64,000 nt of DNA from a bacterium (GCA_021786315.1 JAJYNN010000002.1:100160-164159), one strand, 5' to 3'. Counted from the stretch's first letter, positions 1 through 64,000 are shown. The notes: a model not told the origin generated them from the letters alone. Translations and numbers: made by a program.

Positions 1-2
1 TT

Positions 3-863
3 GACAAGGATGGCAGGATTCATTCGACTTTTAATGTTGAAGGTGCGGCTACCGGCAGGCTTTCCTCGGAAAATCCCAATTTACAAAACATCCCCATTAA
101 GGGGGAGATAGGTTCAGAGATCCGCAAGGCTTTTGTGGCGGCCAAAGGTAAGGTACTCCTGGCTGCGGACTACTCCCAAATTGAGTTGCGGATTATGGCC
201 CACTTGGCCGATGATCCGGGGTTAAAGAAAGCCTTTAATGAAGGTTTGGATATTCATACAGCAACCGCTTCCAAGATTTTCAATGTTCCTGTTTCCGAGG
301 TAACGAAGCACCAAAGAATGATCGGCAAAACCATGAATTTTGCTACCCTTTACGGCCAGGGACCGCATGCTTTGTCCCGCCAGCTGGGGGTGGATTATGC
401 CACCGCACAAAACTATATCGCCGAGTACTTTGCTCAGTTTCCCAAGGTCAAAGACTGGATGGCCAGGGTGGTTTCTGATGCCTATACCAAAGGCTATACT
501 GAAACTCTTTGGGGTAGAAAACGGTACTTTCCGGAATTAACCACCGGGGTTAATCGGGCCTTCCGGGCAGCGGGGGAGCGGGCGGCGGTCAACCACCCGG
601 TGCAGGGGACAGCAGCGGATATGATTAAAAAGGCCATGGTGGAGATTGATGAAGAATTAAGAATTAAGAATTCAGAATACAGAATGATTCTTCAGGTGCA
701 CGATGAATTGGTTTTTGAGTGTGACCCCAAGGAGGTAGAAAGTACGGCCAAATTAGTCAAAGAGAAGATGGAAAATGCCTTGAAACTCTCGGTGCCGGTC
801 ATTGCCGAGCTTAAAATTGGCCCCAACTGGGGCGAGATGAAGCCTTTGGATATGCTAAAATAG
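3..863 (+). CDS. polA: DNA polymerase I, C-terminal polymerase domain (5'-partial, starts before window)
   Basis: Frame-3 translation from position 3 reads ...GRLSSENPNLQNIPI...LLAADYSQIELRIMAHL...QVHDELVFE, the classic Pol I family A motifs A, B and C. The ORF is open to the window start. Confidence 0.9.
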   Translation, partial: DKDGRIHSTFNVEGAATGRLSSENPNLQNIPIKGEIGSEIRKAFVAAKGKVLLAADYSQIELRIMAHLADDPGLKKAFNEGLDIHTATASKIFNVPVSEVTKHQRMIGKTMNFATLYGQGPHALSRQLGVDYATAQNYIAEYFAQFPKVKDWMARVVSDAYTKGYTETLWGRKRYFPELTTGVNRAFRAAGERAAVNHPVQGTAADMIKKAMVEIDEELRIKNSEYRMILQVHDELVFECDPKEVESTAKLVKEKMENALKLSVPVIAELKIGPNWGEMKPLDMLK

Positions 864-867
864 ACCC

Positions 868-1188
868 ATGATTGAAATTCCTCCAGGTTTAAATGATTGG
901 TATGAGAAGGAATTACTACATCAAATGATTTCGGATAGTGGCGCCAAATGTCCGTTCGCTAAAAGCTCTCAGTGTGTGATGCAGGAAGGAGCACCTGTCT
1001 GTGATAGATACGATGAGGATGTTAGGGAGTGTGACGTTAGGCAACAGGGGATAGAAGAGTACATTTTACCTCTTCTTAAAAGGCGGGGTCTACACGAAGG
1101 TGATCAATTTTTCGAAGAGATTTGTCGGTCATTTGGAGAAAGAGTGCAAAAAAAGATTGATAAAAACCCTAAAGCACTAGACCACTAG
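868..1188 (+). CDS. hypothetical small Cys-containing protein
   Basis: 106-aa ORF immediately after the polA stop. No recognisable motif. Confidence 0.35.
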   Translation: MIEIPPGLNDWYEKELLHQMISDSGAKCPFAKSSQCVMQEGAPVCDRYDEDVRECDVRQQGIEEYILPLLKRRGLHEGDQFFEEICRSFGERVQKKIDKNPKALDH

Positions 1189-2097
1189 CTTTTTTACTTC
1201 CCGTGTTTCAACCTCATAATGGGTAAACCCGGTTTTTTCCAGGATTAAAAAGATTAATGACAGTAGGGGCGAAAGAAAGATTGAAAGAAGGGAAGAAAAT
1301 GTTTGCAGGGTAAAAAAGAGGATGACAGCCAAAAAGATGGGAATGTATTTTTGATAAGGAGCAATAAAGTTATCAATTTGAGAACGGATCATCGGTTTAA
1401 TTAGTTCCTGGGGTGAAAGCTGGCTTTGGGATTGGCTCTGTGTTTTGATGGTTTCCAAAACTTTGGGATCCAGCCCGAATTGTTTTAAAGCCTGGGGGTT
1501 TTTCTCCAACAGGGCAATTTGTTCGGGGGATAAGGCTGGAAGGTTGTTTTCCGTGCTGCCTACCGCCAATTGGTCTTTAGGGATAAATTGCAGGCTCATA
1601 TCAATTAAAGAATCAGGGAGGGTGAAACCTTTTTGGGTAATGAATTGATCAGCTGCTAGGTAAAACCCCACCGAGGAAATGATAACAAGCAAGGTTATCA
1701 GCTGTTTTGTTTGAGGGGAAAGTAGATTGGAGGCCTGGAAGGTGAGGTAACTTTTTAATTTTTGTAAAAGTAAAAAGGAGACGGCAAATAGGGAAAGCAG
1801 CAATTCCCCGGCAACAATGAAGCTTAACGGTGCCGGTAAAAGAAGGATGGGGGAGATCGCGGCAATGAAAATTACCGGCAGGATATACTTTAAATCGGAG
1901 GTCAAAGTAACAAAAACAATAAATGATAGTCCGGATAAAACAATTAAAGCTGAAAGAATAATTGTTTGAACCAGGATCTTAGTATCTAAGGATAAAACAA
2001 AATTAGGATCCTGGAGAAAGCCACTAAATTGAAGTAAAAACCCACAAAGGAAGAGGATAAAGGGCAGGGCAAAGAAACCTTTTTTTAGAAGATCCAT
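1177..2097 (-). CDS. hypothetical polytopic membrane protein
   Basis: 306-aa ORF with multiple hydrophobic segments and an SQSQSQ low-complexity stretch. Confidence 0.5.
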   Translation of the reverse strand: MDLLKKGFFALPFILFLCGFLLQFSGFLQDPNFVLSLDTKILVQTIILSALIVLSGLSFIVFVTLTSDLKYILPVIFIAAISPILLLPAPLSFIVAGELLLSLFAVSFLLLQKLKSYLTFQASNLLSPQTKQLITLLVIISSVGFYLAADQFITQKGFTLPDSLIDMSLQFIPKDQLAVGSTENNLPALSPEQIALLEKNPQALKQFGLDPKVLETIKTQSQSQSQLSPQELIKPMIRSQIDNFIAPYQKYIPIFLAVILFFTLQTFSSLLSIFLSPLLSLIFLILEKTGFTHYEVETREVKKLVV

Positions 2098-2203
2098 TAA
2101 TCAAGTGTAGCATTTTTAATGCTTGTGGTCATTTTTGGGAGAGCCTTGAGAATTTTATCTTGAGCTGATTGACAATGTTTTTGGATTTACTTATAGTGTT
2201 TTT

Positions 2204-2899
2204 GTGGAAGGTCACGAATTACCTACTAATCAGTCAGGGTCTGCAAGTAATGAACGCATAAGAGCTATTGAGTTTGTTCAAGAACATGCAGTGGGGGAAA
2301 TTCAAGTTGCGAGAGAAAGGCTTGCTGAAGAGCAGAGGAGACTGAGAGCATCTCAGGAGCAGCAGGCTTATCCTACGGAAAGAACTGTGGAAAAAGTTCT
2401 TTATCTGCTGGAATTAGTAGAGCATAGTAAATATCTAAAAGAATATTTCCAAAGGATGGGCACAAAAATAGACTTTACTCCTTGGCGGCCTTCGTCAAGC
2501 CGCGTAGCAATAAGTATAAGCCGTATACCAGGATTAAGAGGGTATGGGAAACCGGAAAGCGAAGTGGAGGGCTTGATAGTGTATCGGGCTGATGAGAATC
2601 AGCTTCGTTTATTTGGAGCCAAGGATCCTCATAGCCAACTTGGACCTAAGTATGGCGGTGCCTATTTACAGCCTGTGACTGCCGAAAGAAGTATTCATGT
2701 ATTGGCGGACAATGGAGATGCGCCGAAAACCCTGAATTATTTGGGAAGCTTGAACAAGGAGGTTATCCTTGAGAAGCTTGAGAAAGCAGTTGATCCGGAG
2801 GGCAAATATCATCAAGATAACCCAGACACTGCCGGTTCGGGGGAAGTTGCAACAGAAGACACCGGGAAACTTCTGCAATTTAAGCCAAGGAATAATTAA
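2204..2899 (+). CDS. hypothetical protein
   Basis: 231-aa ORF with no recognisable domain. Confidence 0.4.
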   Translation: MEGHELPTNQSGSASNERIRAIEFVQEHAVGEIQVARERLAEEQRRLRASQEQQAYPTERTVEKVLYLLELVEHSKYLKEYFQRMGTKIDFTPWRPSSSRVAISISRIPGLRGYGKPESEVEGLIVYRADENQLRLFGAKDPHSQLGPKYGGAYLQPVTAERSIHVLADNGDAPKTLNYLGSLNKEVILEKLEKAVDPEGKYHQDNPDTAGSGEVATEDTGKLLQFKPRNN

Positions 2900-2969
2900 A
2901 AACTAAATTTTAGGTGGTTCTTCATCGCTAAATAGCTTTTTTCGCTCTTTCTGCTAAAATTTATCCATT

Positions 2970-4109
2970 ATGAAAGTAGCGTTGGTTCATGATTATTTAG
3001 TGGAATACGGTGGGGCGGAGATGGTGTTGGAAGACTTGCACCGGATCTTTCCCGATGCTCCCGTGTACGTTTTTTACCTTTACCCGGAAGGTTTGGGGAT
3101 TCATTACCAAAGGATCAAGGATTGGAACATTAAAACTTCCTGGTATCAAAAGATGCCGGGAGCAAGGAAGTTCCTCTCAGCCGCCAGGATGATTGCCCCC
3201 TGGACTTTTGAAAGGTTTGACCTTTCCGGGTTTAATGTGGTTATCTCTTCCTGTAACACCCATTTTTCCAAAGCGGTCAAAACCGGTCCCCATACTTTGC
3301 ATATCAGTTATATCCATACCCCGCCGAAGATGCTTTATGGGTTTACCACCTCCTTTAACTATAAAAAGCACTGGTACACCAAAATTGCGGCGGAAGCAGC
3401 CAACTATCTCTTAAGGATTTGGGATTTTGAGATTTCCCAAAGGCCGGATATCTTGGTGGCCAATTCCAAAAATGTCCAGGCCAGGATTAAAAAGTTCTAC
3501 CGCCGGGAGAGTGAAATCATCTACCCAGGGGTGGATATTAGTGAATACAATAAAGCCAAAAAGATTAAAGGTGATTATTTCCTGGCTTTAAACCGGTTGA
3601 TGAGAGGGAAGGGGACAGAAATTATTGTCGAGGCCTGCACCAGGTTAAACTTGCCCCTAAAAGTTGCCGGATCGGGATGGGAATTGGAAAACCTGAAAAA
3701 GATTGCCGGGAAAAATGTGGAGTTTTTGGGGGCGGTGACTGAAGAAGAAAAGATTAAGCTTTTGGCCGGAGCCAAAGCCTTGATTGTGGCCACGGAACAG
3801 GAGGATTTCGGGATTACTCCGGTGGAAGCCATGGCAGCTGGGACACCGGTAATTGCGGCCAAATCCGGAGGTTATTTAGAAACGGTTGTCGAAGGTAAAA
3901 CCGGGGAATTTTTTGCAGTTTCTCCGGATTTGGGAGGATCGAGAAAATATGTGGATGAAGAATCAGCGGGTCATTTAATGGAAATTTTAAAGGATTTTCA
4001 ACCTGAAAAATACAATCCGGAAGAGTGCCGGAAACAGGCGGAAAAGTTTTCCAAAGAGAGGTTTAGAAAAGAGATTTTAGATTTAATAAAGAAAAATTTG
4101 CCGGGTTGA
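2970..4109 (+). CDS. glycosyltransferase family 4 (GT-B fold)
   Basis: C-terminal EQEDFGITPVEAMAAGTPVIA matches the GT4 E-x7-E donor-binding motif. Confidence 0.8.
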   Translation: MKVALVHDYLVEYGGAEMVLEDLHRIFPDAPVYVFYLYPEGLGIHYQRIKDWNIKTSWYQKMPGARKFLSAARMIAPWTFERFDLSGFNVVISSCNTHFSKAVKTGPHTLHISYIHTPPKMLYGFTTSFNYKKHWYTKIAAEAANYLLRIWDFEISQRPDILVANSKNVQARIKKFYRRESEIIYPGVDISEYNKAKKIKGDYFLALNRLMRGKGTEIIVEACTRLNLPLKVAGSGWELENLKKIAGKNVEFLGAVTEEEKIKLLAGAKALIVATEQEDFGITPVEAMAAGTPVIAAKSGGYLETVVEGKTGEFFAVSPDLGGSRKYVDEESAGHLMEILKDFQPEKYNPEECRKQAEKFSKERFRKEILDLIKKNLPG

Positions 4110-4140
4110 ACTTTTAAAGTTAATCTGAAAAACTAAGGTA

Positions 4141-4428
4141 ATGAGCAGGGTGGAGGAAATATTGGCCAGACAGACAGGCATTGAGGAAAAACTTGGCCTT
4201 CCTCATGGGTATATTAAGGATTGGAGTGTATCCCGGTACCAGCTACTTGAAGCCCAAAGAGATGACGAAAAAGCTTTGGTTCAGGCAGAGGTAGTAGAAA
4301 TTCTAGCTACACCCCCAAAAGACAAAGCCGCAACTAATTGGCCATTGGTGGGAGCAATCAAGCGTTGGCTGGGAACCAAGGCTCAAGAACCTGTACAAGA
4401 CTCTCTGCCATTTCCCTCCCGGTCCTAG
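4141..4428 (+). CDS. hypothetical protein
   Basis: 95-aa ORF with no motif. Confidence 0.3.
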   Translation: MSRVEEILARQTGIEEKLGLPHGYIKDWSVSRYQLLEAQRDDEKALVQAEVVEILATPPKDKAATNWPLVGAIKRWLGTKAQEPVQDSLPFPSRS

Positions 4429-4449
4429 AGTTTGTAGTAAAATGCTTTT

Positions 4450-5310
4450 ATGCCGGAACTTCCCGAAGTCGAGACAATCAAAAGGGGACTGGAGAAAAAG
4501 ATTATCGGATTGTCTTTAGAAAAAGTTGTTATCTTAAACCCGAAAACCTTCCAGGGTGACCCCCAAACACTACAGGGTAAAAAAGTACTCAATATCTTTC
4601 GAAAAGCTAAGATGCTGGGGATAAATCTCTCTGGTGATACAGCTATTGTTTTCCATTTAAAAATGACCGGGCAGTTAATTTTTGTCGGTGATGGGGAAAG
4701 GCTTTTGGGAGGTCATCCAACGGAGGATATGAAGGGGCAGATGCCCAATTTTTCTACCCGGGTAGTCTTTGAATTTAATGATAAATCCAAACTTTACTTT
4801 AATGACCAGCGGAAATTCGGCTGGGTAAAGGTTTTCAAAAGTTCAGAATTAAGAATTAAGAATTATGAATTACTTGGTAAACTGGGACCAGAGCCTTTAG
4901 AGCCGGAATTTACTTGGCAAATTCTTAAATCTAACCTCTTAAATCATAAATCTCAACCTGTAAAGGTTGCTTTGATGGATCAGTCGGTAGTTTCGGGAGT
5001 GGGGAATATTTATGCCTCTGAATCCCTCTTTTTAGCCCGGATTGACCCCCGAAGAAAGGTGTCGACATTAAGTGATGAGGAATTCAAGAAATTACACGAT
5101 GCCATTATTGAATCCCTGGATTCTTCCATTAAAGCCGGAGGTTCCACCCGGGCTCATTTTGTCAATATTGAAGGGGAGAGGGGATACTTTTTAGATTTTG
5201 CCAATGTCTATAACCGTCAGGGCCAAAAGTGTAAGGGTTGTCCGGGTAAGGTAGAAAAGATCGAACAAGCTGGTAGAGGAACATATTTTTGCCCCAGTTG
5301 CCAAAAGTGA
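4450..5310 (+). CDS. mutM: formamidopyrimidine-DNA glycosylase
   Basis: N-terminal MPELPEVE with catalytic Pro2/Glu3. C-terminal zinc finger CKGCPGKV...YFCPSCQ. Confidence 0.9.
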   Translation: MPELPEVETIKRGLEKKIIGLSLEKVVILNPKTFQGDPQTLQGKKVLNIFRKAKMLGINLSGDTAIVFHLKMTGQLIFVGDGERLLGGHPTEDMKGQMPNFSTRVVFEFNDKSKLYFNDQRKFGWVKVFKSSELRIKNYELLGKLGPEPLEPEFTWQILKSNLLNHKSQPVKVALMDQSVVSGVGNIYASESLFLARIDPRRKVSTLSDEEFKKLHDAIIESLDSSIKAGGSTRAHFVNIEGERGYFLDFANVYNRQGQKCKGCPGKVEKIEQAGRGTYFCPSCQK

Positions 5311-5323
5311 ATATAATCAAAAT

Positions 5324-6310
5324 ATGGAAGTTCAGGAAGATTTTATACCAACTCAAGAACAGAATAAACGCCTATATTACACGGAGTTTAAACCTCATGA
5401 ATTTTCCGTTTCAGGTAAGGAAGTAAGGCCGATAATTTCAGCAAATATTATCTATTTTGGTGGAACTTTTGAAACGCCTCACACTCCATCAACTGCAGAT
5501 CTTAGACAGTCTTGGGCTGATTACAGTGGGTCTAACAGTTTTGCTTTCATGCCTACAGAGAATGCGGAAGATGTCCGCCAGTTCATTAAGGGAAGAGGAC
5601 TTAAAAATGTGGTTTTGGCAGGATATTCACAAGGAGCAATGAGGGCAATTGAATTAGCTAAATTAATGCAGGGTGAAGGATCAGAAGCATCTGTTGAGGG
5701 TTTGGTTTTATTGGAACCAACAGGGTTGTACCAGCAGGGAGAATTTGAACTGGCCATGAATTTTGTTCTTGATAGCGCAGTAAAAACTCCATTAGGCCTT
5801 GTAAAAAATCGGGAATACATAAGGAGGGGAATGGGAGTTTTAAGAGAATTTTTACCCAGAGGAGTTCCAACTCCACCGGATGCACCCTTCCTCGACGCAC
5901 CTTCTTTAAGGAAACAGATAGCGGTTATGAGTAAGGTGCATCCAGATTTAGGGGATATTCAGGTGCCGGTTGTACTTATGCAAGGGGAACATGATATTGT
6001 ATCTGCTCATGGAAAGGTTGTGCCCAATGAGGTGGAGGAACAGAATTCTGAGAGAAAAAGCTATATCAATAAGCTTCAAAGTCTCAGACGCCAGTTGGGG
6101 AAAAAATGGAATGAATTTGAGTTTCCTAGGTTTGAAGACTTAAGAGAAACCTTTCTCAAACAGCATATTTTTCCTAAAAGCCCTTATGTAAAGATGATGA
6201 TTCCTGAAAGAGCCGGCCATCACGGAGTGGCGATTTTTAGGCCCGAAGAGGTAGCTAAGACATCTCTTTATATGCTTAGCCGTTGGAGCCGGCAAACCTC
6301 AGAGAAATAA
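5324..6310 (+). CDS. alpha/beta-hydrolase fold protein
   Basis: GYSQG nucleophile elbow (G-x-S-x-G) at ...VVLAGYSQGAMRA. Confidence 0.5.
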   Translation: MEVQEDFIPTQEQNKRLYYTEFKPHEFSVSGKEVRPIISANIIYFGGTFETPHTPSTADLRQSWADYSGSNSFAFMPTENAEDVRQFIKGRGLKNVVLAGYSQGAMRAIELAKLMQGEGSEASVEGLVLLEPTGLYQQGEFELAMNFVLDSAVKTPLGLVKNREYIRRGMGVLREFLPRGVPTPPDAPFLDAPSLRKQIAVMSKVHPDLGDIQVPVVLMQGEHDIVSAHGKVVPNEVEEQNSERKSYINKLQSLRRQLGKKWNEFEFPRFEDLRETFLKQHIFPKSPYVKMMIPERAGHHGVAIFRPEEVAKTSLYMLSRWSRQTSEK

Positions 6311-6364
6311 GTTTTCCTGTGTCTGGTATAATGTCTTTTAGCTTCACCGGAAGCGGGGTGAGTT

Positions 6365-7741
6365 ATGTCGGAAAAGCCAAGTTTTTCCTCGGTCATTGCC
6401 AATAAAGGTTTCCGTTATCTTTGGTTCAACCAGATTCTGGTCCAGCTTGCCTACAACACCCTAAACTTTGCCTTGATTATCTGGGTCTATAAACTGGTTG
6501 GGTCCAATCTGGCCGTTTCTGTCCTGATGCTTTCGATTTACTTCCCGGTAATCTTGTTTGGGATCTTTGCCGGGGTGTTTGTGGATATTGCCGACCGGCG
6601 CAAGATTATCCTGGCGATTGATATCCTGCTTTCAGTAGCCTTTTTACTCTTTATCCTGATTAAACGGTCTTATCCTTTGATCTTACTAAATACATTTCTG
6701 GTCAACTCTTTGGCCCAATTCTTTATGCCTTCGGAAAGTTCGTCGATTCCGATGCTGGTGTCTAAAAAGCAGCTCTTTTTGGCCAATTCCTTGTTTTCGC
6801 TGACCCTTTACGGGGCCTTTATGGTTGGCTTTTCCTTGGGCGGCCCGGTCTTAAACCATCTGGGGATTAATGCTATCTTTTATTTAGGATCGCTGGCGCT
6901 TTTTTCAGCTTTCTTTATGGCCCGGAATCTGCCTTCAATCAAGGTTTCCCGTCCCAAAAAAAGCTTTGGCAATTTACTTTCCTTAAAAAATTTTCGTTTT
7001 ATGGTCAATTTGACCCTCAAAGAGGGTAAAGAGACAATTGAATTTGCCCGGGGTAGAGTAAGGGTGGCGGCAGCAATCGGGTTAATGTCAGCCGTCCAGG
7101 GGGTAATCGGTGTGCTGGCGGTGGCGATGCCGGATTATCTGGAGAGGGTATTAATGATCCACGCCAGCGATTCATCGTACTTTTTGGTGATTCCTTTGGG
7201 GTTAGGAATGATTACCGGGGCCTTAGGGATAGGCCGTTTTCTGCATGGAAAGTCAAAGCGGTCGATTGTTGTTCCGGCTGTAATTGGCACCGGGTTGGTG
7301 TTTTTGTTTATTGGGGCCGTGCCTGCTTTGGCCCATCTTTTACAACTCAAAGACCTTCCGTTTTATATGGGCAAGCCGCGTTACTTTTTCCATGCTCCGT
7401 CCCTTTCCTTCTGGCTGGGAATTGCCTCATTTTTTGTGGGGATTTTCATGGTTTCCATTATTGTCCCTTGCCAGACAGTGTTGCAGGAAAGCACTACTGA
7501 GAGAAACCGGGGAAAGATATTTGCAGTGCTGGCGGTGGTGATGACGGGATTTGCCGCCATTCCTACGGTGGTGGCCGGAGGAATTGCCGATGTAGTGGGG
7601 GTGACCCCTTTAATTACTGCCATGGGAGCGGTAGCTTTTATCTTTGGGATTATCGCCTTGCGTCCGAACTTCTTTTTCCGGGAAAAACACTTACCGTTTA
7701 AACTTAAGGAATTTTTAGGTTTGGGGCACTGGATCCAATAG
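6365..7741 (+). CDS. MFS-type transporter
   Basis: About 12 predicted TM segments. VFVDIADRRKI matches MFS motif A. Confidence 0.6.
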   Translation: MSEKPSFSSVIANKGFRYLWFNQILVQLAYNTLNFALIIWVYKLVGSNLAVSVLMLSIYFPVILFGIFAGVFVDIADRRKIILAIDILLSVAFLLFILIKRSYPLILLNTFLVNSLAQFFMPSESSSIPMLVSKKQLFLANSLFSLTLYGAFMVGFSLGGPVLNHLGINAIFYLGSLALFSAFFMARNLPSIKVSRPKKSFGNLLSLKNFRFMVNLTLKEGKETIEFARGRVRVAAAIGLMSAVQGVIGVLAVAMPDYLERVLMIHASDSSYFLVIPLGLGMITGALGIGRFLHGKSKRSIVVPAVIGTGLVFLFIGAVPALAHLLQLKDLPFYMGKPRYFFHAPSLSFWLGIASFFVGIFMVSIIVPCQTVLQESTTERNRGKIFAVLAVVMTGFAAIPTVVAGGIADVVGVTPLITAMGAVAFIFGIIALRPNFFFREKHLPFKLKEFLGLGHWIQ

Positions 7742-7763
7742 GATTTGTGTTAATATCTTCAGG

Positions 7764-8876
7764 ATGGTTTTAAAAAATCTCACGCTGACTAATTTCCGTA
7801 ATCTTGCCAAGGTGAATTTAGAGTTTTCTCCGGTGACGGTTCTCTTGGGTAAAAATGCCCAGGGCAAGTCCAATATTTTAGAAGGGGCCTATTTTCTGGC
7901 CACCACTAAGTCGCCCCGGGCGGAAAGGGACTCCCAGCTGATTAAACAGGGGGAAGAATTTGCCAGAATCGAAGGTAGCGTGTCAGAGTGTCAGAGTGTC
8001 GGAGCGTCAGAAAATTCTGACATGCAGACACCCCGAAACGCCGATATTCTGAAATTAGAAATTGCTATGCAAAGAAGAGAGGGGATGGAGGGGGTAGAAA
8101 AAAGGGTTAAGGTAAACGGGGTGGCAAAAAGGGTGACGGATTATTTAGGGAATTTAGTGGCGGTCCATTTTGCCCCGGAGGATTTGAATCTGGTTACCGG
8201 ATCGCCGGCTTTGCGGCGCTGGCATGTGGATTTAACCTTGGCCCAGGTTGACCGCCGGTATAAAAACGCCCTGACCCAGTACCATCAAGCCTTGGTTTCC
8301 CGAAACCGGATCTTAAAAAATATCAAGGAAGGGACAGCCAAACTTAATGAACTGGATTACTGGACTAACCTCATAGTTGAATCAGGTGAGGTGGTCAGCG
8401 AGAAACGAAGATCGTTTTTTAAGAGCCTTAATGAGGAAGCGATAACTTTAAATAATTTGGGCGATTTGAGGTTTACCTACGAAGAAAGTGAAATTTCTGC
8501 CCAACGAATCAGGGAATATTTGAGCCGGGAAGTGGCCGCAGCTACGAGTTTAATTGGCCCCCACCGGGATGACTTTATATTTAAACAATCAGGACACGAT
8601 TTGGCCTATTTTGGATCCCGGGGCCAGCAGCGGATTGCGGTTTTAGCCTTAAAACTCTCGGAACTGAAATTTATGCAGACAATTACCGGGATCAAACCGC
8701 TGCTGATTTTGGATGATGTTTTTTCCGAACTGGATGAAGCGGCCCGGGATTTTGTGGCTGAGGTTATCTCAGACCAGCAGGTGATCCTTTCTGCTGTGGA
8801 GAAGGAACATATTCCGGAGAAGCTAAAAGAGGGAGCCAAAATAATCCGGGTGGAGAAGGGGAAAATTATCTCTTAA
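7764..8876 (+). CDS. recF: DNA replication/repair protein RecF (with in-frame repeat insertion)
   Basis: N-terminal Walker A LGKNAQGKSNILEGAYFLATTKSPR. C-terminal LILDDVFSELD (Walker B / D-loop). Confidence 0.85.
   Translation: MVLKNLTLTNFRNLAKVNLEFSPVTVLLGKNAQGKSNILEGAYFLATTKSPRAERDSQLIKQGEEFARIEGSVSECQSVGASENSDMQTPRNADILKLEIAMQRREGMEGVEKRVKVNGVAKRVTDYLGNLVAVHFAPEDLNLVTGSPALRRWHVDLTLAQVDRRYKNALTQYHQALVSRNRILKNIKEGTAKLNELDYWTNLIVESGEVVSEKRRSFFKSLNEEAITLNNLGDLRFTYEESEISAQRIREYLSREVAAATSLIGPHRDDFIFKQSGHDLAYFGSRGQQRIAVLALKLSELKFMQTITGIKPLLILDDVFSELDEAARDFVAEVISDQQVILSAVEKEHIPEKLKEGAKIIRVEKGKIIS
7979..8052. repeat. GC-rich palindromic repeat (core GAGTGTCRG), copy inside recF in frame
   Basis: gtgtcagagtgtcagagtgtcggagcgtcagaaaattctgacatgcagacaccccgaaacgccgatattctga. 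Related copies lie at 38101-38190 and 41947-41988. Confidence 0.7.
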
Positions 8877-9144
8877 CCTTAAAGCGGGAGGCCATCCGGG
8901 AGAGTTGGTAGGTGATAAGGACAGCGAAAGAGGTAATAATTACGGCATAAATTAACCGGGATAAAAGGCCCGATCCGGGAATTCTTGGTTCAACGAATTG
9001 GTTAACGAAATCCTGGATAGCCTGGTTCCAGGCTAGAGCAGCCACTAACCCAAACCCTGAAGTGGCTAGGGTTAGCATCTGGGTAATTAGCTCCTGATGG
9101 AAGGACTTCTCCTTTTCCTTTTGAGTCTGACTTTTCTTGACCAT
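8866..9144 (-). CDS. hypothetical small membrane protein
   Basis: Two hydrophobic helices. The start is chosen at the internal Met (MVKKSQ) to avoid overlap with the downstream gene; the longer ORF would extend to 9279. Confidence 0.4.
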   Translation of the reverse strand: MVKKSQTQKEKEKSFHQELITQMLTLATSGFGLVAALAWNQAIQDFVNQFVEPRIPGSGLLSRLIYAVIITSFAVLITYQLSRMASRFKVKR

Positions 9145-9211
9145 ATGTGAGTTTATTATATCAGAAAGATAACTGCTTGAATTTTGCGGGAAATATGCGA
9201 GAATTAAAGGG

Positions 9212-9928
9212 ATGAAAAAGCCAGCGGCCTTTGCTTTCCTTGACCGTTTACCCTCGCTTTGGCTACCAATTACGCTCATTGTAGTTTATATCCTGGTGGC
9301 TTACCTGACCCGGGATATACTGCCTTCTTCCGAAGAAATAGCCACCAACTTTGCCCGGCTCTTTGCCCGTTATGGGTATGAGATTGTTTTAGTGGGGGCG
9401 TTTTTGGAAGGGGCGTTAATTATTGATATGTTTGTCCCCGGAGGATCAATTGTTTTAGTGGGGGCATACTTTTCCAGTATCGGGGTAATTTCCTATCCGA
9501 TCTTTTTATTATCTTCGGTAACAGGATTTGCAGCCGGATTTTTCCTGGATTTTTTGGTTGGTTACTACGGATGGTCAGATGTTTTGGACAGGGTAGGGTT
9601 GGGAAAACAACTATCCTTGGCCAGGGAAAAGGTCAAAAAACACGAAGGGAAAGCCTTTATCTTAGGTTATATCCACCCCGATTCTTCAACTATTGTGGCG
9701 GCTGCCGCCGGGGCAATAAAGATGGATATCGGACGTTTTGCTTTATATAATGTTTTAGCGACTTTTATCTGGGTGTCTGTTTGGACCGGTTTGGTTTACC
9801 TTTTTGGACCGGTAATCCAGAAGGCTTTTGAAGGCAAAATTGCCTATATTGCAGTTATTCTCTTAGTGATAGCAGCAATTTTGGGGTGGTTTGGGCTAAA
9901 AAAGGTTCAAGATAAGGAGAAGAAGTAA
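9212..9928 (+). CDS. DedA/VTT-family membrane protein (putative)
   Basis: Polytopic protein with Gly-rich VPGGSIVLVGAYF and a YGYEIVLVGAFLEG segment, typical of the DedA family. Confidence 0.5.
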   Translation: MKKPAAFAFLDRLPSLWLPITLIVVYILVAYLTRDILPSSEEIATNFARLFARYGYEIVLVGAFLEGALIIDMFVPGGSIVLVGAYFSSIGVISYPIFLLSSVTGFAAGFFLDFLVGYYGWSDVLDRVGLGKQLSLAREKVKKHEGKAFILGYIHPDSSTIVAAAAGAIKMDIGRFALYNVLATFIWVSVWTGLVYLFGPVIQKAFEGKIAYIAVILLVIAAILGWFGLKKVQDKEKK

Positions 9929-9931
9929 GGT

Positions 9932-11008
9932 ATGTTTGTTCCAAGATACACAATTACCAACCGCATCCTAAAAAATATCGGGGTGATCGATGCTTCCCGG
10001 GAAGTAATTTTGAATTCCCCATTAATTCCGGCTTGGGAGGCTAAATTTAAAAAAGAGGCTTTGGAGCGAAGTGTCCACCATGGAACGCATTTGGAGGGGA
10101 ACAGGTTATCTTTTGAAGAGGCCCAGGAGGTTTTAGACGGGCGGGAAGTTTTAGCCCGGGAACGGGATATTCAGGAAGTCATTAACTACCGCAATGTTTT
10201 AAAGTTTTTGGATGAGCTGGCAGCCCAAATCCGGGCTGATGGCCGGTATACCTTAACCGAGGAAATCCTATTGGGCGTCCACAACTTAGTGGTTGATAAG
10301 ATTGTAATTCCGGAAAAAGCCGGGCAATTCAGGACCCGCCAGGTGGTTTTGAAAAACAGTTTGACCGGGGAGATATCTTATACCCCGCCCCCTGCTGCCG
10401 AAGTTCCTTATTTAGTGGAGGATCTTTTAAATTGGATTAACGGCCCGGAATCTTTGGATGTCCATCCGGTCCTAAAGGCGGGGATAGTCCACTACGAGCT
10501 TTCCCGGATCCATCCTTTTGTGGAAGGTAACGGCCGGACAGCTAGAGCTGTAGCCACCTTACTGATGTTTTTGGATGGCTACGACATTAGAAAGCTATTT
10601 TCCTTGGAGGAATACTTTGACGCCAACCCCATTGATTACTATTCGACATTGCAGGCGGTTTCCAACCAGCTGGTTTTGGATTCCCATGAAAGGGATTTAA
10701 CTCCCTGGCTGGAATATTTTGTGGAAGGGGTAGCCATTGAATTAAACCGGGTCAAGGAAAGGGTGAGGCGGATTTCCATGGATGCCCGGGTCAAGGACAA
10801 ACTAGGGGAGCAGGTGACCTTAAATGAACGGCAGATGCTGATTATGGAGTACCTGCACCGCCACAAGCAGATGCAAAACAAGGATTTCCGGAAGGTTTTC
10901 CCCGATTATTCCGACGATACGGTTTTGCGGGAGCTGCGTTTCTTAAAGCAAAAAGGCCTGATTAAAAAGACCGGTGGTACTAAAATGGCGATGTACGTTT
11001 TAAAGTGA
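9932..11008 (+). CDS. Fic-family protein (AMPylase-type) with C-terminal wHTH
   Basis: Fic motif HPFVEGNGRTAR (HPFx[D/E]GNGR). Confidence 0.8.
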   Translation: MFVPRYTITNRILKNIGVIDASREVILNSPLIPAWEAKFKKEALERSVHHGTHLEGNRLSFEEAQEVLDGREVLARERDIQEVINYRNVLKFLDELAAQIRADGRYTLTEEILLGVHNLVVDKIVIPEKAGQFRTRQVVLKNSLTGEISYTPPPAAEVPYLVEDLLNWINGPESLDVHPVLKAGIVHYELSRIHPFVEGNGRTARAVATLLMFLDGYDIRKLFSLEEYFDANPIDYYSTLQAVSNQLVLDSHERDLTPWLEYFVEGVAIELNRVKERVRRISMDARVKDKLGEQVTLNERQMLIMEYLHRHKQMQNKDFRKVFPDYSDDTVLRELRFLKQKGLIKKTGGTKMAMYVLK

Positions 11009-11662
11009 GGGGGAAGCTGGCTTAGGCTCTGCTGACACTTCTTCGAAAATAACTGTTTGGTTGCGTTGTTGTTTGGCCTGGTAAAGAACCTGGTCTGCCT
11101 TTTGCCTTAAGCTCTCGGCATTGTCTTCTTTTTGGGTTTGAGCAATCCCAATACTGATGGTTTGGTCCCAGGGTAAATTAGGGAAATTCTCTTTGACTGC
11201 CTGAATAATACCCACCCGAATTCTTTCAGCGATAGATTTGGCGCTTTCCAGATCGCAGCCAATTAAAAAGACGGCAAATTCATCTCCTCCCAATCGGCCT
11301 TTCAGGTCGCAATTACGGGTAGACTGGTTAATGACCTCAGCATAGAGTTTAATAAGGTTGTCTCCGGCAATATGGCCTTGGGTATCGTTAAACCTTTTGA
11401 GCTGGTCGATATCTAAAGCCAGAAGCACTGATGGAAGATTTAGCCGGCGGGTTAAATCCAGCCACTTAACTAAGGTTTCGTTGAATCCATGAGAGTTGTA
11501 AAAACTGGTTATTAAGCCATCGCACTGGGCCTTTATCTCCAGGTTTAAATGGATGGAAGCTAAATCCTTGGCAAACTGTTCCAGCGTAACGTTCCCCGAA
11601 AGTAATTCCTGGGCCTTTTTTTGATAATAATCCAATAGATACTGTTGGTGGCTTGTGTCCAT
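11000..11662 (-). CDS. GGDEF-domain diguanylate cyclase
   Basis: RLGGDEFAVFL active-site motif. Confidence 0.75.
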   Translation of the reverse strand: MDTSHQQYLLDYYQKKAQELLSGNVTLEQFAKDLASIHLNLEIKAQCDGLITSFYNSHGFNETLVKWLDLTRRLNLPSVLLALDIDQLKRFNDTQGHIAGDNLIKLYAEVINQSTRNCDLKGRLGGDEFAVFLIGCDLESAKSIAERIRVGIIQAVKENFPNLPWDQTISIGIAQTQKEDNAESLRQKADQVLYQAKQQRNQTVIFEEVSAEPKPASPSL

Positions 11663-11772
11663 TTTTATTTAACTCATAGCGACTATGCCTACTTTCAGCT
11701 TATAGATTGTTTACAGCATAATCAAGCAGGGAATAGTATATCATTTTAGGCCTATAATACACAAATTTTTAC

Positions 11773-11801
11773 TTGTCAAGGTGTTTGGGATAAGCTACAA
11801 T
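11773..11801 (+). promoter_or_regulatory. sigma70-like promoter TTGTCA-17-TACAAT; ligase appears leaderless
   Basis: -35 at 11773-11778 and -10 at 11796-11801. The GTG start at 11809 lies 7 nt after the -10. Confidence 0.45.
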
Positions 11802-11808
11802 CCAAAAT

Positions 11809-13542
11809 GTGACCTTTGCTCAATTTACCCAATTCTTAGAACAGTTAGAAAACACATCCTCCAGGCTGTCCTTGATTGATATTTTATCCCGGCTTTTCCG
11901 GGAGGTTTCCGTTTTAGAGATTACCCAGGTGGTGTATCTAATTCAGGGACGGGTGGCGCCGTTTTATGAACCGATTGAGTTAGGGATGAGTGAAAAGCTG
12001 GTTGCTGCCGCTATCGCCCGAGCGTATGGGGTCGACAAGGAAGAGGTCTTAAAAGAATACGGAAGAGTCGGGGATTTGGGGAAGGTGGCAGAAAAAATAG
12101 CCCAAGATTTAAGAATAAAGAATAAAGATTTAAGAGTAGATGAAGTTTTTAATATTTTACTGCAGATTGCCAAGACTTCAGGGGAGGGGACGGTGGATAG
12201 GAAAGTTACCCTTTTATCCGACCTGCTTAAAGGTATGGATCCAATTTCGGCAAAACATCTAGTGAGGATCCCCTTGGGAACCAGCAGGCTGGGGGTTGGA
12301 GATCCGACGGTTTTGGATGCCTTTGCCCAAAGCAAGTTGGGGGATAGGAAACAGAGAAAGGAGTTGGAGGAAGCCTACAATAGGACTTCGGATTTAGGGC
12401 TAATTGGAGAGACACTTTGGAATCAGGGTTTGGAAGGAGTCAAAAAGCTGGATGTGACTGTTGGCCGGCCAATCAGGCCTCAGCTTGCCGAACGGTTGCC
12501 GACTCCCGAGGCAATCATGGAAAAATTTGGCGGCCGGGCCCATGTCCAGTTTAAATTTGACGGGTTCCGCACCCAAATCCACAAAAACGGTGATGAAGTT
12601 CGGATTTTTTCCCGCAATTTGGAAGAAACCACGGCGATGCTGCCGGAGATTGTCGAGGGGGCCAAAAAACAAATTAAAGCCAAGACCGCAATATTAGATG
12701 CTGAAGCCTTAGCCTTTAATCCTACCTCGGATGAGTTTTTGCCTTTTCAGGAAACTGCTAAACGGAGAAGAAAATATCAGGTGGAGGAGATGGCCCAAAA
12801 GCTTCCCTTAAAGGCCTTTGTTTTTGATGTGATGTATGTGGACGGAAAATCCTATGTGGGGATGCCGCTTTCCGAAAGGATTAAGGAACTGCAAAAGGTT
12901 ATCTCCGGAGATGAGGTTTTAGTGGTCCAACCGGGGGAGTTTACCGATAAAACGGAAAGGATCCAGGAGCTTTTTGATGATGCCATTACCAAAGGTTTGG
13001 AAGGATTGGTGGTTAAAAAACCGGACACTGGGTATGAGGCGGGAGCAAGAAACTTTAACTGGGTCAAACTTAAAAGGCACTCCTCCGGTGAGCTCAAAGA
13101 TACTATTGATGTGGTTTTACTAGGTTACATCTTTGGCCGGGGGAAGCGGGCGGAGTTTGGGGCAGGGTCACTTTTGGTGGGTGTCTATGATAAAGAAAAA
13201 GACGAATTTGTAACGGTGACTAAAATCGGCACCGGGTTATCAGATGAGGAATGGCGGCAGATCCATGCCCGGGCAGATAAAATCCGGGTGGAGAAAAAAC
13301 CGGCGCGGGTCAATGCCATTGTGGAACCTTCGGTGTGGATTAAACCGGAGATTGTTTTGGAGGTTTTGGCTGATGAAATTACTAAAAGCCCGGTACATAC
13401 TGCAGGAAAGGTTGATGGCCAGCCGGGTTATGCCTTAAGATTCCCTAGGTTAGTTAATTTCCGGGATGACAAGAAGCCTGAAGATGCGACAACTGTCAAA
13501 GAGCTAGTCGAAATGTATTCCCAACAGTACAAAAAGGGATAA
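11809..13542 (+). CDS. lig: ATP-dependent DNA ligase (LigB / archaeal-eukaryotic type)
   Basis: Motif I KFDGFR (K-x-D-G-x-R). N-terminal DNA-binding-domain-like MTFAQFTQFLEQLENTSSRL. GTG start. Confidence 0.85.
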   Translation: MTFAQFTQFLEQLENTSSRLSLIDILSRLFREVSVLEITQVVYLIQGRVAPFYEPIELGMSEKLVAAAIARAYGVDKEEVLKEYGRVGDLGKVAEKIAQDLRIKNKDLRVDEVFNILLQIAKTSGEGTVDRKVTLLSDLLKGMDPISAKHLVRIPLGTSRLGVGDPTVLDAFAQSKLGDRKQRKELEEAYNRTSDLGLIGETLWNQGLEGVKKLDVTVGRPIRPQLAERLPTPEAIMEKFGGRAHVQFKFDGFRTQIHKNGDEVRIFSRNLEETTAMLPEIVEGAKKQIKAKTAILDAEALAFNPTSDEFLPFQETAKRRRKYQVEEMAQKLPLKAFVFDVMYVDGKSYVGMPLSERIKELQKVISGDEVLVVQPGEFTDKTERIQELFDDAITKGLEGLVVKKPDTGYEAGARNFNWVKLKRHSSGELKDTIDVVLLGYIFGRGKRAEFGAGSLLVGVYDKEKDEFVTVTKIGTGLSDEEWRQIHARADKIRVEKKPARVNAIVEPSVWIKPEIVLEVLADEITKSPVHTAGKVDGQPGYALRFPRLVNFRDDKKPEDATTVKELVEMYSQQYKKG

Positions 13543-13597
13543 TTTTAAAAGGTGACTGCCTCGCCGGATGGCAGGCGTCACCTTGAGAATTAGAAAG

Positions 13598-13770
13598 GCT
13601 GGATTTTTCTTTTGCGTCTTTTTTGGAAAAAGACGCCCAAAAATCGCCCACAGGAAGTCGGGCTAAATTCTTCCGTTTGTTTACCGGGGGATGGCGCCCC
13701 TTCTGCCTTTCGCTTCGCTACAGCAGGCTCCCCCTGGTGCACTCACTCCAGAATTTTTAACGCCCTTTGA
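13598..13770. other. conserved non-coding element, copy 1 (second copy 51478-51650)
   Basis: Shared blocks gcgtctt...aaagacgcccaaa, [g/a]ctaaatt, ccccct and aatttttaacg in the same order as the copy after the 23S. Confidence 0.4.
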
Positions 13771-13808
13771 TCCTAAGTGGGCAGAGGAAAGAATGTTATA
13801 CTTAATTT

Positions 13809-14366
13809 ATGCAAAGTAAGATTCTCTCAAAAATTAATGAATTGGATAAAAAGCTGGATGCAGTGGAGGATATTGAGGGGCACTTGGAAAAGCTGGTGGA
13901 AAAAGAGGATCAGGAGATCAAAAAGATTGAAAAAGAGGAAACCAAAATTGAGCGGGCAGTCTTTGAGGTTGGGGCTTTCACCATTAAAAAATCCCAGATG
14001 TTGGAGCTGGCCAGGGGGGTGGCGGGTGCCTTTTTGGGTGTAGGGTTAGGCCAGGTTTTAGGGGGAAGTGTCAAAATGGCCGAAACTTTACCCTGGGTCA
14101 ATACTTTGGGGATCCTGCTTTTTATCTTTATTTTGGTAGGTGTCTTGATCTATAAACATGATAAGGATCAAATAACCCAGCATGATTCAGCAGTATTTTA
14201 TATTTTTAAGAGGCTGTTTACTCTTTACTTAATTGCCTTACTGGTGGAACTTTTGGGTCTTGCCTTGTTTAACAATTTTCCCGGTTGGGATACTACGCTC
14301 CTTAAAGCTTTAATTATCGGTTCCTATTCCGCCATGTCCTCGGCAGTAGCCTTTACTTTAATCTAA
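13809..14366 (+). CDS. hypothetical membrane protein with N-terminal coiled coil
   Basis: 185-aa ORF with a charged EK-rich N-terminus followed by TM helices. Confidence 0.4.
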   Translation: MQSKILSKINELDKKLDAVEDIEGHLEKLVEKEDQEIKKIEKEETKIERAVFEVGAFTIKKSQMLELARGVAGAFLGVGLGQVLGGSVKMAETLPWVNTLGILLFIFILVGVLIYKHDKDQITQHDSAVFYIFKRLFTLYLIALLVELLGLALFNNFPGWDTTLLKALIIGSYSAMSSAVAFTLI

Positions 14367-14419
14367 TTCCTGTAACCTAACTTCTAGTAAATTTTTAATA
14401 ACCGTAGTATCTTAATGTC

Positions 14420-15004
14420 ATGAAACTGGTTATTGGTTTAGGAAACCCTGGGAATAAATATGCAGGTACCCGGCACAACTTGGGGTTTGCGGTTTTGGAC
14501 GAATATGCCAAAAAACACCAGGGAAAAGAGGTGGTTTGGACGGAGGATAAAAAGTTCCATGCCGAAATCTTAAAACTCTCTCCGGATTTATGGCTTGTTA
14601 GGCCGCAGACTTATATGAACAATTCCGGGGAGGCGGTTTCCGCGCTTTTGGCGTACTTTAAAGTTGATATTTCCGAGATTATTATCGTTCATGATGAGTT
14701 GGATCTGCCTTTGGGCAAAATCAAGGTCCGTGAAGGCGGAAGCGGGGGAGGGCACCACGGAGTGGAATCTATAATTAGTGCTTTGGGCAGTGACAAGTTT
14801 GTCCGGGTGAGGCTTGGTATAGGTAATTTAAGATCGTTGAGCAGTGAACACGGAGGGCAAAGCTTTAATGTTGAGCATTACGTTTTGGAGCCTTTTACTC
14901 CGGGAGAGAGGCCAAAGGTTAAACAGATGATTAAAAAAGGCATTGATGCTTTGGAAACCTTAATTAATGAAGGTTTGGTTGCCGCCCAGAATCAGTACAA
15001 TTGA
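14420..15004 (+). CDS. pth: peptidyl-tRNA hydrolase
   Basis: MKLVIGLGNPGNKYAGTRHNLGF with catalytic His and Asn, and IVHDELDLPLGK. Confidence 0.9.
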   Translation: MKLVIGLGNPGNKYAGTRHNLGFAVLDEYAKKHQGKEVVWTEDKKFHAEILKLSPDLWLVRPQTYMNNSGEAVSALLAYFKVDISEIIIVHDELDLPLGKIKVREGGSGGGHHGVESIISALGSDKFVRVRLGIGNLRSLSSEHGGQSFNVEHYVLEPFTPGERPKVKQMIKKGIDALETLINEGLVAAQNQYN

Positions 15005-15042
15005 TTGACACTCCACTGCGCTCAGTGTAAACTCTAAAACAC

Positions 15043-15786
15043 ATGCCGACCAGTCCTTCTAAACTGACTATTTCCACACCCACAGCAGTATTAATCGGCA
15101 GCATCTTTATCAGTATCGCCATCTTAATTTCCGGGGGAGTGATTACCGGCAAAAACCTGAATAAGAATACAGCCGGAAGTGGGGCACCTTCTGCCCAAGT
15201 TCCTGCCCAGCAAGCCAAAACTGAAGCTGACATTGTCAAATCCTTAAAAAGTTATGCCGGAAAATTAGGGCTTGACCAAAACAAATTTAATTCCTGTTTG
15301 GATTCCGGACAAAAAGCGGATCTGGTTTCTGCGGATGAAAAAGACGGGACAACAGCCGGGGTGCAGGGAACACCATCTTTCTTTGTTAATGGCCGGCCTT
15401 TAATGATCGGGGCGGCGCCTTTTGATCAATTTAAGAAAGTTATTGATGAAGAGCTTTCCGGATCGGCCGCAGCCGGTACCAAGAGACAGGATGTCTCAGT
15501 CGGCAACCTGCCGGTGCGGGGAGACGCTAATGCCCCTGTTACCTTTATCGAATTTTCTGATTACCAGTGTCCTTTCTGCGGCCGTTTTTATTCCGATGCC
15601 GAGGTCCAAATTCAGAAGGAATATGTTGATACGGGCAAAGTGAAGCTTTATTACCGTGATTACCCTTTGACTCAAATCCATCCGGGGGCGGAAAAAGCTG
15701 CGGAAGCGGCCCGCTGCGCCGGAGACCAGGGCAAGTACTGGGAGTACCACGACTTAATTTTCTCTAACCAGTCCAATATTTTCTAA
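15043..15786 (+). CDS. DsbA-like thiol:disulfide oxidoreductase, membrane anchored
   Basis: N-terminal TM helix. C-P-F-C active site in FSDYQCPFCGRF. Confidence 0.65.
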   Translation: MPTSPSKLTISTPTAVLIGSIFISIAILISGGVITGKNLNKNTAGSGAPSAQVPAQQAKTEADIVKSLKSYAGKLGLDQNKFNSCLDSGQKADLVSADEKDGTTAGVQGTPSFFVNGRPLMIGAAPFDQFKKVIDEELSGSAAAGTKRQDVSVGNLPVRGDANAPVTFIEFSDYQCPFCGRFYSDAEVQIQKEYVDTGKVKLYYRDYPLTQIHPGAEKAAEAARCAGDQGKYWEYHDLIFSNQSNIF

Positions 15787-15791
15787 AATCC

Positions 15792-16325
15792 ATGGCTGAT
15801 CAAATTATTCTCACTTGCGACGATGAAGGTAACTTTTCCGGCGGGTATATCCCCAAAGAGGAGGGCCATACCGGCTCGGGTAAAAGACATCTGGCTATTG
15901 CCGTCCTGCTTTTTAATAAAGCGGGGGAGGTCCTTCTTCAAAAAAGGAAACACCGGATTTTTAACGATATTTGGGACGTTACAGGTGCTACCCATCCCCT
16001 GCACCTGGGAGACGGGAAAGATGAAACTTTTGAGGAAGCTACCTTACGGTGTTTAAAAAGGGAATACAATATTAACCCGGAAGAGGTTAAAGATTTAAAG
16101 AATTTAGGAACTTTTAACTACTTTGCGTCTTACGAAGACGGCCTTTGTGAGAACGAACACTGCGCTATGTTAGTGGGGGAATATAACGGGGAAGTCAAAG
16201 TCAATCCGGAAGTAGGTTATGGCTACAAATGGATGGAAAAAGATGAGTTCTTAAAAGACATTAAAGAAAATCCTCAAAACTATTCTCCCTGGGCGGTGGA
16301 GGGGATAAAAATTTACATCCGGTAA
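15792..16325 (+). CDS. idi: isopentenyl-diphosphate delta-isomerase type 1 (Nudix fold), putative
   Basis: HLAIAVLLFNKAGEVLLQKR...TGATHP resembles Idi-1. It sits beside a polyprenyl synthase. Confidence 0.5.
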   Translation: MADQIILTCDDEGNFSGGYIPKEEGHTGSGKRHLAIAVLLFNKAGEVLLQKRKHRIFNDIWDVTGATHPLHLGDGKDETFEEATLRCLKREYNINPEEVKDLKNLGTFNYFASYEDGLCENEHCAMLVGEYNGEVKVNPEVGYGYKWMEKDEFLKDIKENPQNYSPWAVEGIKIYIR

Positions 16326-16348
16326 TTAAAATAATATAATCTTTCCTT

Positions 16349-17065
16349 ATGATTTCAGGTGTGGAGATTAAAACTCAAGAAATTGCTCAGGTAGCTGACT
16401 ATTTGAAAGATTTGGTAGCTAAACTAGAGCCGAAAATATGCGCTGGGGAATACGATTTGCTGGTGGTGGAAGGTGTAAGCGCCCGTATTCCGGGTACTGT
16501 TGTGCATAGATTAATTAACGAAAGCTATAGAGCGTTAGGCAGAGATGAGGTTGTCCCGATTTACTTAGGCAGGGATAAAAATGGGAATCACTCGCTAGGA
16601 GTAGATGAGTTAGAAGAGAAATATGGGAAAGCGCGGTTGCCGGAGAATGCTCATGCTTTAATCTTAAGCGAGATTATTTACCGCGGAGAAAAGATAGGCC
16701 GCTTAGGCCAATTTTTGGAAAGCAGGGGTGTAACTTACGATGCGGCGGTGGTACAAAGTGCTTACGATGAAGCAGAATACCGCCGGTGGGGCTACGTTTC
16801 GGAAAGAGCAGGTTACTACTCTGGATGGCAGTATCCAAGATCGACTGTTGACTGGGCTGATTTTAATGATCGGGCAGTTTACTCCCCCTTGTATAAGCAG
16901 GATTGGATGAATATAGGGGTATGGAATTTGCTAATGTCGGCTGGGGAAGAATCTGTTCTTGATCCACGAATTCTATCGGTGAAACAAGATCTCAAGACTC
17001 TTCAGGATTGGATTTGGAGAGGCCTTGAATTTCAGCGGGCAATCCACGCACTAGCTTCTGTTTAA
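16349..17065 (+). CDS. hypothetical protein
   Basis: 238-aa ORF with no recognised motif. Confidence 0.4.
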   Translation: MISGVEIKTQEIAQVADYLKDLVAKLEPKICAGEYDLLVVEGVSARIPGTVVHRLINESYRALGRDEVVPIYLGRDKNGNHSLGVDELEEKYGKARLPENAHALILSEIIYRGEKIGRLGQFLESRGVTYDAAVVQSAYDEAEYRRWGYVSERAGYYSGWQYPRSTVDWADFNDRAVYSPLYKQDWMNIGVWNLLMSAGEESVLDPRILSVKQDLKTLQDWIWRGLEFQRAIHALASV

Positions 17066-17088
17066 GGAAAATGCTAAATTTATAAGAC

Positions 17089-18123
17089 ATGGATTTTCAA
17101 GACTTCCTAAAACAATCCGCTCAAGAGATAAATCAAGAGATAGATAGATCATTTGAAAAGTGGAGTCAGGAAGTGGAGTCAGTAAGCCCAAAGCTCACGG
17201 CTTTGAACAAAGCTTTTATCCAGGCCAATGAAGGGGGAAAAAGGATCCGGGGAGCTTTAATTAAACTAGGCTATGAACTTGCCGGGGGGAGTCCCACCAT
17301 GGAAATCCTCAAACCGGCAGCCGCTTTTGAGATTTTTCAGACCGCTATCTTAGCTCATGACGACATAGTTGATCTATCACCACTTCGAAGAGGTAAGCCT
17401 ACTGTCTATAAAGTTCTTGGGGGTAATCATTATGGAATTTCGCAGGCATTAACTTTAGGCGATGCGGGGTTTTTCTTGGCGGTGCGGCTCATTGCCGAAA
17501 CCGACTTTCCCGATTCCCGGAAAAATAAAGCCTTAGCCTTTTTTGCCCAGGCGATGCTGGAGACAGCGCTGGGTCAGATGCTGGATATTGAGTTACCTTA
17601 CCAAAAAGAGACCAGAAAAGAGGTTGACGCCTTAACAATTTTCCGCCTTAAGACAGCCCGCTATACCATTGTTGGCCCATTAGCGCTTGGGGCGATCTTA
17701 GGGGGAGCGGGGAAGAAGTTTTTAGAAGACGTAGAAAAGTTTGGCGAGGCTTTAGGGATAGCTTTTCAGATTCAGGATGACACCTTGGGGGTGTTTGGAG
17801 ATGAAAAAACCATCGGTAAATCTGTTACCTCAGATATTGAAGAGGGGAAAAATACTTTGCTGATTATCTATGCTTTGGACCGGGCGACCAAGGAGCAAAA
17901 GGTAGTACTTGATAAATACTACGGTAAAGGAAAAATTGGGGGAAAAGAGCTGGAAAAAATTAAGCAGGTATTTGTAGACACAGGCGCTTTGGAATATTCC
18001 CGGAAAAAGGCGATGGAATTGGTGACTGAAGCACTTTTGGTGATAGAGGGAATGGATATCTCTCCTGAGTATAAAAAACTACTTACTCAAATGGCAGATT
18101 TTCTAGTCAGAAGAGACAAGTGA
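17089..18123 (+). CDS. polyprenyl diphosphate synthase (trans-IPPS, GGPP/FPP synthase family)
   Basis: First Asp-rich motif LAHDDIVD and second FQIQDDTLG. Confidence 0.8.
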   Translation: MDFQDFLKQSAQEINQEIDRSFEKWSQEVESVSPKLTALNKAFIQANEGGKRIRGALIKLGYELAGGSPTMEILKPAAAFEIFQTAILAHDDIVDLSPLRRGKPTVYKVLGGNHYGISQALTLGDAGFFLAVRLIAETDFPDSRKNKALAFFAQAMLETALGQMLDIELPYQKETRKEVDALTIFRLKTARYTIVGPLALGAILGGAGKKFLEDVEKFGEALGIAFQIQDDTLGVFGDEKTIGKSVTSDIEEGKNTLLIIYALDRATKEQKVVLDKYYGKGKIGGKELEKIKQVFVDTGALEYSRKKAMELVTEALLVIEGMDISPEYKKLLTQMADFLVRRDK

Positions 18124-18669
18124 TTGGGAGTAAACTTCCCTGAAGGCAAGCTTTGCCCGGTAGAGTTTTCCTTCAGCAGCCCGTTCGGATACCCCCAGGA
18201 TTTTGGCAATCTTGGCAGTGGTTAATTCCTGCCAAAACTTTAGGTAAAGCAGCTGGCGTTTTTCTTTGGGTAAAAGCTTTAAACACTCCTTAACGTTTTG
18301 GGTAAGTTCCAAAAGGACAGCTTTTTCTTCCGGATTTAAACTGGGATCTTTGATATTTGCCCACATTTCCAAGGTCGGAACAACCCGGGTGGACCTTTGG
18401 TTAACCTGGTCCCGGTAATAATCCGCCATTTTATTTAAGGCAATCCGGCAGACCCAGGTAAAGAATTGGCTTTTTCCTTCAAAGGTATAAAATCCTTTCC
18501 AGGCAGCAACAATAGTTTGGGAAAAAACTTCCTCGACAGCTTCCTGGTCTCCGCCCATTCTTTTGACTAAGAATTTTGTTAAGGGAAGAGCCCAGTTTTT
18601 ATAGAGGGCGGCGAAACTCTCATGCCTTTGGGCCAGGTTTTTGGGGGAAAAGTGTGGGGTTTTTTCCAT
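18103..18669 (-). CDS. RNA polymerase sigma factor, ECF / sigma-70 family
   Basis: Region 2 (FFTWVCRIALNKMADYYR) and region 4 HTH (LTTAKIAKILGVSERAAEGKLYRAK). Confidence 0.75.
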   Translation of the reverse strand: MEKTPHFSPKNLAQRHESFAALYKNWALPLTKFLVKRMGGDQEAVEEVFSQTIVAAWKGFYTFEGKSQFFTWVCRIALNKMADYYRDQVNQRSTRVVPTLEMWANIKDPSLNPEEKAVLLELTQNVKECLKLLPKEKRQLLYLKFWQELTTAKIAKILGVSERAAEGKLYRAKLAFREVYSQSLVSSD

Positions 18670-18715
18670 AAGTAAGACTAACTATAAAGGGTAAACAAAT
18701 AGTTTACAAGCAAAA

Positions 18716-19249
18716 ATGAAAGCCTATCTTAAAGAAATTAAATTCGAGTCCAAGGATTACGCTTATTTTAAAAACTTAACCGACGAGGTAAAGGAAACTG
18801 TTAAACAATCCGGAGTCAAGCAGGGGATAGTGGTGGTCAATTCCAAACATACAACCTTAACCATCGTGGTTCAGGAAATCTCTGAACCGAATCTTTTAAA
18901 AGACATGCTTAACTTTGCCCTCACTTGTGTTCCCACTGACAGGCGGGCTTGGCAGGCCAAAAAGGAAGGTTTCAAGCACCCGACTTCTGACTATCTCCAC
19001 CGTTGCCAGGACAACCCTTTTTGCAACGAAATTGATGAGGATTACAATGCCCCTTCCCACATTCGCTCCATGCTCTATGGCCATCCTTCGGTTTTTATCC
19101 CCATTCAGGAGGGGAAGCCAGTTTTAGGGAAGTATCAGGAAGTGGCGGCGTTGGAATTTGACGGCCGGGACGGGACGGGTAAAAACCCAGTCCGCCAGAG
19201 AACTGTGCAAATTTGGATCTATCCTTTGGAAGAGGTTGTGACACTCTAA
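18716..19249 (+). CDS. YjbQ/UPF0047-family protein
   Basis: HTTLTIVVQE...PSHIRSMLYGHPSVFIPIQEGKPVLGKYQEV matches the conserved YjbQ core. Confidence 0.65.
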   Translation: MKAYLKEIKFESKDYAYFKNLTDEVKETVKQSGVKQGIVVVNSKHTTLTIVVQEISEPNLLKDMLNFALTCVPTDRRAWQAKKEGFKHPTSDYLHRCQDNPFCNEIDEDYNAPSHIRSMLYGHPSVFIPIQEGKPVLGKYQEVAALEFDGRDGTGKNPVRQRTVQIWIYPLEEVVTL

Positions 19250-21372
19250 GATTGAGATACTTGATAAACTTTGGTTTCCCCGGATTGGAAAATTACCTTG
19301 CCAAGTTCGGCGAACTTACTTTCCTGCAACCGCAGATATTTTTGTCTCTCCAGGGTGCCTATAAAAACGTAGGAAATATTGTATTTCTTAATTAACTCTT
19401 TGGTTAAGTTTAAATCCGGTGTTTCATATAAAGTTGTTACATCTTGTGACCTTCGGCCAGCTTCGTCATAAGAGCCCCGCCAGAGCCATTCATGGACCGG
19501 CCAGCCGATTACAGTTGGCAGTCCGGTATTGGAGGAAACCCGGGCAAAGTCAGTGTAGGAATCCCCCTGGCCCTCTAAAATTACCGGTTGGCCTTTGATA
19601 TTTTCCCGTAGCCACATAACTGCCTGATAATCAGTGGGGTAGAGGGTATAAAGGTAGTTTAAGCCGTTTAAGCCTTGATAATTTTCCAGGCCGCCGTAGT
19701 AGGAATTAACGCCGAAGATTGGGTAAATCCCGACTAAAAGGAAAAGCGGAATAAAGATTATATAGAATAGGATCTTTTTTAGTTCCATTATCCGGGTAAT
19801 CATATACCCGGAAATAAGGCCTAAGATAATGAAAGCCTGGTAACCAAGCTTAAAAACGGTGTTGGCCCGGTAGTGGGCAGGATAGATATCCTTAACGTAG
19901 AAAAACTCCGGGATCAGGATTAGGATAGTTGCCCCTAAAGCTAGGACTAAAACTAGATAATCAGAATTTACAATTTTAAATTTTAAATTTTCAAAGAATT
20001 TTTTAATTCTCAATTTTAAAACTAAGATCATAAAGCTAAAAATGACAAAGTAATAAAATCCCCAAAGAATCATTAACATCCACAGCGGGGATTTCATGCA
20101 GTGGTCAGGTTCAAAAAGAAACGGCCCAAGATGGCCTTTATCAACTAAGAACTGGGGAGCGCACAAGACTCCGATTCCCTGGCCAAAGGGGGCAAAAGCC
20201 AGCCAATAGGGTAGGGAAAAGATTACGGCCAGGAAGCTTAGAGGGATCATGACTTTAAATGTTTGCCAAAGTGATTTTTCTAAAGTATGGCCTTTTAAAG
20301 ATGAGAAGAAAAACAGTAATCCGGACACAAGAAGGTAGATCGGGCCGTCCAAAACGTTGGTCATCAAAGAGATCGATATCAGCAGTCCTAGAAGTAAAAT
20401 ATCCGTCAATCTAATCTTAGATTCAAAGAATATCTTAATGAGTAAGGCGATAGTCAAAAGGACAAAGGGGATATTTAAGACGTGGCCGTGCAAGTCAGCG
20501 ACAATAAATGAGTAGCTGGGGAATTCGTGGATGGTAAAAGGGATAAACCGGGTAGCGTTGGGGTACCAATAACCCTGGAGGTTAAAAGAGAAGGGTAACT
20601 GCCAGAAAGGAACCGGTTTATCGGGGGTGTAACTTTGGAAAAAGATATAAATGGTATGCAGGTTCCCTCCTAAAGTGACCAGGAAAGCGCTTAAAATGCC
20701 TGAAAGGTAGGAAAGTTTAGTAATTTGTGCTTTGAAACTGGAATAAAGGTTAAAACCAATGGAAAATGAGGCCGAAAGGCAGATGCCAAAAAGCGTGGCC
20801 AGAATTAAGTTATAGGAGATGCTGGGATCAAAGCCCGAGATTTTAGTCATGACCGCTCCAACAAGATGCCCGAAGTAATAATAATTAATAGAGAGAGGGG
20901 TCATCCAAAGGTCCCGGGGAGGGAAGTATCCGGTGCGGAGAATGGAATTGATGAAACCAAAGTCCATAAACTTTTCCAAGCCGTGGATGGAGGGTTCGTG
21001 GGCTCGGACAAAAGCCCAGAAGATCAACCCCCCTAAAAATAACCCTTCCTCAAGGGCATAAATCCTAAATTGCCCTAAAAGCGGGGGAAGTTTGAGCCGT
21101 TGTTTTTTTCCTCCCCAGATGATTGCCGAGTTAATCCCGATAAAAACCATCCAAATTAGAAACAACTCTAAGGTATTAAACGAAAAAATCCTTAAGCTTG
21201 AGAGAACCCAGGCGATGTAGCTTATTAACAAAACCCCGAGAATTTTCGATAAAGCATAGCCTTTGTCAAAAAAATTATGGAAGATTAAGCCGGTTAAAGG
21301 GAAAAATACGATACCGATTAAAAACCAAAGCAGCCACCACTGTAAAACATAGAAGACATCACCTAAATTCAT
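19246..21372 (-). CDS. large polytopic membrane protein (DUF2298-like, possible GT-C-type enzyme)
   Basis: 708 aa with more than 15 TM segments. It carries an in-frame AT-rich repeat copy (LKLRIKKFFENLKFKIVN). Confidence 0.5.
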   Translation of the reverse strand: MNLGDVFYVLQWWLLWFLIGIVFFPLTGLIFHNFFDKGYALSKILGVLLISYIAWVLSSLRIFSFNTLELFLIWMVFIGINSAIIWGGKKQRLKLPPLLGQFRIYALEEGLFLGGLIFWAFVRAHEPSIHGLEKFMDFGFINSILRTGYFPPRDLWMTPLSINYYYFGHLVGAVMTKISGFDPSISYNLILATLFGICLSASFSIGFNLYSSFKAQITKLSYLSGILSAFLVTLGGNLHTIYIFFQSYTPDKPVPFWQLPFSFNLQGYWYPNATRFIPFTIHEFPSYSFIVADLHGHVLNIPFVLLTIALLIKIFFESKIRLTDILLLGLLISISLMTNVLDGPIYLLVSGLLFFFSSLKGHTLEKSLWQTFKVMIPLSFLAVIFSLPYWLAFAPFGQGIGVLCAPQFLVDKGHLGPFLFEPDHCMKSPLWMLMILWGFYYFVIFSFMILVLKLRIKKFFENLKFKIVNSDYLVLVLALGATILILIPEFFYVKDIYPAHYRANTVFKLGYQAFIILGLISGYMITRIMELKKILFYIIFIPLFLLVGIYPIFGVNSYYGGLENYQGLNGLNYLYTLYPTDYQAVMWLRENIKGQPVILEGQGDSYTDFARVSSNTGLPTVIGWPVHEWLWRGSYDEAGRRSQDVTTLYETPDLNLTKELIKKYNISYVFIGTLERQKYLRLQESKFAELGKVIFQSGETKVYQVSQS
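19961..20030. repeat. AT-rich palindromic repeat family copy (in frame within membrane-protein gene)
   Basis: tcagaatttacaattttaaattttaaattttcaaagaattttttaattctcaattttaaaac. Confidence 0.55.
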
Positions 21373-21381
21373 GAATACATT

Positions 21382-22002
21382 TTACGGCAAATACCTTTGA
21401 ATTTCTGCAACTTGGGTAACGGGGATAATACCGGAAGGGACACTTGCCATTTTATGGGTTGGGTTGTACCAAAAAAACTTTGTTTTAGGGCAAGTTTTAT
21501 GGAGGTGTTTTAAAAGATCTAAGTCGTCATCAATGTAAAGATTAATTTTTAACCTCTTGATAGCTTTTTCCTTAAAAAGGTGGGGTTGCTCATTTTTGGT
21601 GTTGAGGTTGACTGAGGAAAAAACATCGGCCAGGTGGTATCTTCTTAAAAGCTTGTGGGTAATTTTTTCCAAGAATTTATAGCGGCTGGAAATCAGGTAA
21701 AGGTTATGGTGCTTATGGTTTTGGTGAAGCTCGTAAATAAAATTCGTATTGGTGGAAATCTTGGGCCGGAAAAGGTGGAAATGACTGATTTTACGGAGGG
21801 TCTGTTCGGTTTTGGAATGGGGAATACGGTAAGTCAAAGTTTTTTTATCGTGTCTTCTATATAACCAATCAATTAACCAGGCCGGGACAAAAGGGGGATA
21901 GTTTACTAAAACACGATCGAAGTCAAAACCGATGTTTTGGGGGACAAATCTGGACATATCGTCTTCCCTTTGTTGAGTCTTTTTCCCAGATTGTCCCTTC
22001 AT
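21382..22002 (-). CDS. HAD-superfamily-like hydrolase (putative)
   Basis: GFDFDRVLV (motif I, DxD) and YIDDDLDLL (motif IV-like). Confidence 0.4.
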   Translation of the reverse strand: MKGQSGKKTQQREDDMSRFVPQNIGFDFDRVLVNYPPFVPAWLIDWLYRRHDKKTLTYRIPHSKTEQTLRKISHFHLFRPKISTNTNFIYELHQNHKHHNLYLISSRYKFLEKITHKLLRRYHLADVFSSVNLNTKNEQPHLFKEKAIKRLKINLYIDDDLDLLKHLHKTCPKTKFFWYNPTHKMASVPSGIIPVTQVAEIQRYLP

Positions 22003-22004
22003 AT

Positions 22005-23084
22005 CTATTTCTCGCTTTGGGGATATGCCGTGAATAATTTACCCCAATCGGTTTTCAAAAATCTACCGGTTCTCCACCTGCCGAAGCGGTTCCACCAGTA
22101 CCTGTCATGATAAAAATTGGAGGCAAAATAGCTCCAGGGAACAATGGCTGACTGTAATAAAGCTTTTTCGACCCAAATAGGAGCATGATGGTAGATTAGC
22201 TTTTGGCCTTTGGAGGCTAAGGTATCGCGTTTTTTGTAGTGCCAATTAACTTTAGAGATGTCTTCGCCGACCACTGTAATCTTTTTCGGATCAGCAATTC
22301 CTAAGTTGCCTTCCTGGGCTAATTTTAAATAATCCAGTTTTAAGGGGTTAAAGCCCATCATCTTGGCGGCAATAGCATCAATTGAGACTAAATCCGAACT
22401 TGCCAGAAGGTACCCTTTTTCTTCCCACTCCATTGCCCGGGGTCCGGAACCCTTGCCGACAGTAGTGCCGTCCATAACGGCAAATCTTCCGGGATGGATC
22501 TCTTCCTGGATTGCCAGAAGGTCAACCAAAGTTTCGTGGATATTGCGGTGGGCGTAGTGGCGGGTAGTGCGCAGCATCCCAAAGTAATTTTTCATCGCTC
22601 CGGTGTTGGTGGTAAAGACATGCATCTTCATAGTGGGAAGGTGGATAATATTTTTGCCGACGATAATTTTAGGAAGTGAAATTTTATGGAAAACATTGCC
22701 CATAACCAGCATTTTGGATTTTGGGGTGTAATCCACATAAGGCTCATCGGTCAAAAAGTGCATCTTGACTCCATATTTTTTAAGGACCGGCAGCCATTTA
22801 TTATTAAAGGCGCCTTTTTCCACCTTGGTAACGACAGTGCGGTTTTCTACCGGGATAATATCTTTGGGTTTGACGCCGTCTTCAATTAAAGTTTTTAAGA
22901 CCGCTTCCAGTTGCCAGGGCCAGGAAGAACAAGCCGGATAAAATCTGGTCCAGGAAAGGTTGATTTTAATGACTGTGGGAACGGAAAGGTCGAAAGTTTT
23001 TAAATAGCCGGATTTGCGGAGGAGCTTTTGGTAATCGGAAATGATTGTATTGGGGCTGGCTTTGGAAACGTAAACTTTGCTCAT
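22005..23084 (-). CDS. hypothetical protein (DUF362-like)
   Basis: 359 aa with weak resemblance to DUF362. It lies inside the glycosyltransferase cluster. Confidence 0.35.
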   Translation of the reverse strand: MSKVYVSKASPNTIISDYQKLLRKSGYLKTFDLSVPTVIKINLSWTRFYPACSSWPWQLEAVLKTLIEDGVKPKDIIPVENRTVVTKVEKGAFNNKWLPVLKKYGVKMHFLTDEPYVDYTPKSKMLVMGNVFHKISLPKIIVGKNIIHLPTMKMHVFTTNTGAMKNYFGMLRTTRHYAHRNIHETLVDLLAIQEEIHPGRFAVMDGTTVGKGSGPRAMEWEEKGYLLASSDLVSIDAIAAKMMGFNPLKLDYLKLAQEGNLGIADPKKITVVGEDISKVNWHYKKRDTLASKGQKLIYHHAPIWVEKALLQSAIVPWSYFASNFYHDRYWWNRFGRWRTGRFLKTDWGKLFTAYPQSEK

Positions 23085-23105
23085 AATTTTAGTCTCTAGA
23101 AACTA

Positions 23106-24260
23106 GTGTATCATATACAAGTGCGCTTACTTTTTACAAGCACGTATTATTTGCCTTATATTTCCGGGTTAACGGTTTATATCTCCCGATTATCCGGTGA
23201 ACTAATTAAAAAGGGTTACCAAGTAAACATCCTGGCTTCCCAACATCAAAAAGATTTACCTTCGGAAGAGGATTATCAAGGAATAAAAGTTTTTCGTACT
23301 CCATATTTTTGGAGACTGAGTAAGGGTTTTATCTTACCCCTTTATCCTTACCATGTTTATAAACTTCTGCAAAATAACGATATCCTAATTATCAACCTTC
23401 CTCAATTTGAAGGGTTTGTTTCAGCTTTTATCGCCAAAATCTTAAAGAAAAAAATTATTTGTATTTATAACTGTGAGGTTTATTTGCCCAAGGGATGGGT
23501 AAATAGAGTAATTGAAAAGCTTCTGCTATTATCAACTTGGATCACCCTGCAACTGGCGGATCGTGTGGTAACCTATACCAAAGATTATGCCGAAAGTTCT
23601 AAGTTATTGCCCCAATTCTGGAAGAAAGTAACTTTTCTTTATCCTCCCATTCCGGCACCCAAAATTCAAATCTTGGCGAGAAAGAGGTTACTCAAAGGTA
23701 TTCCTCCGGCAACAAGGTATACCATCGGCTTTGCCGCTCGATTAACTGCTGAGAAAGGAATTGAGTATTTACTGGCTTCCATTCCCGGCTTAAGGAAGCG
23801 ACTAGGGGAAAACTTTATAATTTTATTTATCGGTCCCGAGCATCCGGTAGGGGAGGAGAAGTATTTTCGAAAAATCAAACCCTTAATGGACCAAAATAGA
23901 AAATATCTAAAATTTTTAGGAGTCTTACCGGCGGAGGAGATGGGCTCGTTTTACAGTCTGTTGGATGTGCTTATTTTGCCAAGCGTGAATTCCACAGAAG
24001 CTTTTGGGATGGTTCAGGTAGAGGCAATGATGCTGGGTGTTCCGGTCGTCGCCAGTGATTTGCCGGGTGTCCGTGTTCCCATACAGAAGACAGGTATGGG
24101 AAAAATTATTCCCATTAAAAATACCTCAGCTTTGGTCGAAGCGGTTGTTGATGTGCTTTTGCATAAGGAAAAATTTATTCGCAGCAGGGCAAAGGTGGAG
24201 AGTGAGTTTTCTTTAGACAAAACGATTAGGGATTATTTAGAGATACTGCGGGAAGATTAA
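23106..24260 (+). CDS. glycosyltransferase family 4
   Basis: EAFGMVQVEAMMLGVPVVASD matches the GT4 E-x7-E motif. Confidence 0.75.
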   Translation: MYHIQVRLLFTSTYYLPYISGLTVYISRLSGELIKKGYQVNILASQHQKDLPSEEDYQGIKVFRTPYFWRLSKGFILPLYPYHVYKLLQNNDILIINLPQFEGFVSAFIAKILKKKIICIYNCEVYLPKGWVNRVIEKLLLLSTWITLQLADRVVTYTKDYAESSKLLPQFWKKVTFLYPPIPAPKIQILARKRLLKGIPPATRYTIGFAARLTAEKGIEYLLASIPGLRKRLGENFIILFIGPEHPVGEEKYFRKIKPLMDQNRKYLKFLGVLPAEEMGSFYSLLDVLILPSVNSTEAFGMVQVEAMMLGVPVVASDLPGVRVPIQKTGMGKIIPIKNTSALVEAVVDVLLHKEKFIRSRAKVESEFSLDKTIRDYLEILRED

Positions 24261-26016
24261 TTGGGGCAACTTTTTGGAAAATGATGACCTTGGGGTGATC
24301 GTAAACGGTAAACATTTCATCAGCATAATCATCAATAATGTTTAGGCCAAAGTTGGGGCATGTGCTATTCTGGTGAGCGATAATTCCGTAGTTGGTAAAA
24401 GGCGGCCGTAAACAAATATGCAGAAAGGGAACGGGCAAAACTGGGCGGGAGGTAAATTCTGCCACTTTGGTAAAGCCCAACGATCCATCAAATAATGATT
24501 TATAGAATTGGTTAGTTTGCGGGTATTTTTCCGGTGACCGGGTGATGGAACCATAAAGGCGGTTACTGGACAAAATAATATAATTGGTTTGGTTTAAATT
24601 TTGGGCCATTTGTTCCCATTTCTGGCTGGTCTCAGAATCATAAAGAGGGAAACGGACTCCCTGATAAATGGAGGATGAATGCTGAGGCAGGTTGAGCGGT
24701 AGCGGATCATCCCAATATTCATAGGATATTTGTGAACCAGCAGGAATATTTTTATAGATCCATTCTGATGCCTGGACTCTGGTATGAGGTTGGGTGTAGA
24801 TAGAAACAAAAGATAAGGGCCAGATTAAGGCAAGAATGAGGAAAGATAATTTAATTGGCCTAGACAACTTGAGAGATTCTAAAAAGAAGGCGGTAAGGAT
24901 TAGCAAGGGGGGATAAAGTGGAAGAAAATATCGCATGGCTTTGGCAAACTGAATTCCCTGATAAAAAAAGACTGAGCCGGTAAAAGTTAGGAGCAGAAGG
25001 ATGGAATTTTGGGTAAACGAAAGCCGGAAGACCTGTAATTTAGTAGCAATTAAAACACGGAATGTCTTGATTGTGAGAGCCAGTGTCCCTAAAAAAGCCG
25101 CTATTCCCAGAGGTAAGCCTAAGCCCCAAAAAATAATATCCCGTAGGGGATAAAGAAGTGGTGTGGTGTGAAACCATTGGACAGAGGGAGGGTATGATGA
25201 GCTAGGCGAGGCCAAATTATTCAACTCCATAAGGCTTTTTAAAAGTGGAGTTAACGAGAGGTCAAAGATGGAAGTAGCCGAGAAAGCGTATGGATCGAAA
25301 ATACGGAAAGTAAGAAGCGCCAGTAGAAAAAAGACTGAATAATGGTAAAGAGTTCGGCGGCTGTTTTCTAAAAAAGAAGACAAAGCAACCAGAAGAAAAA
25401 CCGGAAGTAAGAGTAAGGCATTAATTTTAGAGGAAACCCCCAATCCAAATAATATGGCGGAAAAGATAATTAGCCACCAAGAAGGGCGAGTGAGGGTCAG
25501 AAGGAGCAGATAAAAGGCGGCCAGCATAAAAAAATTAGTGAAAGTGTCAACAGTAAAGAAATGAGCTTGTTGGATGGGTAAAACTGCAACGGTGTACAGT
25601 AATGCTGCCAGAAGCCCTGCTTTAGAGGAAAAAGCCTTCTTTCCGATGAGAAAAACTATAACCACTGTTCCTAAATCAAATAAACCGGACAGAGCTCGGC
25701 CCATAAGGACCAGATGGTCATAATCTGTCAAGTTGAGGATTTGAGCCGCCGCTTTAACTAAAAAGAGAGGAAAAGTGCCATAAACAAAGAATGGAAAGTT
25801 TTTATTGGCCGGATTTAAAGGAGAAATCGGGGTAGAAAAATATTCCGGAATACTTTTGGGCCATTCGAGAGCCTCAGTAACCATAGTCAAAAATCTTTCA
25901 TCAGGATGAAGATGCTGGTTTTGGTCCCAATTTAAGCCGTAAAAACGGAGTGTGGCCGCCAGTATCAAAATCAATGAAAGTTGTAAAAGGTGGTTAGTTT
26001 TCCAAAAGTTGGCCAT
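24226..26016 (-). CDS. GT-C fold glycosyltransferase, PMT/ArnT-like (GT39/GT83-type)
   Basis: First-loop LRFYGLNWDQNQHLHPDERF contains the DE motif. More than 10 TM segments plus a C-terminal soluble domain. Confidence 0.55.
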   Translation of the reverse strand: MANFWKTNHLLQLSLILILAATLRFYGLNWDQNQHLHPDERFLTMVTEALEWPKSIPEYFSTPISPLNPANKNFPFFVYGTFPLFLVKAAAQILNLTDYDHLVLMGRALSGLFDLGTVVIVFLIGKKAFSSKAGLLAALLYTVAVLPIQQAHFFTVDTFTNFFMLAAFYLLLLTLTRPSWWLIIFSAILFGLGVSSKINALLLLPVFLLVALSSFLENSRRTLYHYSVFFLLALLTFRIFDPYAFSATSIFDLSLTPLLKSLMELNNLASPSSSYPPSVQWFHTTPLLYPLRDIIFWGLGLPLGIAAFLGTLALTIKTFRVLIATKLQVFRLSFTQNSILLLLTFTGSVFFYQGIQFAKAMRYFLPLYPPLLILTAFFLESLKLSRPIKLSFLILALIWPLSFVSIYTQPHTRVQASEWIYKNIPAGSQISYEYWDDPLPLNLPQHSSSIYQGVRFPLYDSETSQKWEQMAQNLNQTNYIILSSNRLYGSITRSPEKYPQTNQFYKSLFDGSLGFTKVAEFTSRPVLPVPFLHICLRPPFTNYGIIAHQNSTCPNFGLNIIDDYADEMFTVYDHPKVIIFQKVAPINLPAVSLNNP

Positions 26017-27676
26017 TTTTTAAACCCTTTAAGATATCAACTTTTTTAAAGACCCTAATAACCGGGTGGTCAAAGACACTCCAGGTTTCTTCGGCCGTTT
26101 CATCCGGAAACTCTATTTTGTAACCTAAAAGCGAGATGGTGGGATAAGAGGTAAATTCCTTAATTTTGGAAAATCCCAATTGCCCGGAAAAAAGCGCCTG
26201 ATAAAAAGCAGCGGTTTTGGGAAATTTCTTTGGGTTGTGATCCAAAAAGATTCGCCGGCTTTCGATGATTATATAGTCAGCAGTTTGGAGGTCGTCTATT
26301 ACCTGAAACTGGACTTGAGAGTTATTCTCATAGTTATAAAAATTAGCTGAAACCCGCCGGAAGTTACCCTCCAGGGGCAAATCTACCATGTTTCCCTCCT
26401 CCACAAAAAAGGTAGAGTTGGGGTTGGCATGGGAAAGCAGCCAATTGGAGGCGGTAGTTCTGACGTCCTGATTTATATAAATGGAAAAGAAGGCCAACAG
26501 TAAAACCGAATTAAGAATTAGGAATGAAGAATTTAGAATTAGGGAGAAATGTTTGTGGATTTTTAGTTGAGAAAGTTTGTAAAGAAAAAAAGCTGCAAAG
26601 ATAGCGAAAAAGGGGAAAGTGGGGGCAACAAAGCGGGTCCACTTGGCAAAAAGGAAGGCGTTGGGGAGGAAGAGGGATAAGAAGCCAGTAATAAGGAGCA
26701 TGGGATATGTAGTAAGGGATACGGATTTGGATTTGAAGATAGAGTAAATTATTAAGAAAAAGCCAAGGAACCCGAATAAAAGAAGAGGCAGGCCGAGGGC
26801 AAAAGGGTAAATTTTGGTTAGCTGGAAAATTACAGGAGTAGTGCCGATAAATTGCCGGGTGTAAAAGACCGGCAAGCTACCGGCAGCCAAAGAGCTTTCA
26901 TACTTAAAGCTTGATAGAAAATGGGGAAAGTCTAAAAAAAGATAGGGGTCAACTGCGAACAAAATCAGTCCCGTAATAATTACACTTAAAACCAGACCAA
27001 GAATCATTTTGGAAGATTTCGGCCGGTATTTGAGAATAATAGCTAAAGCTAAAGTGATTCCAAAAAATGCTCCGCTTACTTTTACCCCTAAAGCGAGTCC
27101 AAGGAAAATAGAGGCTAAAGCAATAGGGGATAAGGACAGAAATGATATTTGGGAGAACCTGGAAATATGGGAGTCGGGAGTACCGGTAAATTTTAAAAGG
27201 AAGTAGAGGGATGCCAGTAAAAAGAAAATTAGGTTTGATTCCGGGGTGGCAAAGTGGGCTTGTTGGATTAATCCCGGAGTGAGGGCTGTGAGGGTAGCTG
27301 CCAGCAGGGCATAACCTTCGGGAAGAAACTTCCGGCTGATTTTGTAAACCAAAAAGATAGTCAGGGTAGAAAAAAGGGCGGAATAGAAACGCCCGACCAA
27401 AAAATAATTTAAATTGGCAAAATTAGAGTAGAGGGAGGAAAGAAAAGCTTTGGTAAAGTACATTAGATAGATGGTGACAGTGCCATAGGAAAAAAAGTGG
27501 GGGTTCATTTGGGCGGGGAAGGAGAGCTGGTTGGCTGAAATAACCAGGTGGTATTCATCGGGGTGGGTAAATAAACCTTGGCCCCAGTCTAATTTATAAA
27601 ATCTGAGTAATCCTCCCAGAATTAAAATTAGAGCTAAAATTAAGTGGGTTCTGTTAATTTGCCTCATAAATTTCAA
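25994..27676 (-). CDS. GT-C fold glycosyltransferase, PMT/ArnT-like (paralog of upstream gene)
   Basis: LRFYKLDWGQGLFTHPDEYH gives the same architecture. It carries an in-frame AT-rich repeat (FSLILNSSFLILNS). Confidence 0.55.
   Translation of the reverse strand: MKFMRQINRTHLILALILILGGLLRFYKLDWGQGLFTHPDEYHLVISANQLSFPAQMNPHFFSYGTVTIYLMYFTKAFLSSLYSNFANLNYFLVGRFYSALFSTLTIFLVYKISRKFLPEGYALLAATLTALTPGLIQQAHFATPESNLIFFLLASLYFLLKFTGTPDSHISRFSQISFLSLSPIALASIFLGLALGVKVSGAFFGITLALAIILKYRPKSSKMILGLVLSVIITGLILFAVDPYLFLDFPHFLSSFKYESSLAAGSLPVFYTRQFIGTTPVIFQLTKIYPFALGLPLLLFGFLGFFLIIYSIFKSKSVSLTTYPMLLITGFLSLFLPNAFLFAKWTRFVAPTFPFFAIFAAFFLYKLSQLKIHKHFSLILNSSFLILNSVLLLAFFSIYINQDVRTTASNWLLSHANPNSTFFVEEGNMVDLPLEGNFRRVSANFYNYENNSQVQFQVIDDLQTADYIIIESRRIFLDHNPKKFPKTAAFYQALFSGQLGFSKIKEFTSYPTISLLGYKIEFPDETAEETWSVFDHPVIRVFKKVDILKGLKNGQLLEN
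26508..26552. repeat. AT-rich palindromic repeat family copy (in frame, minus-strand gene)
   Basis: gaattaagaattaggaatgaagaatttagaattagggag. Confidence 0.6.
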
Positions 27677-27691
27677 ATTTAAAATTGAAAA

Positions 27692-29044
27692 TTAGTTTTC
27701 ATGGTTTATTAATTCCGCCACCTGTTCACCCATTTCGATGGCGTAGTTTGTCCCCCGGTCCCAAGGATAAACCATATCCATATTGGCGGTATAAACATTT
27801 GGGAGGGGAGAATGAAACTTGGGGATCAGGTCTTGATAGTTAGTGGTGACTACTGGTTGGGCAAAGGGAGCGGGAAAAAGATAGGGGTTAGGGGTTAGTA
27901 GTTGGTAGTTAGGATTAATTTTTTTTAGATATGGATCATAAACTTTTAAGAGCTGTTGGGCGGACATTTTAAGGTAAGGATGATCATTGGGCAGGTAATT
28001 ACCGACATATAAAATATGCTCGTTACTGTAGTTTTTTGGCGACATGAAGTTGGTGTGCTCGGCTAAAACCAGGAAAGGGAAGCTTTTATCGGTGATATTT
28101 AGCCAATATGTATCTTTTAAAAACGGTTTCTTGAGGGTTAAAATAAGGTTTAAGGCAGACAGGTGGGGAATTGATTTGGCCTTGTCCATATATGATTTAG
28201 GCAACCCCGGAGCGATTTTGGTAAAGACCGGAGTGGGTAGGGTGGAAAGGACAATATCCCCGGAAAAGACCCCTTTGTCGGTTAATATCTCGTAGTAATT
28301 TTTCTTGTGCTTAAGCTCCAAAATATCAGCTTTGAGAACAATTTGTCTCCCCAGCTTTTCGATCCTTTGGGCAATCTTATCGGCAAAAACCTGGAATCCT
28401 CCCTCAGGGTAGGCAAGTGACGGAGTGCGTTTTTTAATTCTGGCCCAGAACCACGAAAGAGCAATTTCTTCCTTAAAATCCCCAAATTTACCCTGGAACA
28501 AGGGTTCCCAGATCGTTTCGGTTGATTTTTGGCCCATATACTTTCTTAACCAGGGTAGGGCTTTCCTGCGGCTTAAGCTGTCCGGATTGGCAATATATCT
28601 TAAATAGGCGGTAACCAAACCCATTCTTAACTTATCAATCATTGGCAAGTAGGGGAATTGGAGTATGGAGATAGGGGAATCTAAGGGGAGAAAATTATTC
28701 TGGATATAGACATCAGTGCTGGGTCTGACAGTAATTACCGGGTGGTTTAACTCTTTTGCCAGTCCTAAAGCACAATTGTCGCTGGTAAACCAATGATGGT
28801 AAGCTTTTTCTAAAGTCCAATCCCATCCTGGTTTTTTAAACCCACCGGCTAATCCTCCCACCTCCGGTTCTTTTTCGATGACGGTAACCTCGAAACCTTG
28901 TTGCAGAAGCCGTAAAGCTGCTGTGAGTCCGGTAAACCCTCCACCTAAGATAACCACTTTCATTAAATGTATTGTACCAATTTTTCCCAAGAAATCTTGC
29001 TTATCCTTGTGGTCGGAAACTTTTTTTGGTAGACTGTGGGGCAT
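27692..29044 (-). CDS. FAD-dependent oxidoreductase (amine oxidase / phytoene desaturase superfamily)
   Basis: N-terminal Rossmann VVILGGGFTGLTAALRL...VIEKEPEVGG (GxGxxG...E). Confidence 0.6.
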   Translation of the reverse strand: MPHSLPKKVSDHKDKQDFLGKIGTIHLMKVVILGGGFTGLTAALRLLQQGFEVTVIEKEPEVGGLAGGFKKPGWDWTLEKAYHHWFTSDNCALGLAKELNHPVITVRPSTDVYIQNNFLPLDSPISILQFPYLPMIDKLRMGLVTAYLRYIANPDSLSRRKALPWLRKYMGQKSTETIWEPLFQGKFGDFKEEIALSWFWARIKKRTPSLAYPEGGFQVFADKIAQRIEKLGRQIVLKADILELKHKKNYYEILTDKGVFSGDIVLSTLPTPVFTKIAPGLPKSYMDKAKSIPHLSALNLILTLKKPFLKDTYWLNITDKSFPFLVLAEHTNFMSPKNYSNEHILYVGNYLPNDHPYLKMSAQQLLKVYDPYLKKINPNYQLLTPNPYLFPAPFAQPVVTTNYQDLIPKFHSPLPNVYTANMDMVYPWDRGTNYAIEMGEQVAELINHEN

Positions 29045-29747
29045 GGCTCAACCTAAAACTGACCATATTCCTCAACACATTGCCATTATTATGGACGGCA
29101 ACCGCCGCTGGGCCAGGCTTCGGGGTTTACCGGACACTAGAGGGCATCAGGCAGGGACAGAAGCTTTAGAAAAGACGCTGGAAGCGGCTGCCAAGATAGG
29201 TGTGAAGACACTGACTGTTTATGCACTCTCCACGGAAAATATCCAGGAAAGAGCCAAACGGGAAGTTTCCGGCATCTTTCAAATTTTAAGGAGCGGTTAC
29301 CGGCATAAATTAAAAAAAATGATGCAAAGGGGAGTTAAGGTGGCCATATTAGGGGAGCTTGAAGGCTTACCTTTAACTGTCCGCCGGATTATCGAAGAGA
29401 TTAAAAAAACTGTTATCCAAAATGAATCCATTAAACTCAATATCGCCCTAAATTACGGAGGGAAGAGGGAGTTAATTGAGGCCATTAAAGATATCGTCAA
29501 AGAGGGTGTGGATGTCAGTAGGATTAACGAGAATACAATCGACAACCACCTGTACACTAACGGTCAGTCCGACCCCGAGTTGGTCATCCGGACTGGTGGC
29601 CGTATCAGGTTATCCAACTTTTTGCTTTGGCAAACAGCTTACTCTGAACTCTACTTTACCAAAACACTTTGGCCGGATTTTGGCCCGGCTGATTTGAAAA
29701 AGGCCATTACTTGGTACCAAAAACAAAAAAGAAACTTCGGCAAGTGA
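29043..29747 (+). CDS. uppS: undecaprenyl/polyprenyl diphosphate synthase (cis-IPPS)
   Basis: HIAIIMDGNRRWA...RGH..G...TVYALSTEN. Start set at the Met of MAQPK; the longer ORF from 28878 overlaps the divergent gene. Confidence 0.85.
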   Translation: MAQPKTDHIPQHIAIIMDGNRRWARLRGLPDTRGHQAGTEALEKTLEAAAKIGVKTLTVYALSTENIQERAKREVSGIFQILRSGYRHKLKKMMQRGVKVAILGELEGLPLTVRRIIEEIKKTVIQNESIKLNIALNYGGKRELIEAIKDIVKEGVDVSRINENTIDNHLYTNGQSDPELVIRTGGRIRLSNFLLWQTAYSELYFTKTLWPDFGPADLKKAITWYQKQKRNFGK

Positions 29748-29754
29748 TTTGTCG

Positions 29755-31644
29755 CTACTGGACTTCACTCCAGATTGTCAGGTCCCTGGCAAAAATATCC
29801 TTCAGAATAACCAAATATTTAGGCATGTAATTAATCTGTTCAGCCGGATCAGTATTATGTCCGTTGGAGCGGACAAACTGGGGAGGTTGGTTGGGGTTTA
29901 AAGAAATGACACTTCCGTTAATGGTTAATTGGGGAGCATTGGTACCTGCTGGGACGCAGTTGATGGAAATTAAATTACCGGTAGAGGCGCTACAGAAAGG
30001 TGTAGTAGTGCCGTTACCATAACTAATGAAGAACCCTTCGACTGGTTTAGCGCTCCCGCCCATATTTTTATCAATATAAACGGTGCCTTTGACAACAAAA
30101 ACCAGCCCTGAGGCTCCGCCGCCGTAGACGAATTTATTGCTGGGAGTATTAAGGAGTAAATTGCCATCCACAAAAATGACACCTGTTTTGGTATCGGTTG
30201 CCTGTAACTCGGAATTAACTGTTAGGTTTCCGGTGATATGGTAAAGCTGGTTGCTGCTACTCAAATCAAAAATCCGGTGAGCGTTGTCATAAGATCTATC
30301 TCCGGAGAGGGTGTTGCCTGCCGGGGGGGCGGGTTTGGCTTGGGAATAATAGAGCGAGAGAACCTCGTCGTAGCTGGGTATAGAAAATTGGGGGACGGAA
30401 GCGGGGTTGCCGATAAGGCATCTGGTTGAGGAGAAGTTGTTTTTCTTTGTTGAATCAACTAAAGATAAAAACCCGTTTCCGACTTGAATAGGGGTTGACC
30501 CGCTTGGACAGCTTGGGTCTTGAGGAGCTTGAAAAGGCACAAATGGAGTGGGAGTAGGGGTAGGGGTAGGGGTGGGAGTGGGAGTAGGGGTAGGGGTAGC
30601 ACAAACAGGAATAGAAAAAGAGTTGGAATTACTGTGGGTTCCGTTATAAAGCCTTACATAATAAGTGGCATTGGGTTGGAGGGAAGGGGAACTGCTAAAG
30701 CCGGTAGGGGCTGGGGTACTGCTGCTGCCTGAGACATTTTTATTCCAATAAGAGCTAAAGCTGCTGTTGCTGCTGATATCTGCCCAGCTAACGGGAACTC
30801 CCGGATTAGTCCAGGAGATAGTGACTTGACTCCCGGAGTAGGGTCCGGTGACACAGCTGACGTTTGTTCTAATTGATGGGGTTGGAGGAGCAATCAAAGA
30901 ATAAGAAAAGTTGTAACTGTTGTCTACGGACATATCATTACTGGGGGTAAGGCCACATCCGTCAGGGCTGGCATATTTGCCAGCAATCTGGCATTCGTAA
31001 CTTCTGTTTGGTCCGCCATAGCCGCTTAAAGAGGGGCTCCTCAGGCAGAAACCTAAACCGGCGTTAATGTTTGGGTAGCTGAAGTACCCGCTGGAGTTTG
31101 TTGTGGCCAGGCCAATATTGCACTGAGGCGGTGGCCAAGGGACCCCTGCCCTGAGTTCCGCCCCCTGGTTGATTACTACTCCCCCGATACCATTGCCGGT
31201 GACGGAGTCGGTAACTCTACCGGTTAAAGTTAGGCGGCAACCACTAATGGTTTTTGGTGATCCGCTGATTAGGGCATTATTACCGCTACCAATGTTAATA
31301 CCGTAAGCGTAGATATTGTGGGAGTTACCGTCCTTTAACCAGTCGGGAGTGGTAAAAGTGAAGCCGTGGGCACCGGTGCTTCCACAAACACCGGCATTCA
31401 CCAAATCCTGGCGGAAGATATTGGCTGTGGTTGCGCCTACCCAGGTATTGTTATCTGTGTAAAAGTGGACATCAATAGATTGGTTGTTATTGTCACCATC
31501 GCATGCCCAGCCGGCAAAGTTGGAACAATTGGCAGCGTCTAAATAACCATAAGGATCCGCAGCTAATGCTGGGGTAGGGGAAACGATAAAAAAAGCAGAA
31601 GCTAATATAAAAAATAGAAGTGGCAGAAAAAGGTCAATTTTCAT
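29755..31644 (-). CDS. secreted protein with (PT)n linker
   Basis: Signal peptide MKIDLFLPLLFFILASAFFIVSPTPALA. TPTPTPTPTPTPTPTPTP linker. Gly/Asn-rich beta-type C-terminal region. Confidence 0.55.
   Translation of the reverse strand: MKIDLFLPLLFFILASAFFIVSPTPALAADPYGYLDAANCSNFAGWACDGDNNNQSIDVHFYTDNNTWVGATTANIFRQDLVNAGVCGSTGAHGFTFTTPDWLKDGNSHNIYAYGINIGSGNNALISGSPKTISGCRLTLTGRVTDSVTGNGIGGVVINQGAELRAGVPWPPPQCNIGLATTNSSGYFSYPNINAGLGFCLRSPSLSGYGGPNRSYECQIAGKYASPDGCGLTPSNDMSVDNSYNFSYSLIAPPTPSIRTNVSCVTGPYSGSQVTISWTNPGVPVSWADISSNSSFSSYWNKNVSGSSSTPAPTGFSSSPSLQPNATYYVRLYNGTHSNSNSFSIPVCATPTPTPTPTPTPTPTPTPFVPFQAPQDPSCPSGSTPIQVGNGFLSLVDSTKKNNFSSTRCLIGNPASVPQFSIPSYDEVLSLYYSQAKPAPPAGNTLSGDRSYDNAHRIFDLSSSNQLYHITGNLTVNSELQATDTKTGVIFVDGNLLLNTPSNKFVYGGGASGLVFVVKGTVYIDKNMGGSAKPVEGFFISYGNGTTTPFCSASTGNLISINCVPAGTNAPQLTINGSVISLNPNQPPQFVRSNGHNTDPAEQINYMPKYLVILKDIFARDLTIWSEVQ
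30540..30600. repeat. simple repeat (ggggtaggggtaggggtgggagt...) encoding the PT linker
   Basis: A 6-nt periodic direct repeat is visible in the sequence. Confidence 0.7.
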
Positions 31645-31719
31645 TAGCAGAGTTTAGGTCTGAGACTACTTCATTATGCCAATATATGAAGTTGTTTTGC
31701 AAGCTAAGTTGATCGAAGA

Positions 31720-32625
31720 TTATTGATTTGAATGGACATCTCCGCCTCTAACCTTTAAATAGGCCGGCATAGCTGTTGGGGTTGGGGTGGGTGTCGGGGT
31801 TGGAGTTGGGGTGGGTGTCAGAGTTGGGGTGGGTGTCGGGGTTGGAGTTGGGGTGGGAGCAATGATTTGGTAGGTTGTGGATTTGGAACACAGAGGTGAG
31901 CAATTACTGAAGCTGCCCTGGCAGACTTTCCAGGTATGAGTCCAGGTGTAAGTGCCGGTGATAGACGCCGTACAGGTGGTATTATTCCAAGATCCGCTGC
32001 AATTACTGACTCCCGGACGGGTATCGCCAATCCAGGTAGATGCATCACCGGTGATATTGAAGGTCATATTGCGCCCGGGAGTTTGCGTGTTGGGAGAAAC
32101 GGAGAGGGAAACCTGATTTGTGTTGCAACTAATGCTGGTGGGTTGGGGAGGAGGGCAATCTCCCGAATACCAGACAATAAACCCTTCGGGGATACCACAC
32201 GTCCAGGGACTTTGCCAGTTGCCGCCGTTGCGGCAATTATGGTCAAAGGAGTCAATTTGGTAAGTTCTGCCGCAGGTAGCTCCGGCAAAACTTTGTGAGG
32301 TGCTCCAACTGGATTCATGTTCAGTACAGTTGGTTTGTTTGCCGTTGCACCAATAGAGAACGGTGCTGTTGCCGGTTCCGGAGCGGCTCCAGCAGGTTCC
32401 GCTGCCGAGATTACAGGGAGCGGCACAACCCCCGTTGGCGTTATAGACACCGTTGTCGAAACCGTTGATGTTCCCGTCACCACCACTGCCGTCGTTGGTA
32501 AAACCACAAATTTTAGTGTAGTAGCCGCTACCGTAATTGGTGGTAGCGTAAACTACGCCGATTGAGGCCATCAGTATTAATACTGCCACAGGAATAGAAG
32601 CTAATTTAAAATACTTTTTTAACAT
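31720..32625 (-). CDS. secreted Cys-rich protein with C-terminal (PT)n tail
   Basis: Signal peptide MLKKYFKLASIPVAVLILMASIGVVYA. More than 20 Cys. PTPTPTPTPTPTLTPTPTPTPTPTPTPT. Confidence 0.5.
   Translation of the reverse strand: MLKKYFKLASIPVAVLILMASIGVVYATTNYGSGYYTKICGFTNDGSGGDGNINGFDNGVYNANGGCAAPCNLGSGTCWSRSGTGNSTVLYWCNGKQTNCTEHESSWSTSQSFAGATCGRTYQIDSFDHNCRNGGNWQSPWTCGIPEGFIVWYSGDCPPPQPTSISCNTNQVSLSVSPNTQTPGRNMTFNITGDASTWIGDTRPGVSNCSGSWNNTTCTASITGTYTWTHTWKVCQGSFSNCSPLCSKSTTYQIIAPTPTPTPTPTPTLTPTPTPTPTPTPTPTAMPAYLKVRGGDVHSNQ
31775..31862. repeat. simple repeat encoding the (PT)n tail
   Basis: ggggttggggtgggtgtcggggttggagttggggtgggtgtc... Confidence 0.7.
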
Positions 32626-32627
32626 TT

Positions 32628-33332
32628 TTAAAATCTAAACGTCTCCGGTGTAACTTTTGCCGGCTGCCAACTGACTCCGTTACTTATTTTATAGAGCATA
32701 AAAACAAAAGACTTATTATTAAATTCCGGAATAGGCAAACCGCTGGCAGTCGTGATCTCTTCGGCTGCTTTGACATCTCTTTCCTTAAACTGGACTTTGC
32801 CCCGGATATAATATGTAGCCTGAAGGCCTTTTTGGTTATCAGTTAAAGTCAGGATTGTCATATTGGGAACGTTTTTAAAGGCCGGAAGCTGTTCCAAAGT
32901 GCCATCAAAGGCAGCAAAGATCGGGGTCCCTTTGGCCAATTGCCCGGAAACGGAGCTTTCCCGGTACTCTCCTTTTTGGCAGAAATCAGGAAGAGATGGA
33001 CAAATAAACGGCCCTTTCTGTAAGTTTGCGTCATACCTGCCTGATGGTGTAGGTGCCGGGGTGGTAACTAATTGTTCAGAAGAGGACTTAATTTTAACAG
33101 TATAAAAATAATAAGCCCCTGCCAAAAGAAGCATCATAGAAGCTATTAAAATTAGGGCGGGTTTACTTAAGAAGCGGTTCTTCCCGTCGTTAACATTGTA
33201 ACTTTCAACAACCGGAGGGGTAGGGGGTAGGGATTGAGAAGTGGTATCAGAAGGGACAGGTTGCGGATCCACCTCTTTATGATAGCCATGTCTATGGGTA
33301 TTTTTCAAGTGTTTGGGCGCAGTTTTACTCAT
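32628..33332 (-). CDS. membrane-anchored hypothetical protein (first gene of secreted-protein operon)
   Basis: Single TM helix (ALILIASMMLLLAGAYYFYTV) followed by a periplasmic domain. Confidence 0.45.
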   Translation of the reverse strand: MSKTAPKHLKNTHRHGYHKEVDPQPVPSDTTSQSLPPTPPVVESYNVNDGKNRFLSKPALILIASMMLLLAGAYYFYTVKIKSSSEQLVTTPAPTPSGRYDANLQKGPFICPSLPDFCQKGEYRESSVSGQLAKGTPIFAAFDGTLEQLPAFKNVPNMTILTLTDNQKGLQATYYIRGKVQFKERDVKAAEEITTASGLPIPEFNNKSFVFMLYKISNGVSWQPAKVTPETFRF

Positions 33333-33390
33333 CTTTTATTGTATACAGTCATCGTACATCAACCGCTTATTGGTTTGCAATCAATGACAG

Positions 33391-33945
33391 TTGTCATTAT
33401 CATATAGACTTATGAAAATGAACGCCAAACAGCTACGGAGTAGTCAAAAGCCGGAAACCGGAAGTCGTAAGCCGGAAGCAGGAAACGAGATTTATATTAT
33501 CTTGGATAATGTTTTGGATACCTACAATATCGGGTCGATTTTCCGGCTGGCGGACGGTGCCGGGGTAAAAAAGGTTTATCTTTGCGGACATACTAATACC
33601 CCGCCTAACCCCAGGATCAAGAAGTCTTCTATCAATACTACCGAATGGGTGGATTGGGAATACGCCGAATCAACGGTTGAGTTGATTCGAAATTTAAAAT
33701 TTTCAATTCCCAATTTACAAGTAATTGCGGTTGAGCAGAGCGATGGATCAATTCCTTATGATAAATTTGACTACAAGCAACCTATAGCCCTGGTAGTAGG
33801 GCATGAAACTTATGGAGTTTCCAAAGAAGTTTTGGAGGTGGTAGATGCCACGGTGGAGATCCCCATGTTTGGGGTAAATATTTCCCTAAATGTCATGGTC
33901 TCTTTGGCAATTGTTTTGTATAAAGCCCTCGAAAAAATTGTGTAA
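33391..33945 (+). CDS. SpoU/TrmH-family RNA 2'-O-methyltransferase
   Basis: IILDNVLDTYNIGSIFRLADGAGV matches SpoU motif 1. ALVVGHETYGVS matches motif 2. Confidence 0.7.
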   Translation: MSLSYRLMKMNAKQLRSSQKPETGSRKPEAGNEIYIILDNVLDTYNIGSIFRLADGAGVKKVYLCGHTNTPPNPRIKKSSINTTEWVDWEYAESTVELIRNLKFSIPNLQVIAVEQSDGSIPYDKFDYKQPIALVVGHETYGVSKEVLEVVDATVEIPMFGVNISLNVMVSLAIVLYKALEKIV

Positions 33946-33995
33946 CCGCTCTTATATCTTTTTTTGTGCTTCTGGCGTACCATCTTTAGCTGATT

Positions 33996-34478
33996 ATGAG
34001 CGAAAGGGAAAAGGGGGAAACACCCAAAACAAGAAGACCTAAAAGACCCAAAAAAGTAGCGGTTTCCAGTGAGCCGGCAAATATCTCAACAAGAATCGAA
34101 CAAATAAAGGAGGCTTACACCAAAACCGAGGAGTTTTTAAACGAGAATATTGCCAGCAGGGGAATAAGGGAGGCCTCGGAGCTGGCCCGTCGGGTTTGGG
34201 TGAGTGAACCGGCGGAAAATTTGCGGGACCAAATAGGCGACCAAATTGCCCGGGGAAGAGCCAGGTTCGGGATAAAATTTCCGGCAGCAATCGCCATCGC
34301 TTCCTTTGCTTTGGGAACACTTTATGGAGCCGGCGGAGGTTTTAACGAAACCATGAAAATTGGCGGTTTTGCCTGGAATGCTGCCGGAAATGCCGCTGGT
34401 CCTGTATTTTATGAGATCCGCAAAGACATCGCCGCAACATTGGAAAACGCCGCCAACCGAATTAATCCTCCCCAATAA
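33996..34478 (+). CDS. hypothetical protein (basic N-terminus, Gly/Ala-rich C-terminus)
   Basis: 160-aa ORF. Confidence 0.35.
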   Translation: MSEREKGETPKTRRPKRPKKVAVSSEPANISTRIEQIKEAYTKTEEFLNENIASRGIREASELARRVWVSEPAENLRDQIGDQIARGRARFGIKFPAAIAIASFALGTLYGAGGGFNETMKIGGFAWNAAGNAAGPVFYEIRKDIAATLENAANRINPPQ

Positions 34479-34503
34479 GATTTCTTTTATACCAGTCTTT
34501 CGA

Positions 34504-34532
34504 TTGACACCGAGCTTCCGATTGGGTAGAAT
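34504..34532 (+). promoter_or_regulatory. consensus sigma70 promoter TTGACA-17-TAGAAT upstream of 16S rRNA
   Basis: -35 at 34504-34509 and -10 at 34527-34532, about 350 nt upstream of the 16S 5' end. Confidence 0.6.
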
Positions 34533-34883
34533 ATCCAGGTTAGAGTTTTGGAGTTGAGAGTGACGAGTTTGAATTTTTTGGATATGACATTTAACAAACT
34601 TGAACTTTTAAGTTTTTAGCAGTATCTACTGCCGTCATCTTCTTCCGACTTTAATACCTTTAATTAGCACCTTAATAATTTAACAAATCACTTTTTTGAT
34701 TTTGAAAAAGTGGTGGGTATAGACCTTTAAGTCAAAAAGGTCAAGACAAGAGTGCAAAATCTTTTGTCAATTCTTTGAGTAAAGCTGATGAAGCTTTACG
34801 AGATTTCTTTACAGTGATTTATGTAAAGCCAGTCAGACTTTACTTGAGTGAGCTGAGCGAGCGAAAGCAAGCTTTGCTTATTC

Positions 34884-36341
<1,458 letters not shown>

Positions 36342-36495
36342 GAGATTCGATTAAGCTGGAGGATTCCTTAAACCCGCAAGGGAAGGTAGCCACGGTTTGA
36401 TCCATGATCACCATTTGTATTCTCACGATACGGTGATAGAAGTTGAAGGCTTCTTAAAAAACCTTTCCCACCACTTTTTTGAAATCAAACAACTA

Positions 36496-36526
36496 GCCCC
36501 GTACCGAATGGTTCGGGGTTTTTTGT
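36496..36526 (+). terminator. hairpin plus T-run after 16S
   Basis: ccccgtaccgaatggttcgggg followed by ttttttg. Confidence 0.45.
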
Positions 36527-36568
36527 GGATTGACAAGGCTGGAAGGGGATAGTATCTTGGATACCAGA

Positions 36569-36928
36569 ATGGAAAGACCGTGCTTACAATCATGTCCGGA
36601 AATTTGGTGTATTAATAACGATAAAGAAGGGTGTCCAACATATATTGGAGGTCGCTGCTTCGGCGCTCCGGGTGTTTTAGAAAAGTTTACCGATAGAGTT
36701 TATGAGGCAATAAGAAGTGCTTCACGCAGATCTTTCCAAAGAGCGATGGGGGTAGTGAATATGGAAAATGCATTAATGGCGGAGGGGGTAGTGTCCGCAG
36801 CTACTTTAGTAGCCGGGGCAATTAGCGGCAATGTCTTGATGTTTGCGGGGGGATTTGGCGGAACAGCTTTCTATAATGTGGCTGAAGTTGGCCGCTCCGG
36901 GTGGAAATTCTTAAATTCTCAAAGCTAA
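36569..36928 (+). CDS. hypothetical small Cys-containing protein in the 16S-23S interval (leaderless-like)
   Basis: TTGACA(36530)-17-TATCTT(36553) precedes an ATG at 36569. The 119-aa protein has a Gly/Ala-rich C-terminus. Confidence 0.35.
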   Translation: MERPCLQSCPEIWCINNDKEGCPTYIGGRCFGAPGVLEKFTDRVYEAIRSASRRSFQRAMGVVNMENALMAEGVVSAATLVAGAISGNVLMFAGGFGGTAFYNVAEVGRSGWKFLNSQS

Positions 36929-37037
36929 AGAGGATTAATTTAGTGGGCGCACATGGGATAGGGCTACCTTTTGACTACGTCAAAACGATCCTGTAATTGT
37001 CGCTTCGCTCAAATTATCGAACCATCATAAAAAATTG

Positions 37038-37109
37038 AGGCCTGGGTGGGAATCGAACCCGCGTATAAGAGTTTTGCAGACTCCTGCCTTACCACTTGGC
37101 TACCAGGCC
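37038..37109 (-). tRNA. tRNA-Cys (anticodon GCA)
   Basis: The reverse complement folds as GGCCTGG/CCAGGCC acceptor, anticodon stem GGAGT/ACTCT with loop CTGCAAA, and T-loop TTCGATT. There is one C-A mismatch in the T stem and no encoded CCA. Confidence 0.6.
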
Positions 37110-37204
37110 GTGGAGATATCTTACCATGAATTTAGCCTTGAGGCTAGGACACTGTTAACTTCCCACAAGACAAATTGATCTTAATTTGATAAAATACTCG
37201 GGTT

Positions 37205-37379
37205 ATGGGAATAGTGGAAAATCTTAAGGAACGAGGTAAACAGGTATTGTTTTCCTTCGGGGAAATGGGTTTGGGTGTTCTTTTGTTGGAGGGTTTCCCG
37301 GTTGTTATTCCCACAGTTGCTGCTATAGTAGCTATTACTAGGGGAGGAAATAGGTTTAAGAGAGCGTTAAGTTTTTAAT
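37205..37379 (+). CDS. hypothetical 58-aa small membrane protein
   Basis: ATG...TAA frame reading MGIVENLKERGKQVLFSFGEMGLGVLLLEGFPVVIPTVAAIVAITRGG... (my own reading; it is below the ORF-track cut-off). Confidence 0.25.
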
Positions 37380-37382
37380 TTT

Positions 37383-37457
37383 GGGCGCATGGCTCAGTGG
37401 TAGAGCGCGTCACTGATAATGACGAGGTCCATGGTTCGATCCCATGTGCGCCCACCA
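37383..37457 (+). tRNA. tRNA-Ile (anticodon GAT), CCA encoded
   Basis: GGGCGCA/TGCGCCC acceptor, D-arm GCTCAGTGGTAGAGC, anticodon loop CTGATAA, T-loop TTCGATC, then ACCA. Confidence 0.85.
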
Positions 37458-37699
37458 GAGAGGATTGGTCAGGGGCAGCCCCTGATAGCTAGACGAATAA
37501 AACAAGCTGCTGGAAAATGGCTACAGTAAAAAGCAGGCTAAAGAAAGACTTAAGCTTTCTCCTGGGAGTAGAGTTTAGCCAGCTGTGAGTGCAACTCTCA
37601 CTCCTCTCACATACTTTGATCCATTCTTCTGACCTTGTTCTTACTCTATTTTTGTTGTTCTCTTAAGCATAAAAGTTAATATTTGCTCAATAATCAATT

Positions 37700-37957
37700 A
37701 TGAATATCTTAGCTTGGATTGTATTTGGACTAATAGTTGGAGCAATTGCTCACTACCTCTATCCACGACCTTCTCAAGGCGGGTTGCTCGGAACCATTCT
37801 TCTTGGTATTTTGGGAGCATTGCTGGGAGGTTTTATCGGGGACCTGCTTTTCGGGGTTGCTGTTACCGGATTTAACCTTTCTTCATTTATAGTGGCGGTT
37901 ATTGGATCCTTGGTGTTACTGTTTGTTAGCAGGGCTTTCTTAAGTAGTGCGCGTTGA
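37700..37957 (+). CDS. GlsB/YeaQ/YmgE-family stress-response membrane protein
   Basis: MNILAWIVFGLIVGAIAHYL...GGLLGTILLGILGALLGGFIGDLLFG is a typical Gly-zipper transglycosylase-associated protein. Confidence 0.7.
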   Translation: MNILAWIVFGLIVGAIAHYLYPRPSQGGLLGTILLGILGALLGGFIGDLLFGVAVTGFNLSSFIVAVIGSLVLLFVSRAFLSSAR

Positions 37958-38100
37958 CTCTTTAAGAGACCTCTACTTGCAAAAGTAGAATCAGGATTGG
38001 GGGTAGGAGTGAAAAACTTTGCCGGGGGCTTGATAATTGAGGGCTCACACTAAGTTGTAATATTGTCCCAAAATTCCTCGGCCCTACCCCTCAACTGGTC

Positions 38101-38190
38101 GGAGTATCGGCATATCAGAGTGTCGGTGCACCAGAATATCAAATTTTCAGATACTCTGACACTCCGAAACACTGACATTCTGATCCGGAG
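38101..38190. repeat. GC-rich palindromic repeat (core GAGTGTCRG), intergenic hairpin copy
   Basis: Left arm cagagtgtcgg and right arm ctctgacactccg are inverted repeats. It shares ccgaaac...ga[c/t]attctga with the recF copy. Confidence 0.7.
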
Positions 38191-38325
38191 CAGGGGATTA
38201 TGGCGGTATTAAAATCCAAACTTCATAGATATCTAGATCAATTCCTTCCTGAAAACGGTTTGGTGAAACAATTCATTTATCTTCTAACTTCAGCACCGGT
38301 AGAATAATTAACCCAGATTTAAGAA

Positions 38326-38393
38326 TTAAGATTTAGGATTTAAGAGGGAATTTTGTGACTCTTAAATCTAGATTCCTAAATCTTAAATCCTTA
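38326..38393. repeat. AT-rich palindromic repeat family, intergenic full hairpin copy
   Basis: atttaagaattaagatttaggatttaagag...ctcttaaatctagattcctaaatcttaaatcc are near-perfect inverted arms. Confidence 0.75.
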
Positions 38394-38611
38394 CGCAACC
38401 CTTACACCGCCAGCCTTGAATCCTTACATTGTGCGACTTGACACGCACCACTTCTTCTGCTAATATTCTCACCGCAACCGTAAAGCTGCAGGTCCGCCAA
38501 TAGGGCGGATTCTTATATTTCCAACGTTTGCATTCTTGGGGTTTTTGCGGGTCTTTTTCTGAAATATCAGAGATCCTGTAACTTCTCTCCGGCAAAAGCC
38601 GGGCAGAACTT

Positions 38612-39913
38612 ATGGATAAACTGCCTTATATTAACCTATCATTCTTAAAAAAGAACGACAAAGTAAAACTATTTCTAGATTCTGCTACTACTTTCTTCTC
38701 GAAATTTTTCAAGAGGGGGGTACCGGTTTTTACCAGTTTAATGGTGATGATGGCTATTACTATTAACGGAATAGGAACACCTTTAATACAAGTTTCGCCT
38801 CTGGTCTCTCCTTTACAGCCCTTAGTGGACCAAAAGAGCCAAAAAGAGGTTTTCGGCTTTGCGCCTTATTGGACCTTTAATAAGTTGGACAAGGTAGATT
38901 TTGATACCCTGACAACTATTGCCTACTTTGGGGTTCCTGTACTCTCGGATGGCACTTTGGATAAAACCGACCAGGGATATATTACTTTTGAGTCCCACCA
39001 GGCCACCCAGCTTTTCCAAAAGGCCCATCAGCACGGAACCAGGGTAGTTTTAACCTTGACCCAGATGAATAACTGGCCGATTCAGGCTATTTTGGATGAC
39101 CCTAATGCTACCCAAAATGTGATAAATCAGGGAGTTGATGCTGTCCAGTCCAGAGGGATTGACGGAATCAATGTTGATTTTGAGTATCAAGGTGACCCTG
39201 GACAAGACTATCGGGATAAATTTACCCATTTTATAGACCAGTTGACCCAGGCAATGCATAAAGCCAACCCTAATGCCAAAGTGACCGTTTCAGTTTATGC
39301 GGCATCTGTCAAAGATCCTAAAATTTATGATGTTGGGGCTTTGGCTAAAGTTTCTGACGGGATCTTTATGATGGCTTATGATTTTGCCAACTCCTCTTCG
39401 GATGTGGCGATGCCGACAGCCCCGCTTTTTGGAGCTTCCGATGGAACTTATTGGTATGACGTATCCACCGCTGTCAACGACTTTTTGCGGGTGATGCCGG
39501 CCAATAAGCTGATTTTGGGGGTACCTTGGTATGGGTATAACTATTCAGTAGGACAACCTCAGGTTAAAGCTTTAACTGGGTGGGGTGGAGGAGTCTCCCA
39601 GCCTTACTCGGTAGCCAAAGATAGCATCCAGCCTGATGCCACCGGTTGGGATAACGAAGGCAAGGTAGGCTGGGAAGCCTACCAAACTTGGGGCGGCTGG
39701 AGGATGATCTTTGTTGAAGATGCCAAATCTTTAGGGTTAAAGTATGACTTTGCCAAGAGCAAAAACCTTGAGGGTATTGGGATTTGGGCTTTGGGATTTG
39801 ATGACGGAAAACCGGAGATGTGGAGTACCTTAAAAAGTAAGTTTACCGGTTTAGTGAAAGACACTGCAGTTTTGGCCAAAGCTATTAAGGAGGTGCCGGA
39901 AAACGACATATGA
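38612..39913 (+). CDS. glycoside hydrolase family 18 (chitinase-like), secreted/membrane-anchored
   Basis: N-terminal TM helix. DGINVDFEY matches the GH18 DxxDxDxE catalytic motif. Confidence 0.65.
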   Translation: MDKLPYINLSFLKKNDKVKLFLDSATTFFSKFFKRGVPVFTSLMVMMAITINGIGTPLIQVSPLVSPLQPLVDQKSQKEVFGFAPYWTFNKLDKVDFDTLTTIAYFGVPVLSDGTLDKTDQGYITFESHQATQLFQKAHQHGTRVVLTLTQMNNWPIQAILDDPNATQNVINQGVDAVQSRGIDGINVDFEYQGDPGQDYRDKFTHFIDQLTQAMHKANPNAKVTVSVYAASVKDPKIYDVGALAKVSDGIFMMAYDFANSSSDVAMPTAPLFGASDGTYWYDVSTAVNDFLRVMPANKLILGVPWYGYNYSVGQPQVKALTGWGGGVSQPYSVAKDSIQPDATGWDNEGKVGWEAYQTWGGWRMIFVEDAKSLGLKYDFAKSKNLEGIGIWALGFDDGKPEMWSTLKSKFTGLVKDTAVLAKAIKEVPENDI

Positions 39914-41046
39914 TTGATGATTTAATCTTAACCTTTAAGACCCGCTGGAAAGTTTTTTTACTCAGTTTAGGGATCCAGCTTTTGATTACCACTTTGCTGC
40001 GGGTAGGGGTGCATGCCCCGAAAATTTTTGATGCTTTACTTCTGTCTAACCTGACCCGTCAGGTACAGACTTTAAGTTCTCCTGTACCGTCCAAACCTGA
40101 TGTTTTTGGAAGTGTGAAGCCAAAGTTGGAGCAAAAAGAGAATACTTTTGAGATTAAAAAAGACACCAGTTGGGCCCCACCTGCCCTGGACCCAGTTCCT
40201 GCCTTGGCTGCAACCGGCGTGAATTTACCTACTGACTACAACCAGGCATCGGGCTTTACAGTCATTGATTTAGACACCGGCAAGGTTTTACTGGAAAAAA
40301 ATGGCGATAAAAAGCTGCCGATTGCGTCGCTTACTAAGATTATGACCGCCGTTGTCGCTTCCGACTTGGCCAATTCTTCGGACACTTTTACTGCCTCCAA
40401 AAAGGCGGCCAATGTCGAGCCGACCCGGATGGGGGTAACTGACGGAGAAAAAGTGGGGCTTAATGAACTATTGCACGCGCTTTTGATGACTTCCGCCAAC
40501 GATAGCGCCCAGATGATTAAAGAGGGGATTGACCAAAAATACGGCAGCGAAATCTTTGTCCGGGCGATGAATGAGAAGGCCAAATTTTTGGGGTTAAAAA
40601 ATACCCATTTTGCCAATCCCCAGGGTTTTGATTCTCCTGATAATTACAGCAGCGCGGATGATCTGGCCGTGCTTTCCCAATATGCCCTGCAAAACTATCC
40701 GGCCATTAAAGATGTTGTCCAGCAGGATTATCAACATTACGATGCCAATACTAACCACCCCCAAATTGACCTCTATAATTGGAATGGGCTTTTAGATGTG
40801 TACCCCGGGGTTTACGGGGTCAAAATCGGCAATACTAACAAGGCTGGGTATACGACAGTAGTTGCCTCTGAACGAAACGGTCATCATCTTTTGACGGTAG
40901 TTTTAGGCGCCCCCGGGGTGTTACAGCGGGATATGTGGGCAGCAGAAGCTTTGGACCAAGGTTTTGCCAAGTATGGCTTGGATCCAGTAAGTGTAACTGA
41001 GGTCCAACTTCAAGCTAAATACGCTACCTGGAAATATTGGAACTAG
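39910..41046 (+). CDS. dacA: D-alanyl-D-alanine carboxypeptidase (peptidase S11 / low-MW PBP)
   Basis: SLTK (SxxK) in ASLTKIMTA. SAND (SxN) in LLMTSANDSAQ. KIGNTNKAG (KTG-like). Confidence 0.75.
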   Translation: MIDDLILTFKTRWKVFLLSLGIQLLITTLLRVGVHAPKIFDALLLSNLTRQVQTLSSPVPSKPDVFGSVKPKLEQKENTFEIKKDTSWAPPALDPVPALAATGVNLPTDYNQASGFTVIDLDTGKVLLEKNGDKKLPIASLTKIMTAVVASDLANSSDTFTASKKAANVEPTRMGVTDGEKVGLNELLHALLMTSANDSAQMIKEGIDQKYGSEIFVRAMNEKAKFLGLKNTHFANPQGFDSPDNYSSADDLAVLSQYALQNYPAIKDVVQQDYQHYDANTNHPQIDLYNWNGLLDVYPGVYGVKIGNTNKAGYTTVVASERNGHHLLTVVLGAPGVLQRDMWAAEALDQGFAKYGLDPVSVTEVQLQAKYATWKYWN

Positions 41047-41810
41047 ATAGGCTGAGGCAGGGGTTGATTTTCATAACCGCTGTAGTCTTTTATTTGGTCT
41101 AACCAGCTGTGCCGGGGGAAGAAGTGCTCCGGGTGAGCTAAATATTCATAAAAAGCATAAGGGCTGCCTTCGTGTGCCGGATAGGGGCTTTGAAATTGAG
41201 AGAAGGCAAAAAGATGGAACCGCTTGCCGGCACCTTCCAGATTAACCTGTAAATTATCCAGCAGACCAGTAAGAACTTTAGGGGACCGGGCATAATAGCT
41301 GACCCGGTGGGTCAAAGACCGGTATTTATTGCGTAAACGGTTAACTAAAGGTTGATTAATCATAATGTTTCCATGGATGGTGGCCAGAACCAACCCTTCC
41401 GGAGTTAGTGTTCGTTCAACTTCCCGGAAAAACTTCTTGGTCTGTTCATCATCCATAAAATCCAAAGTGTGATCCAAAACAATTAAATCCAATGAGCTGT
41501 CGGAAAAAGGGAGCTCCTCCAAACGTCCCTGAACTTTATGATGGGAGGAAAAAGTACCCATTGGTTCGTCATTCATATCCATAAGAATGAGATTATTTTG
41601 GGGATTAGGGTGAAGGTAACGGCAAAAATCAGAAAAACCGGAGGCGGTTCCTGAGAAGGCATGAAACCCCCCCAAAAGAGCATTGATTTTCTCTTTACCT
41701 AAAAAGCCCGGTTGCTGTCTGGTTAAGATATCAACTGCCCACGTATAGGCGAAGCCCTGTTCCCCAAGGCTCACCGGTTGAACAAAACGGTAATATTCCT
41801 GCCATCCCAT
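41043..41810 (-). CDS. class I SAM-dependent methyltransferase (putative)
   Basis: Central ...LDLIVLDHTLDFMDDEQ...PEGLVLATIHG resembles MTase motifs II-IV. Weak call. Confidence 0.4.
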   Translation of the reverse strand: MGWQEYYRFVQPVSLGEQGFAYTWAVDILTRQQPGFLGKEKINALLGGFHAFSGTASGFSDFCRYLHPNPQNNLILMDMNDEPMGTFSSHHKVQGRLEELPFSDSSLDLIVLDHTLDFMDDEQTKKFFREVERTLTPEGLVLATIHGNIMINQPLVNRLRNKYRSLTHRVSYYARSPKVLTGLLDNLQVNLEGAGKRFHLFAFSQFQSPYPAHEGSPYAFYEYLAHPEHFFPRHSWLDQIKDYSGYENQPLPQPI

Positions 41811-41875
41811 AATGGCTGGAATTATACATCATTGAGGGCTTTTAGTCCCGCGGAAGTTTATAGTACTATGAATCT

Positions 41876-42895
41876 ATGCAAGTGGTTTCTGCCCAGCTTG
41901 TTTCCGGCAAAAAAGTTTTAATCAGACTTGATATTGACGTTCCGATCGGAGTGTCGGAGCATCAGAGTGTCAGTGGGTCAGAAAAAGGCAAGTTGGTGGT
42001 TTTGGATGATTTTAGGTTGAAGGCTGGATTAGGTACTTTAAAGTTGTGTTTAGAAAATGCTTCGGAGGTTATAGTGATGGGACATCTTGGCCGGCCGAAA
42101 GGGGAGGACAAAAAACTTTCCGTAGCTCCGATTTATACCTGGCTGGAGAACCAAGGTTTTGCCGGTGACCTGGAAAGCGGAAAGCTGCAGCTTTTGGAAA
42201 ACCTCAGATTTGAGGAAGGGGAAGATAGCTGTGACCTCAATTATGCCAAAGAGTTGGCTGCATTAGGTGAGATATATATAAATGAAGCTTTCGCTGCCCA
42301 CCATCCGGCGGCCTCAACTACAGTTTTGCCGACACTTTTACCCCATGCGGCAGGATTACGCTTTGCTGAGGAAGTGAAGACTTTATCTGAAATCCAGGAC
42401 AACCCCCAAAGGCCGCTCATCGCTGTTGTCGGAGGCGCCAAGATAGAAGACAAATTACCGGCAGTAAGAGTTTTATCTAAAATTGCTGATGTGGTGTTAG
42501 TTGGAGGCAAGATATCCCAGGAGCTGGAAAAAGACCCGGGGATTTTAAAAGAATTAGGGGAGGGGGTAGTCTTGGGCGAGCTGAATAAAGATAAAACGGA
42601 TCTCACCCCTGAAACGATCCAGGTTTGGAAAGAGATTATCCTGCACCATTCAAAATCGGTAATCTGGAACGGCCCTTTGGGGAAAATAGAGGATCCTCAA
42701 AATAACCAAAGCAAGTATCTGGCAGAAGCTATTATCGAATCGGGAGCAAAAAGTGTTGTTGGCGGCGGAGATACTGTATCAGCGCTTGATAAATGGAATC
42801 TTTTGGATAAATTCAATTTTGTTTCAACTGGCGGAGGAGCAATGCTGGAATTTTTAACAGAGGGAACTTTACCTGCAATTGAAGCTCTTTCTTAA
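41876..42895 (+). CDS. pgk: phosphoglycerate kinase (short form, with in-frame repeat insertion near N-terminus)
   Basis: GHLGRPKG, VVGGGDTVSALDKW and STGGGAMLEFLTEG motifs. Confidence 0.85.
   Translation: MQVVSAQLVSGKKVLIRLDIDVPIGVSEHQSVSGSEKGKLVVLDDFRLKAGLGTLKLCLENASEVIVMGHLGRPKGEDKKLSVAPIYTWLENQGFAGDLESGKLQLLENLRFEEGEDSCDLNYAKELAALGEIYINEAFAAHHPAASTTVLPTLLPHAAGLRFAEEVKTLSEIQDNPQRPLIAVVGGAKIEDKLPAVRVLSKIADVVLVGGKISQELEKDPGILKELGEGVVLGELNKDKTDLTPETIQVWKEIILHHSKSVIWNGPLGKIEDPQNNQSKYLAEAIIESGAKSVVGGGDTVSALDKWNLLDKFNFVSTGGGAMLEFLTEGTLPAIEALS
41947..41988. repeat. GC-rich repeat (core GAGTGTCRG) copy inside pgk, in frame
   Basis: cggagtgtcggagcatcagagtgtcagtgggtcagaaaaa encodes GVSEHQSVSGSEK, which is absent from canonical PGK N-termini. 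Confidence 0.65.
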
Positions 42896-42935
42896 ATTGA
42901 CATCTCCCCAAAATCCATCTAATCTGGATATATCG

Positions 42936-45200
42936 ATGCAAAGATATTCCGAACGCGGTGTTGCCCATATTTTTGCCTTAATTCTGCTTCTTGTAGGAAT
43001 TGCTGTCGGGGTTTACCTGATACAAAACCCGCAGTTCCTCAATTCCTTTGCCGGTAATCCTCCGATTGTTATTAAAGGGGCGGATGGCAGCCAGCTGTCT
43101 CCAAACAAGGACGGTGTTCCCTCGACCGCTTCCACAAAAATTGTGGTGGAACTTAACTCTCCTCTGGGGCCGGCGGGGGTAAAAACTGATACTACTTTAC
43201 AGGCATCTCCGTCACCTACAGTCAATTATTCATTAACTGGTCTGAAGAAAGCTTATGGCGCCAAAAGAGGCCAGCCCAAATATGACCCCCAATACGATTT
43301 AAATAATGACGGAGTGATCAATATCATCGATTTTGCCCTCTTAATTCCCAAGCTTCAAAGCAAGCCGGAACCAAAAACCAAACCCCAAACGACGACGGTT
43401 TCTTACAGGCTGACCGAGGATGCCTTAAATATTAATCAGCTGCCGTTTGTTCCCTATACCGCTGATCCGATGGTGGTAAATTACGAATTCAGGGATAAAA
43501 AACCGGGCAAAAAGTTTATCTGGGTGGATTTCCAGGATTCCAAAGGCAAGATCCAGCGCCGCTCAACTCCGGTAGAAATTACCGCTCCGGCAGTGCCGGC
43601 ATCGGCTTGCGGAGCCGACCTTTCCTATACCTGTACTTCTTCCGGAAACCGTCTGACTGTCAACTGGAGCTTAAAAAATAAATACGGAGGCAATAGCTGT
43701 AATATTTTTCTTAAGGACAGCAGGGGGGACCATCAGATAAACGGCTCAAACTATGCCGGCCCTTGTTCGGGGTCGTGGTCGGACACTTCCCTAGACGGCA
43801 GAACCGTCAGTATCGGGGATCGCTACCAGCTTTTCGTCAGCAACGGTGACCCTGCCGGAGGGTGTTACAACCAGCAAAAAGGGGACACCACCTTGGTTTG
43901 TGTGACCCCCACCGCCACCCCAACCCCAATTCCGACTGCCGTCCCCGATCAAGGCGGTTTTGAGGTAGGGCTGGAGGCGGGTGAGCAACACGACACCAGC
44001 CGGGTCAACCTGGTGGCCGAGAGCGGAGCTAAGTGGGTGAGATTGAATTTTGTGGGCTCGAATTGGGCAGCCGGTTCTTCCGACGTCAATACTTACAACA
44101 ACATTATTAATGCCTACCGCAATAAAAATATTAAGATTATTGGCTTAATTGGTATTCAATCGGTTTCGGGGGGGTATGACAGGAACCATCCGGAAAACTT
44201 CACCCAAAAGTTTACTGATACGGCTTCTGATATTGTGGCCCGCTTTGGGGACAGGGTAAAAGTTTATGAACTATTTAACGAGCCGAATGATTGGGCCGGG
44301 GGATCGAGTTCCCAGGTTCCGGAAAAGTACTTTGCCACTTATCTTGCCAGCATTTACCAAAGGATTAAAATTGACCAGGGGAGAGGGGACATTTTCCTAA
44401 ACTCCGGGCCGCTTTTTTCCTTTGATTTAAACAACGGCTCCAGCTATCTGCAAAATACCTACAATGAAGGTAAAAACTTGAGTGGTTCCTTAAACTGGAA
44501 TACTATCAAGTCTAAGACCGGGAGCTATCCTTTGGATGGGGTAGGTTACCATATCTACGTGGCCCAGGGTGGTGGAGACCAATCCCAGGTTGAGACTAAA
44601 GTTAAAGCAAACCTGGATTCCATTAAGAGTGTCTTAAACCGGGTGGATAGCGGCAAAAAGATGTGGATTACCGAATTTGGGTGGGGAACAGGATTAGGGG
44701 GCATGAATGAAACTATTCAGGCTTCGAACCTAGAAAAGGCTTATTCTGTCTTTAAAAACTACCCGGCGGTAAGAATGGCGATGTGGTTTACCCTCCAGGA
44801 TTTTGACGGCAGTAAGTGGGGCCTCGTAAAAGGTGACGGCGGGAAAAAATCGGCCTGGTACGCTTTCCAGAGAGCGGGAAGCAACACCAATACGTGTTCG
44901 GCCAGCATAGATTATAGCTGTAGCGTTTCAGATAATAAGTTAAATGTCAGCTGGAACTTAACTAACAAATATGGAGGTAATAGCTGTAATATCTATATCA
45001 AGGATAACCGGGGGGATCATCAGATAAACGGCTCAAACTACAGCGGGCCGTGTTCCGGCAGCTGGTCAAGCAATACTTTGGACGGCAGCGCAGTTTCTGG
45101 AGGCGGGCGTTACCAGCTTTTTGTCAGCAACGGCGACCCTTCAGGCGGGTGCTATAATCAACCCAGAGGAGATGTTACTTTAAATTGTAACTACCAATAG
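42936..45200 (+). CDS. secreted glycoside hydrolase (GH5-like) with dockerin-like motif and duplicated Cys-rich flanking modules
   Basis: TM/signal segment HIFALILLLVGIAVGVYL. Dockerin-like DLNNDGVINIIDFALLI. Catalytic-type YELFNEPN and WITEFGWG motifs. Two copies of about 100 aa reading C..SY.C...N.L.V.W.L.NKYGGNSCNI..KD.RGDHQINGSNY.GPCSGSW. Confidence 0.55.
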   Translation: MQRYSERGVAHIFALILLLVGIAVGVYLIQNPQFLNSFAGNPPIVIKGADGSQLSPNKDGVPSTASTKIVVELNSPLGPAGVKTDTTLQASPSPTVNYSLTGLKKAYGAKRGQPKYDPQYDLNNDGVINIIDFALLIPKLQSKPEPKTKPQTTTVSYRLTEDALNINQLPFVPYTADPMVVNYEFRDKKPGKKFIWVDFQDSKGKIQRRSTPVEITAPAVPASACGADLSYTCTSSGNRLTVNWSLKNKYGGNSCNIFLKDSRGDHQINGSNYAGPCSGSWSDTSLDGRTVSIGDRYQLFVSNGDPAGGCYNQQKGDTTLVCVTPTATPTPIPTAVPDQGGFEVGLEAGEQHDTSRVNLVAESGAKWVRLNFVGSNWAAGSSDVNTYNNIINAYRNKNIKIIGLIGIQSVSGGYDRNHPENFTQKFTDTASDIVARFGDRVKVYELFNEPNDWAGGSSSQVPEKYFATYLASIYQRIKIDQGRGDIFLNSGPLFSFDLNNGSSYLQNTYNEGKNLSGSLNWNTIKSKTGSYPLDGVGYHIYVAQGGGDQSQVETKVKANLDSIKSVLNRVDSGKKMWITEFGWGTGLGGMNETIQASNLEKAYSVFKNYPAVRMAMWFTLQDFDGSKWGLVKGDGGKKSAWYAFQRAGSNTNTCSASIDYSCSVSDNKLNVSWNLTNKYGGNSCNIYIKDNRGDHQINGSNYSGPCSGSWSSNTLDGSAVSGGGRYQLFVSNGDPSGGCYNQPRGDVTLNCNYQ

Positions 45201-45201
45201 T

Positions 45202-45795
45202 ATGAGTTTGGTGGAAACTAATATTTACCTCTTTGTCATGGCCACGGTTCTGGCCGTCTTGGAGATCCAGATAGAAGGGGAACACGGCTGGGCGAAAAAT
45301 TTGCCTACCTGGAGGCCGAAAAACCCCACCTGGTACTCAAAAACCTACCAGAGAGTTATGAGCGGGAAAGAGATGACCGGGTATCACCTTTCCATGTTTG
45401 GCTTTGTACTTCTAATCCTTTGTTTGCCCTTTGTTTTTGGGCTGCCCCTAACGCTGGGGAATGCCTTAAGGATTGCTATCTTTTACTTCCTGTTTTCGGC
45501 GATGTGGGACTTTTTGTGGTTTGTCTTAAACCCTTATTATCCATTGAAAAAGTTTAAGGCTGAGTACCTTTCCTTTCACCACAAAAGCTGGCTTTTAGGC
45601 GTACCCACTGACTATTGGGGAGCCTTAATTCTGACTTTAATCCTCTCGGTACTTGGCCAATTTGTTTTGCATATGCCCAATTTGGTAGCCTGGTGGGGGA
45701 CAAACGTAGCTTTATTCCTATTCCAGGTATTCTTGATGATCCTCTTTTCTTTATATGTTTTAAAGATTGATAATTGGCATCCCTCTAAAAAATAA
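45202..45795 (+). CDS. hypothetical membrane protein
   Basis: 197 aa with 4-5 TM segments. Confidence 0.4.
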   Translation: MSLVETNIYLFVMATVLAVLEIQIEGEHGWAKNLPTWRPKNPTWYSKTYQRVMSGKEMTGYHLSMFGFVLLILCLPFVFGLPLTLGNALRIAIFYFLFSAMWDFLWFVLNPYYPLKKFKAEYLSFHHKSWLLGVPTDYWGALILTLILSVLGQFVLHMPNLVAWWGTNVALFLFQVFLMILFSLYVLKIDNWHPSKK

Positions 45796-46068
45796 GACTC
45801 TTTATTTGATTTCCCCTAGAGGTTGTGGTACTACATGCATATGACTGTTGAAAGTAGAGAGAATCATACATCTGAGGATACATCCAGTGATGAACATTTA
45901 AAACTAGGAATGGAGCTGTTGGGGTTAATTACTGCGGCTACTATTATAGCCGGATTATTAGGCAGTAGTGATGATGGGGCTGTAAGTGCTGTAAGACAAT
46001 ATTTCTTTGATAATTTATCCCGAATATTTCATTGACATCACTGCATTGTGCAAGTTACGATAGGTTTA

Positions 46069-47124
46069 ATGCTCAAAGTTGCCATTAATGGCTTTGGCCG
46101 GATTGGCCGGGCCGCCTTTAAGATTGCTTTAGAAAAGTTTCCCCAGGAGGTTGAAGTTGTGGCCATCAACGATTTAACCGATCCTCACATTTTAGCCCAT
46201 CTTCTCCAATTCGACAGCGCCTTTGGCCGCTGGGATAAAGAGGTTTTTGCAGACGATAATTCCATTACAGTTGATGGTAAACAATACCCAATATTTGCTG
46301 AAAAGGTCCCTGCAAACATCCGATGGGGCGATATAGGGGCGGAAATTGTCATTGAAAGTACCGGGAAATTTGTCGACGAGGAGGGGATGAAACAGCATCT
46401 TTTAGGGGGAGCAAAGAAGGTGGTTCTTTCTGCGCCTTGCAAGACCGGCAATGTTCCAACTTATATTATTGGAGTTAACCACTTCCGCTACCAGGGTGAA
46501 CCGCTAATTAATAACGGATCCTGTACCACCAACTGTGTGGCCCCGATTGCCGCCATTATGGATGAAAAGTTTGGGGTTTTAAAGGCTTTGATGACCACTA
46601 CCCATGCAGTCACGGCGGAACAAAACTTGGTTGACGGCCCGCCTCCGGGAGGCAAATCTCAGGATCTCCGCCGGGCCCGGGCAGCCTATACCAACATTAT
46701 TCCCACTACCACCGGGGCGGCGGTGGCTACCACTGAAGCTATCCCGACTTTAAAAGGACTTTTTGATGGCCGGGCCTTAAGGGTTCCGGTAATTGACGGC
46801 TCGATTACTGACTTTACTTTCCTGGTAAAAAAGAAAACCACAGTTGAGGAAGTTAATCAGGCCTTTAAAGATGCGGCGGGGGGAGAGAGGTGGCAGGGGA
46901 TTATTACCTGGAGTGACGATTCGTTAGTCTCCTCGGATATTATCGGCAAAAGTGAGTCGGCCATAGTTGATTTGCCTTTAACCCAGGTAGTTGACGGGGA
47001 CTTAATCAAGATTTTGGCTTGGTATGACAACGAATGGGGCTATTCCAACAGGCTAGTGGAACAGGTAATAAATATTGGGAAGGTTAAAGATACTCCATTA
47101 TCAGCTCCAGCCACTCCTGATTGA
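46069..47124 (+). CDS. gap: glyceraldehyde-3-phosphate dehydrogenase
   Basis: MLKVAINGFGRIGR, active-site SCTTNCVAP and WYDNEWGYS. Start set at the second Met; the longer ORF begins at 46048. Confidence 0.9.
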   Translation: MLKVAINGFGRIGRAAFKIALEKFPQEVEVVAINDLTDPHILAHLLQFDSAFGRWDKEVFADDNSITVDGKQYPIFAEKVPANIRWGDIGAEIVIESTGKFVDEEGMKQHLLGGAKKVVLSAPCKTGNVPTYIIGVNHFRYQGEPLINNGSCTTNCVAPIAAIMDEKFGVLKALMTTTHAVTAEQNLVDGPPPGGKSQDLRRARAAYTNIIPTTTGAAVATTEAIPTLKGLFDGRALRVPVIDGSITDFTFLVKKKTTVEEVNQAFKDAAGGERWQGIITWSDDSLVSSDIIGKSESAIVDLPLTQVVDGDLIKILAWYDNEWGYSNRLVEQVINIGKVKDTPLSAPATPD

Positions 47125-47149
47125 CAATCCGAGCTCACTTTGATAAACT
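47121..47149 (+). promoter_or_regulatory. candidate promoter TTGACA-17-TAAACT upstream of tRNA-Ala/23S
   Basis: -35 at 47121-47126 and a weak -10 at 47144-47149. Confidence 0.35.
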
Positions 47150-47303
47150 TGGCTTCTAGTGAGCAGATCACTTTTAATGAGAAGCAACGCACTTACATCT
47201 TAAAACCCTTGCGCTAAGGTCTTCCGAGGTAGCGAGGAAGCCAAGACCTTTAGCGTTGTATCCCTCAATTACTTACATTTAAATAGTTTTGGACAGGAGC
47301 GAC

Positions 47304-47376
47304 GGGCCCGTAGTTCACCCGGTAGAACGCATCATTTGCAATGATGAGGTAAGCGGTTCGAGTCCGCTCGGGTCCA
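47304..47376 (+). tRNA. tRNA-Ala (anticodon TGC)
   Basis: GGGCCCG/CGGGTCC acceptor (one G-U), anticodon loop TTTGCAA, T-loop TTCGAGT. No encoded CCA. Confidence 0.8.
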
Positions 47377-47486
47377 CAGGTGAAACGGAGTTTCACAGAG
47401 TCTAGACTCTAGAATCTAGAGACTAGTCACTGTGAGCCTCTGGCTCACATTTGCACTTTGAAATGTGAATACGATGTATGAAGGCC

Positions 47487-47566
47487 AAATTCGAATTAAG
47501 AATTAGGAATTATGAATGATGAATGAAAATTCTGAATTCTAAATTCTACATTCTAAATTCATGAAA
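47487..47566. repeat. AT-rich palindromic repeat family, hairpin copy between tRNA-Ala and 23S
   Basis: gaattaagaattaggaattatgaatgatgaatg...cattctaaattctacattctaaattcatg. Confidence 0.7.
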
Positions 47567-48072
47567 TAGCCAAAAGATACTCAACAAAAAGGCATACGGT
47601 GAATGCCTTGGTCGAAAGTACCGATGAAGGACGTACTAGGCGACGATACTCTGCGAGGAGCTGCCAAGAAGCTTTGATCCGCAGGTTTCCGAATGGAGCA
47701 ATCCACTCTGGTTAATCCCAGAGGACCCATAAGTAAATACATAGCTTATGGGAGGGCACGCGCTGAACTGAAACATCTAAGTAAGCGCAGGAAGAGAAAT
47801 CAATTAGAGATTCCCCCAGTAGCGGCGAGCGAAAAGGGAAGAGCCCAAACCACGCATCACCTTAGGCAGCAATGCTTAAGACGCGTGGGGTTGTAGGACT
47901 GACAGTAGCGAGTAGCGAGGATAGCTGAAGACTCTGGAAAGAGTTGCCAAAGAGGGTGATAGCCCTGTAAGCGAAATCCAAACTGCCGTGGTCAGATTCC
48001 TGAGTACCCTAGGACACGTGTAATCCTGGGTGAATCTACGTCGACCATGACGTAAGGCTAAATATACTTTCG

Positions 48073-48112
<40 letters not shown>

Positions 48113-48845
48113 AAGAGCGGAACGCTCAGTGAAATAGTACCTGAAACCGTATGTTGACAAGCTGTGGAACTCGCGATTTATCGCGAGAACCGCGTGCCTA
48201 TTGAAGAATGAGCCGGTGAGTTACTTTGCATTCCAAGTTTAAGTGCCGTAAGGCGCGAAGGCGTAGTGAAAGCGAGCCTGAATGAGCGAAAGCTCCTGTC
48301 TTTGACAGTAGGGCGTTTAGGAGTGCACAGTAGACCCGAAACCGTGTGAGCTATCCATGTCCAGGGTGAACTTCTGCGAAAGCAGGAGGGAGGCCCGAAC
48401 CCGTTACTGTAGCAATAGTTTGGGATGAGATGTGGTTAGAGGTGATATGCCTAACGAACACGGAGATAGCTGGTTCTCCCCGAAATATATCTAGGTATAG
48501 CCCTGTGCAAGTTTGTAGGGGGTAGAGCTCTGGCTGGAACTAGGTGGCGCAAGCTATCTATTCCAATCAAACTTCAAATACTTACAAACGTAGCAGGAGT
48601 CAGTCCGATCCGGCTAAGCGGAGCGGGCTCGAGGGAAACATCCCGAACCGACAGTTAAGGTCCCTAAATACAGACTAAGTGTTAAAGGATGTAAAGTTCC
48701 TTAGACAGCCAGGAAGTTGGCTTAGAAGCAGCCATCTTTTAAAGAAAGCGTAACAGCTCGCTGGTCTACTACGGAATTTTGCGCCGACAATGAATCGGGG
48801 CTCAAGTCTGTTACCGAAACTACGGGTGCTTGTCCGTTGGACAAG

Positions 48846-48963
48846 AATTTTCAAGTACCAATTACCAATTTACAATGAATTTTCAATGACCAAATGTTTT
48901 AAACATTTGAAAATTTAGACATTGAGATTTGTTTGAAAATTGAAAATTGAAAATTGGAATTTC
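48846..48963. repeat. AT-rich repeat insertion within 23S rRNA (between ...GTCCGTTGGACAAG and TCGTCCTTCGGACGAG...)
   Basis: gaaaattgaaaattgaaaattgg repeats plus the palindrome caaatgttttaaacatttg interrupt an otherwise conserved 23S helix. Confidence 0.6.
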
Positions 48964-49794
48964 TCGTCCTTCGGACGAGTGCGGTAGGGGAGCGTTCTGG
49001 AGGGAGTGAAGCTCATGGTGTAAACCAGGGTGGACCGTCCAGAAGTGAGAATGCCGGTATGAGTAACGAAATTCCAGTGAGAAACTGGAACACCGAAAGC
49101 CCAAGGTTTCCGATCCAATGTTAATCAGGGTCGGGTTAATCGGCACCTAAGACGAGGCCAGATGGCGTAGTCGATGGAAGACCCGTCAAAATTCGGGTAT
49201 TAGGCTTTTCTGATAAAAACTTTACGGGTGGACAAAGTGGGAATAACCCAGTCCTCTATATGGGGATTTAAGCAACGAATTAGTGGGTGTAGGAAAATCC
49301 GCACCAGCTTTCCAAGAACGACTTAAGTCACTTATGTGGCTTAAGCTATCTTAAGTGATTTATCGTTTAAGGGAGCTAATCACGTTTGAAGTGAGTTGCG
49401 ACGACGTAAGTGGGTGATTTTCTGTTTTCAGGAAAAGACTCGTAAAGGAGAAAAGTTATAGCCGTACCATAAACCGACACAGGTGGGCGAGTTGAGTATA
49501 CACAGGTGATCGAGAGAACTATCCTTAAGGAACTCGGCAATACAGCTGGACGTAAGTTAGCAAGATGTCCCGCCCTAGACCGCAAGGTTGTGGGGTTGCA
49601 ACAAAAGACGCTGAGCGACTGTTTAACAAAAACACAGGTCCGTGCCAAAGCGAAAGCTGATGTATACGGGCTGACACCTGCCCAGTGCCAGTAATTTAAA
49701 ACTGTCTTTGACTCCTTGGAGCAATCCTTGGACGAGGAGGTGGTCTAAGATCTGGTGAACGGCAGCAGTAACTATAACTGTTCTATGGTAAGAT

Positions 49795-50443
49795 TCGTTG
49801 CCTTAGAAGGTGGTGTGTTTTGGATAATTCTGCTATATGCTGGAAAATCTGAGAATCCGGTGCTACTATGGTGTAATCTTCCCATAGATATGCCGAGTAA
49901 CAATGTATCCGGTGCAGAAAATCAGCAGGAAAGACTTAAGATTTGTGGCTGGATAGTTGGTTTTACTGATGGGGAAGGGTGTTTTTCCGTTTCCATCTTT
50001 AAAAACAGGACAACCAAGAGCGGATTTCAGGTAATGCCTGAATTTGTGATTACCCAAGGTCAAAAAAGTTTGAGCTCCTTAGAGCTTGTTAAAAACTTCT
50101 TTGGTTGTGGCGCTATTTATGTAAATAGACGCCACGATAATCACACGGAGAATATCTACCGCTATTGCGTCCGTTCAATTAAAGATTTGCAGGAGAAAAT
50201 AATACCTTTTTTCAAAGAAAATCAGCTAAGAACCAGCAAAAAAGAGGACTTTAACTTATTTTGTAGGGCAGTGGAGATGGTTTTAAATCGTCAACACTTA
50301 ACCGCAGAAGGTTTAAAGATTCTTCAAGATCTTAAGAATCCTCAGAAACCACACGCAGAACCCTGAAATTTCAGGGAAGATATGGTTCGAACTATGTGGC
50401 GACACATAGGATTTAGATCAAAGGAAGTCTAATAATAAAATGT
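49795..50443 (+). mobile_element. group-I-type intron in 23S rRNA (inserted in the GGTAAG|GCGAAATTCC region, E. coli ~1917-1931 equivalent). Boundaries are approximate.
   Basis: Exon sequence GTAACTATAACTGTTCTATGGTAAG resumes at GCGAAATTCCTTGTC after about 650 nt that contain a LAGLIDADG ORF. Confidence 0.6.
49890..50366 (+). CDS. LAGLIDADG homing endonuclease (intron-encoded)
   Basis: ICGWIVGFTDGEGCFSVSI matches the LAGLIDADG motif, with a second half-motif LVKNFFGCGAIYVN. Start set at the internal Met because the upstream part of the ORF is 23S exon. Confidence 0.65.
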   Translation: MPSNNVSGAENQQERLKICGWIVGFTDGEGCFSVSIFKNRTTKSGFQVMPEFVITQGQKSLSSLELVKNFFGCGAIYVNRRHDNHTENIYRYCVRSIKDLQEKIIPFFKENQLRTSKKEDFNLFCRAVEMVLNRQHLTAEGLKILQDLKNPQKPHAEP

Positions 50444-50914
50444 TGAGCGAAATTCCTTGTCTGGTGAGTTCAGACCCGCACGAAAGGTAGAACGACTTAG
50501 CGACTGTCTTGAGGATAGACTCGGTGAAATTGCAGTGGCTGTGAAGATGCGGCCTTCCCATACTTGGACAAAAAGACCCCGTGGAGCTTTACTGCAGCTT
50601 GGCCCTGATTTGAAAACTTAACTGTGTAGTGTAGGAGGGAGATTCGTCGTCAATGAAACACCTCTCTTTTAAGTTTTTAAGTCTCAACCTTAGCCATAAA
50701 CTGGCAAGGCGACAAGGTCTGGCGGGCAGTTTAACTGGGACGGTTTCCTCCAAAAACGTAACGGAGGAGTACAAAGGTGCACTTAGATCGGATGGCAATC
50801 GATCGTAAAGCGTAAAAGTAAAGAGTGCGCTTGACTGTGAGACCTACAAGTCGAGCAGGTGCGAAAGCAGGTTTTAGTGATCCCTACTTACCTCATGGGA
50901 GGGAGTAGGCTTAT

Positions 50915-50948
<34 letters not shown>

Positions 50949-51223
50949 GATACCCAACAGTCCACAAGGACGGTATCGTTCGGCACCTCGATGTCGGCTC
51001 ATCGCAGCGTGGGGCTGTAGAAGGTCCCAAGCGTCTGGCTGTTCGCCAGTTAAAGCGGTACGCGAGCTGGGTTCAAACCGTCGTAAGACAGGTTGGACTC
51101 TATCCAGTATGGGCGTTTGAAACTTGAGGGGAGTTATCTTTAGTACGAGAGGACCGAGATGAGGAAACCTCTAGTGTGCCAGTTGTCCCAAAAGGGCAGC
51201 GCTGGGTAGCTACGTTTCTTTAT

Positions 51224-51254
<31 letters not shown>

Positions 51255-51424
51255 AGACCCCAAGATTAGGTTTCTTTATTAGACCCCTGGAAGACTACCA
51301 GGTTGATAGGTTGCCGGTGTAAGCATAGCAATGTGTTTAGCCTAGCAATACTAATGGTCAAAGTTGAGATTTTTTGGCTTGAAGCCTTTAGAAGTCGTAT
51401 TCACATTTTGAAGTAGCAAAGAAA

Positions 51425-51447
51425 AGCACCCCGTAAGGGGTGTTTTT
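51425..51447 (+). terminator. rho-independent terminator after 23S
   Basis: gcaccccgtaaggggtg followed by tttttt. Confidence 0.6.
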
Positions 51448-51477
51448 TGTGCCTAAAACAAAGAAAAGGTATGGTTT

Positions 51478-51650
51478 TTTAGTATGCGTCTTTGGTGGCA
51501 AAGACGCCCAAAGCCACTTTGACGGGAACGAGACCTAAATTTGTCTTGTTGCTAGTCGGGGCTCACCCCCTCGGAAATTCCCTTCGGTCAGTTTCCGGTT
51601 CCCCCTGACAGCAACTTCGTCAAATTTTTAACGGTCTCCTGTTCCAAGTC
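51478..51650. other. conserved non-coding element, copy 2 (see 13598-13770)
   Basis: gcgtctttggtggcaaagacgcccaaa...acctaaatt...ccccct...aatttttaacg. Confidence 0.4.
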
Positions 51651-51683
51651 AAAGAAAGAGGGGATAGATGATATACTAGATTT

Positions 51684-52262
51684 ATGTCTGCTCGAAACCG
51701 TGGTTTTACTCTGATAAGTCTACTTTTGCGACGCAAAAGATCTTGTCAAGGTTTCACCTTGATTGAACTCTTAGTTGTTATTTGTATTGTGGCAATCCTT
51801 GGTACCGTTGCTTTATTGGTTTATACCAATACTTTAAAAAGTGCCAGAATGGCAAAGAGAATTGGGGATTTGCAAAGTATTAATACGGCAATTGAATTGT
51901 ACCGGGATGAGAACAATCATTACCCAATTGCTACTAATTGGCGCTCTGAGTGTGCCAAAGGTGGTAATTTAAACCCCGATGATGTTGTCCCCGGATTAGT
52001 CCCTAAATATACCCGGATATTTCCTTCTGATCCCTTAATGGTTAAAAACACCAACTCTTCCTGTTATATGTATATCTCCAATGAAGATGGATCGGGATAT
52101 AAACTTTTGGATTATCAAATCAGTGAATTTACCCCCGCTGATTACTTAAAGGAGAGGGGGCTAATAGATCCGGCCCGGGATGGGGGATCGGATCCCTGCA
52201 AGGTGGACGGAGATTCACCGGAGGCCTGGGGTTTTTATACCTATAATGCCTGTGCCCTTTAA
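51684..52262 (+). CDS. type IV pilin / pseudopilin-like protein (prepilin N-terminal domain)
   Basis: QGFTLIELLVVICIVAILG matches the class III signal G|FTLIE. An upstream partial duplicate GFTLISLLL is present. Confidence 0.6.
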   Translation: MSARNRGFTLISLLLRRKRSCQGFTLIELLVVICIVAILGTVALLVYTNTLKSARMAKRIGDLQSINTAIELYRDENNHYPIATNWRSECAKGGNLNPDDVVPGLVPKYTRIFPSDPLMVKNTNSSCYMYISNEDGSGYKLLDYQISEFTPADYLKERGLIDPARDGGSDPCKVDGDSPEAWGFYTYNACAL

Positions 52263-52312
52263 AAGATTTAAGAATCTTAAATCTGCATTCCTAAATCTTA
52301 AATCTAGCTTAT
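52262..52312. repeat. AT-rich palindromic repeat family, half copy
   Basis: cttaaatctgcattcctaaatcttaaatctagc is nearly identical to the right arm of the 38326-38393 copy. Confidence 0.7.
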
Positions 52313-52375
52313 TTCAAGGAATGGTTTAGGATTAAATTACCCTTGATAATTGCCCAAAAGTTTGGTACACTAAAT

Positions 52376-52493
52376 GTCCGGTGATTTGAGCGGTGCGGAA
52401 CCACCCTTTCCCATTCCGAACAGGGTCGTGAAACACACCAGCGCAGACGATACTAGGGTCGAAAGGCCTCGGGACAATATGTCATTGCCGGGA
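52376..52493 (+). rRNA. rrf: 5S ribosomal RNA (3' boundary uncertain; a duplicated 3'-end segment follows)
   Basis: TGTCCGGTGATTTGAGCGGTGCGGAACCACCC...CCCATTCCGAACAGGGTCGTGAAAC aligns with the bacterial 5S 5' half. GTCATTGCCGGGA occurs at 52481 and again at 52569. Confidence 0.5.
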
Positions 52494-52590
52494 TTATCAT
52501 CAAATTTTCCCTAAAGGAAAATTAGATGTCTGGCAATGCCATGCGAGAACTAAAATCGTTCTCTAAAGTCATTGCCGGGATATACAAATA

Positions 52591-52620
52591 AACCTCCTAA
52601 ACGGAGGTTTTTTGTTCTTT
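52591..52620 (+). terminator. rho-independent terminator after 5S
   Basis: cctcc-taaac-ggagg hairpin followed by ttttttgttcttttt. Confidence 0.6.
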
Positions 52621-52631
52621 TTAAACCCTTG

Positions 52632-52739
52632 TATAAGCAGAGCTTGAAATCTTTGCTTCTCAAAAATTATAAGCAGAGCTTGAAATCTTTGCTTCTCAAA
52701 AATTATAAGCAGAGCTTGAAATCTTTGCTTCTCAAAAAT
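52632..52739. repeat. perfect tandem repeat, 36 bp x 3
   Basis: tataagcagagcttgaaatctttgcttctcaaaaat repeated three times with no spacers. Not CRISPR-like. Confidence 0.9.
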
Positions 52740-52740
52740 T

Positions 52741-53082
52741 ATGGAAGACTTGCCCAAAACATCCCTAGAATGTAATAAACTTGCCCCCAATATTGCCAGG
52801 GTGGTAAAACAGGTAGAAACAGCAACCATCTCCTTGGCTGAGCTTGCCCAAAAAGAAGGGGTCGATATGGGTGTTTTGGTAAAAATCTGGGCCAATTTGC
52901 CCCTGGATGAATCCCAGGGTATGACCTATCTGGAAATGGCTGGACAATGTATCCTGGAAGTTTCCGGAGCAGTCGATAAAGCTTTTCCCGGCCTATCTTA
53001 TGAGGAAAAGATCATTAAGAAATTTGAGCTGATGGCCGGGCTGCTCCTTTTAAAAGCTGAGCAGGTGAAACAAATCCGCTAG
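52741..53082 (+). CDS. hypothetical protein
   Basis: 113-aa ORF starting immediately after the tandem repeat. Confidence 0.35.
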   Translation: MEDLPKTSLECNKLAPNIARVVKQVETATISLAELAQKEGVDMGVLVKIWANLPLDESQGMTYLEMAGQCILEVSGAVDKAFPGLSYEEKIIKKFELMAGLLLLKAEQVKQIR

Positions 53083-53147
53083 GGCTTGAGAAATAATCCT
53101 GAACTTGTTACAATCTCCCCATCAAAACAAGAAAGAGGACTACATGA

Positions 53148-54245
53148 ATGAGCATGACCATGGCCGAGCTCTTGGCCAAAAACAATTCTAAACCTGTCAC
53201 TTTACACCGCGGGGAAGAGGTTGAAGGTAAAGTCATTAATATCACCCAAGATGAGATTATCCTTGATTTAGGCGCCAAAGCCGAAGGTGTTTTAAATAAA
53301 AAAGATCTCAATGCCGAAGATTTGGAGAAACTTAAAGTTGGCGATAAATTAAAGGCTTTTGTCAGCTCTCCCGAAACAGAATCCGGACAAGTTATCTTAA
53401 CCTTACACAAAGCCCTGACCCAACAGGGAGGAAAAAGGTTTACCGAAACCCTAAAGAGGTGGCAAAAGTTCTTAACCGCTGCCGGTAAACAGACTACCTT
53501 AACCGGCCAGGTGGTTGATTTGAACAAGGGTGGTTTGGTGGTGGATATTGACGGTATCCGGGGCTTTTTACCTGCTTCCCAGGTAGGGGTGGAAAATATG
53601 GGCGAAGAAGGTGCAGGGCTTTCCGGGATGGTGGGCAAGGACGTAACGGTTAATGTCATTGAGGCCGATCCGGCCAAAGGACGGTTAATCCTTTCCACCC
53701 GCAAGAAGCTATCCGAGGAAGCCCAGGCGAAATTGGCAAACTATAAACCGGGAGAGAAAGTGTCCGGTAAAGTTGCCGGGATTGTACCGTTTGGGCTTTT
53801 AATTAATTTAGATGGAGTTGAAGGGGTAGTCTATACCCAGGAAATTTCCTGGGAAGGTGATTTTTCCGGGGAAGGGGCGGAAGGGAAACTGGCGGAACAA
53901 TTCAAGGTTGGTCAAGAAATTGAAGCCAAAGTTTTAGGGGTGGATGAGGTTTTGGGAAGGGTTAAACTTTCTATTAAACAATTAACTGAAGACCCAATGG
54001 CCAAAATGCTGGAAAAATACCAGACTGATGACGTGGTTTCCGGGGAAATTACGGATGTAAACCAACAGGGTGTAACAGTTAAATTAAAAGACGGGGTAGA
54101 GGGGGTGCTTCCTGCTTCCAAGATGAAGGGGGAGTATGCAGTCGGACAAACAATGAACTTTTTGGTTGACAGCGTTGATGCCGGCAGACGCCGGGTAAAT
54201 CTGACTCCATTTATTACCTCCACTGAAGGCCTCATCTACAAATAA
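53148..54245 (+). CDS. rpsA: 30S ribosomal protein S1 (short, four S1 domains)
   Basis: Repeated S1 (OB-fold) modules of type GEEVEGKV...GxxGxL, GQVVDLNKGGLVVDIDGIRGFLPASQV and GEKVSGKVAGIVPFGLLINLDGVEG. Confidence 0.75.
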   Translation: MSMTMAELLAKNNSKPVTLHRGEEVEGKVINITQDEIILDLGAKAEGVLNKKDLNAEDLEKLKVGDKLKAFVSSPETESGQVILTLHKALTQQGGKRFTETLKRWQKFLTAAGKQTTLTGQVVDLNKGGLVVDIDGIRGFLPASQVGVENMGEEGAGLSGMVGKDVTVNVIEADPAKGRLILSTRKKLSEEAQAKLANYKPGEKVSGKVAGIVPFGLLINLDGVEGVVYTQEISWEGDFSGEGAEGKLAEQFKVGQEIEAKVLGVDEVLGRVKLSIKQLTEDPMAKMLEKYQTDDVVSGEITDVNQQGVTVKLKDGVEGVLPASKMKGEYAVGQTMNFLVDSVDAGRRRVNLTPFITSTEGLIYK

Positions 54246-54275
54246 TTTTAAATTTTAAAACTCAAATTTTAAAAT
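54243..54275. repeat. AT-rich repeat (aattttaaattttaaaactcaaattttaaaa) flanking the four-helix-bundle gene
   Basis: A partner copy cttaaaatttaaaatttagattta lies at 54648-54682 in inverted orientation. Confidence 0.55.
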
Positions 54276-54299
54276 AAACCTCAAAAAGGATGTCTAAAA

Positions 54300-54641
54300 T
54301 TATTTACTCTTTTCGACGATTTTAGAAAAAATGAGCGTCAATTCATGGGCTTCTGCCCAAAGTTCTCGGCATTCTGTTGTAAGACCTTCTTCTGTTTTTG
54401 CCAGGATTCTTAACCAGTATTTTGTTTCTCGGCATTCTTTGCGGCAAATACAAGCCTTATTATTAAAATCTCTCTTTGAAGAAGCCCCGTTTGCTTCCAT
54501 ATAATTTGCACCGATACTAGTTCCTGACCGTACTAATTGACTAATAATAGGAGTGACTATGGTATTTTTCGGAGCTCTTTTGCACAGTCCAATTACTTTT
54601 TCTGCAAAAACAGCACATCTTTCTTCCAGGTCATATTTCAT
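54300..54641 (-). CDS. four-helix-bundle protein (23S rRNA-intervening-sequence protein family, TIGR02436-like)
   Basis: SGTSIGANYMEANGASSKRDFNNKACICRKECRETKYWLRIL matches the conserved core of this family. Confidence 0.6.
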   Translation of the reverse strand: MKYDLEERCAVFAEKVIGLCKRAPKNTIVTPIISQLVRSGTSIGANYMEANGASSKRDFNNKACICRKECRETKYWLRILAKTEEGLTTECRELWAEAHELTLIFSKIVEKSK

Positions 54642-54647
54642 AGACTT

Positions 54648-54682
54648 ATTTTATAACTTAAAATTTAAAATTTAGATTTATC
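54648..54682. repeat. AT-rich repeat, inverted partner of 54243-54275
   Basis: cttaaaatttaaaatttagatttatc. Confidence 0.55.
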
Positions 54683-57600
54683 ATGGTTTACTGTCCACGA
54701 TCCACCAGTCGAAGGTGATGTCCTGGGCTTGGGCCTGGTTAAGCTGGACTGTAAATGACTGGCCAACACTCTTGGAGGAAACACCCAGGGTTACCGGCTG
54801 GTGGGGGGTGAGGAAGATCCTGGAAGTGGCGGTAACCTGGTCGGTATTTACAATCAGGGTTGTTTGTCCGGCAGGGATAGTGGCAGTGGACAAAGTTTGG
54901 GAGGAGACCTCTACTTTTTGAACACTTATCTTACCCGTATTGTCGATTTGGGCTTTCCCATTGAAGAAATCAACCAGCGTTGCCAACGGTGAATTCTGGA
55001 TAAACAAGGCGCCGATGGAGTTGACGGAGTTGCCGGTCAAAGACATTGTTCCGTCAACTGTGAAATCGCCGGCAATAGTGGTGCTGGCCAAAGAGGTAGT
55101 ACCCAAAGATTTGAAGGTATCGGAGATTGTCGCCTGGTAGGCGGTCAGTTGTCCGGAGATTGTTGCCTCGGAAGCCACTGAAAGGTTAGCCAAAACAGCG
55201 GAACCGGTGGCCAGCAGCACATCCGGGGAGGTCAGCTTTAAGTTATCGACATCGGATTGGACTTTGGCCAATTGGGCGGAAGTTGAGGCCAGCTGAGCGG
55301 AGTTGGAAGCCAACTGGGCAGAAGTGGAAGCAATTTGGGCCGAGGAGGAAGCAATTTGGGCTGATAACACATCCGCTTGGGCTTGAACCGCGGCCAGTTG
55401 GGTATCAATGGTCTTTAAGGTGGAAGCTACCTCAATATAGTTGGTTCCTGCCTGGTACTGGATGGCGGAAGTGGAGGCAACCGGCTGGCCGGAAGCAGTT
55501 AAGCCTGAGGAATCCAGGGAGTTGTCGGCCACCTTAAGTTCGCCTGAAATGGTCGCTTCACTGGTGACTGCAATCTGGTCTACCTTAAGAGACGGGGTTT
55601 GCAGTGACCCATTGGTATTGACACTTAAGTTGAAGCTGGAGACTTGGGCCACGTAGCTGTTAATCTCATCCTGTTGTTCTTTAACTGAATTAATAAGCCC
55701 AAAAGTCAAGGCTCCGTAGTTTACCTCTTTCACCTGGGTTAGAGTTGTATCGGTCGGATAAAGTTGTACCTCCCTGGTGCTTACAAGTTGGGGCGCCACC
55801 TGTTCTACCTGCTGGGCAATAAGACCTGATTTGATATTCCCGTCGTCAAGCGTTCCCCCAAGGCCGTTGTATTGGAAAGTTACGGGGTTGAGGCCGAGTA
55901 TTTCTTTCAGGCCGAGGTTAACGGGATTAATGTTCTTTTTCAGCCTGATATCAGATAAACAGGCTCCTAATGTCCCGCCGTTGTAAGTAAGGCATCCCTG
56001 GATGGATCCATTTCCTGCAGAATCTACGATAAACCGATTTGTGCCGTTTATTTGCATGATAATTTGTCCGCTGGCATTTCCATTGGCTATATACCAAAGA
56101 CTTCTTTCTGTTCCAATGCCGGCACCGTTTACCCTGGTTTCACCCTGAGAGTCATGGACAACAAGCGGCGCTACTGCATTCGGCATTGTTGTTCCGATAT
56201 AAACATTTCCGGAGGCATAAGCATTTCCGCTGACGTTAAGGCCGGCGGAATTTACTACGCCATTCTTTTGTACTGTGAACGGGTAAGAGTTCCAGGCGGC
56301 GTTACCGAGGGTAATGGCGTTATACGTTGGATTAGTGTCATTGCCGGGCTGGATGCGGATAATATCTGTTCCGGTGTTGTTGTAGGCATAAAGGGATGTT
56401 GCCCTGGCTGTTCCGGCTACATCTAGTGCAGTTCCCGGAGTTCCTACTCCGATACCTACACCTCCTGTGCCGCCACTGGTTTGGAGTAACAAATAGCCTG
56501 CACCTTTTGAATCAAGCATAAGGTTATTGGTTGCATTGGTACCACTCTCATAAATATGGTTATATCCAATGTTTACTGATTGGGTTGAATTAAGGGGCAG
56601 GACTGATAAGTAAGCTTCAGTCCCATTAGTTGGGCTTTGAATTGTCAGTACTGATCCCGGATTGGTAGTCCCAATACCCACATTACCTGAGTTTTTGAAT
56701 GTTACCTTATCTGACCACCCTCCGCCATCTGTACGGATTGCGACGTCATTGCCGTTACCCAGTATTTTTGTTACTCCACCTTCTATACCAAATTGAGCAT
56801 ACTTAGTTGCATTATTAGAATCATGTAACCGGATCCAGTTATCTCCAGTAAAGGACAAATCTAGTTTGTAGCCTGGACTAGTTGTCCCGATACCCACATT
56901 GCCCCCGGCAGCTATTGTCATCTTGATTGAATCATTGGTTCCGATATTGACAGGGTGGTTGCTGTAAGTCCAAAGATTCATGGCTCCTGGGCCCAGTCCG
57001 TCAGTACCGCCGTTAAGAGACAGGTATCCATTAATTGTGCCGGTGGTACTATAGAGGTGCATTTGCGAGTACTGGCTGGTTGGACCCTGGACATAAATGG
57101 CATCGTTTGAATCCACAGATGACCGGGTTGTTCCTCCAAACATAGCAAGTCCGTTAACATTAAATTTGACCAGAGGGCTCGTTGTTCCAATACCCACATT
57201 CCCGGTAAAGTAGGAGTTGCCACTGCCGCTAACAGCCAGTGTCCCGCCGACGGTTAAATTACCGGAGTTAGATAGGGACATAATCGCGTTATCCAGATTT
57301 CCGGCTGTCCCATCCACCCAGCGGAAGCCTGCGCTGGAAGTTTCACCGCTGACAAATGATAACCAGTCAGCCCTGTTGCTGTATACACCTATAAATGGTG
57401 TGCCCCAACTGGAAGTGGGGAATTTGATATAGTTCAGGTTATCAACCCTGATATTCCCATTAACTTCCAGCTTCTCTCCAGGACTGGTTGTCCCAATACC
57501 CACATTGCCAGCAAATGAGCTGCTGCCTGACCCTTGAACTGTAAGTGTACCAAGTAAAGTTGCATTTCCTTGAGTTCCGGCATTGTAATCAGTGCTGACA

Positions 57601-60600
57601 CTAAATACAGTTGATTGTGAACTACCGTTATTCCCCCGGAATTGAATCTTAGTTCCGCTACCATAAACTCCATTATCAAGATCCAAGTAATTAGAGCTAT
57701 CAAAGGTTAATACGTTTCGGGCGATAGCATCTGATCCTTTCCACTGAATGGGTTGGTTATTATCAAGTAGCAAAGCCCCTCCTACAACCTGAAGCTTAGT
57801 TGTGGGACTTGTTGTCCCGATACCAACATTACCATTGGTAAGTCTCATTACCTCGGCCGAGTTGGCTTTAAGCGCTAGGGCTGTATTGTTATTGCCGATA
57901 TCACCAATACCAATTGGCCCTCCTCCGGGGAAGTTAAGGACACCTCCGCCGTTGACGTTGAGTTGGGTGCTAGCATTGATGGTCCCCTTGACATCCAAGG
58001 CAACCTGAGGACTGGTTGTCCCAATACCCACATTGCCGCTGCTGGTAATTCTAAGCCGTTCATGTTGGCTATTATCTTGGTCTACATTAAAAGACATAAA
58101 TGTATCTATATTGGAACCGGTTCCCCAATCAGCAGCCTCTTTTCCTACTCTTATCCATGCCCCGTTTAGTTGTCTTGTATCGGGCGAAAACTGAATTCCT
58201 GCTGTCTGAGTGGTGGTGTTGGATTGGTCTGAATTAGCTATACGGATACCACTAACATTGCCTGTTGCTGTATTGGTTATATCGAGAAATTGTCCCGGAC
58301 TGGTTGTCCCAATACCCACATTGCCGCTGATATACATTTGAGGATCCGCATTGTAGGCAGTGGTAACTTTGAAGTAGCCGTTGCCGGAAGATCCGGTGGC
58401 GGAGATTAAATTACCCGTATTGGCTGAGGAAAGAACGATGTTGGCTCCCGTATTTGTTCCGGCGCCGGTAGCAATATACAAACCGCTCATATTGCCGCTG
58501 CCCGGACCACTTATCCTAAGCGCATAACCGGAAGAGTTGTTGCCCAGGATATCTAATACCGCTCCCGGGCTGGTTGTGCCTATACCTACATTACCGTTAC
58601 CCTGAACAAGAAACTTTGTGTCGGGAGTTCCGTCTGCATCAACTGTCAGTTTTAGGAGATTAAAGGCTGAGCTGGCTGTTCTGTAGGCTTCGCCTCGGAT
58701 CAGGTCGCTGGCAAATGCCGAGCCGTCAGTAGCAATTACCTGTAGTCCGGGATTACCTTGCCCACTAAACACAGAGATCAAAGGAGCAACAGAGATGGTG
58801 GAAGGCTCCGTAGTTTGGGTAGTGGCAATTAAACTCTTACCGGCTGAGTCATAGAAGTTACTTGTACCCACCACATCTAATTTGTAACTTGGGTTGGTTG
58901 TCCCGATACCCACATTGCCGTTTGTATCTACCCTCATTCTTTCTGCAGCCACTCCACCGTTGTTTGTATTGAAGATAAGGTTTGAGATACCGGAACTATA
59001 TCCGATATTAAGGTTTGATCCGTTAAGTTCAAGCGAACCAATTTCCGCTAGCCTTAGTAGTCCGCTGCCTCCGGAAGTTCCCACATTGATGATGTCGTTG
59101 CCCCGTACATCAAGCGTGTAGGTTGGGTTGGTTGTCCCGATACCCACACTACCACCTGTTTTGATATACATACTAGCAGAGGTACCTTCTTTAAATTGCA
59201 TATCTTTACCTGAAGCGGTAATGAGAGTGGTAATATCGCTGGTATCTTTTCCAAGTAGAGCCCTGATAGTCCCGCCACTATCTTTAGCTCCGTAGTAATT
59301 TCCATTAGCTATAACTAAAGAGTTGGCGTCAGCTCCTCCGGTAGCCAGTTCCAGTTTGGCCAAGGGTGCAGTTGTGCCTATACCTACATTACCTGATTTA
59401 ATAATCCTGATCCTATCCTGAAGACTTGAACCATCTGTTAAGGATAAAGAGATATATGGTTCATCAGGAACAGCTCCAGTTGGCCTTCCGTAGGCTTTAA
59501 ACTGAGCCATAGCGGTACCGCTGGAACTAAAATTAATTGTTTTTGGCGATTCGCCATAATCATTATCAATAGTTAAAGTTGTGCCTGATGTAGTAGCGGC
59601 TCCTTTTAGGTGTAGTAGGCTTGTTGGTGCAGTTGTGCCTATACCCACATTACCACCAGATTTAATAATCATGTTAGTAACTGTTCCTCCGCCTCCACCC
59701 TGGAAATAAACATCATTTGCAAAATCTCTTCCGAAATAGATTGGGTTACTACTTGGATTATCGATGTTAAATCCATTACTCCAAGCCCTAAATCTACCTT
59801 GATCTACATCGGAATTGTTAGCAACAAATACGTCACCTCTATTTACTCTTAGGGCAGAAACTCCTGAGGTGCCCAATACTTGCAAATTTGAATTCGGTCC
59901 AGTTGTCCCAATACCCACATTCCCATATCTATCGATAACCATTCTGGGAGAGGGTGTAGTCAGGCCAGTGGCAAGGACAATATCCCTATTGTAGGTAGTA
60001 ACCCGGGGCTGGATAATGAGATTCCCGCTTTCTGCAAAAGGATAACTTGAACCGTTACCAGCTGAGTTATAAATCAAAGGAGCAACACTGGTGTTGTATG
60101 AGCTGGTGGAACCAGTTAGCTGAAGGTAACCATTAGCATTTATATTCCCATTTACATCAAGATTGTATCCCGGATTAGTTGTACCAATACCTACATTCCC
60201 GTTGTCCATGATGACAAATTTATCAACGCTATTGTTGTCCTGGGTGCGGAAAGTAAAGCCTGTGGTGGTGCCGGCACCCTTAACTTGTAACTTGGCAGTT
60301 GCATCACCTGAACCGGCACCGCCTACCATTACATTGTTGGCTGAGCCAATGGAGATTGCCCCCTGGTTGCTGGAGGCGGTGTAGGTGAGGTTTAATCCAT
60401 AACCGTTGGTAAAAATATCACCCCGTTGGGTAGTATTATCGATAAAGACTATCTGGGAGCTGTCGCTTGTGCTGGCTGAGTTGATAGTGATTCGGGGATC
60501 ACTGCCCTTTAGGAGTATCCCGGCATTTCTATTAGCGTTTACTACATGAAGAGTATCAGTAGGACTGGTTGTCCCAATACCTACATTACCAGCTGAGGTT

Positions 60601-63600
60601 AGAGTCATGCCAACTGCTGAATTTCCGCCTAATTCAAGATTTCCTACACCAACAACTCTTAAGTCATTAGAGGCAGTGCCTGCACCTATACTTCCTCTGT
60701 TAGTCAAAATATAGGAAGTATCATTTCTGATAGAACCACCCACTACGTGTAGTAAAGCTGAAGGAGCAGTTGTGCCTATACCAACATTTCCGTTGCTGCT
60801 TTGGATAAACATTCTACTAACGTTGGCCGGGGCAAAGGAAATATCTCCATCTCCACCTCCACCTCCATTGCCTGTAACAAGCCTTAAGTCACCAGTAGTT
60901 TCTATTTCCTGATGGCCTGCACTTAAACCATCGTTAGTGTTATTTATACTGGGGGACATCTTTAGTGCTCTACTTACATCAGAACGGACCAGACGGAAGT
61001 AAATAGAATCAGCATTGGCTGCATCCATCTCTAGTTTTGCTAAAGGACTGGTTGTCCCAATACCTACATTGCCACCAGTGGCATTTAACAAGGTATTATT
61101 GCCTCCATAATTAATGGCTAGAGGCTGGGAATCATAGGATTGGATAAGCTTAAATGAATCAAGTTTTCCAATTAATAACCCAACCCCCACGCTTCCTTGC
61201 GCTGGGACGCTTGTCCCAAAGGAAGTTGTATTGATACCAACATCTGTTCCTACCGAAAGAAGAACTTTTGGATTGGTGTTTCCGATACCAATGTTGCCGG
61301 CGGAGTTAATTCTCATTCTTTCGGTTACATTGGTATCCCCGGGGGCTGTAGTGCGGAAGACTATGGCTCCAGGCATGGAAGTGGCTGAAGTAACCCCGTC
61401 TATATCAAAGTCTATTCTGGCTGCGGACAGGAAACTGCTAACACCGTCACTTCCTCTACCAATCAACATCATGATGTGGCTGTTGGCTGCGGGTAACGCG
61501 TGAACGCCTTCGGTGTCGCTTGCCGATTTATTAAATACCAAAACCGCGCTGCCGGTGTTGTTCCACCAGTTGTTCATGGCTATTCCGCCATAAGTGGTGG
61601 GTTGATTATTAAGTTCCATTAGCTCTGATAGCCCTCCTGTACTGTATTTTTGATTTCCATTGATAAACACATTACCGGAAGAATTAACCTGGAATAAATT
61701 ATTTGTTCCGACCGAGAGGAGACTTCCGGGGCTTGTTGTCCCAATACCCACATTACCGGTTGCATCTATAGCTAACCGGGATGCATCGTTGGTGGCCAGG
61801 ATTAAGGAATTACTGTCTGCAGTGCCAACTGCTAAAGTAGCAGCACCACTGGTTATGAAAGCGTTGCCAGCTTTATTTATGCCAAGACTCGTTCCGGCGT
61901 AGGAGGCGCCGTAGACATTTTGATTAAGGTATGCACTAGTGGAGTATTGAACTGAAGTGCTGGCAAATCCAGAAGCGTTATCGTTTTGTACCTTAGATCT
62001 GACCACATCAGCCGTGTTTCCATAAACTTGGAGTTGGTAAGCTGGGCTGGTTGTTCCAATACCTATATTACCATTGGAGGCAATCCTCATTTGCTCAGTA
62101 CCCCCGGTGGCAAGGTTTAAAGTATTAGCTTCTGAGGTGAAGATTCCTGTGTCTGTGTCACTGCTGAAGGTAAAGGTTGGGACTGATGCAGAACCGTTGC
62201 CTGCTCTTAGTGCGTTGGCAAGCGTTGCATAGCCGTCTTTTCTAACGGCAAATTGGGTAGCGCTTCCTACCTGCAAATCAATAAGATTGGAAGCAGCTCC
62301 GGAGGATGTATCAGTAACATTTAGTTTGATGCCGTTTTTAGTACCTGCATCGTTCCAGGTTACAGTGGCATTCATGACTGGGATATCTGAGGTGATGGTA
62401 CCTAAAGCAATATCCAGCTTTGCTCCCGGACTTGTTGTCCCGATACCCACATTACCTGATCCGATACCATTTGTTATAGAAAGACCGGAATTGAGAGTGA
62501 ATTGTTTGTTGGTAATATCCCAACTCATTAGGGCGTTGGGGGTGGCAGTCCCTCTCTCGAAGATCAGGTTCATCGCCTCAGCGTCATCCGTAGCATTATC
62601 AGCATTAATAGTCCAATCGTTGGAGTTGGTACTCCCGCCGACAACTACACCGATCAAGGAAGTGGCGTTGACAGTATCCGCATAAACCGTGCCAAACTTG
62701 GTGCCGGCATCACCGATATTGATGTTGCCGGTGGAGGCGGTAATGGCTCCGGTTACCTGGGTGGCTCCCAGCCGGGCATTGCCGTTGACATCCAGTTTAT
62801 AAATTGGGGCGGTGGTGGCAATGCCGATATTGCCGTTACTCTCTATTGTGATACCATTTGTTGCGGAACCTCCGGTGGTAAGCCTTAATGTATTACCGGT
62901 AAGTCGGTATAGCCCGGTATCGGTGTCTCCGGTAAAAGATAGGGCGGGTGTGGATGCTGTTCCGTCAGGTAAAAGGGTATAGCCGGAGGAATTAACCTGG
63001 AACAGGTCTCCGTTTCCTACTACGAATAAAGCAGCTGGGGAACTGTCGTTAATTCCCACATTTCCGGCTCCGGTAATAGTCATTCGGGTATTGCCTGTCT
63101 GGGTGGTGTTGTTAGTAGCGGTATTAAAGTTAATATTGGTAACGGCATTCATGGTGTTTCTGCCTCCGCCCAAAGTCATTGCTCCGTTATCAGAAAAGAC
63201 CAGACCGTAAGGCTCTTCTCCGGCAAGATTATGCCTGGCAGCAAGACCGCCCCATCTGCTAGTTCCGTCACCAGCAGCTCCGCTGCCGACTGTCAAAACG
63301 GGGGTGCCGTTGGGGTTGTAAATAATCGGGTCAGCACTGATATCGATCACCGTTTGGTTATCTGACCTTTTAATGAGGCCGGTGGAGATTTGGATGCTGC
63401 CTATAACATGCAGAGCAGAAGATGGCGAAGTGGTACCTACCCCGACGTTGCCGGTAAAGTAGGAGGCTCCGGAGCCGTTAACGTTTAGCACTCCGGCAAC
63501 TTGGGTGATAGCGTTGTTGATGGTAGCGGTGCCAGTTGCGGCTCCCAGGGAGATGGAAGTGGCCGCACCGCCGATATTGAGGGCAGTGGCGTTGGCATTA

Positions 63601-64000
63601 AACAAACTGGCGGTGGCGGCAGTAGTGGAAAGCGTTCCGCCGCTTACTGCTAGGTTTTCGGAAAAGGTGCCCGATCCGGTGATATCCAAGGCGGTTGCGG
63701 GGGAGGTGGTTCCAATACCGACGTTACCGCTGGTGTTAATGGTCACTCCGTTGCCGGCAGTACCCCCGGTAATTAAGGCGATGGTGTTGGAATCCAGCCT
63801 GTATAACCCGGAATCGGTGTCGTTGGTAAACCTTAGTGCCGGGGAGGCAGCTGTACCGTCAGGTAGGGAAACAAAATTTCTGAACCTGGTGGATCCGGCA
63901 ATATCCAGATTGTTATTGATTGTTGTAGTTCCTGAAGAAGCCCCGATATTTACCGCGGTAGCGGCTCCACCGAAATTGATGGTGGTAGCAGTATCGTTGA
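54681..64000 (-). CDS. giant repetitive surface/fibre protein (more than 3,100 aa, 5'-partial). 40 or more NVGIGTTSP-type repeats, an internal Peptidase_S74-like intramolecular chaperone motif, a SAQIAS coiled coil and a C-terminal domain.
   Basis: The ORF stays open to the window end. The annotated M at 63746 is an in-frame GTG inside the repeat series. The S74 signature ACLSDIRLKKNINPV is encoded at about 55925-55965. The coiled coil reads AQADVLSAQIASSSAQIASTSAQLASNSAQLASTSAQLA. Confidence 0.7.
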   Translation of the reverse strand, partial: NDTATTINFGGAATAVNIGASSGTTTINNNLDIAGSTRFRNFVSLPDGTAASPALRFTNDTDSGLYRLDSNTIALITGGTAGNGVTINTSGNVGIGTTSPATALDITGSGTFSENLAVSGGTLSTTAATASLFNANATALNIGGAATSISLGAATGTATINNAITQVAGVLNVNGSGASYFTGNVGVGTTSPSSALHVIGSIQISTGLIKRSDNQTVIDISADPIIYNPNGTPVLTVGSGAAGDGTSRWGGLAARHNLAGEEPYGLVFSDNGAMTLGGGRNTMNAVTNINFNTATNNTTQTGNTRMTITGAGNVGINDSSPAALFVVGNGDLFQVNSSGYTLLPDGTASTPALSFTGDTDTGLYRLTGNTLRLTTGGSATNGITIESNGNIGIATTAPIYKLDVNGNARLGATQVTGAITASTGNINIGDAGTKFGTVYADTVNATSLIGVVVGGSTNSNDWTINADNATDDAEAMNLIFERGTATPNALMSWDITNKQFTLNSGLSITNGIGSGNVGIGTTSPGAKLDIALGTITSDIPVMNATVTWNDAGTKNGIKLNVTDTSSGAASNLIDLQVGSATQFAVRKDGYATLANALRAGNGSASVPTFTFSSDTDTGIFTSEANTLNLATGGTEQMRIASNGNIGIGTTSPAYQLQVYGNTADVVRSKVQNDNASGFASTSVQYSTSAYLNQNVYGASYAGTSLGINKAGNAFITSGAATLAVGTADSNSLILATNDASRLAIDATGNVGIGTTSPGSLLSVGTNNLFQVNSSGNVFINGNQKYSTGGLSELMELNNQPTTYGGIAMNNWWNNTGSAVLVFNKSASDTEGVHALPAANSHIMMLIGRGSDGVSSFLSAARIDFDIDGVTSATSMPGAIVFRTTAPGDTNVTERMRINSAGNIGIGNTNPKVLLSVGTDVGINTTSFGTSVPAQGSVGVGLLIGKLDSFKLIQSYDSQPLAINYGGNNTLLNATGGNVGIGTTSPLAKLEMDAANADSIYFRLVRSDVSRALKMSPSINNTNDGLSAGHQEIETTGDLRLVTGNGGGGGDGDISFAPANVSRMFIQSSNGNVGIGTTAPSALLHVVGGSIRNDTSYILTNRGSIGAGTASNDLRVVGVGNLELGGNSAVGMTLTSAGNVGIGTTSPTDTLHVVNANRNAGILLKGSDPRITINSASTSDSSQIVFIDNTTQRGDIFTNGYGLNLTYTASSNQGAISIGSANNVMVGGAGSGDATAKLQVKGAGTTTGFTFRTQDNNSVDKFVIMDNGNVGIGTTNPGYNLDVNGNINANGYLQLTGSTSSYNTSVAPLIYNSAGNGSSYPFAESGNLIIQPRVTTYNRDIVLATGLTTPSPRMVIDRYGNVGIGTTGPNSNLQVLGTSGVSALRVNRGDVFVANNSDVDQGRFRAWSNGFNIDNPSSNPIYFGRDFANDVYFQGGGGGTVTNMIIKSGGNVGIGTTAPTSLLHLKGAATTSGTTLTIDNDYGESPKTINFSSSGTAMAQFKAYGRPTGAVPDEPYISLSLTDGSSLQDRIRIIKSGNVGIGTTAPLAKLELATGGADANSLVIANGNYYGAKDSGGTIRALLGKDTSDITTLITASGKDMQFKEGTSASMYIKTGGSVGIGTTNPTYTLDVRGNDIINVGTSGGSGLLRLAEIGSLELNGSNLNIGYSSGISNLIFNTNNGGVAAERMRVDTNGNVGIGTTNPSYKLDVVGTSNFYDSAGKSLIATTQTTEPSTISVAPLISVFSGQGNPGLQVIATDGSAFASDLIRGEAYRTASSAFNLLKLTVDADGTPDTKFLVQGNGNVGIGTTSPGAVLDILGNNSSGYALRISGPGSGNMSGLYIATGAGTNTGANIVLSSANTGNLISATGSSGNGYFKVTTAYNADPQMYISGNVGIGTTSPGQFLDITNTATGNVSGIRIANSDQSNTTTQTAGIQFSPDTRQLNGAWIRVGKEAADWGTGSNIDTFMSFNVDQDNSQHERLRITSSGNVGIGTTSPQVALDVKGTINASTQLNVNGGGVLNFPGGGPIGIGDIGNNNTALALKANSAEVMRLTNGNVGIGTTSPTTKLQVVGGALLLDNNQPIQWKGSDAIARNVLTFDSSNYLDLDNGVYGSGTKIQFRGNNGSSQSTVFSVSTDYNAGTQGNATLLGTLTVQGSGSSSFAGNVGIGTTSPGEKLEVNGNIRVDNLNYIKFPTSSWGTPFIGVYSNRADWLSFVSGETSSAGFRWVDGTAGNLDNAIMSLSNSGNLTVGGTLAVSGSGNSYFTGNVGIGTTSPLVKFNVNGLAMFGGTTRSSVDSNDAIYVQGPTSQYSQMHLYSTTGTINGYLSLNGGTDGLGPGAMNLWTYSNHPVNIGTNDSIKMTIAAGGNVGIGTTSPGYKLDLSFTGDNWIRLHDSNNATKYAQFGIEGGVTKILGNGNDVAIRTDGGGWSDKVTFKNSGNVGIGTTNPGSVLTIQSPTNGTEAYLSVLPLNSTQSVNIGYNHIYESGTNATNNLMLDSKGAGYLLLQTSGGTGGVGIGVGTPGTALDVAGTARATSLYAYNNTGTDIIRIQPGNDTNPTYNAITLGNAAWNSYPFTVQKNGVVNSAGLNVSGNAYASGNVYIGTTMPNAVAPLVVHDSQGETRVNGAGIGTERSLWYIANGNASGQIIMQINGTNRFIVDSAGNGSIQGCLTYNGGTLGACLSDIRLKKNINPVNLGLKEILGLNPVTFQYNGLGGTLDDGNIKSGLIAQQVEQVAPQLVSTREVQLYPTDTTLTQVKEVNYGALTFGLINSVKEQQDEINSYVAQVSSFNLSVNTNGSLQTPSLKVDQIAVTSEATISGELKVADNSLDSSGLTASGQPVASTSAIQYQAGTNYIEVASTLKTIDTQLAAVQAQADVLSAQIASSSAQIASTSAQLASNSAQLASTSAQLAKVQSDVDNLKLTSPDVLLATGSAVLANLSVASEATISGQLTAYQATISDTFKSLGTTSLASTTIAGDFTVDGTMSLTGNSVNSIGALFIQNSPLATLVDFFNGKAQIDNTGKISVQKVEVSSQTLSTATIPAGQTTLIVNTDQVTATSRIFLTPHQPVTLGVSSKSVGQSFTVQLNQAQAQDITFDWWIVDSKP
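56880..63740. repeat. intragenic imperfect tandem repeats (period about 250-330 nt) with a recurring conserved ~24-mer ggttgtcccgatacccacattgcc
   Basis: The 24-mer and close variants recur at roughly 56886, 57190, 57490, 57822, 58020, 58308, 58900, 59132, 59905, 60180, 60570, 61050, 61738, 62052 and 62432. Confidence 0.75.

What the first reader, a model, noticed from the sequence alone, without database searches (positions are those of the whole stretch)
54681..64000. Giant protein of more than 3,100 aa with NVGIGTTSP repeats, an internal phage-tail-fibre S74 chaperone motif and a SAQIAS coiled coil
A single minus-strand ORF runs out of the window. The listed Met at 63746 is an in-frame GTG, and the same repeat continues upstream. 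Its body consists of 40 or more degenerate repeats of about 70-100 aa centred on (R/S)xxxSGNVGIGTT(S/N/A)P. At the DNA level these appear as tandem repeats with a conserved ~24-mer. About 415 aa from the C-terminus lies GACLSDIRLKKNINPV...GLNPVTFQYN...GLIAQQVEQVAP, which matches the Ser-Asp-x-Arg-Leu-Lys-x-Asn signature of Peptidase_S74. S74 is the C-terminal intramolecular chaperone of endosialidase tailspikes and of T5-type tail fibres. Here it is followed by a heptad coiled coil (SAQIAS)n and a further domain of about 200 aa instead of ending the protein. That arrangement suggests a trimeric fibre with a released or retained distal domain. In an episymbiotic CPR-type cell this is a strong candidate for a host-attachment fibre or a domesticated phage-tail module.
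Basis: partly seen in the sequence, partly recalled or inferred. Interest (0 to 1): 0.85.

Follow-up and report, generated by a model that had tools for sequence, protein, structure and literature searches.

The report
Membrane-anchored self-cleaving fibre of a CPR bacterium
The giant gene encodes a 3,559-residue, phage-tail-fibre-like surface fibre of an ultrasmall (CPR) bacterium, anchored in the membrane by a DNA-binding domain plus one transmembrane helix and ending in a self-cleaving cap; it belongs to a large, undescribed protein family and is a plausible tool for recognising host cells.

Summary
An uninterrupted minus-strand ORF fills 54681-64000 (3,105 codons). It has 27-28 GNVGIGTTSP motifs (not 40 or more), a Peptidase_S74 domain well above Pfam's cut-off with an intact Ser-x4-Lys dyad, five SAQ(I/L)AS heptads and a further 188-aa domain.

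An identical 3,559-aa database protein supplied the missing 454 residues. They are a MerR-type helix-turn-helix and one transmembrane helix, with no signal peptide.

The repeats are homologous to the crystallised trimeric beta-helix fibres of Bdellovibrio (MAT superfamily; Bd2133, E 4e-34) and to phage tail fibres. The flanks are housekeeping genes, with no prophage or secretion system in what I could read.

The terminal module defines a family of about 4,000 cluster representatives. It is always C-terminal, and the named members are almost all Microgenomates-type CPR bacteria. About two-thirds of full-length members start with HTH plus TM. The module usually follows an autoproteolytic chaperone domain, S74-type or Peptidase_G2-like.

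Best reading: a membrane-anchored trimeric fibre whose C-terminal 424 aa register and fold the trimer and are then cut off. This is a new variant of a known kind. Host binding, cleavage and the role of the HTH are untested.

The parts
54681..64000 (-). C-terminal 3,105 codons plus the stop codon of a 3,559-aa gene. The first 454 codons (MerR-type HTH at aa 17-65, TM at about aa 172-198, membrane-proximal stalk) lie beyond the window edge, at what would be 64001-65360.
56079..64000 (-). Fibre body (fragment aa 1-2640): an all-beta region carrying 27-28 copies of the motif (E)RMRI-x3-GNVGIGTTSP-x3-L-x-V. Motif cores lie between 56181 and 63728, spaced 67-153 aa.
   Evidence: motif and chance control; homologues; model and match to the Bdellovibrio MAT fibres Bd2133, Bd1334, Bd3182 and Bd2439
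55650..55997 (-). S74-type intramolecular chaperone and autoprotease domain (fragment aa 2668-2783, full-length 3122-3237). It is preceded by a Cys-x10-Cys loop (CLTYNGGTLGAC).
   Evidence: pLDDT about 93; MyRF ICA 7dc3, endoNF 3gw6
55938..55955 (-). Predicted catalytic dyad and cleavage site, SDIRLK: Ser3136 (55953-55955) and Lys3141 (55938-55940). S, D and K are invariant in the alignment of 17 S74 domains.
55431..55649 (-). Linker between the S74 domain and the coiled coil (fragment aa 2784-2856). Model confidence is low. The first part (SLKVDQIAVTSEATISG) is conserved in module-bearing relatives.
55242..55430 (-). Long helix (fragment aa 2857-2919) containing five SAQ(I/L)AS heptads. These appear as 21-nt DNA repeats at 55267-55361. 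It is a presumed trimeric coiled coil.
   Evidence: (helix q218-280, pLDDT 82-93)
54684..55247 (-). Conserved terminal module (last 188 aa), the signature of a family of about 4,000 cluster representatives. Its last ~70 aa (54693-54893) form a beta-sandwich of the kind found at the end of phage tailspikes.
   Evidence: K1-lyase_C in relatives; pLDDT about 96; 7eea, 9k4a, 7w1c

Best explanation
The ORF is most of a 3,559-aa chromosomal gene of a Microgenomates-type CPR bacterium. It encodes a membrane-anchored, trimeric surface fibre of the phage-tail-fibre or MAT type.

Shown by sequence and homology:
- The domain order is MerR-type HTH (aa 17-65), one TM helix (about aa 172-198), about 2,900 extracellular residues with 27-28 GNVGIGTTSP motifs, an S74 chaperone/autoprotease with Ser3136 and Lys3141, a linker, a heptad helix, and a 188-aa module ending in a tailspike-type beta-sandwich.
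- The repeats are homologous to fibres that are intertwined trimeric beta-helices in crystal structures.

Inferred:
- The TM acts as a signal-anchor. The HTH stays in the cytoplasm and the rest is exported.
- Three chains are brought into register at their C-termini by the coiled coil, the terminal module and the S74 domain. The beta-helix then folds from the C-terminal end toward the N-terminus, as in phage tailspikes.
- The Ser-Lys dyad then cuts in front of Ser3136 and releases a 424-aa trimeric cap. This leaves a fibre of very roughly 0.2 micrometre, scaled from Bd3182.
- The exposed tip binds a surface structure of a host cell.
For: The full-length protein and locus were recovered, with 0 mismatches to the window.

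Domains:
- MerR HTH: E 2e-12, and it aligns to the CueR, SoxR, TnrA, TipA and BldC DNA-binding domains.
- TM: a Kyte-Doolittle peak at aa 171, with K and R on the N-terminal side.
- S74: above the Pfam cut-off.

S74 profile matches to solved structures:
- S16 tail fibre, E 2e-12.
- MyRF ICA, E 5e-12.
- T5 pb1, E 6e-7.
- GA-1, E 7e-5.
The S74 part of the model also matches MyRF ICA and endoNF by fold.

Repeat profile matches to solved structures, with the same ERMRI..GNVGIGT..P...L.V motif:
- Bd2133, E 4e-34.
- Bd1334, E 3e-18.
- Bd3182, E 6e-16.
- Bd2439, E 5e-11.
Foldseek's top hits are the same fibres.

Caulton et al. 2024 (PMC10769870) showed that those fibres are trimeric and surface-exposed. 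They also showed that one binds surface glycans of prey bacteria and that Bd3182 self-cleaves at the S74 serine.

The dyad is kept in all 28 related S74+module proteins whose site is visible.

In the module family the module follows an S74-type domain in 31 of 159 proteins and a Peptidase_G2-like chaperone domain in 78 of 159.

The flanks are housekeeping genes. The protein is identical in at least three assemblies, and its repeat cores differ mostly at synonymous sites.
Against: - No experiment exists for this protein or any CPR relative. Trimer formation, cleavage, surface display and ligand are all inferred.
- Only monomers could be modelled. The repeat model is moderate (pLDDT 68), and residues 290-390 of the C-terminal model are poor.
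- If the cap is simply discarded, its strong conservation needs another explanation. It persists in relatives that lack any recognised chaperone domain, for example P0016.
- The HTH has no role in this model.
- Host attachment rests on analogy with Bdellovibrio and phages.
- The assignment of the second pre-module domain to Peptidase_G2 rests on 4 of 18 sequences scanned; none of the 18 was scored against Pfam's cut-off.
Confidence: 0.6

Rival explanations
1. Contact sensor or regulator. The protein is a membrane-bound one-component regulator with ToxR/CadC-like topology. The extracellular fibre senses binding or pulling by a host cell, and the cytoplasmic MerR-type HTH changes its DNA binding in response. 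This could coexist with adhesion.
For: - A genuine MerR-type DNA-binding domain sits at the N-terminus, followed by one TM.
- HTH plus TM is found in 57 of 87 apparently full-length family members, and the shorter ones often carry two tandem HTHs.
- NCBI names two of the shorter members 'MerR family DNA-binding transcriptional regulator'.
- A two-component pair lies within about 6 kb upstream.
Against: - No target site, regulon or signalling route is known.
- The MerR dimerisation helix and effector domain are absent.
- A trimeric fibre does not fit the usual MerR dimer.
- S74 cleavage occurs about 2,900 residues from the membrane on the outside, so unlike MyRF it cannot free the HTH.
Confidence: 0.15
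2. Retained tip. The S74 domain serves only as a trimerisation chaperone here, and the coiled coil plus terminal module remains attached as the distal adhesive tip.
For: - The module is displayed without any chaperone domain in some relatives, for example P0016 (HTH, TM, module).
- Its last 70 aa resemble the C-terminal beta-sandwiches of the Pam1 tailspike and of capsule depolymerases.
- Bdellovibrio non-S74 MAT fibres carry beta-sandwich tips in place of the chaperone.
Against: - The Ser-x4-Lys dyad and the Asp are intact here, and the dyad is kept in all 28 related S74+module proteins with a visible site.
- According to the cited papers and my own knowledge, tested S74 domains with this dyad self-cleave (endoNF, T5 pb1, Bd3182, MyRF).
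Confidence: 0.15
3. Envelope scaffold. The fibre is a structural surface layer or spacer of the CPR cell, or serves self-aggregation, and has no role in host recognition.
For: - CPR cells carry many very large surface proteins of unknown role (PMC8080830; PMC13059738).
- The gene takes about 1.1% of a genome of roughly 0.9 Mb or less.
Against: Every characterised relative of the repeat plus S74 arrangement is a receptor-binding fibre, in phages or in Bdellovibrio.
Confidence: 0.07
4. Phage gene, pseudogene or assembly artefact. The ORF is a prophage tail-fibre gene or a spurious, decayed repeat array.
For: PHROGs tail-fibre families match strongly (E 8e-88 and 4e-66), and the repeats match cyanophage, pelagiphage and Thermus phage fibres at 25-32% identity.
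Against: - No phage structural, integrase or lysis genes were seen in the flanking genes that were annotated, about 8.5 kb upstream and about 17 kb downstream. The rest of the window was not annotated.
- The neighbours are RadA, ribosomal protein S1 and rRNA genes.
- An HTH plus TM anchor is not a virion feature.
- The module is absent from 50,697 phage records, and a close-relative scan of IMG/VR also found nothing.
- There are no stops in 3,559 codons, the sequence is identical in several assemblies, and the variation in the repeat cores is mostly synonymous.
Confidence: 0.03

Closest known systems
Bdellovibrio bacteriovorus MAT (mosaic adhesive trimer) fibres, S74 subgroup, e.g. Bd3182 (Caulton et al. 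2024, PMC10769870)
   Same: - A cellular, non-phage fibre built from the same repeat, with the ERMRI..GNVGIGT..P...L.V motif (profile E 4e-34 to 5e-11; top fold hits).
- An S74 chaperone/protease with the SDxxxK motif.
- Produced by a bacterium that lives off other bacteria.
   Different: - MAT fibres have a signal peptide and a conserved ~130-aa N-terminal domain. This protein has a MerR-type HTH plus a TM anchor.
- In MATs the S74 domain ends the protein. Here 322 more residues follow it.
- This protein is three to four times longer.
- The organism is a CPR bacterium, not a Gram-negative predator.
Phage tail fibres and tailspikes with a C-terminal intramolecular chaperone (K1F endosialidase 3GW6, T5 pb1 4UW8/8HQZ, S16 gp37 6F45)
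   Same: - S74 domain and catalytic Ser-Lys dyad.
- A beta-helical fibre upstream.
- PHROGs and tblastn similarity of the repeats to phage fibres.
   Different: - Not in a phage genome.
- Membrane-anchored rather than attached to a virion.
- The chaperone domain is internal.
- The post-S74 module was not found in phage records.
MyRF (myelin regulatory factor), a eukaryotic membrane-bound transcription factor with an ICA (S74) domain, PDB 7DC3
   Same: - Best fold match of the S74 domain (E 9e-5), and a profile match at E 5e-12.
- The S74 domain is internal.
- One chain combines a DNA-binding domain, a TM helix and a self-cleaving trimerisation domain.
   Different: - In MyRF the order is DNA-binding domain, S74, TM, so cleavage frees the transcription factor (my own knowledge). 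Here the order is HTH, TM, fibre, S74, so cleavage frees an extracellular cap and the HTH stays tethered.
- The DNA-binding fold differs: Ndt80-type in MyRF (my own knowledge), MerR-type here.
ToxR/CadC-type membrane-bound one-component regulators
   Same: The topology matches: a cytoplasmic N-terminal DNA-binding domain, a single TM and an extracytoplasmic C-terminal part.
   Different: - The HTH is MerR-type, not OmpR/PhoB-type.
- The outside part is a fibre of about 3,360 aa, not a small sensor domain.
- No evidence of signalling.
Peptidase_G2 intramolecular chaperone of phi29/GA-1-type pre-neck appendage proteins (PF11962)
   Same: In 78 of 159 module-family proteins the domain in front of the module is of one conserved type. 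Of 18 such sequences scanned, 4 match PF11962 (best E 1.6e-12). It occupies the place that S74 occupies in this protein.
   Different: It is not present in the window's protein, and the match is divergent (4 of 18 scanned; 5 of the 18 instead match PF23982 XM1_gp53_minor_capsid). It bears on the family-level reading only.
Trimeric autotransporter adhesins (YadA-like)
   Same: Long repetitive trimeric surface fibres. JGI labels some repeat relatives 'trimeric autotransporter adhesin', and some relatives carry YadA_head hits.
   Different: No YadA-type C-terminal beta-barrel anchor was found. Anchoring is by an N-terminal TM.

Membership tests
Peptidase_S74 / intramolecular chaperone (IMC, ICA) domain | Match to the family model above the curated threshold | tested here: met
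   PF13884, 50.2 bits against a cut-off of 22, E 3.1e-13, profile positions 1-57 of 58. A profile of the domain finds S16 gp37, MyRF ICA, T5 pb1 and the GA-1 appendage protein in the PDB.
Peptidase_S74 / intramolecular chaperone (IMC, ICA) domain | Catalytic Ser-x4-Lys dyad (SDxxxK) | tested here: met
   SDIRLK with Ser3136 and Lys3141. S, D and K are invariant in 17 aligned domains. The dyad is kept in all 28 related S74+module proteins with a visible site.
Peptidase_S74 / intramolecular chaperone (IMC, ICA) domain | The fold of the domain | tested here: met
   The AlphaFold2 model has pLDDT of about 93 over the domain. Foldseek finds MyRF ICA 7dc3 at E 9e-5 (TM-score on target 0.6) and endoNF IMC 3gw6. 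Phage IMC domains match in BFVD.
Peptidase_S74 / intramolecular chaperone (IMC, ICA) domain | The domain lies at the very C-terminus. This is usual in phages and Bdellovibrio but not universal, as MyRF shows. | tested here: not met
   322 residues follow the domain. In 7 of the 19 other S74 hits mapped, the match reaches within 8 residues of the protein's end.
Peptidase_S74 / intramolecular chaperone (IMC, ICA) domain | Trimerisation-dependent self-cleavage actually takes place | not testable with these tools
   Needs expression of the wild type and of S3136A.
MAT (mosaic adhesive trimer) fibre superfamily (Caulton et al. 2024) | Beta-helical fibre repeats with the capping-loop motif, homologous to Bd fibres | tested here: met
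   Repeat profile against PDB sequences: Bd2133 E 3.8e-34, Bd1334 2.8e-18, Bd3182 6.1e-16, Bd2439 5e-11. Foldseek's top hits are 8ond, 8oml and 8onc.
MAT (mosaic adhesive trimer) fibre superfamily (Caulton et al. 2024) | Signal peptide followed by the conserved ~130-aa beta-rich N-terminal domain | tested here: not met
   The N-terminus is a MerR-type HTH (aa 17-65) followed by a TM at about aa 172-198, with no N-terminal signal peptide. The 130-aa domain itself could not be compared, because no sequence of it was available.
MAT (mosaic adhesive trimer) fibre superfamily (Caulton et al. 2024) | Trimeric assembly displayed on the cell surface | not testable with these tools
   Only monomer prediction was available. 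Trimer formation is inferred from homology to crystal structures.
Phage tail fibre (virion component) | Encoded among phage structural genes | tested here: not met
   The flanks are RadA, a cupin, a two-component pair, ribosomal protein S1, rRNA genes, PGK and GAPDH.
MerR-family transcriptional regulators | N-terminal winged HTH of MerR type | tested here: met
   PF00376 E 2.1e-12 and PF13411 E 1.7e-8. It aligns to CueR, SoxR, TnrA, TipA and BldC.
MerR-family transcriptional regulators | Dimerisation coiled coil and C-terminal effector-binding domain directly after the HTH | tested here: not met
   The HTH is followed by a ~100-aa linker, a TM and the fibre. The name 'MerR family regulator' that NCBI gives two shorter members reflects the HTH only.
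Trimeric autotransporter adhesins | C-terminal YadA-type membrane-anchor beta-barrel | tested here: not met
   No YadA_anchor hit at E up to 1. The C-terminus is a soluble beta-sandwich.
CPR family defined by the 188-aa terminal module (unnamed) | The module at the extreme C-terminus | tested here: met
   The profile of 17 sequences finds 4,020 cluster representatives at E up to 1e-3 and 307 at E up to 1e-30. In nearly all of the 150 listed the match ends at or within a few residues of the protein end. The window's protein scores E 1.4e-75.
CPR family defined by the 188-aa terminal module (unnamed) | N-terminal MerR-type HTH plus a single TM | tested here: met
   Present in P0039, the full-length protein. 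Found in 57 of 87 apparently full-length members.

The most novel reading that the evidence does not exclude
Thousands of CPR proteins wire an extracellular, self-processing fibre directly to a cytoplasmic DNA-binding domain through a single membrane helix. Contact with a host cell would then be read out at the chromosome, either as contact-dependent gene regulation or as tethering of DNA to the attachment site. The conserved self-cleaving C-terminal cap would act as a safety catch or as a released signal. This would be a new kind of one-component host-contact sensor in episymbiotic bacteria.
Probability: 0.15. Interest if true: 0.85.

Novelty: new variant of a known kind. Interest (0 to 1): 0.62.

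Why it matters
How ultrasmall CPR/Patescibacteria find and hold their host cells is largely open. In the papers I searched, type IV pili are the main machinery implicated so far, alongside a type IV secretion system and adhesins required in a Tn-seq screen (PMC10633639); large surface proteins are otherwise only mentioned as candidates.

This locus gives a concrete, testable candidate. It is a fibre homologous to the prey-recognition fibres of Bdellovibrio and to phage receptor-binding fibres, and it has a predicted self-cleavage site that can be mutated.

It also brings to light a large family that my searches found undescribed, and of which NCBI labels two shorter members MerR regulators:
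- an HTH plus TM at one end;
- an autoproteolytic chaperone domain and a conserved cap at the other end;
- a swappable fibre in between.

If the fibre tips determine host range, they could be used to predict CPR-host pairs from metagenomes. They would also show that phages, predators and episymbionts share one solution for recognising bacterial surfaces.

Tried and rejected
Recovering the 5' end:
- The single genome-contig scan with the first 300 aa found only 35-49% relatives.
- An exact 60-mer from the window edge found nothing in metagenome contigs.
- Look-ups of two neighbouring proteins returned only a 2.6-kb Logan contig.
- The problem was solved indirectly. The representative search with the terminal module returned P0039, which is identical to the window. 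P0039 then gave contig L007.

Diversity-generating retroelement idea:
- The downstream gene is a 23S_rRNA_IVP four-helix-bundle protein, which is Avd-like from my own knowledge.
- I rejected the idea. No template/variable repeat pair was found in 51000-57500, and no reverse transcriptase appears among the annotated neighbours.

DNA-level tandem repeats:
- TRF sees none for the 70-150-aa units. The units are old and diverged, and only the motif core is conserved.

Searches that gave nothing useful:
- A single-sequence PDB search with the C-terminal 466 aa gave nothing meaningful. Profiles were needed.
- The first global alignment, A1, was unusable because the architectures were mixed. I replaced it with trimmed alignments A2, A3 and A5.
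- Pfam on the pre-module domain of P0013 and P0002 alone gave nothing. Scanning 18 members gave Peptidase_G2 for 4 of them. A PDB profile search for that domain found nothing.
- The module was absent from GenBank phages.
- Cluster look-ups for taxonomic names mostly returned no names.
- The afdb50 fold library was not available.

Polymorphic-toxin or CdiA-like reading (C-terminal effector released by autoproteolysis):
- Rejected, because the C-terminal module is conserved rather than variable (44% mean column identity).
- The gene downstream also differs in the two related loci examined (L004, L005).


Full report
**1. The observation**

The minus strand of 54681-64000 is one open frame. The ORF listing reports 54681..63746 with a GTG, and the same frame translates without a stop to the window edge, 3,105 codons.

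The motif G[NSG][VI][GY][IV][GAN], which is the core of GNVGIGTTSP, occurs 28 times. Twenty-seven of these are convincing. Spacing is 67-153 aa with a median of 92.

A degenerate 23-mer for the motif matches 22 times. All matches lie on the minus strand between 56665 and 63728, against 0 expected in 100 shuffles. The 30-nt cores are about 80% identical to their consensus and differ mostly at synonymous positions. The peptide, not the DNA, is what is conserved.

Tandem Repeats Finder does not report the long units. It reports only a 21-nt array at 55267-55361, which encodes the SAQ(I/L)AS heptads.

**2. The S74 domain**

Pfam's Peptidase_S74 matches fragment residues 2682-2739 at 50.2 bits against a cut-off of 22 (E 3.1e-13), covering profile positions 1-57 of 58.

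Mapping against homologues shows that the whole chaperone domain is about 110 aa (fragment 2677-2786). In 7 of the 19 other S74 hits mapped, the match reaches within 8 residues of the protein's end.

In an alignment of 17 such domains the Ser, Asp and Lys of SDxxxK are invariant. In full-length numbering they are Ser3136, Asp3137 and Lys3141.

A profile of the domain finds these solved structures:
- the S16 long tail fibre (6f45, E 2e-12);
- a tail fibre (8jov);
- the MyRF ICA domain (7dc3, E 5e-12);
- T5 pb1 (8hqz, E 6e-7);
- the GA-1 appendage protein (3gud, E 7e-5).

The AlphaFold2 model of the last 466 aa has pLDDT of about 93 over this domain. Foldseek's best PDB hit is MyRF ICA (E 9e-5), followed by the endosialidase chaperone 3gw6. 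Phage 'intramolecular chaperone auto-processing' proteins dominate the viral library.

A Cys-x10-Cys loop directly precedes the serine and recurs in the closest S74 homologues.

**3. What follows S74**

The model gives four regions:
- a poorly predicted linker;
- a confident 63-residue helix (q218-280, pLDDT 82-93) containing the heptads;
- a poorly predicted beta-rich stretch;
- a very confident terminal beta-sandwich (q397-463, pLDDT about 96).

The sandwich matches the C-terminal domains of the Pam1 cyanophage tailspike (7eea, 28% identity, rmsd 2.3 Å), a Klebsiella phage depolymerase (9k4a), the K1 capsule lyase (7w1c) and the Sf6 tailspike. In relatives it reaches Pfam's K1-lyase_C.

**4. 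The missing N-terminus and the locus**

Direct attempts to find the source contig failed.

A profile of the terminal 188 aa (A3) was then searched against 1.84 billion cluster representatives. It returned P0039, 3,559 aa, which is identical to the window over all 3,105 residues. Its gene was found on a 471-kb ENA contig (L007), with 0 mismatches to the window over 9,320 nt. The same protein is on record from contigs of up to 0.94 Mb.

The 454 missing residues contain three elements:
- a MerR-type HTH at aa 17-65 (PF00376 E 2e-12), which aligns to the DNA-binding domains of CueR, SoxR, TnrA, TipA and BldC;
- a ~100-aa linker;
- one hydrophobic helix at about aa 172-198, preceded by K and R.

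There is no signal peptide. The gene is 10.7 kb, at least 1.1% of the genome.

**5. Surroundings**

Upstream lie RadA, a cupin, an unknown gene and a response-regulator/histidine-kinase pair.

Downstream lie a 113-aa 23S_rRNA_IVP-family protein (54300-54641, same strand), ribosomal protein S1, 5S rRNA, a prepilin-like gene, a 23S rRNA carrying a LAGLIDADG ORF, GAPDH, PGK and further housekeeping genes.

I saw no phage structural genes and no secretion system, though genes before about 36 kb in the window were not annotated. No other ORF in the window carries the module, the S74 domain or this HTH.

Several lines of evidence fit a Microgenomates-type CPR bacterium:
- the 16S and 23S rRNA genes are unlinked and the 23S is interrupted;
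- the contigs are small;
- the named relatives are CPR bacteria (Daviesbacteria, Azambacteria, Shapirobacteria, Beckwithbacteria, Gottesmanbacteria and 'Patescibacteria group').

The organism itself was not named by any tool.

**6. What the repeats are**

PHROGs tail-fibre families match at E 8e-88 and 4e-66. tblastn finds cyanophage, pelagiphage and Thermus phage fibres at 25-32% identity.

A 391-aa repeat segment has at least 2,882 homologues from many phyla. Many of them end in PF13884, and some are named 'tail fiber domain-containing protein'.

The monomer model of that segment is all-beta, with mean pLDDT 68. Confidence is 85-93 at the motif cores and low in the variable loops.

Its best structural matches are the Bdellovibrio fibres Bd2133, Bd1334 and Bd3182. 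At sequence level the repeat profile hits Bd2133 (E 3.8e-34), Bd1334 (2.8e-18), Bd3182 (6.1e-16) and Bd2439 (5e-11). The alignments show the same ERMRId-sGNVGIGT-aP-akL-V motif.

Caulton et al. 2024 (PMC10769870) named these the MAT superfamily. They showed that:
- the fibres are intertwined trimeric beta-helices on the predator's surface;
- 13 of the 21 end in an S74 domain;
- Bd3182 cleaves itself at the S74 serine;
- one fibre binds surface glycans of prey bacteria.

This is the closest characterised relative. It supplies experimental support for the trimeric-fibre reading that I could not obtain by modelling.

**7. The family**

The terminal-module profile finds 4,020 cluster representatives at E up to 1e-3, 1,869 at E up to 1e-10 and 307 at E up to 1e-30. 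In nearly all of the 150 listed the match ends at or within a few residues of the protein end, and many proteins are 2,000-5,400 aa long.

Of 87 apparently full-length members among the best hits:
- 59 start with the MerR-type HTH, often in two copies;
- 57 have the HTH plus a TM;
- 37 have three or more GNVGIGT motifs;
- 21 have an S74 domain.

Directly in front of the module sits one of two domains:
- an S74-type domain, in 31 of 159 proteins;
- a ~175-aa domain with an (A/G)D(Y/L)AE(Y/W/N) motif, in 78 of 159. Of 18 such sequences scanned, 4 match Pfam's Peptidase_G2 'IMC autoproteolytic cleavage domain' (best E 1.6e-12); 5 of the 18 match PF23982 instead.

Two proteins have both domains. 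In all 28 S74+module proteins whose site is visible, the Ser-x4-Lys spacing is kept.

The middle of these proteins is variable. A Daviesbacteria relative mixes GNVGIGT repeats with FG-GAP repeats, LVIVD repeats and intein-like domains. An Azambacteria relative has HTH, TM, repeats, S74 and a different tail.

NCBI names two shorter members 'MerR family DNA-binding transcriptional regulator'. My literature searches found general remarks on giant CPR surface proteins but no description of this family.

**8. Mechanism**

Shown:
- the domain order;
- the intact dyad;
- the homology to trimeric receptor-binding fibres;
- the chromosomal, non-phage context.

Inferred:
- The TM acts as a signal-anchor, with the HTH inside the cell and about 3,360 aa outside.
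- The three chains are registered at their C-termini by the coiled coil, the terminal module and the S74 domain.
- The beta-helix folds from that end, as in tailspikes.
- The dyad cuts in front of Ser3136 and releases a 424-aa cap.
- The exposed tip binds a host surface ligand.

The length estimate scales from Bd3182 (about 550 Å for about 780 mature residues). It gives very roughly 0.2 micrometre and is a crude figure.

That an autoproteolytic chaperone of the S74 type, or a domain resembling the G2 type, precedes the module in most of the family is the main argument that the module belongs to the released part.

Two things are not explained. One is why a discarded cap is so conserved, and why it occurs without a chaperone domain in some short members. 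The other is what the HTH does.

**9. Verdict**

The object is a new variant of a known kind, an S74-type MAT or tail-fibre-like trimeric fibre. It has two features not described for that kind:
- a cytoplasmic MerR-type HTH plus a TM anchor;
- a conserved 320-aa extension after the chaperone domain.

Both features are shared by a large CPR family. Function in host attachment is plausible and directly testable, but unproven.

Noticed in passing
window 52632-52742: Three perfect tandem copies of a 36-nt unit (TATAAGCAGAGCTTGAAATCTTTGCTTCTCAAAAAT) end exactly at the ATG of a 113-aa ORF (52741-53082, +). Each unit junction reads TTGAAA, 17 nt, TTATAA, like a sigma-70 promoter. The otherwise identical ENA contig L007 has only two copies, so copy number varies between assemblies.
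   Followed up: partly
window 47576-51374 (ORF 49755-50366): The 23S rRNA gene spans about 3.8 kb against a 2,925-nt model. It contains an ORF with a LAGLIDADG homing-endonuclease domain (E 5e-26), which suggests an intervening sequence or intron in the rRNA.
   Followed up: partly
window 34884-36338, 47576-51374, 52377-52493: The rRNA genes are unlinked. The 16S lies 11 kb from the 23S, with protein genes (GH18, S11 peptidase, a methyltransferase, PGK, GAPDH) and tRNAs in between. A prepilin-type gene (51684-52262, N_methyl motif) sits between the 23S and the 5S.
   Followed up: partly
window 54300-54641 (-): A 113-aa protein of the 23S_rRNA_IVP four-helix-bundle family lies 39 nt downstream of the giant gene on the same strand and may be co-transcribed. 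From my own knowledge this fold resembles the Avd protein of diversity-generating retroelements. No reverse transcriptase or template/variable repeat pair was found nearby.
   Followed up: partly
L004 57-18625 (Candidatus Daviesbacteria, JACPKL010000008.1): Two overlapping giant ORFs (at least 1,711 aa, open at the locus start, and 4,509 aa) mix GNVGIGT repeats with FG-GAP repeats, LVIVD repeats and several intein/Hint domains inserted after '...GALHVVGQC'. The ORF break falls in an arginine-rich stretch, so it may be a frameshift, a sequencing error or a real split.
   Followed up: partly
related proteins P0013, P0002 and 76 others (not in the window): In most members of the terminal-module family the module is preceded not by S74 but by a ~175-aa domain with an (A/G)D(Y/L)AE motif. 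Four of the 18 such sequences scanned match Peptidase_G2, the phi29/GA-1-type autoproteolytic chaperone. P0060 and P0147 carry both domains.
   Followed up: yes
P0001 (391 aa, 1.6-kb contig): This protein joins the N-terminus of ribosomal protein L10 (PF00466) directly to the coiled coil and terminal module. It is probably an assembly or gene-calling chimera.
   Followed up: no
L007 1208-4275 (upstream of the gene, outside the window): A histidine kinase and a response regulator, with two small ORFs between them, lie 4-7 kb upstream of the giant gene on the opposite strand. Any link to the fibre's HTH is unknown.
   Followed up: no
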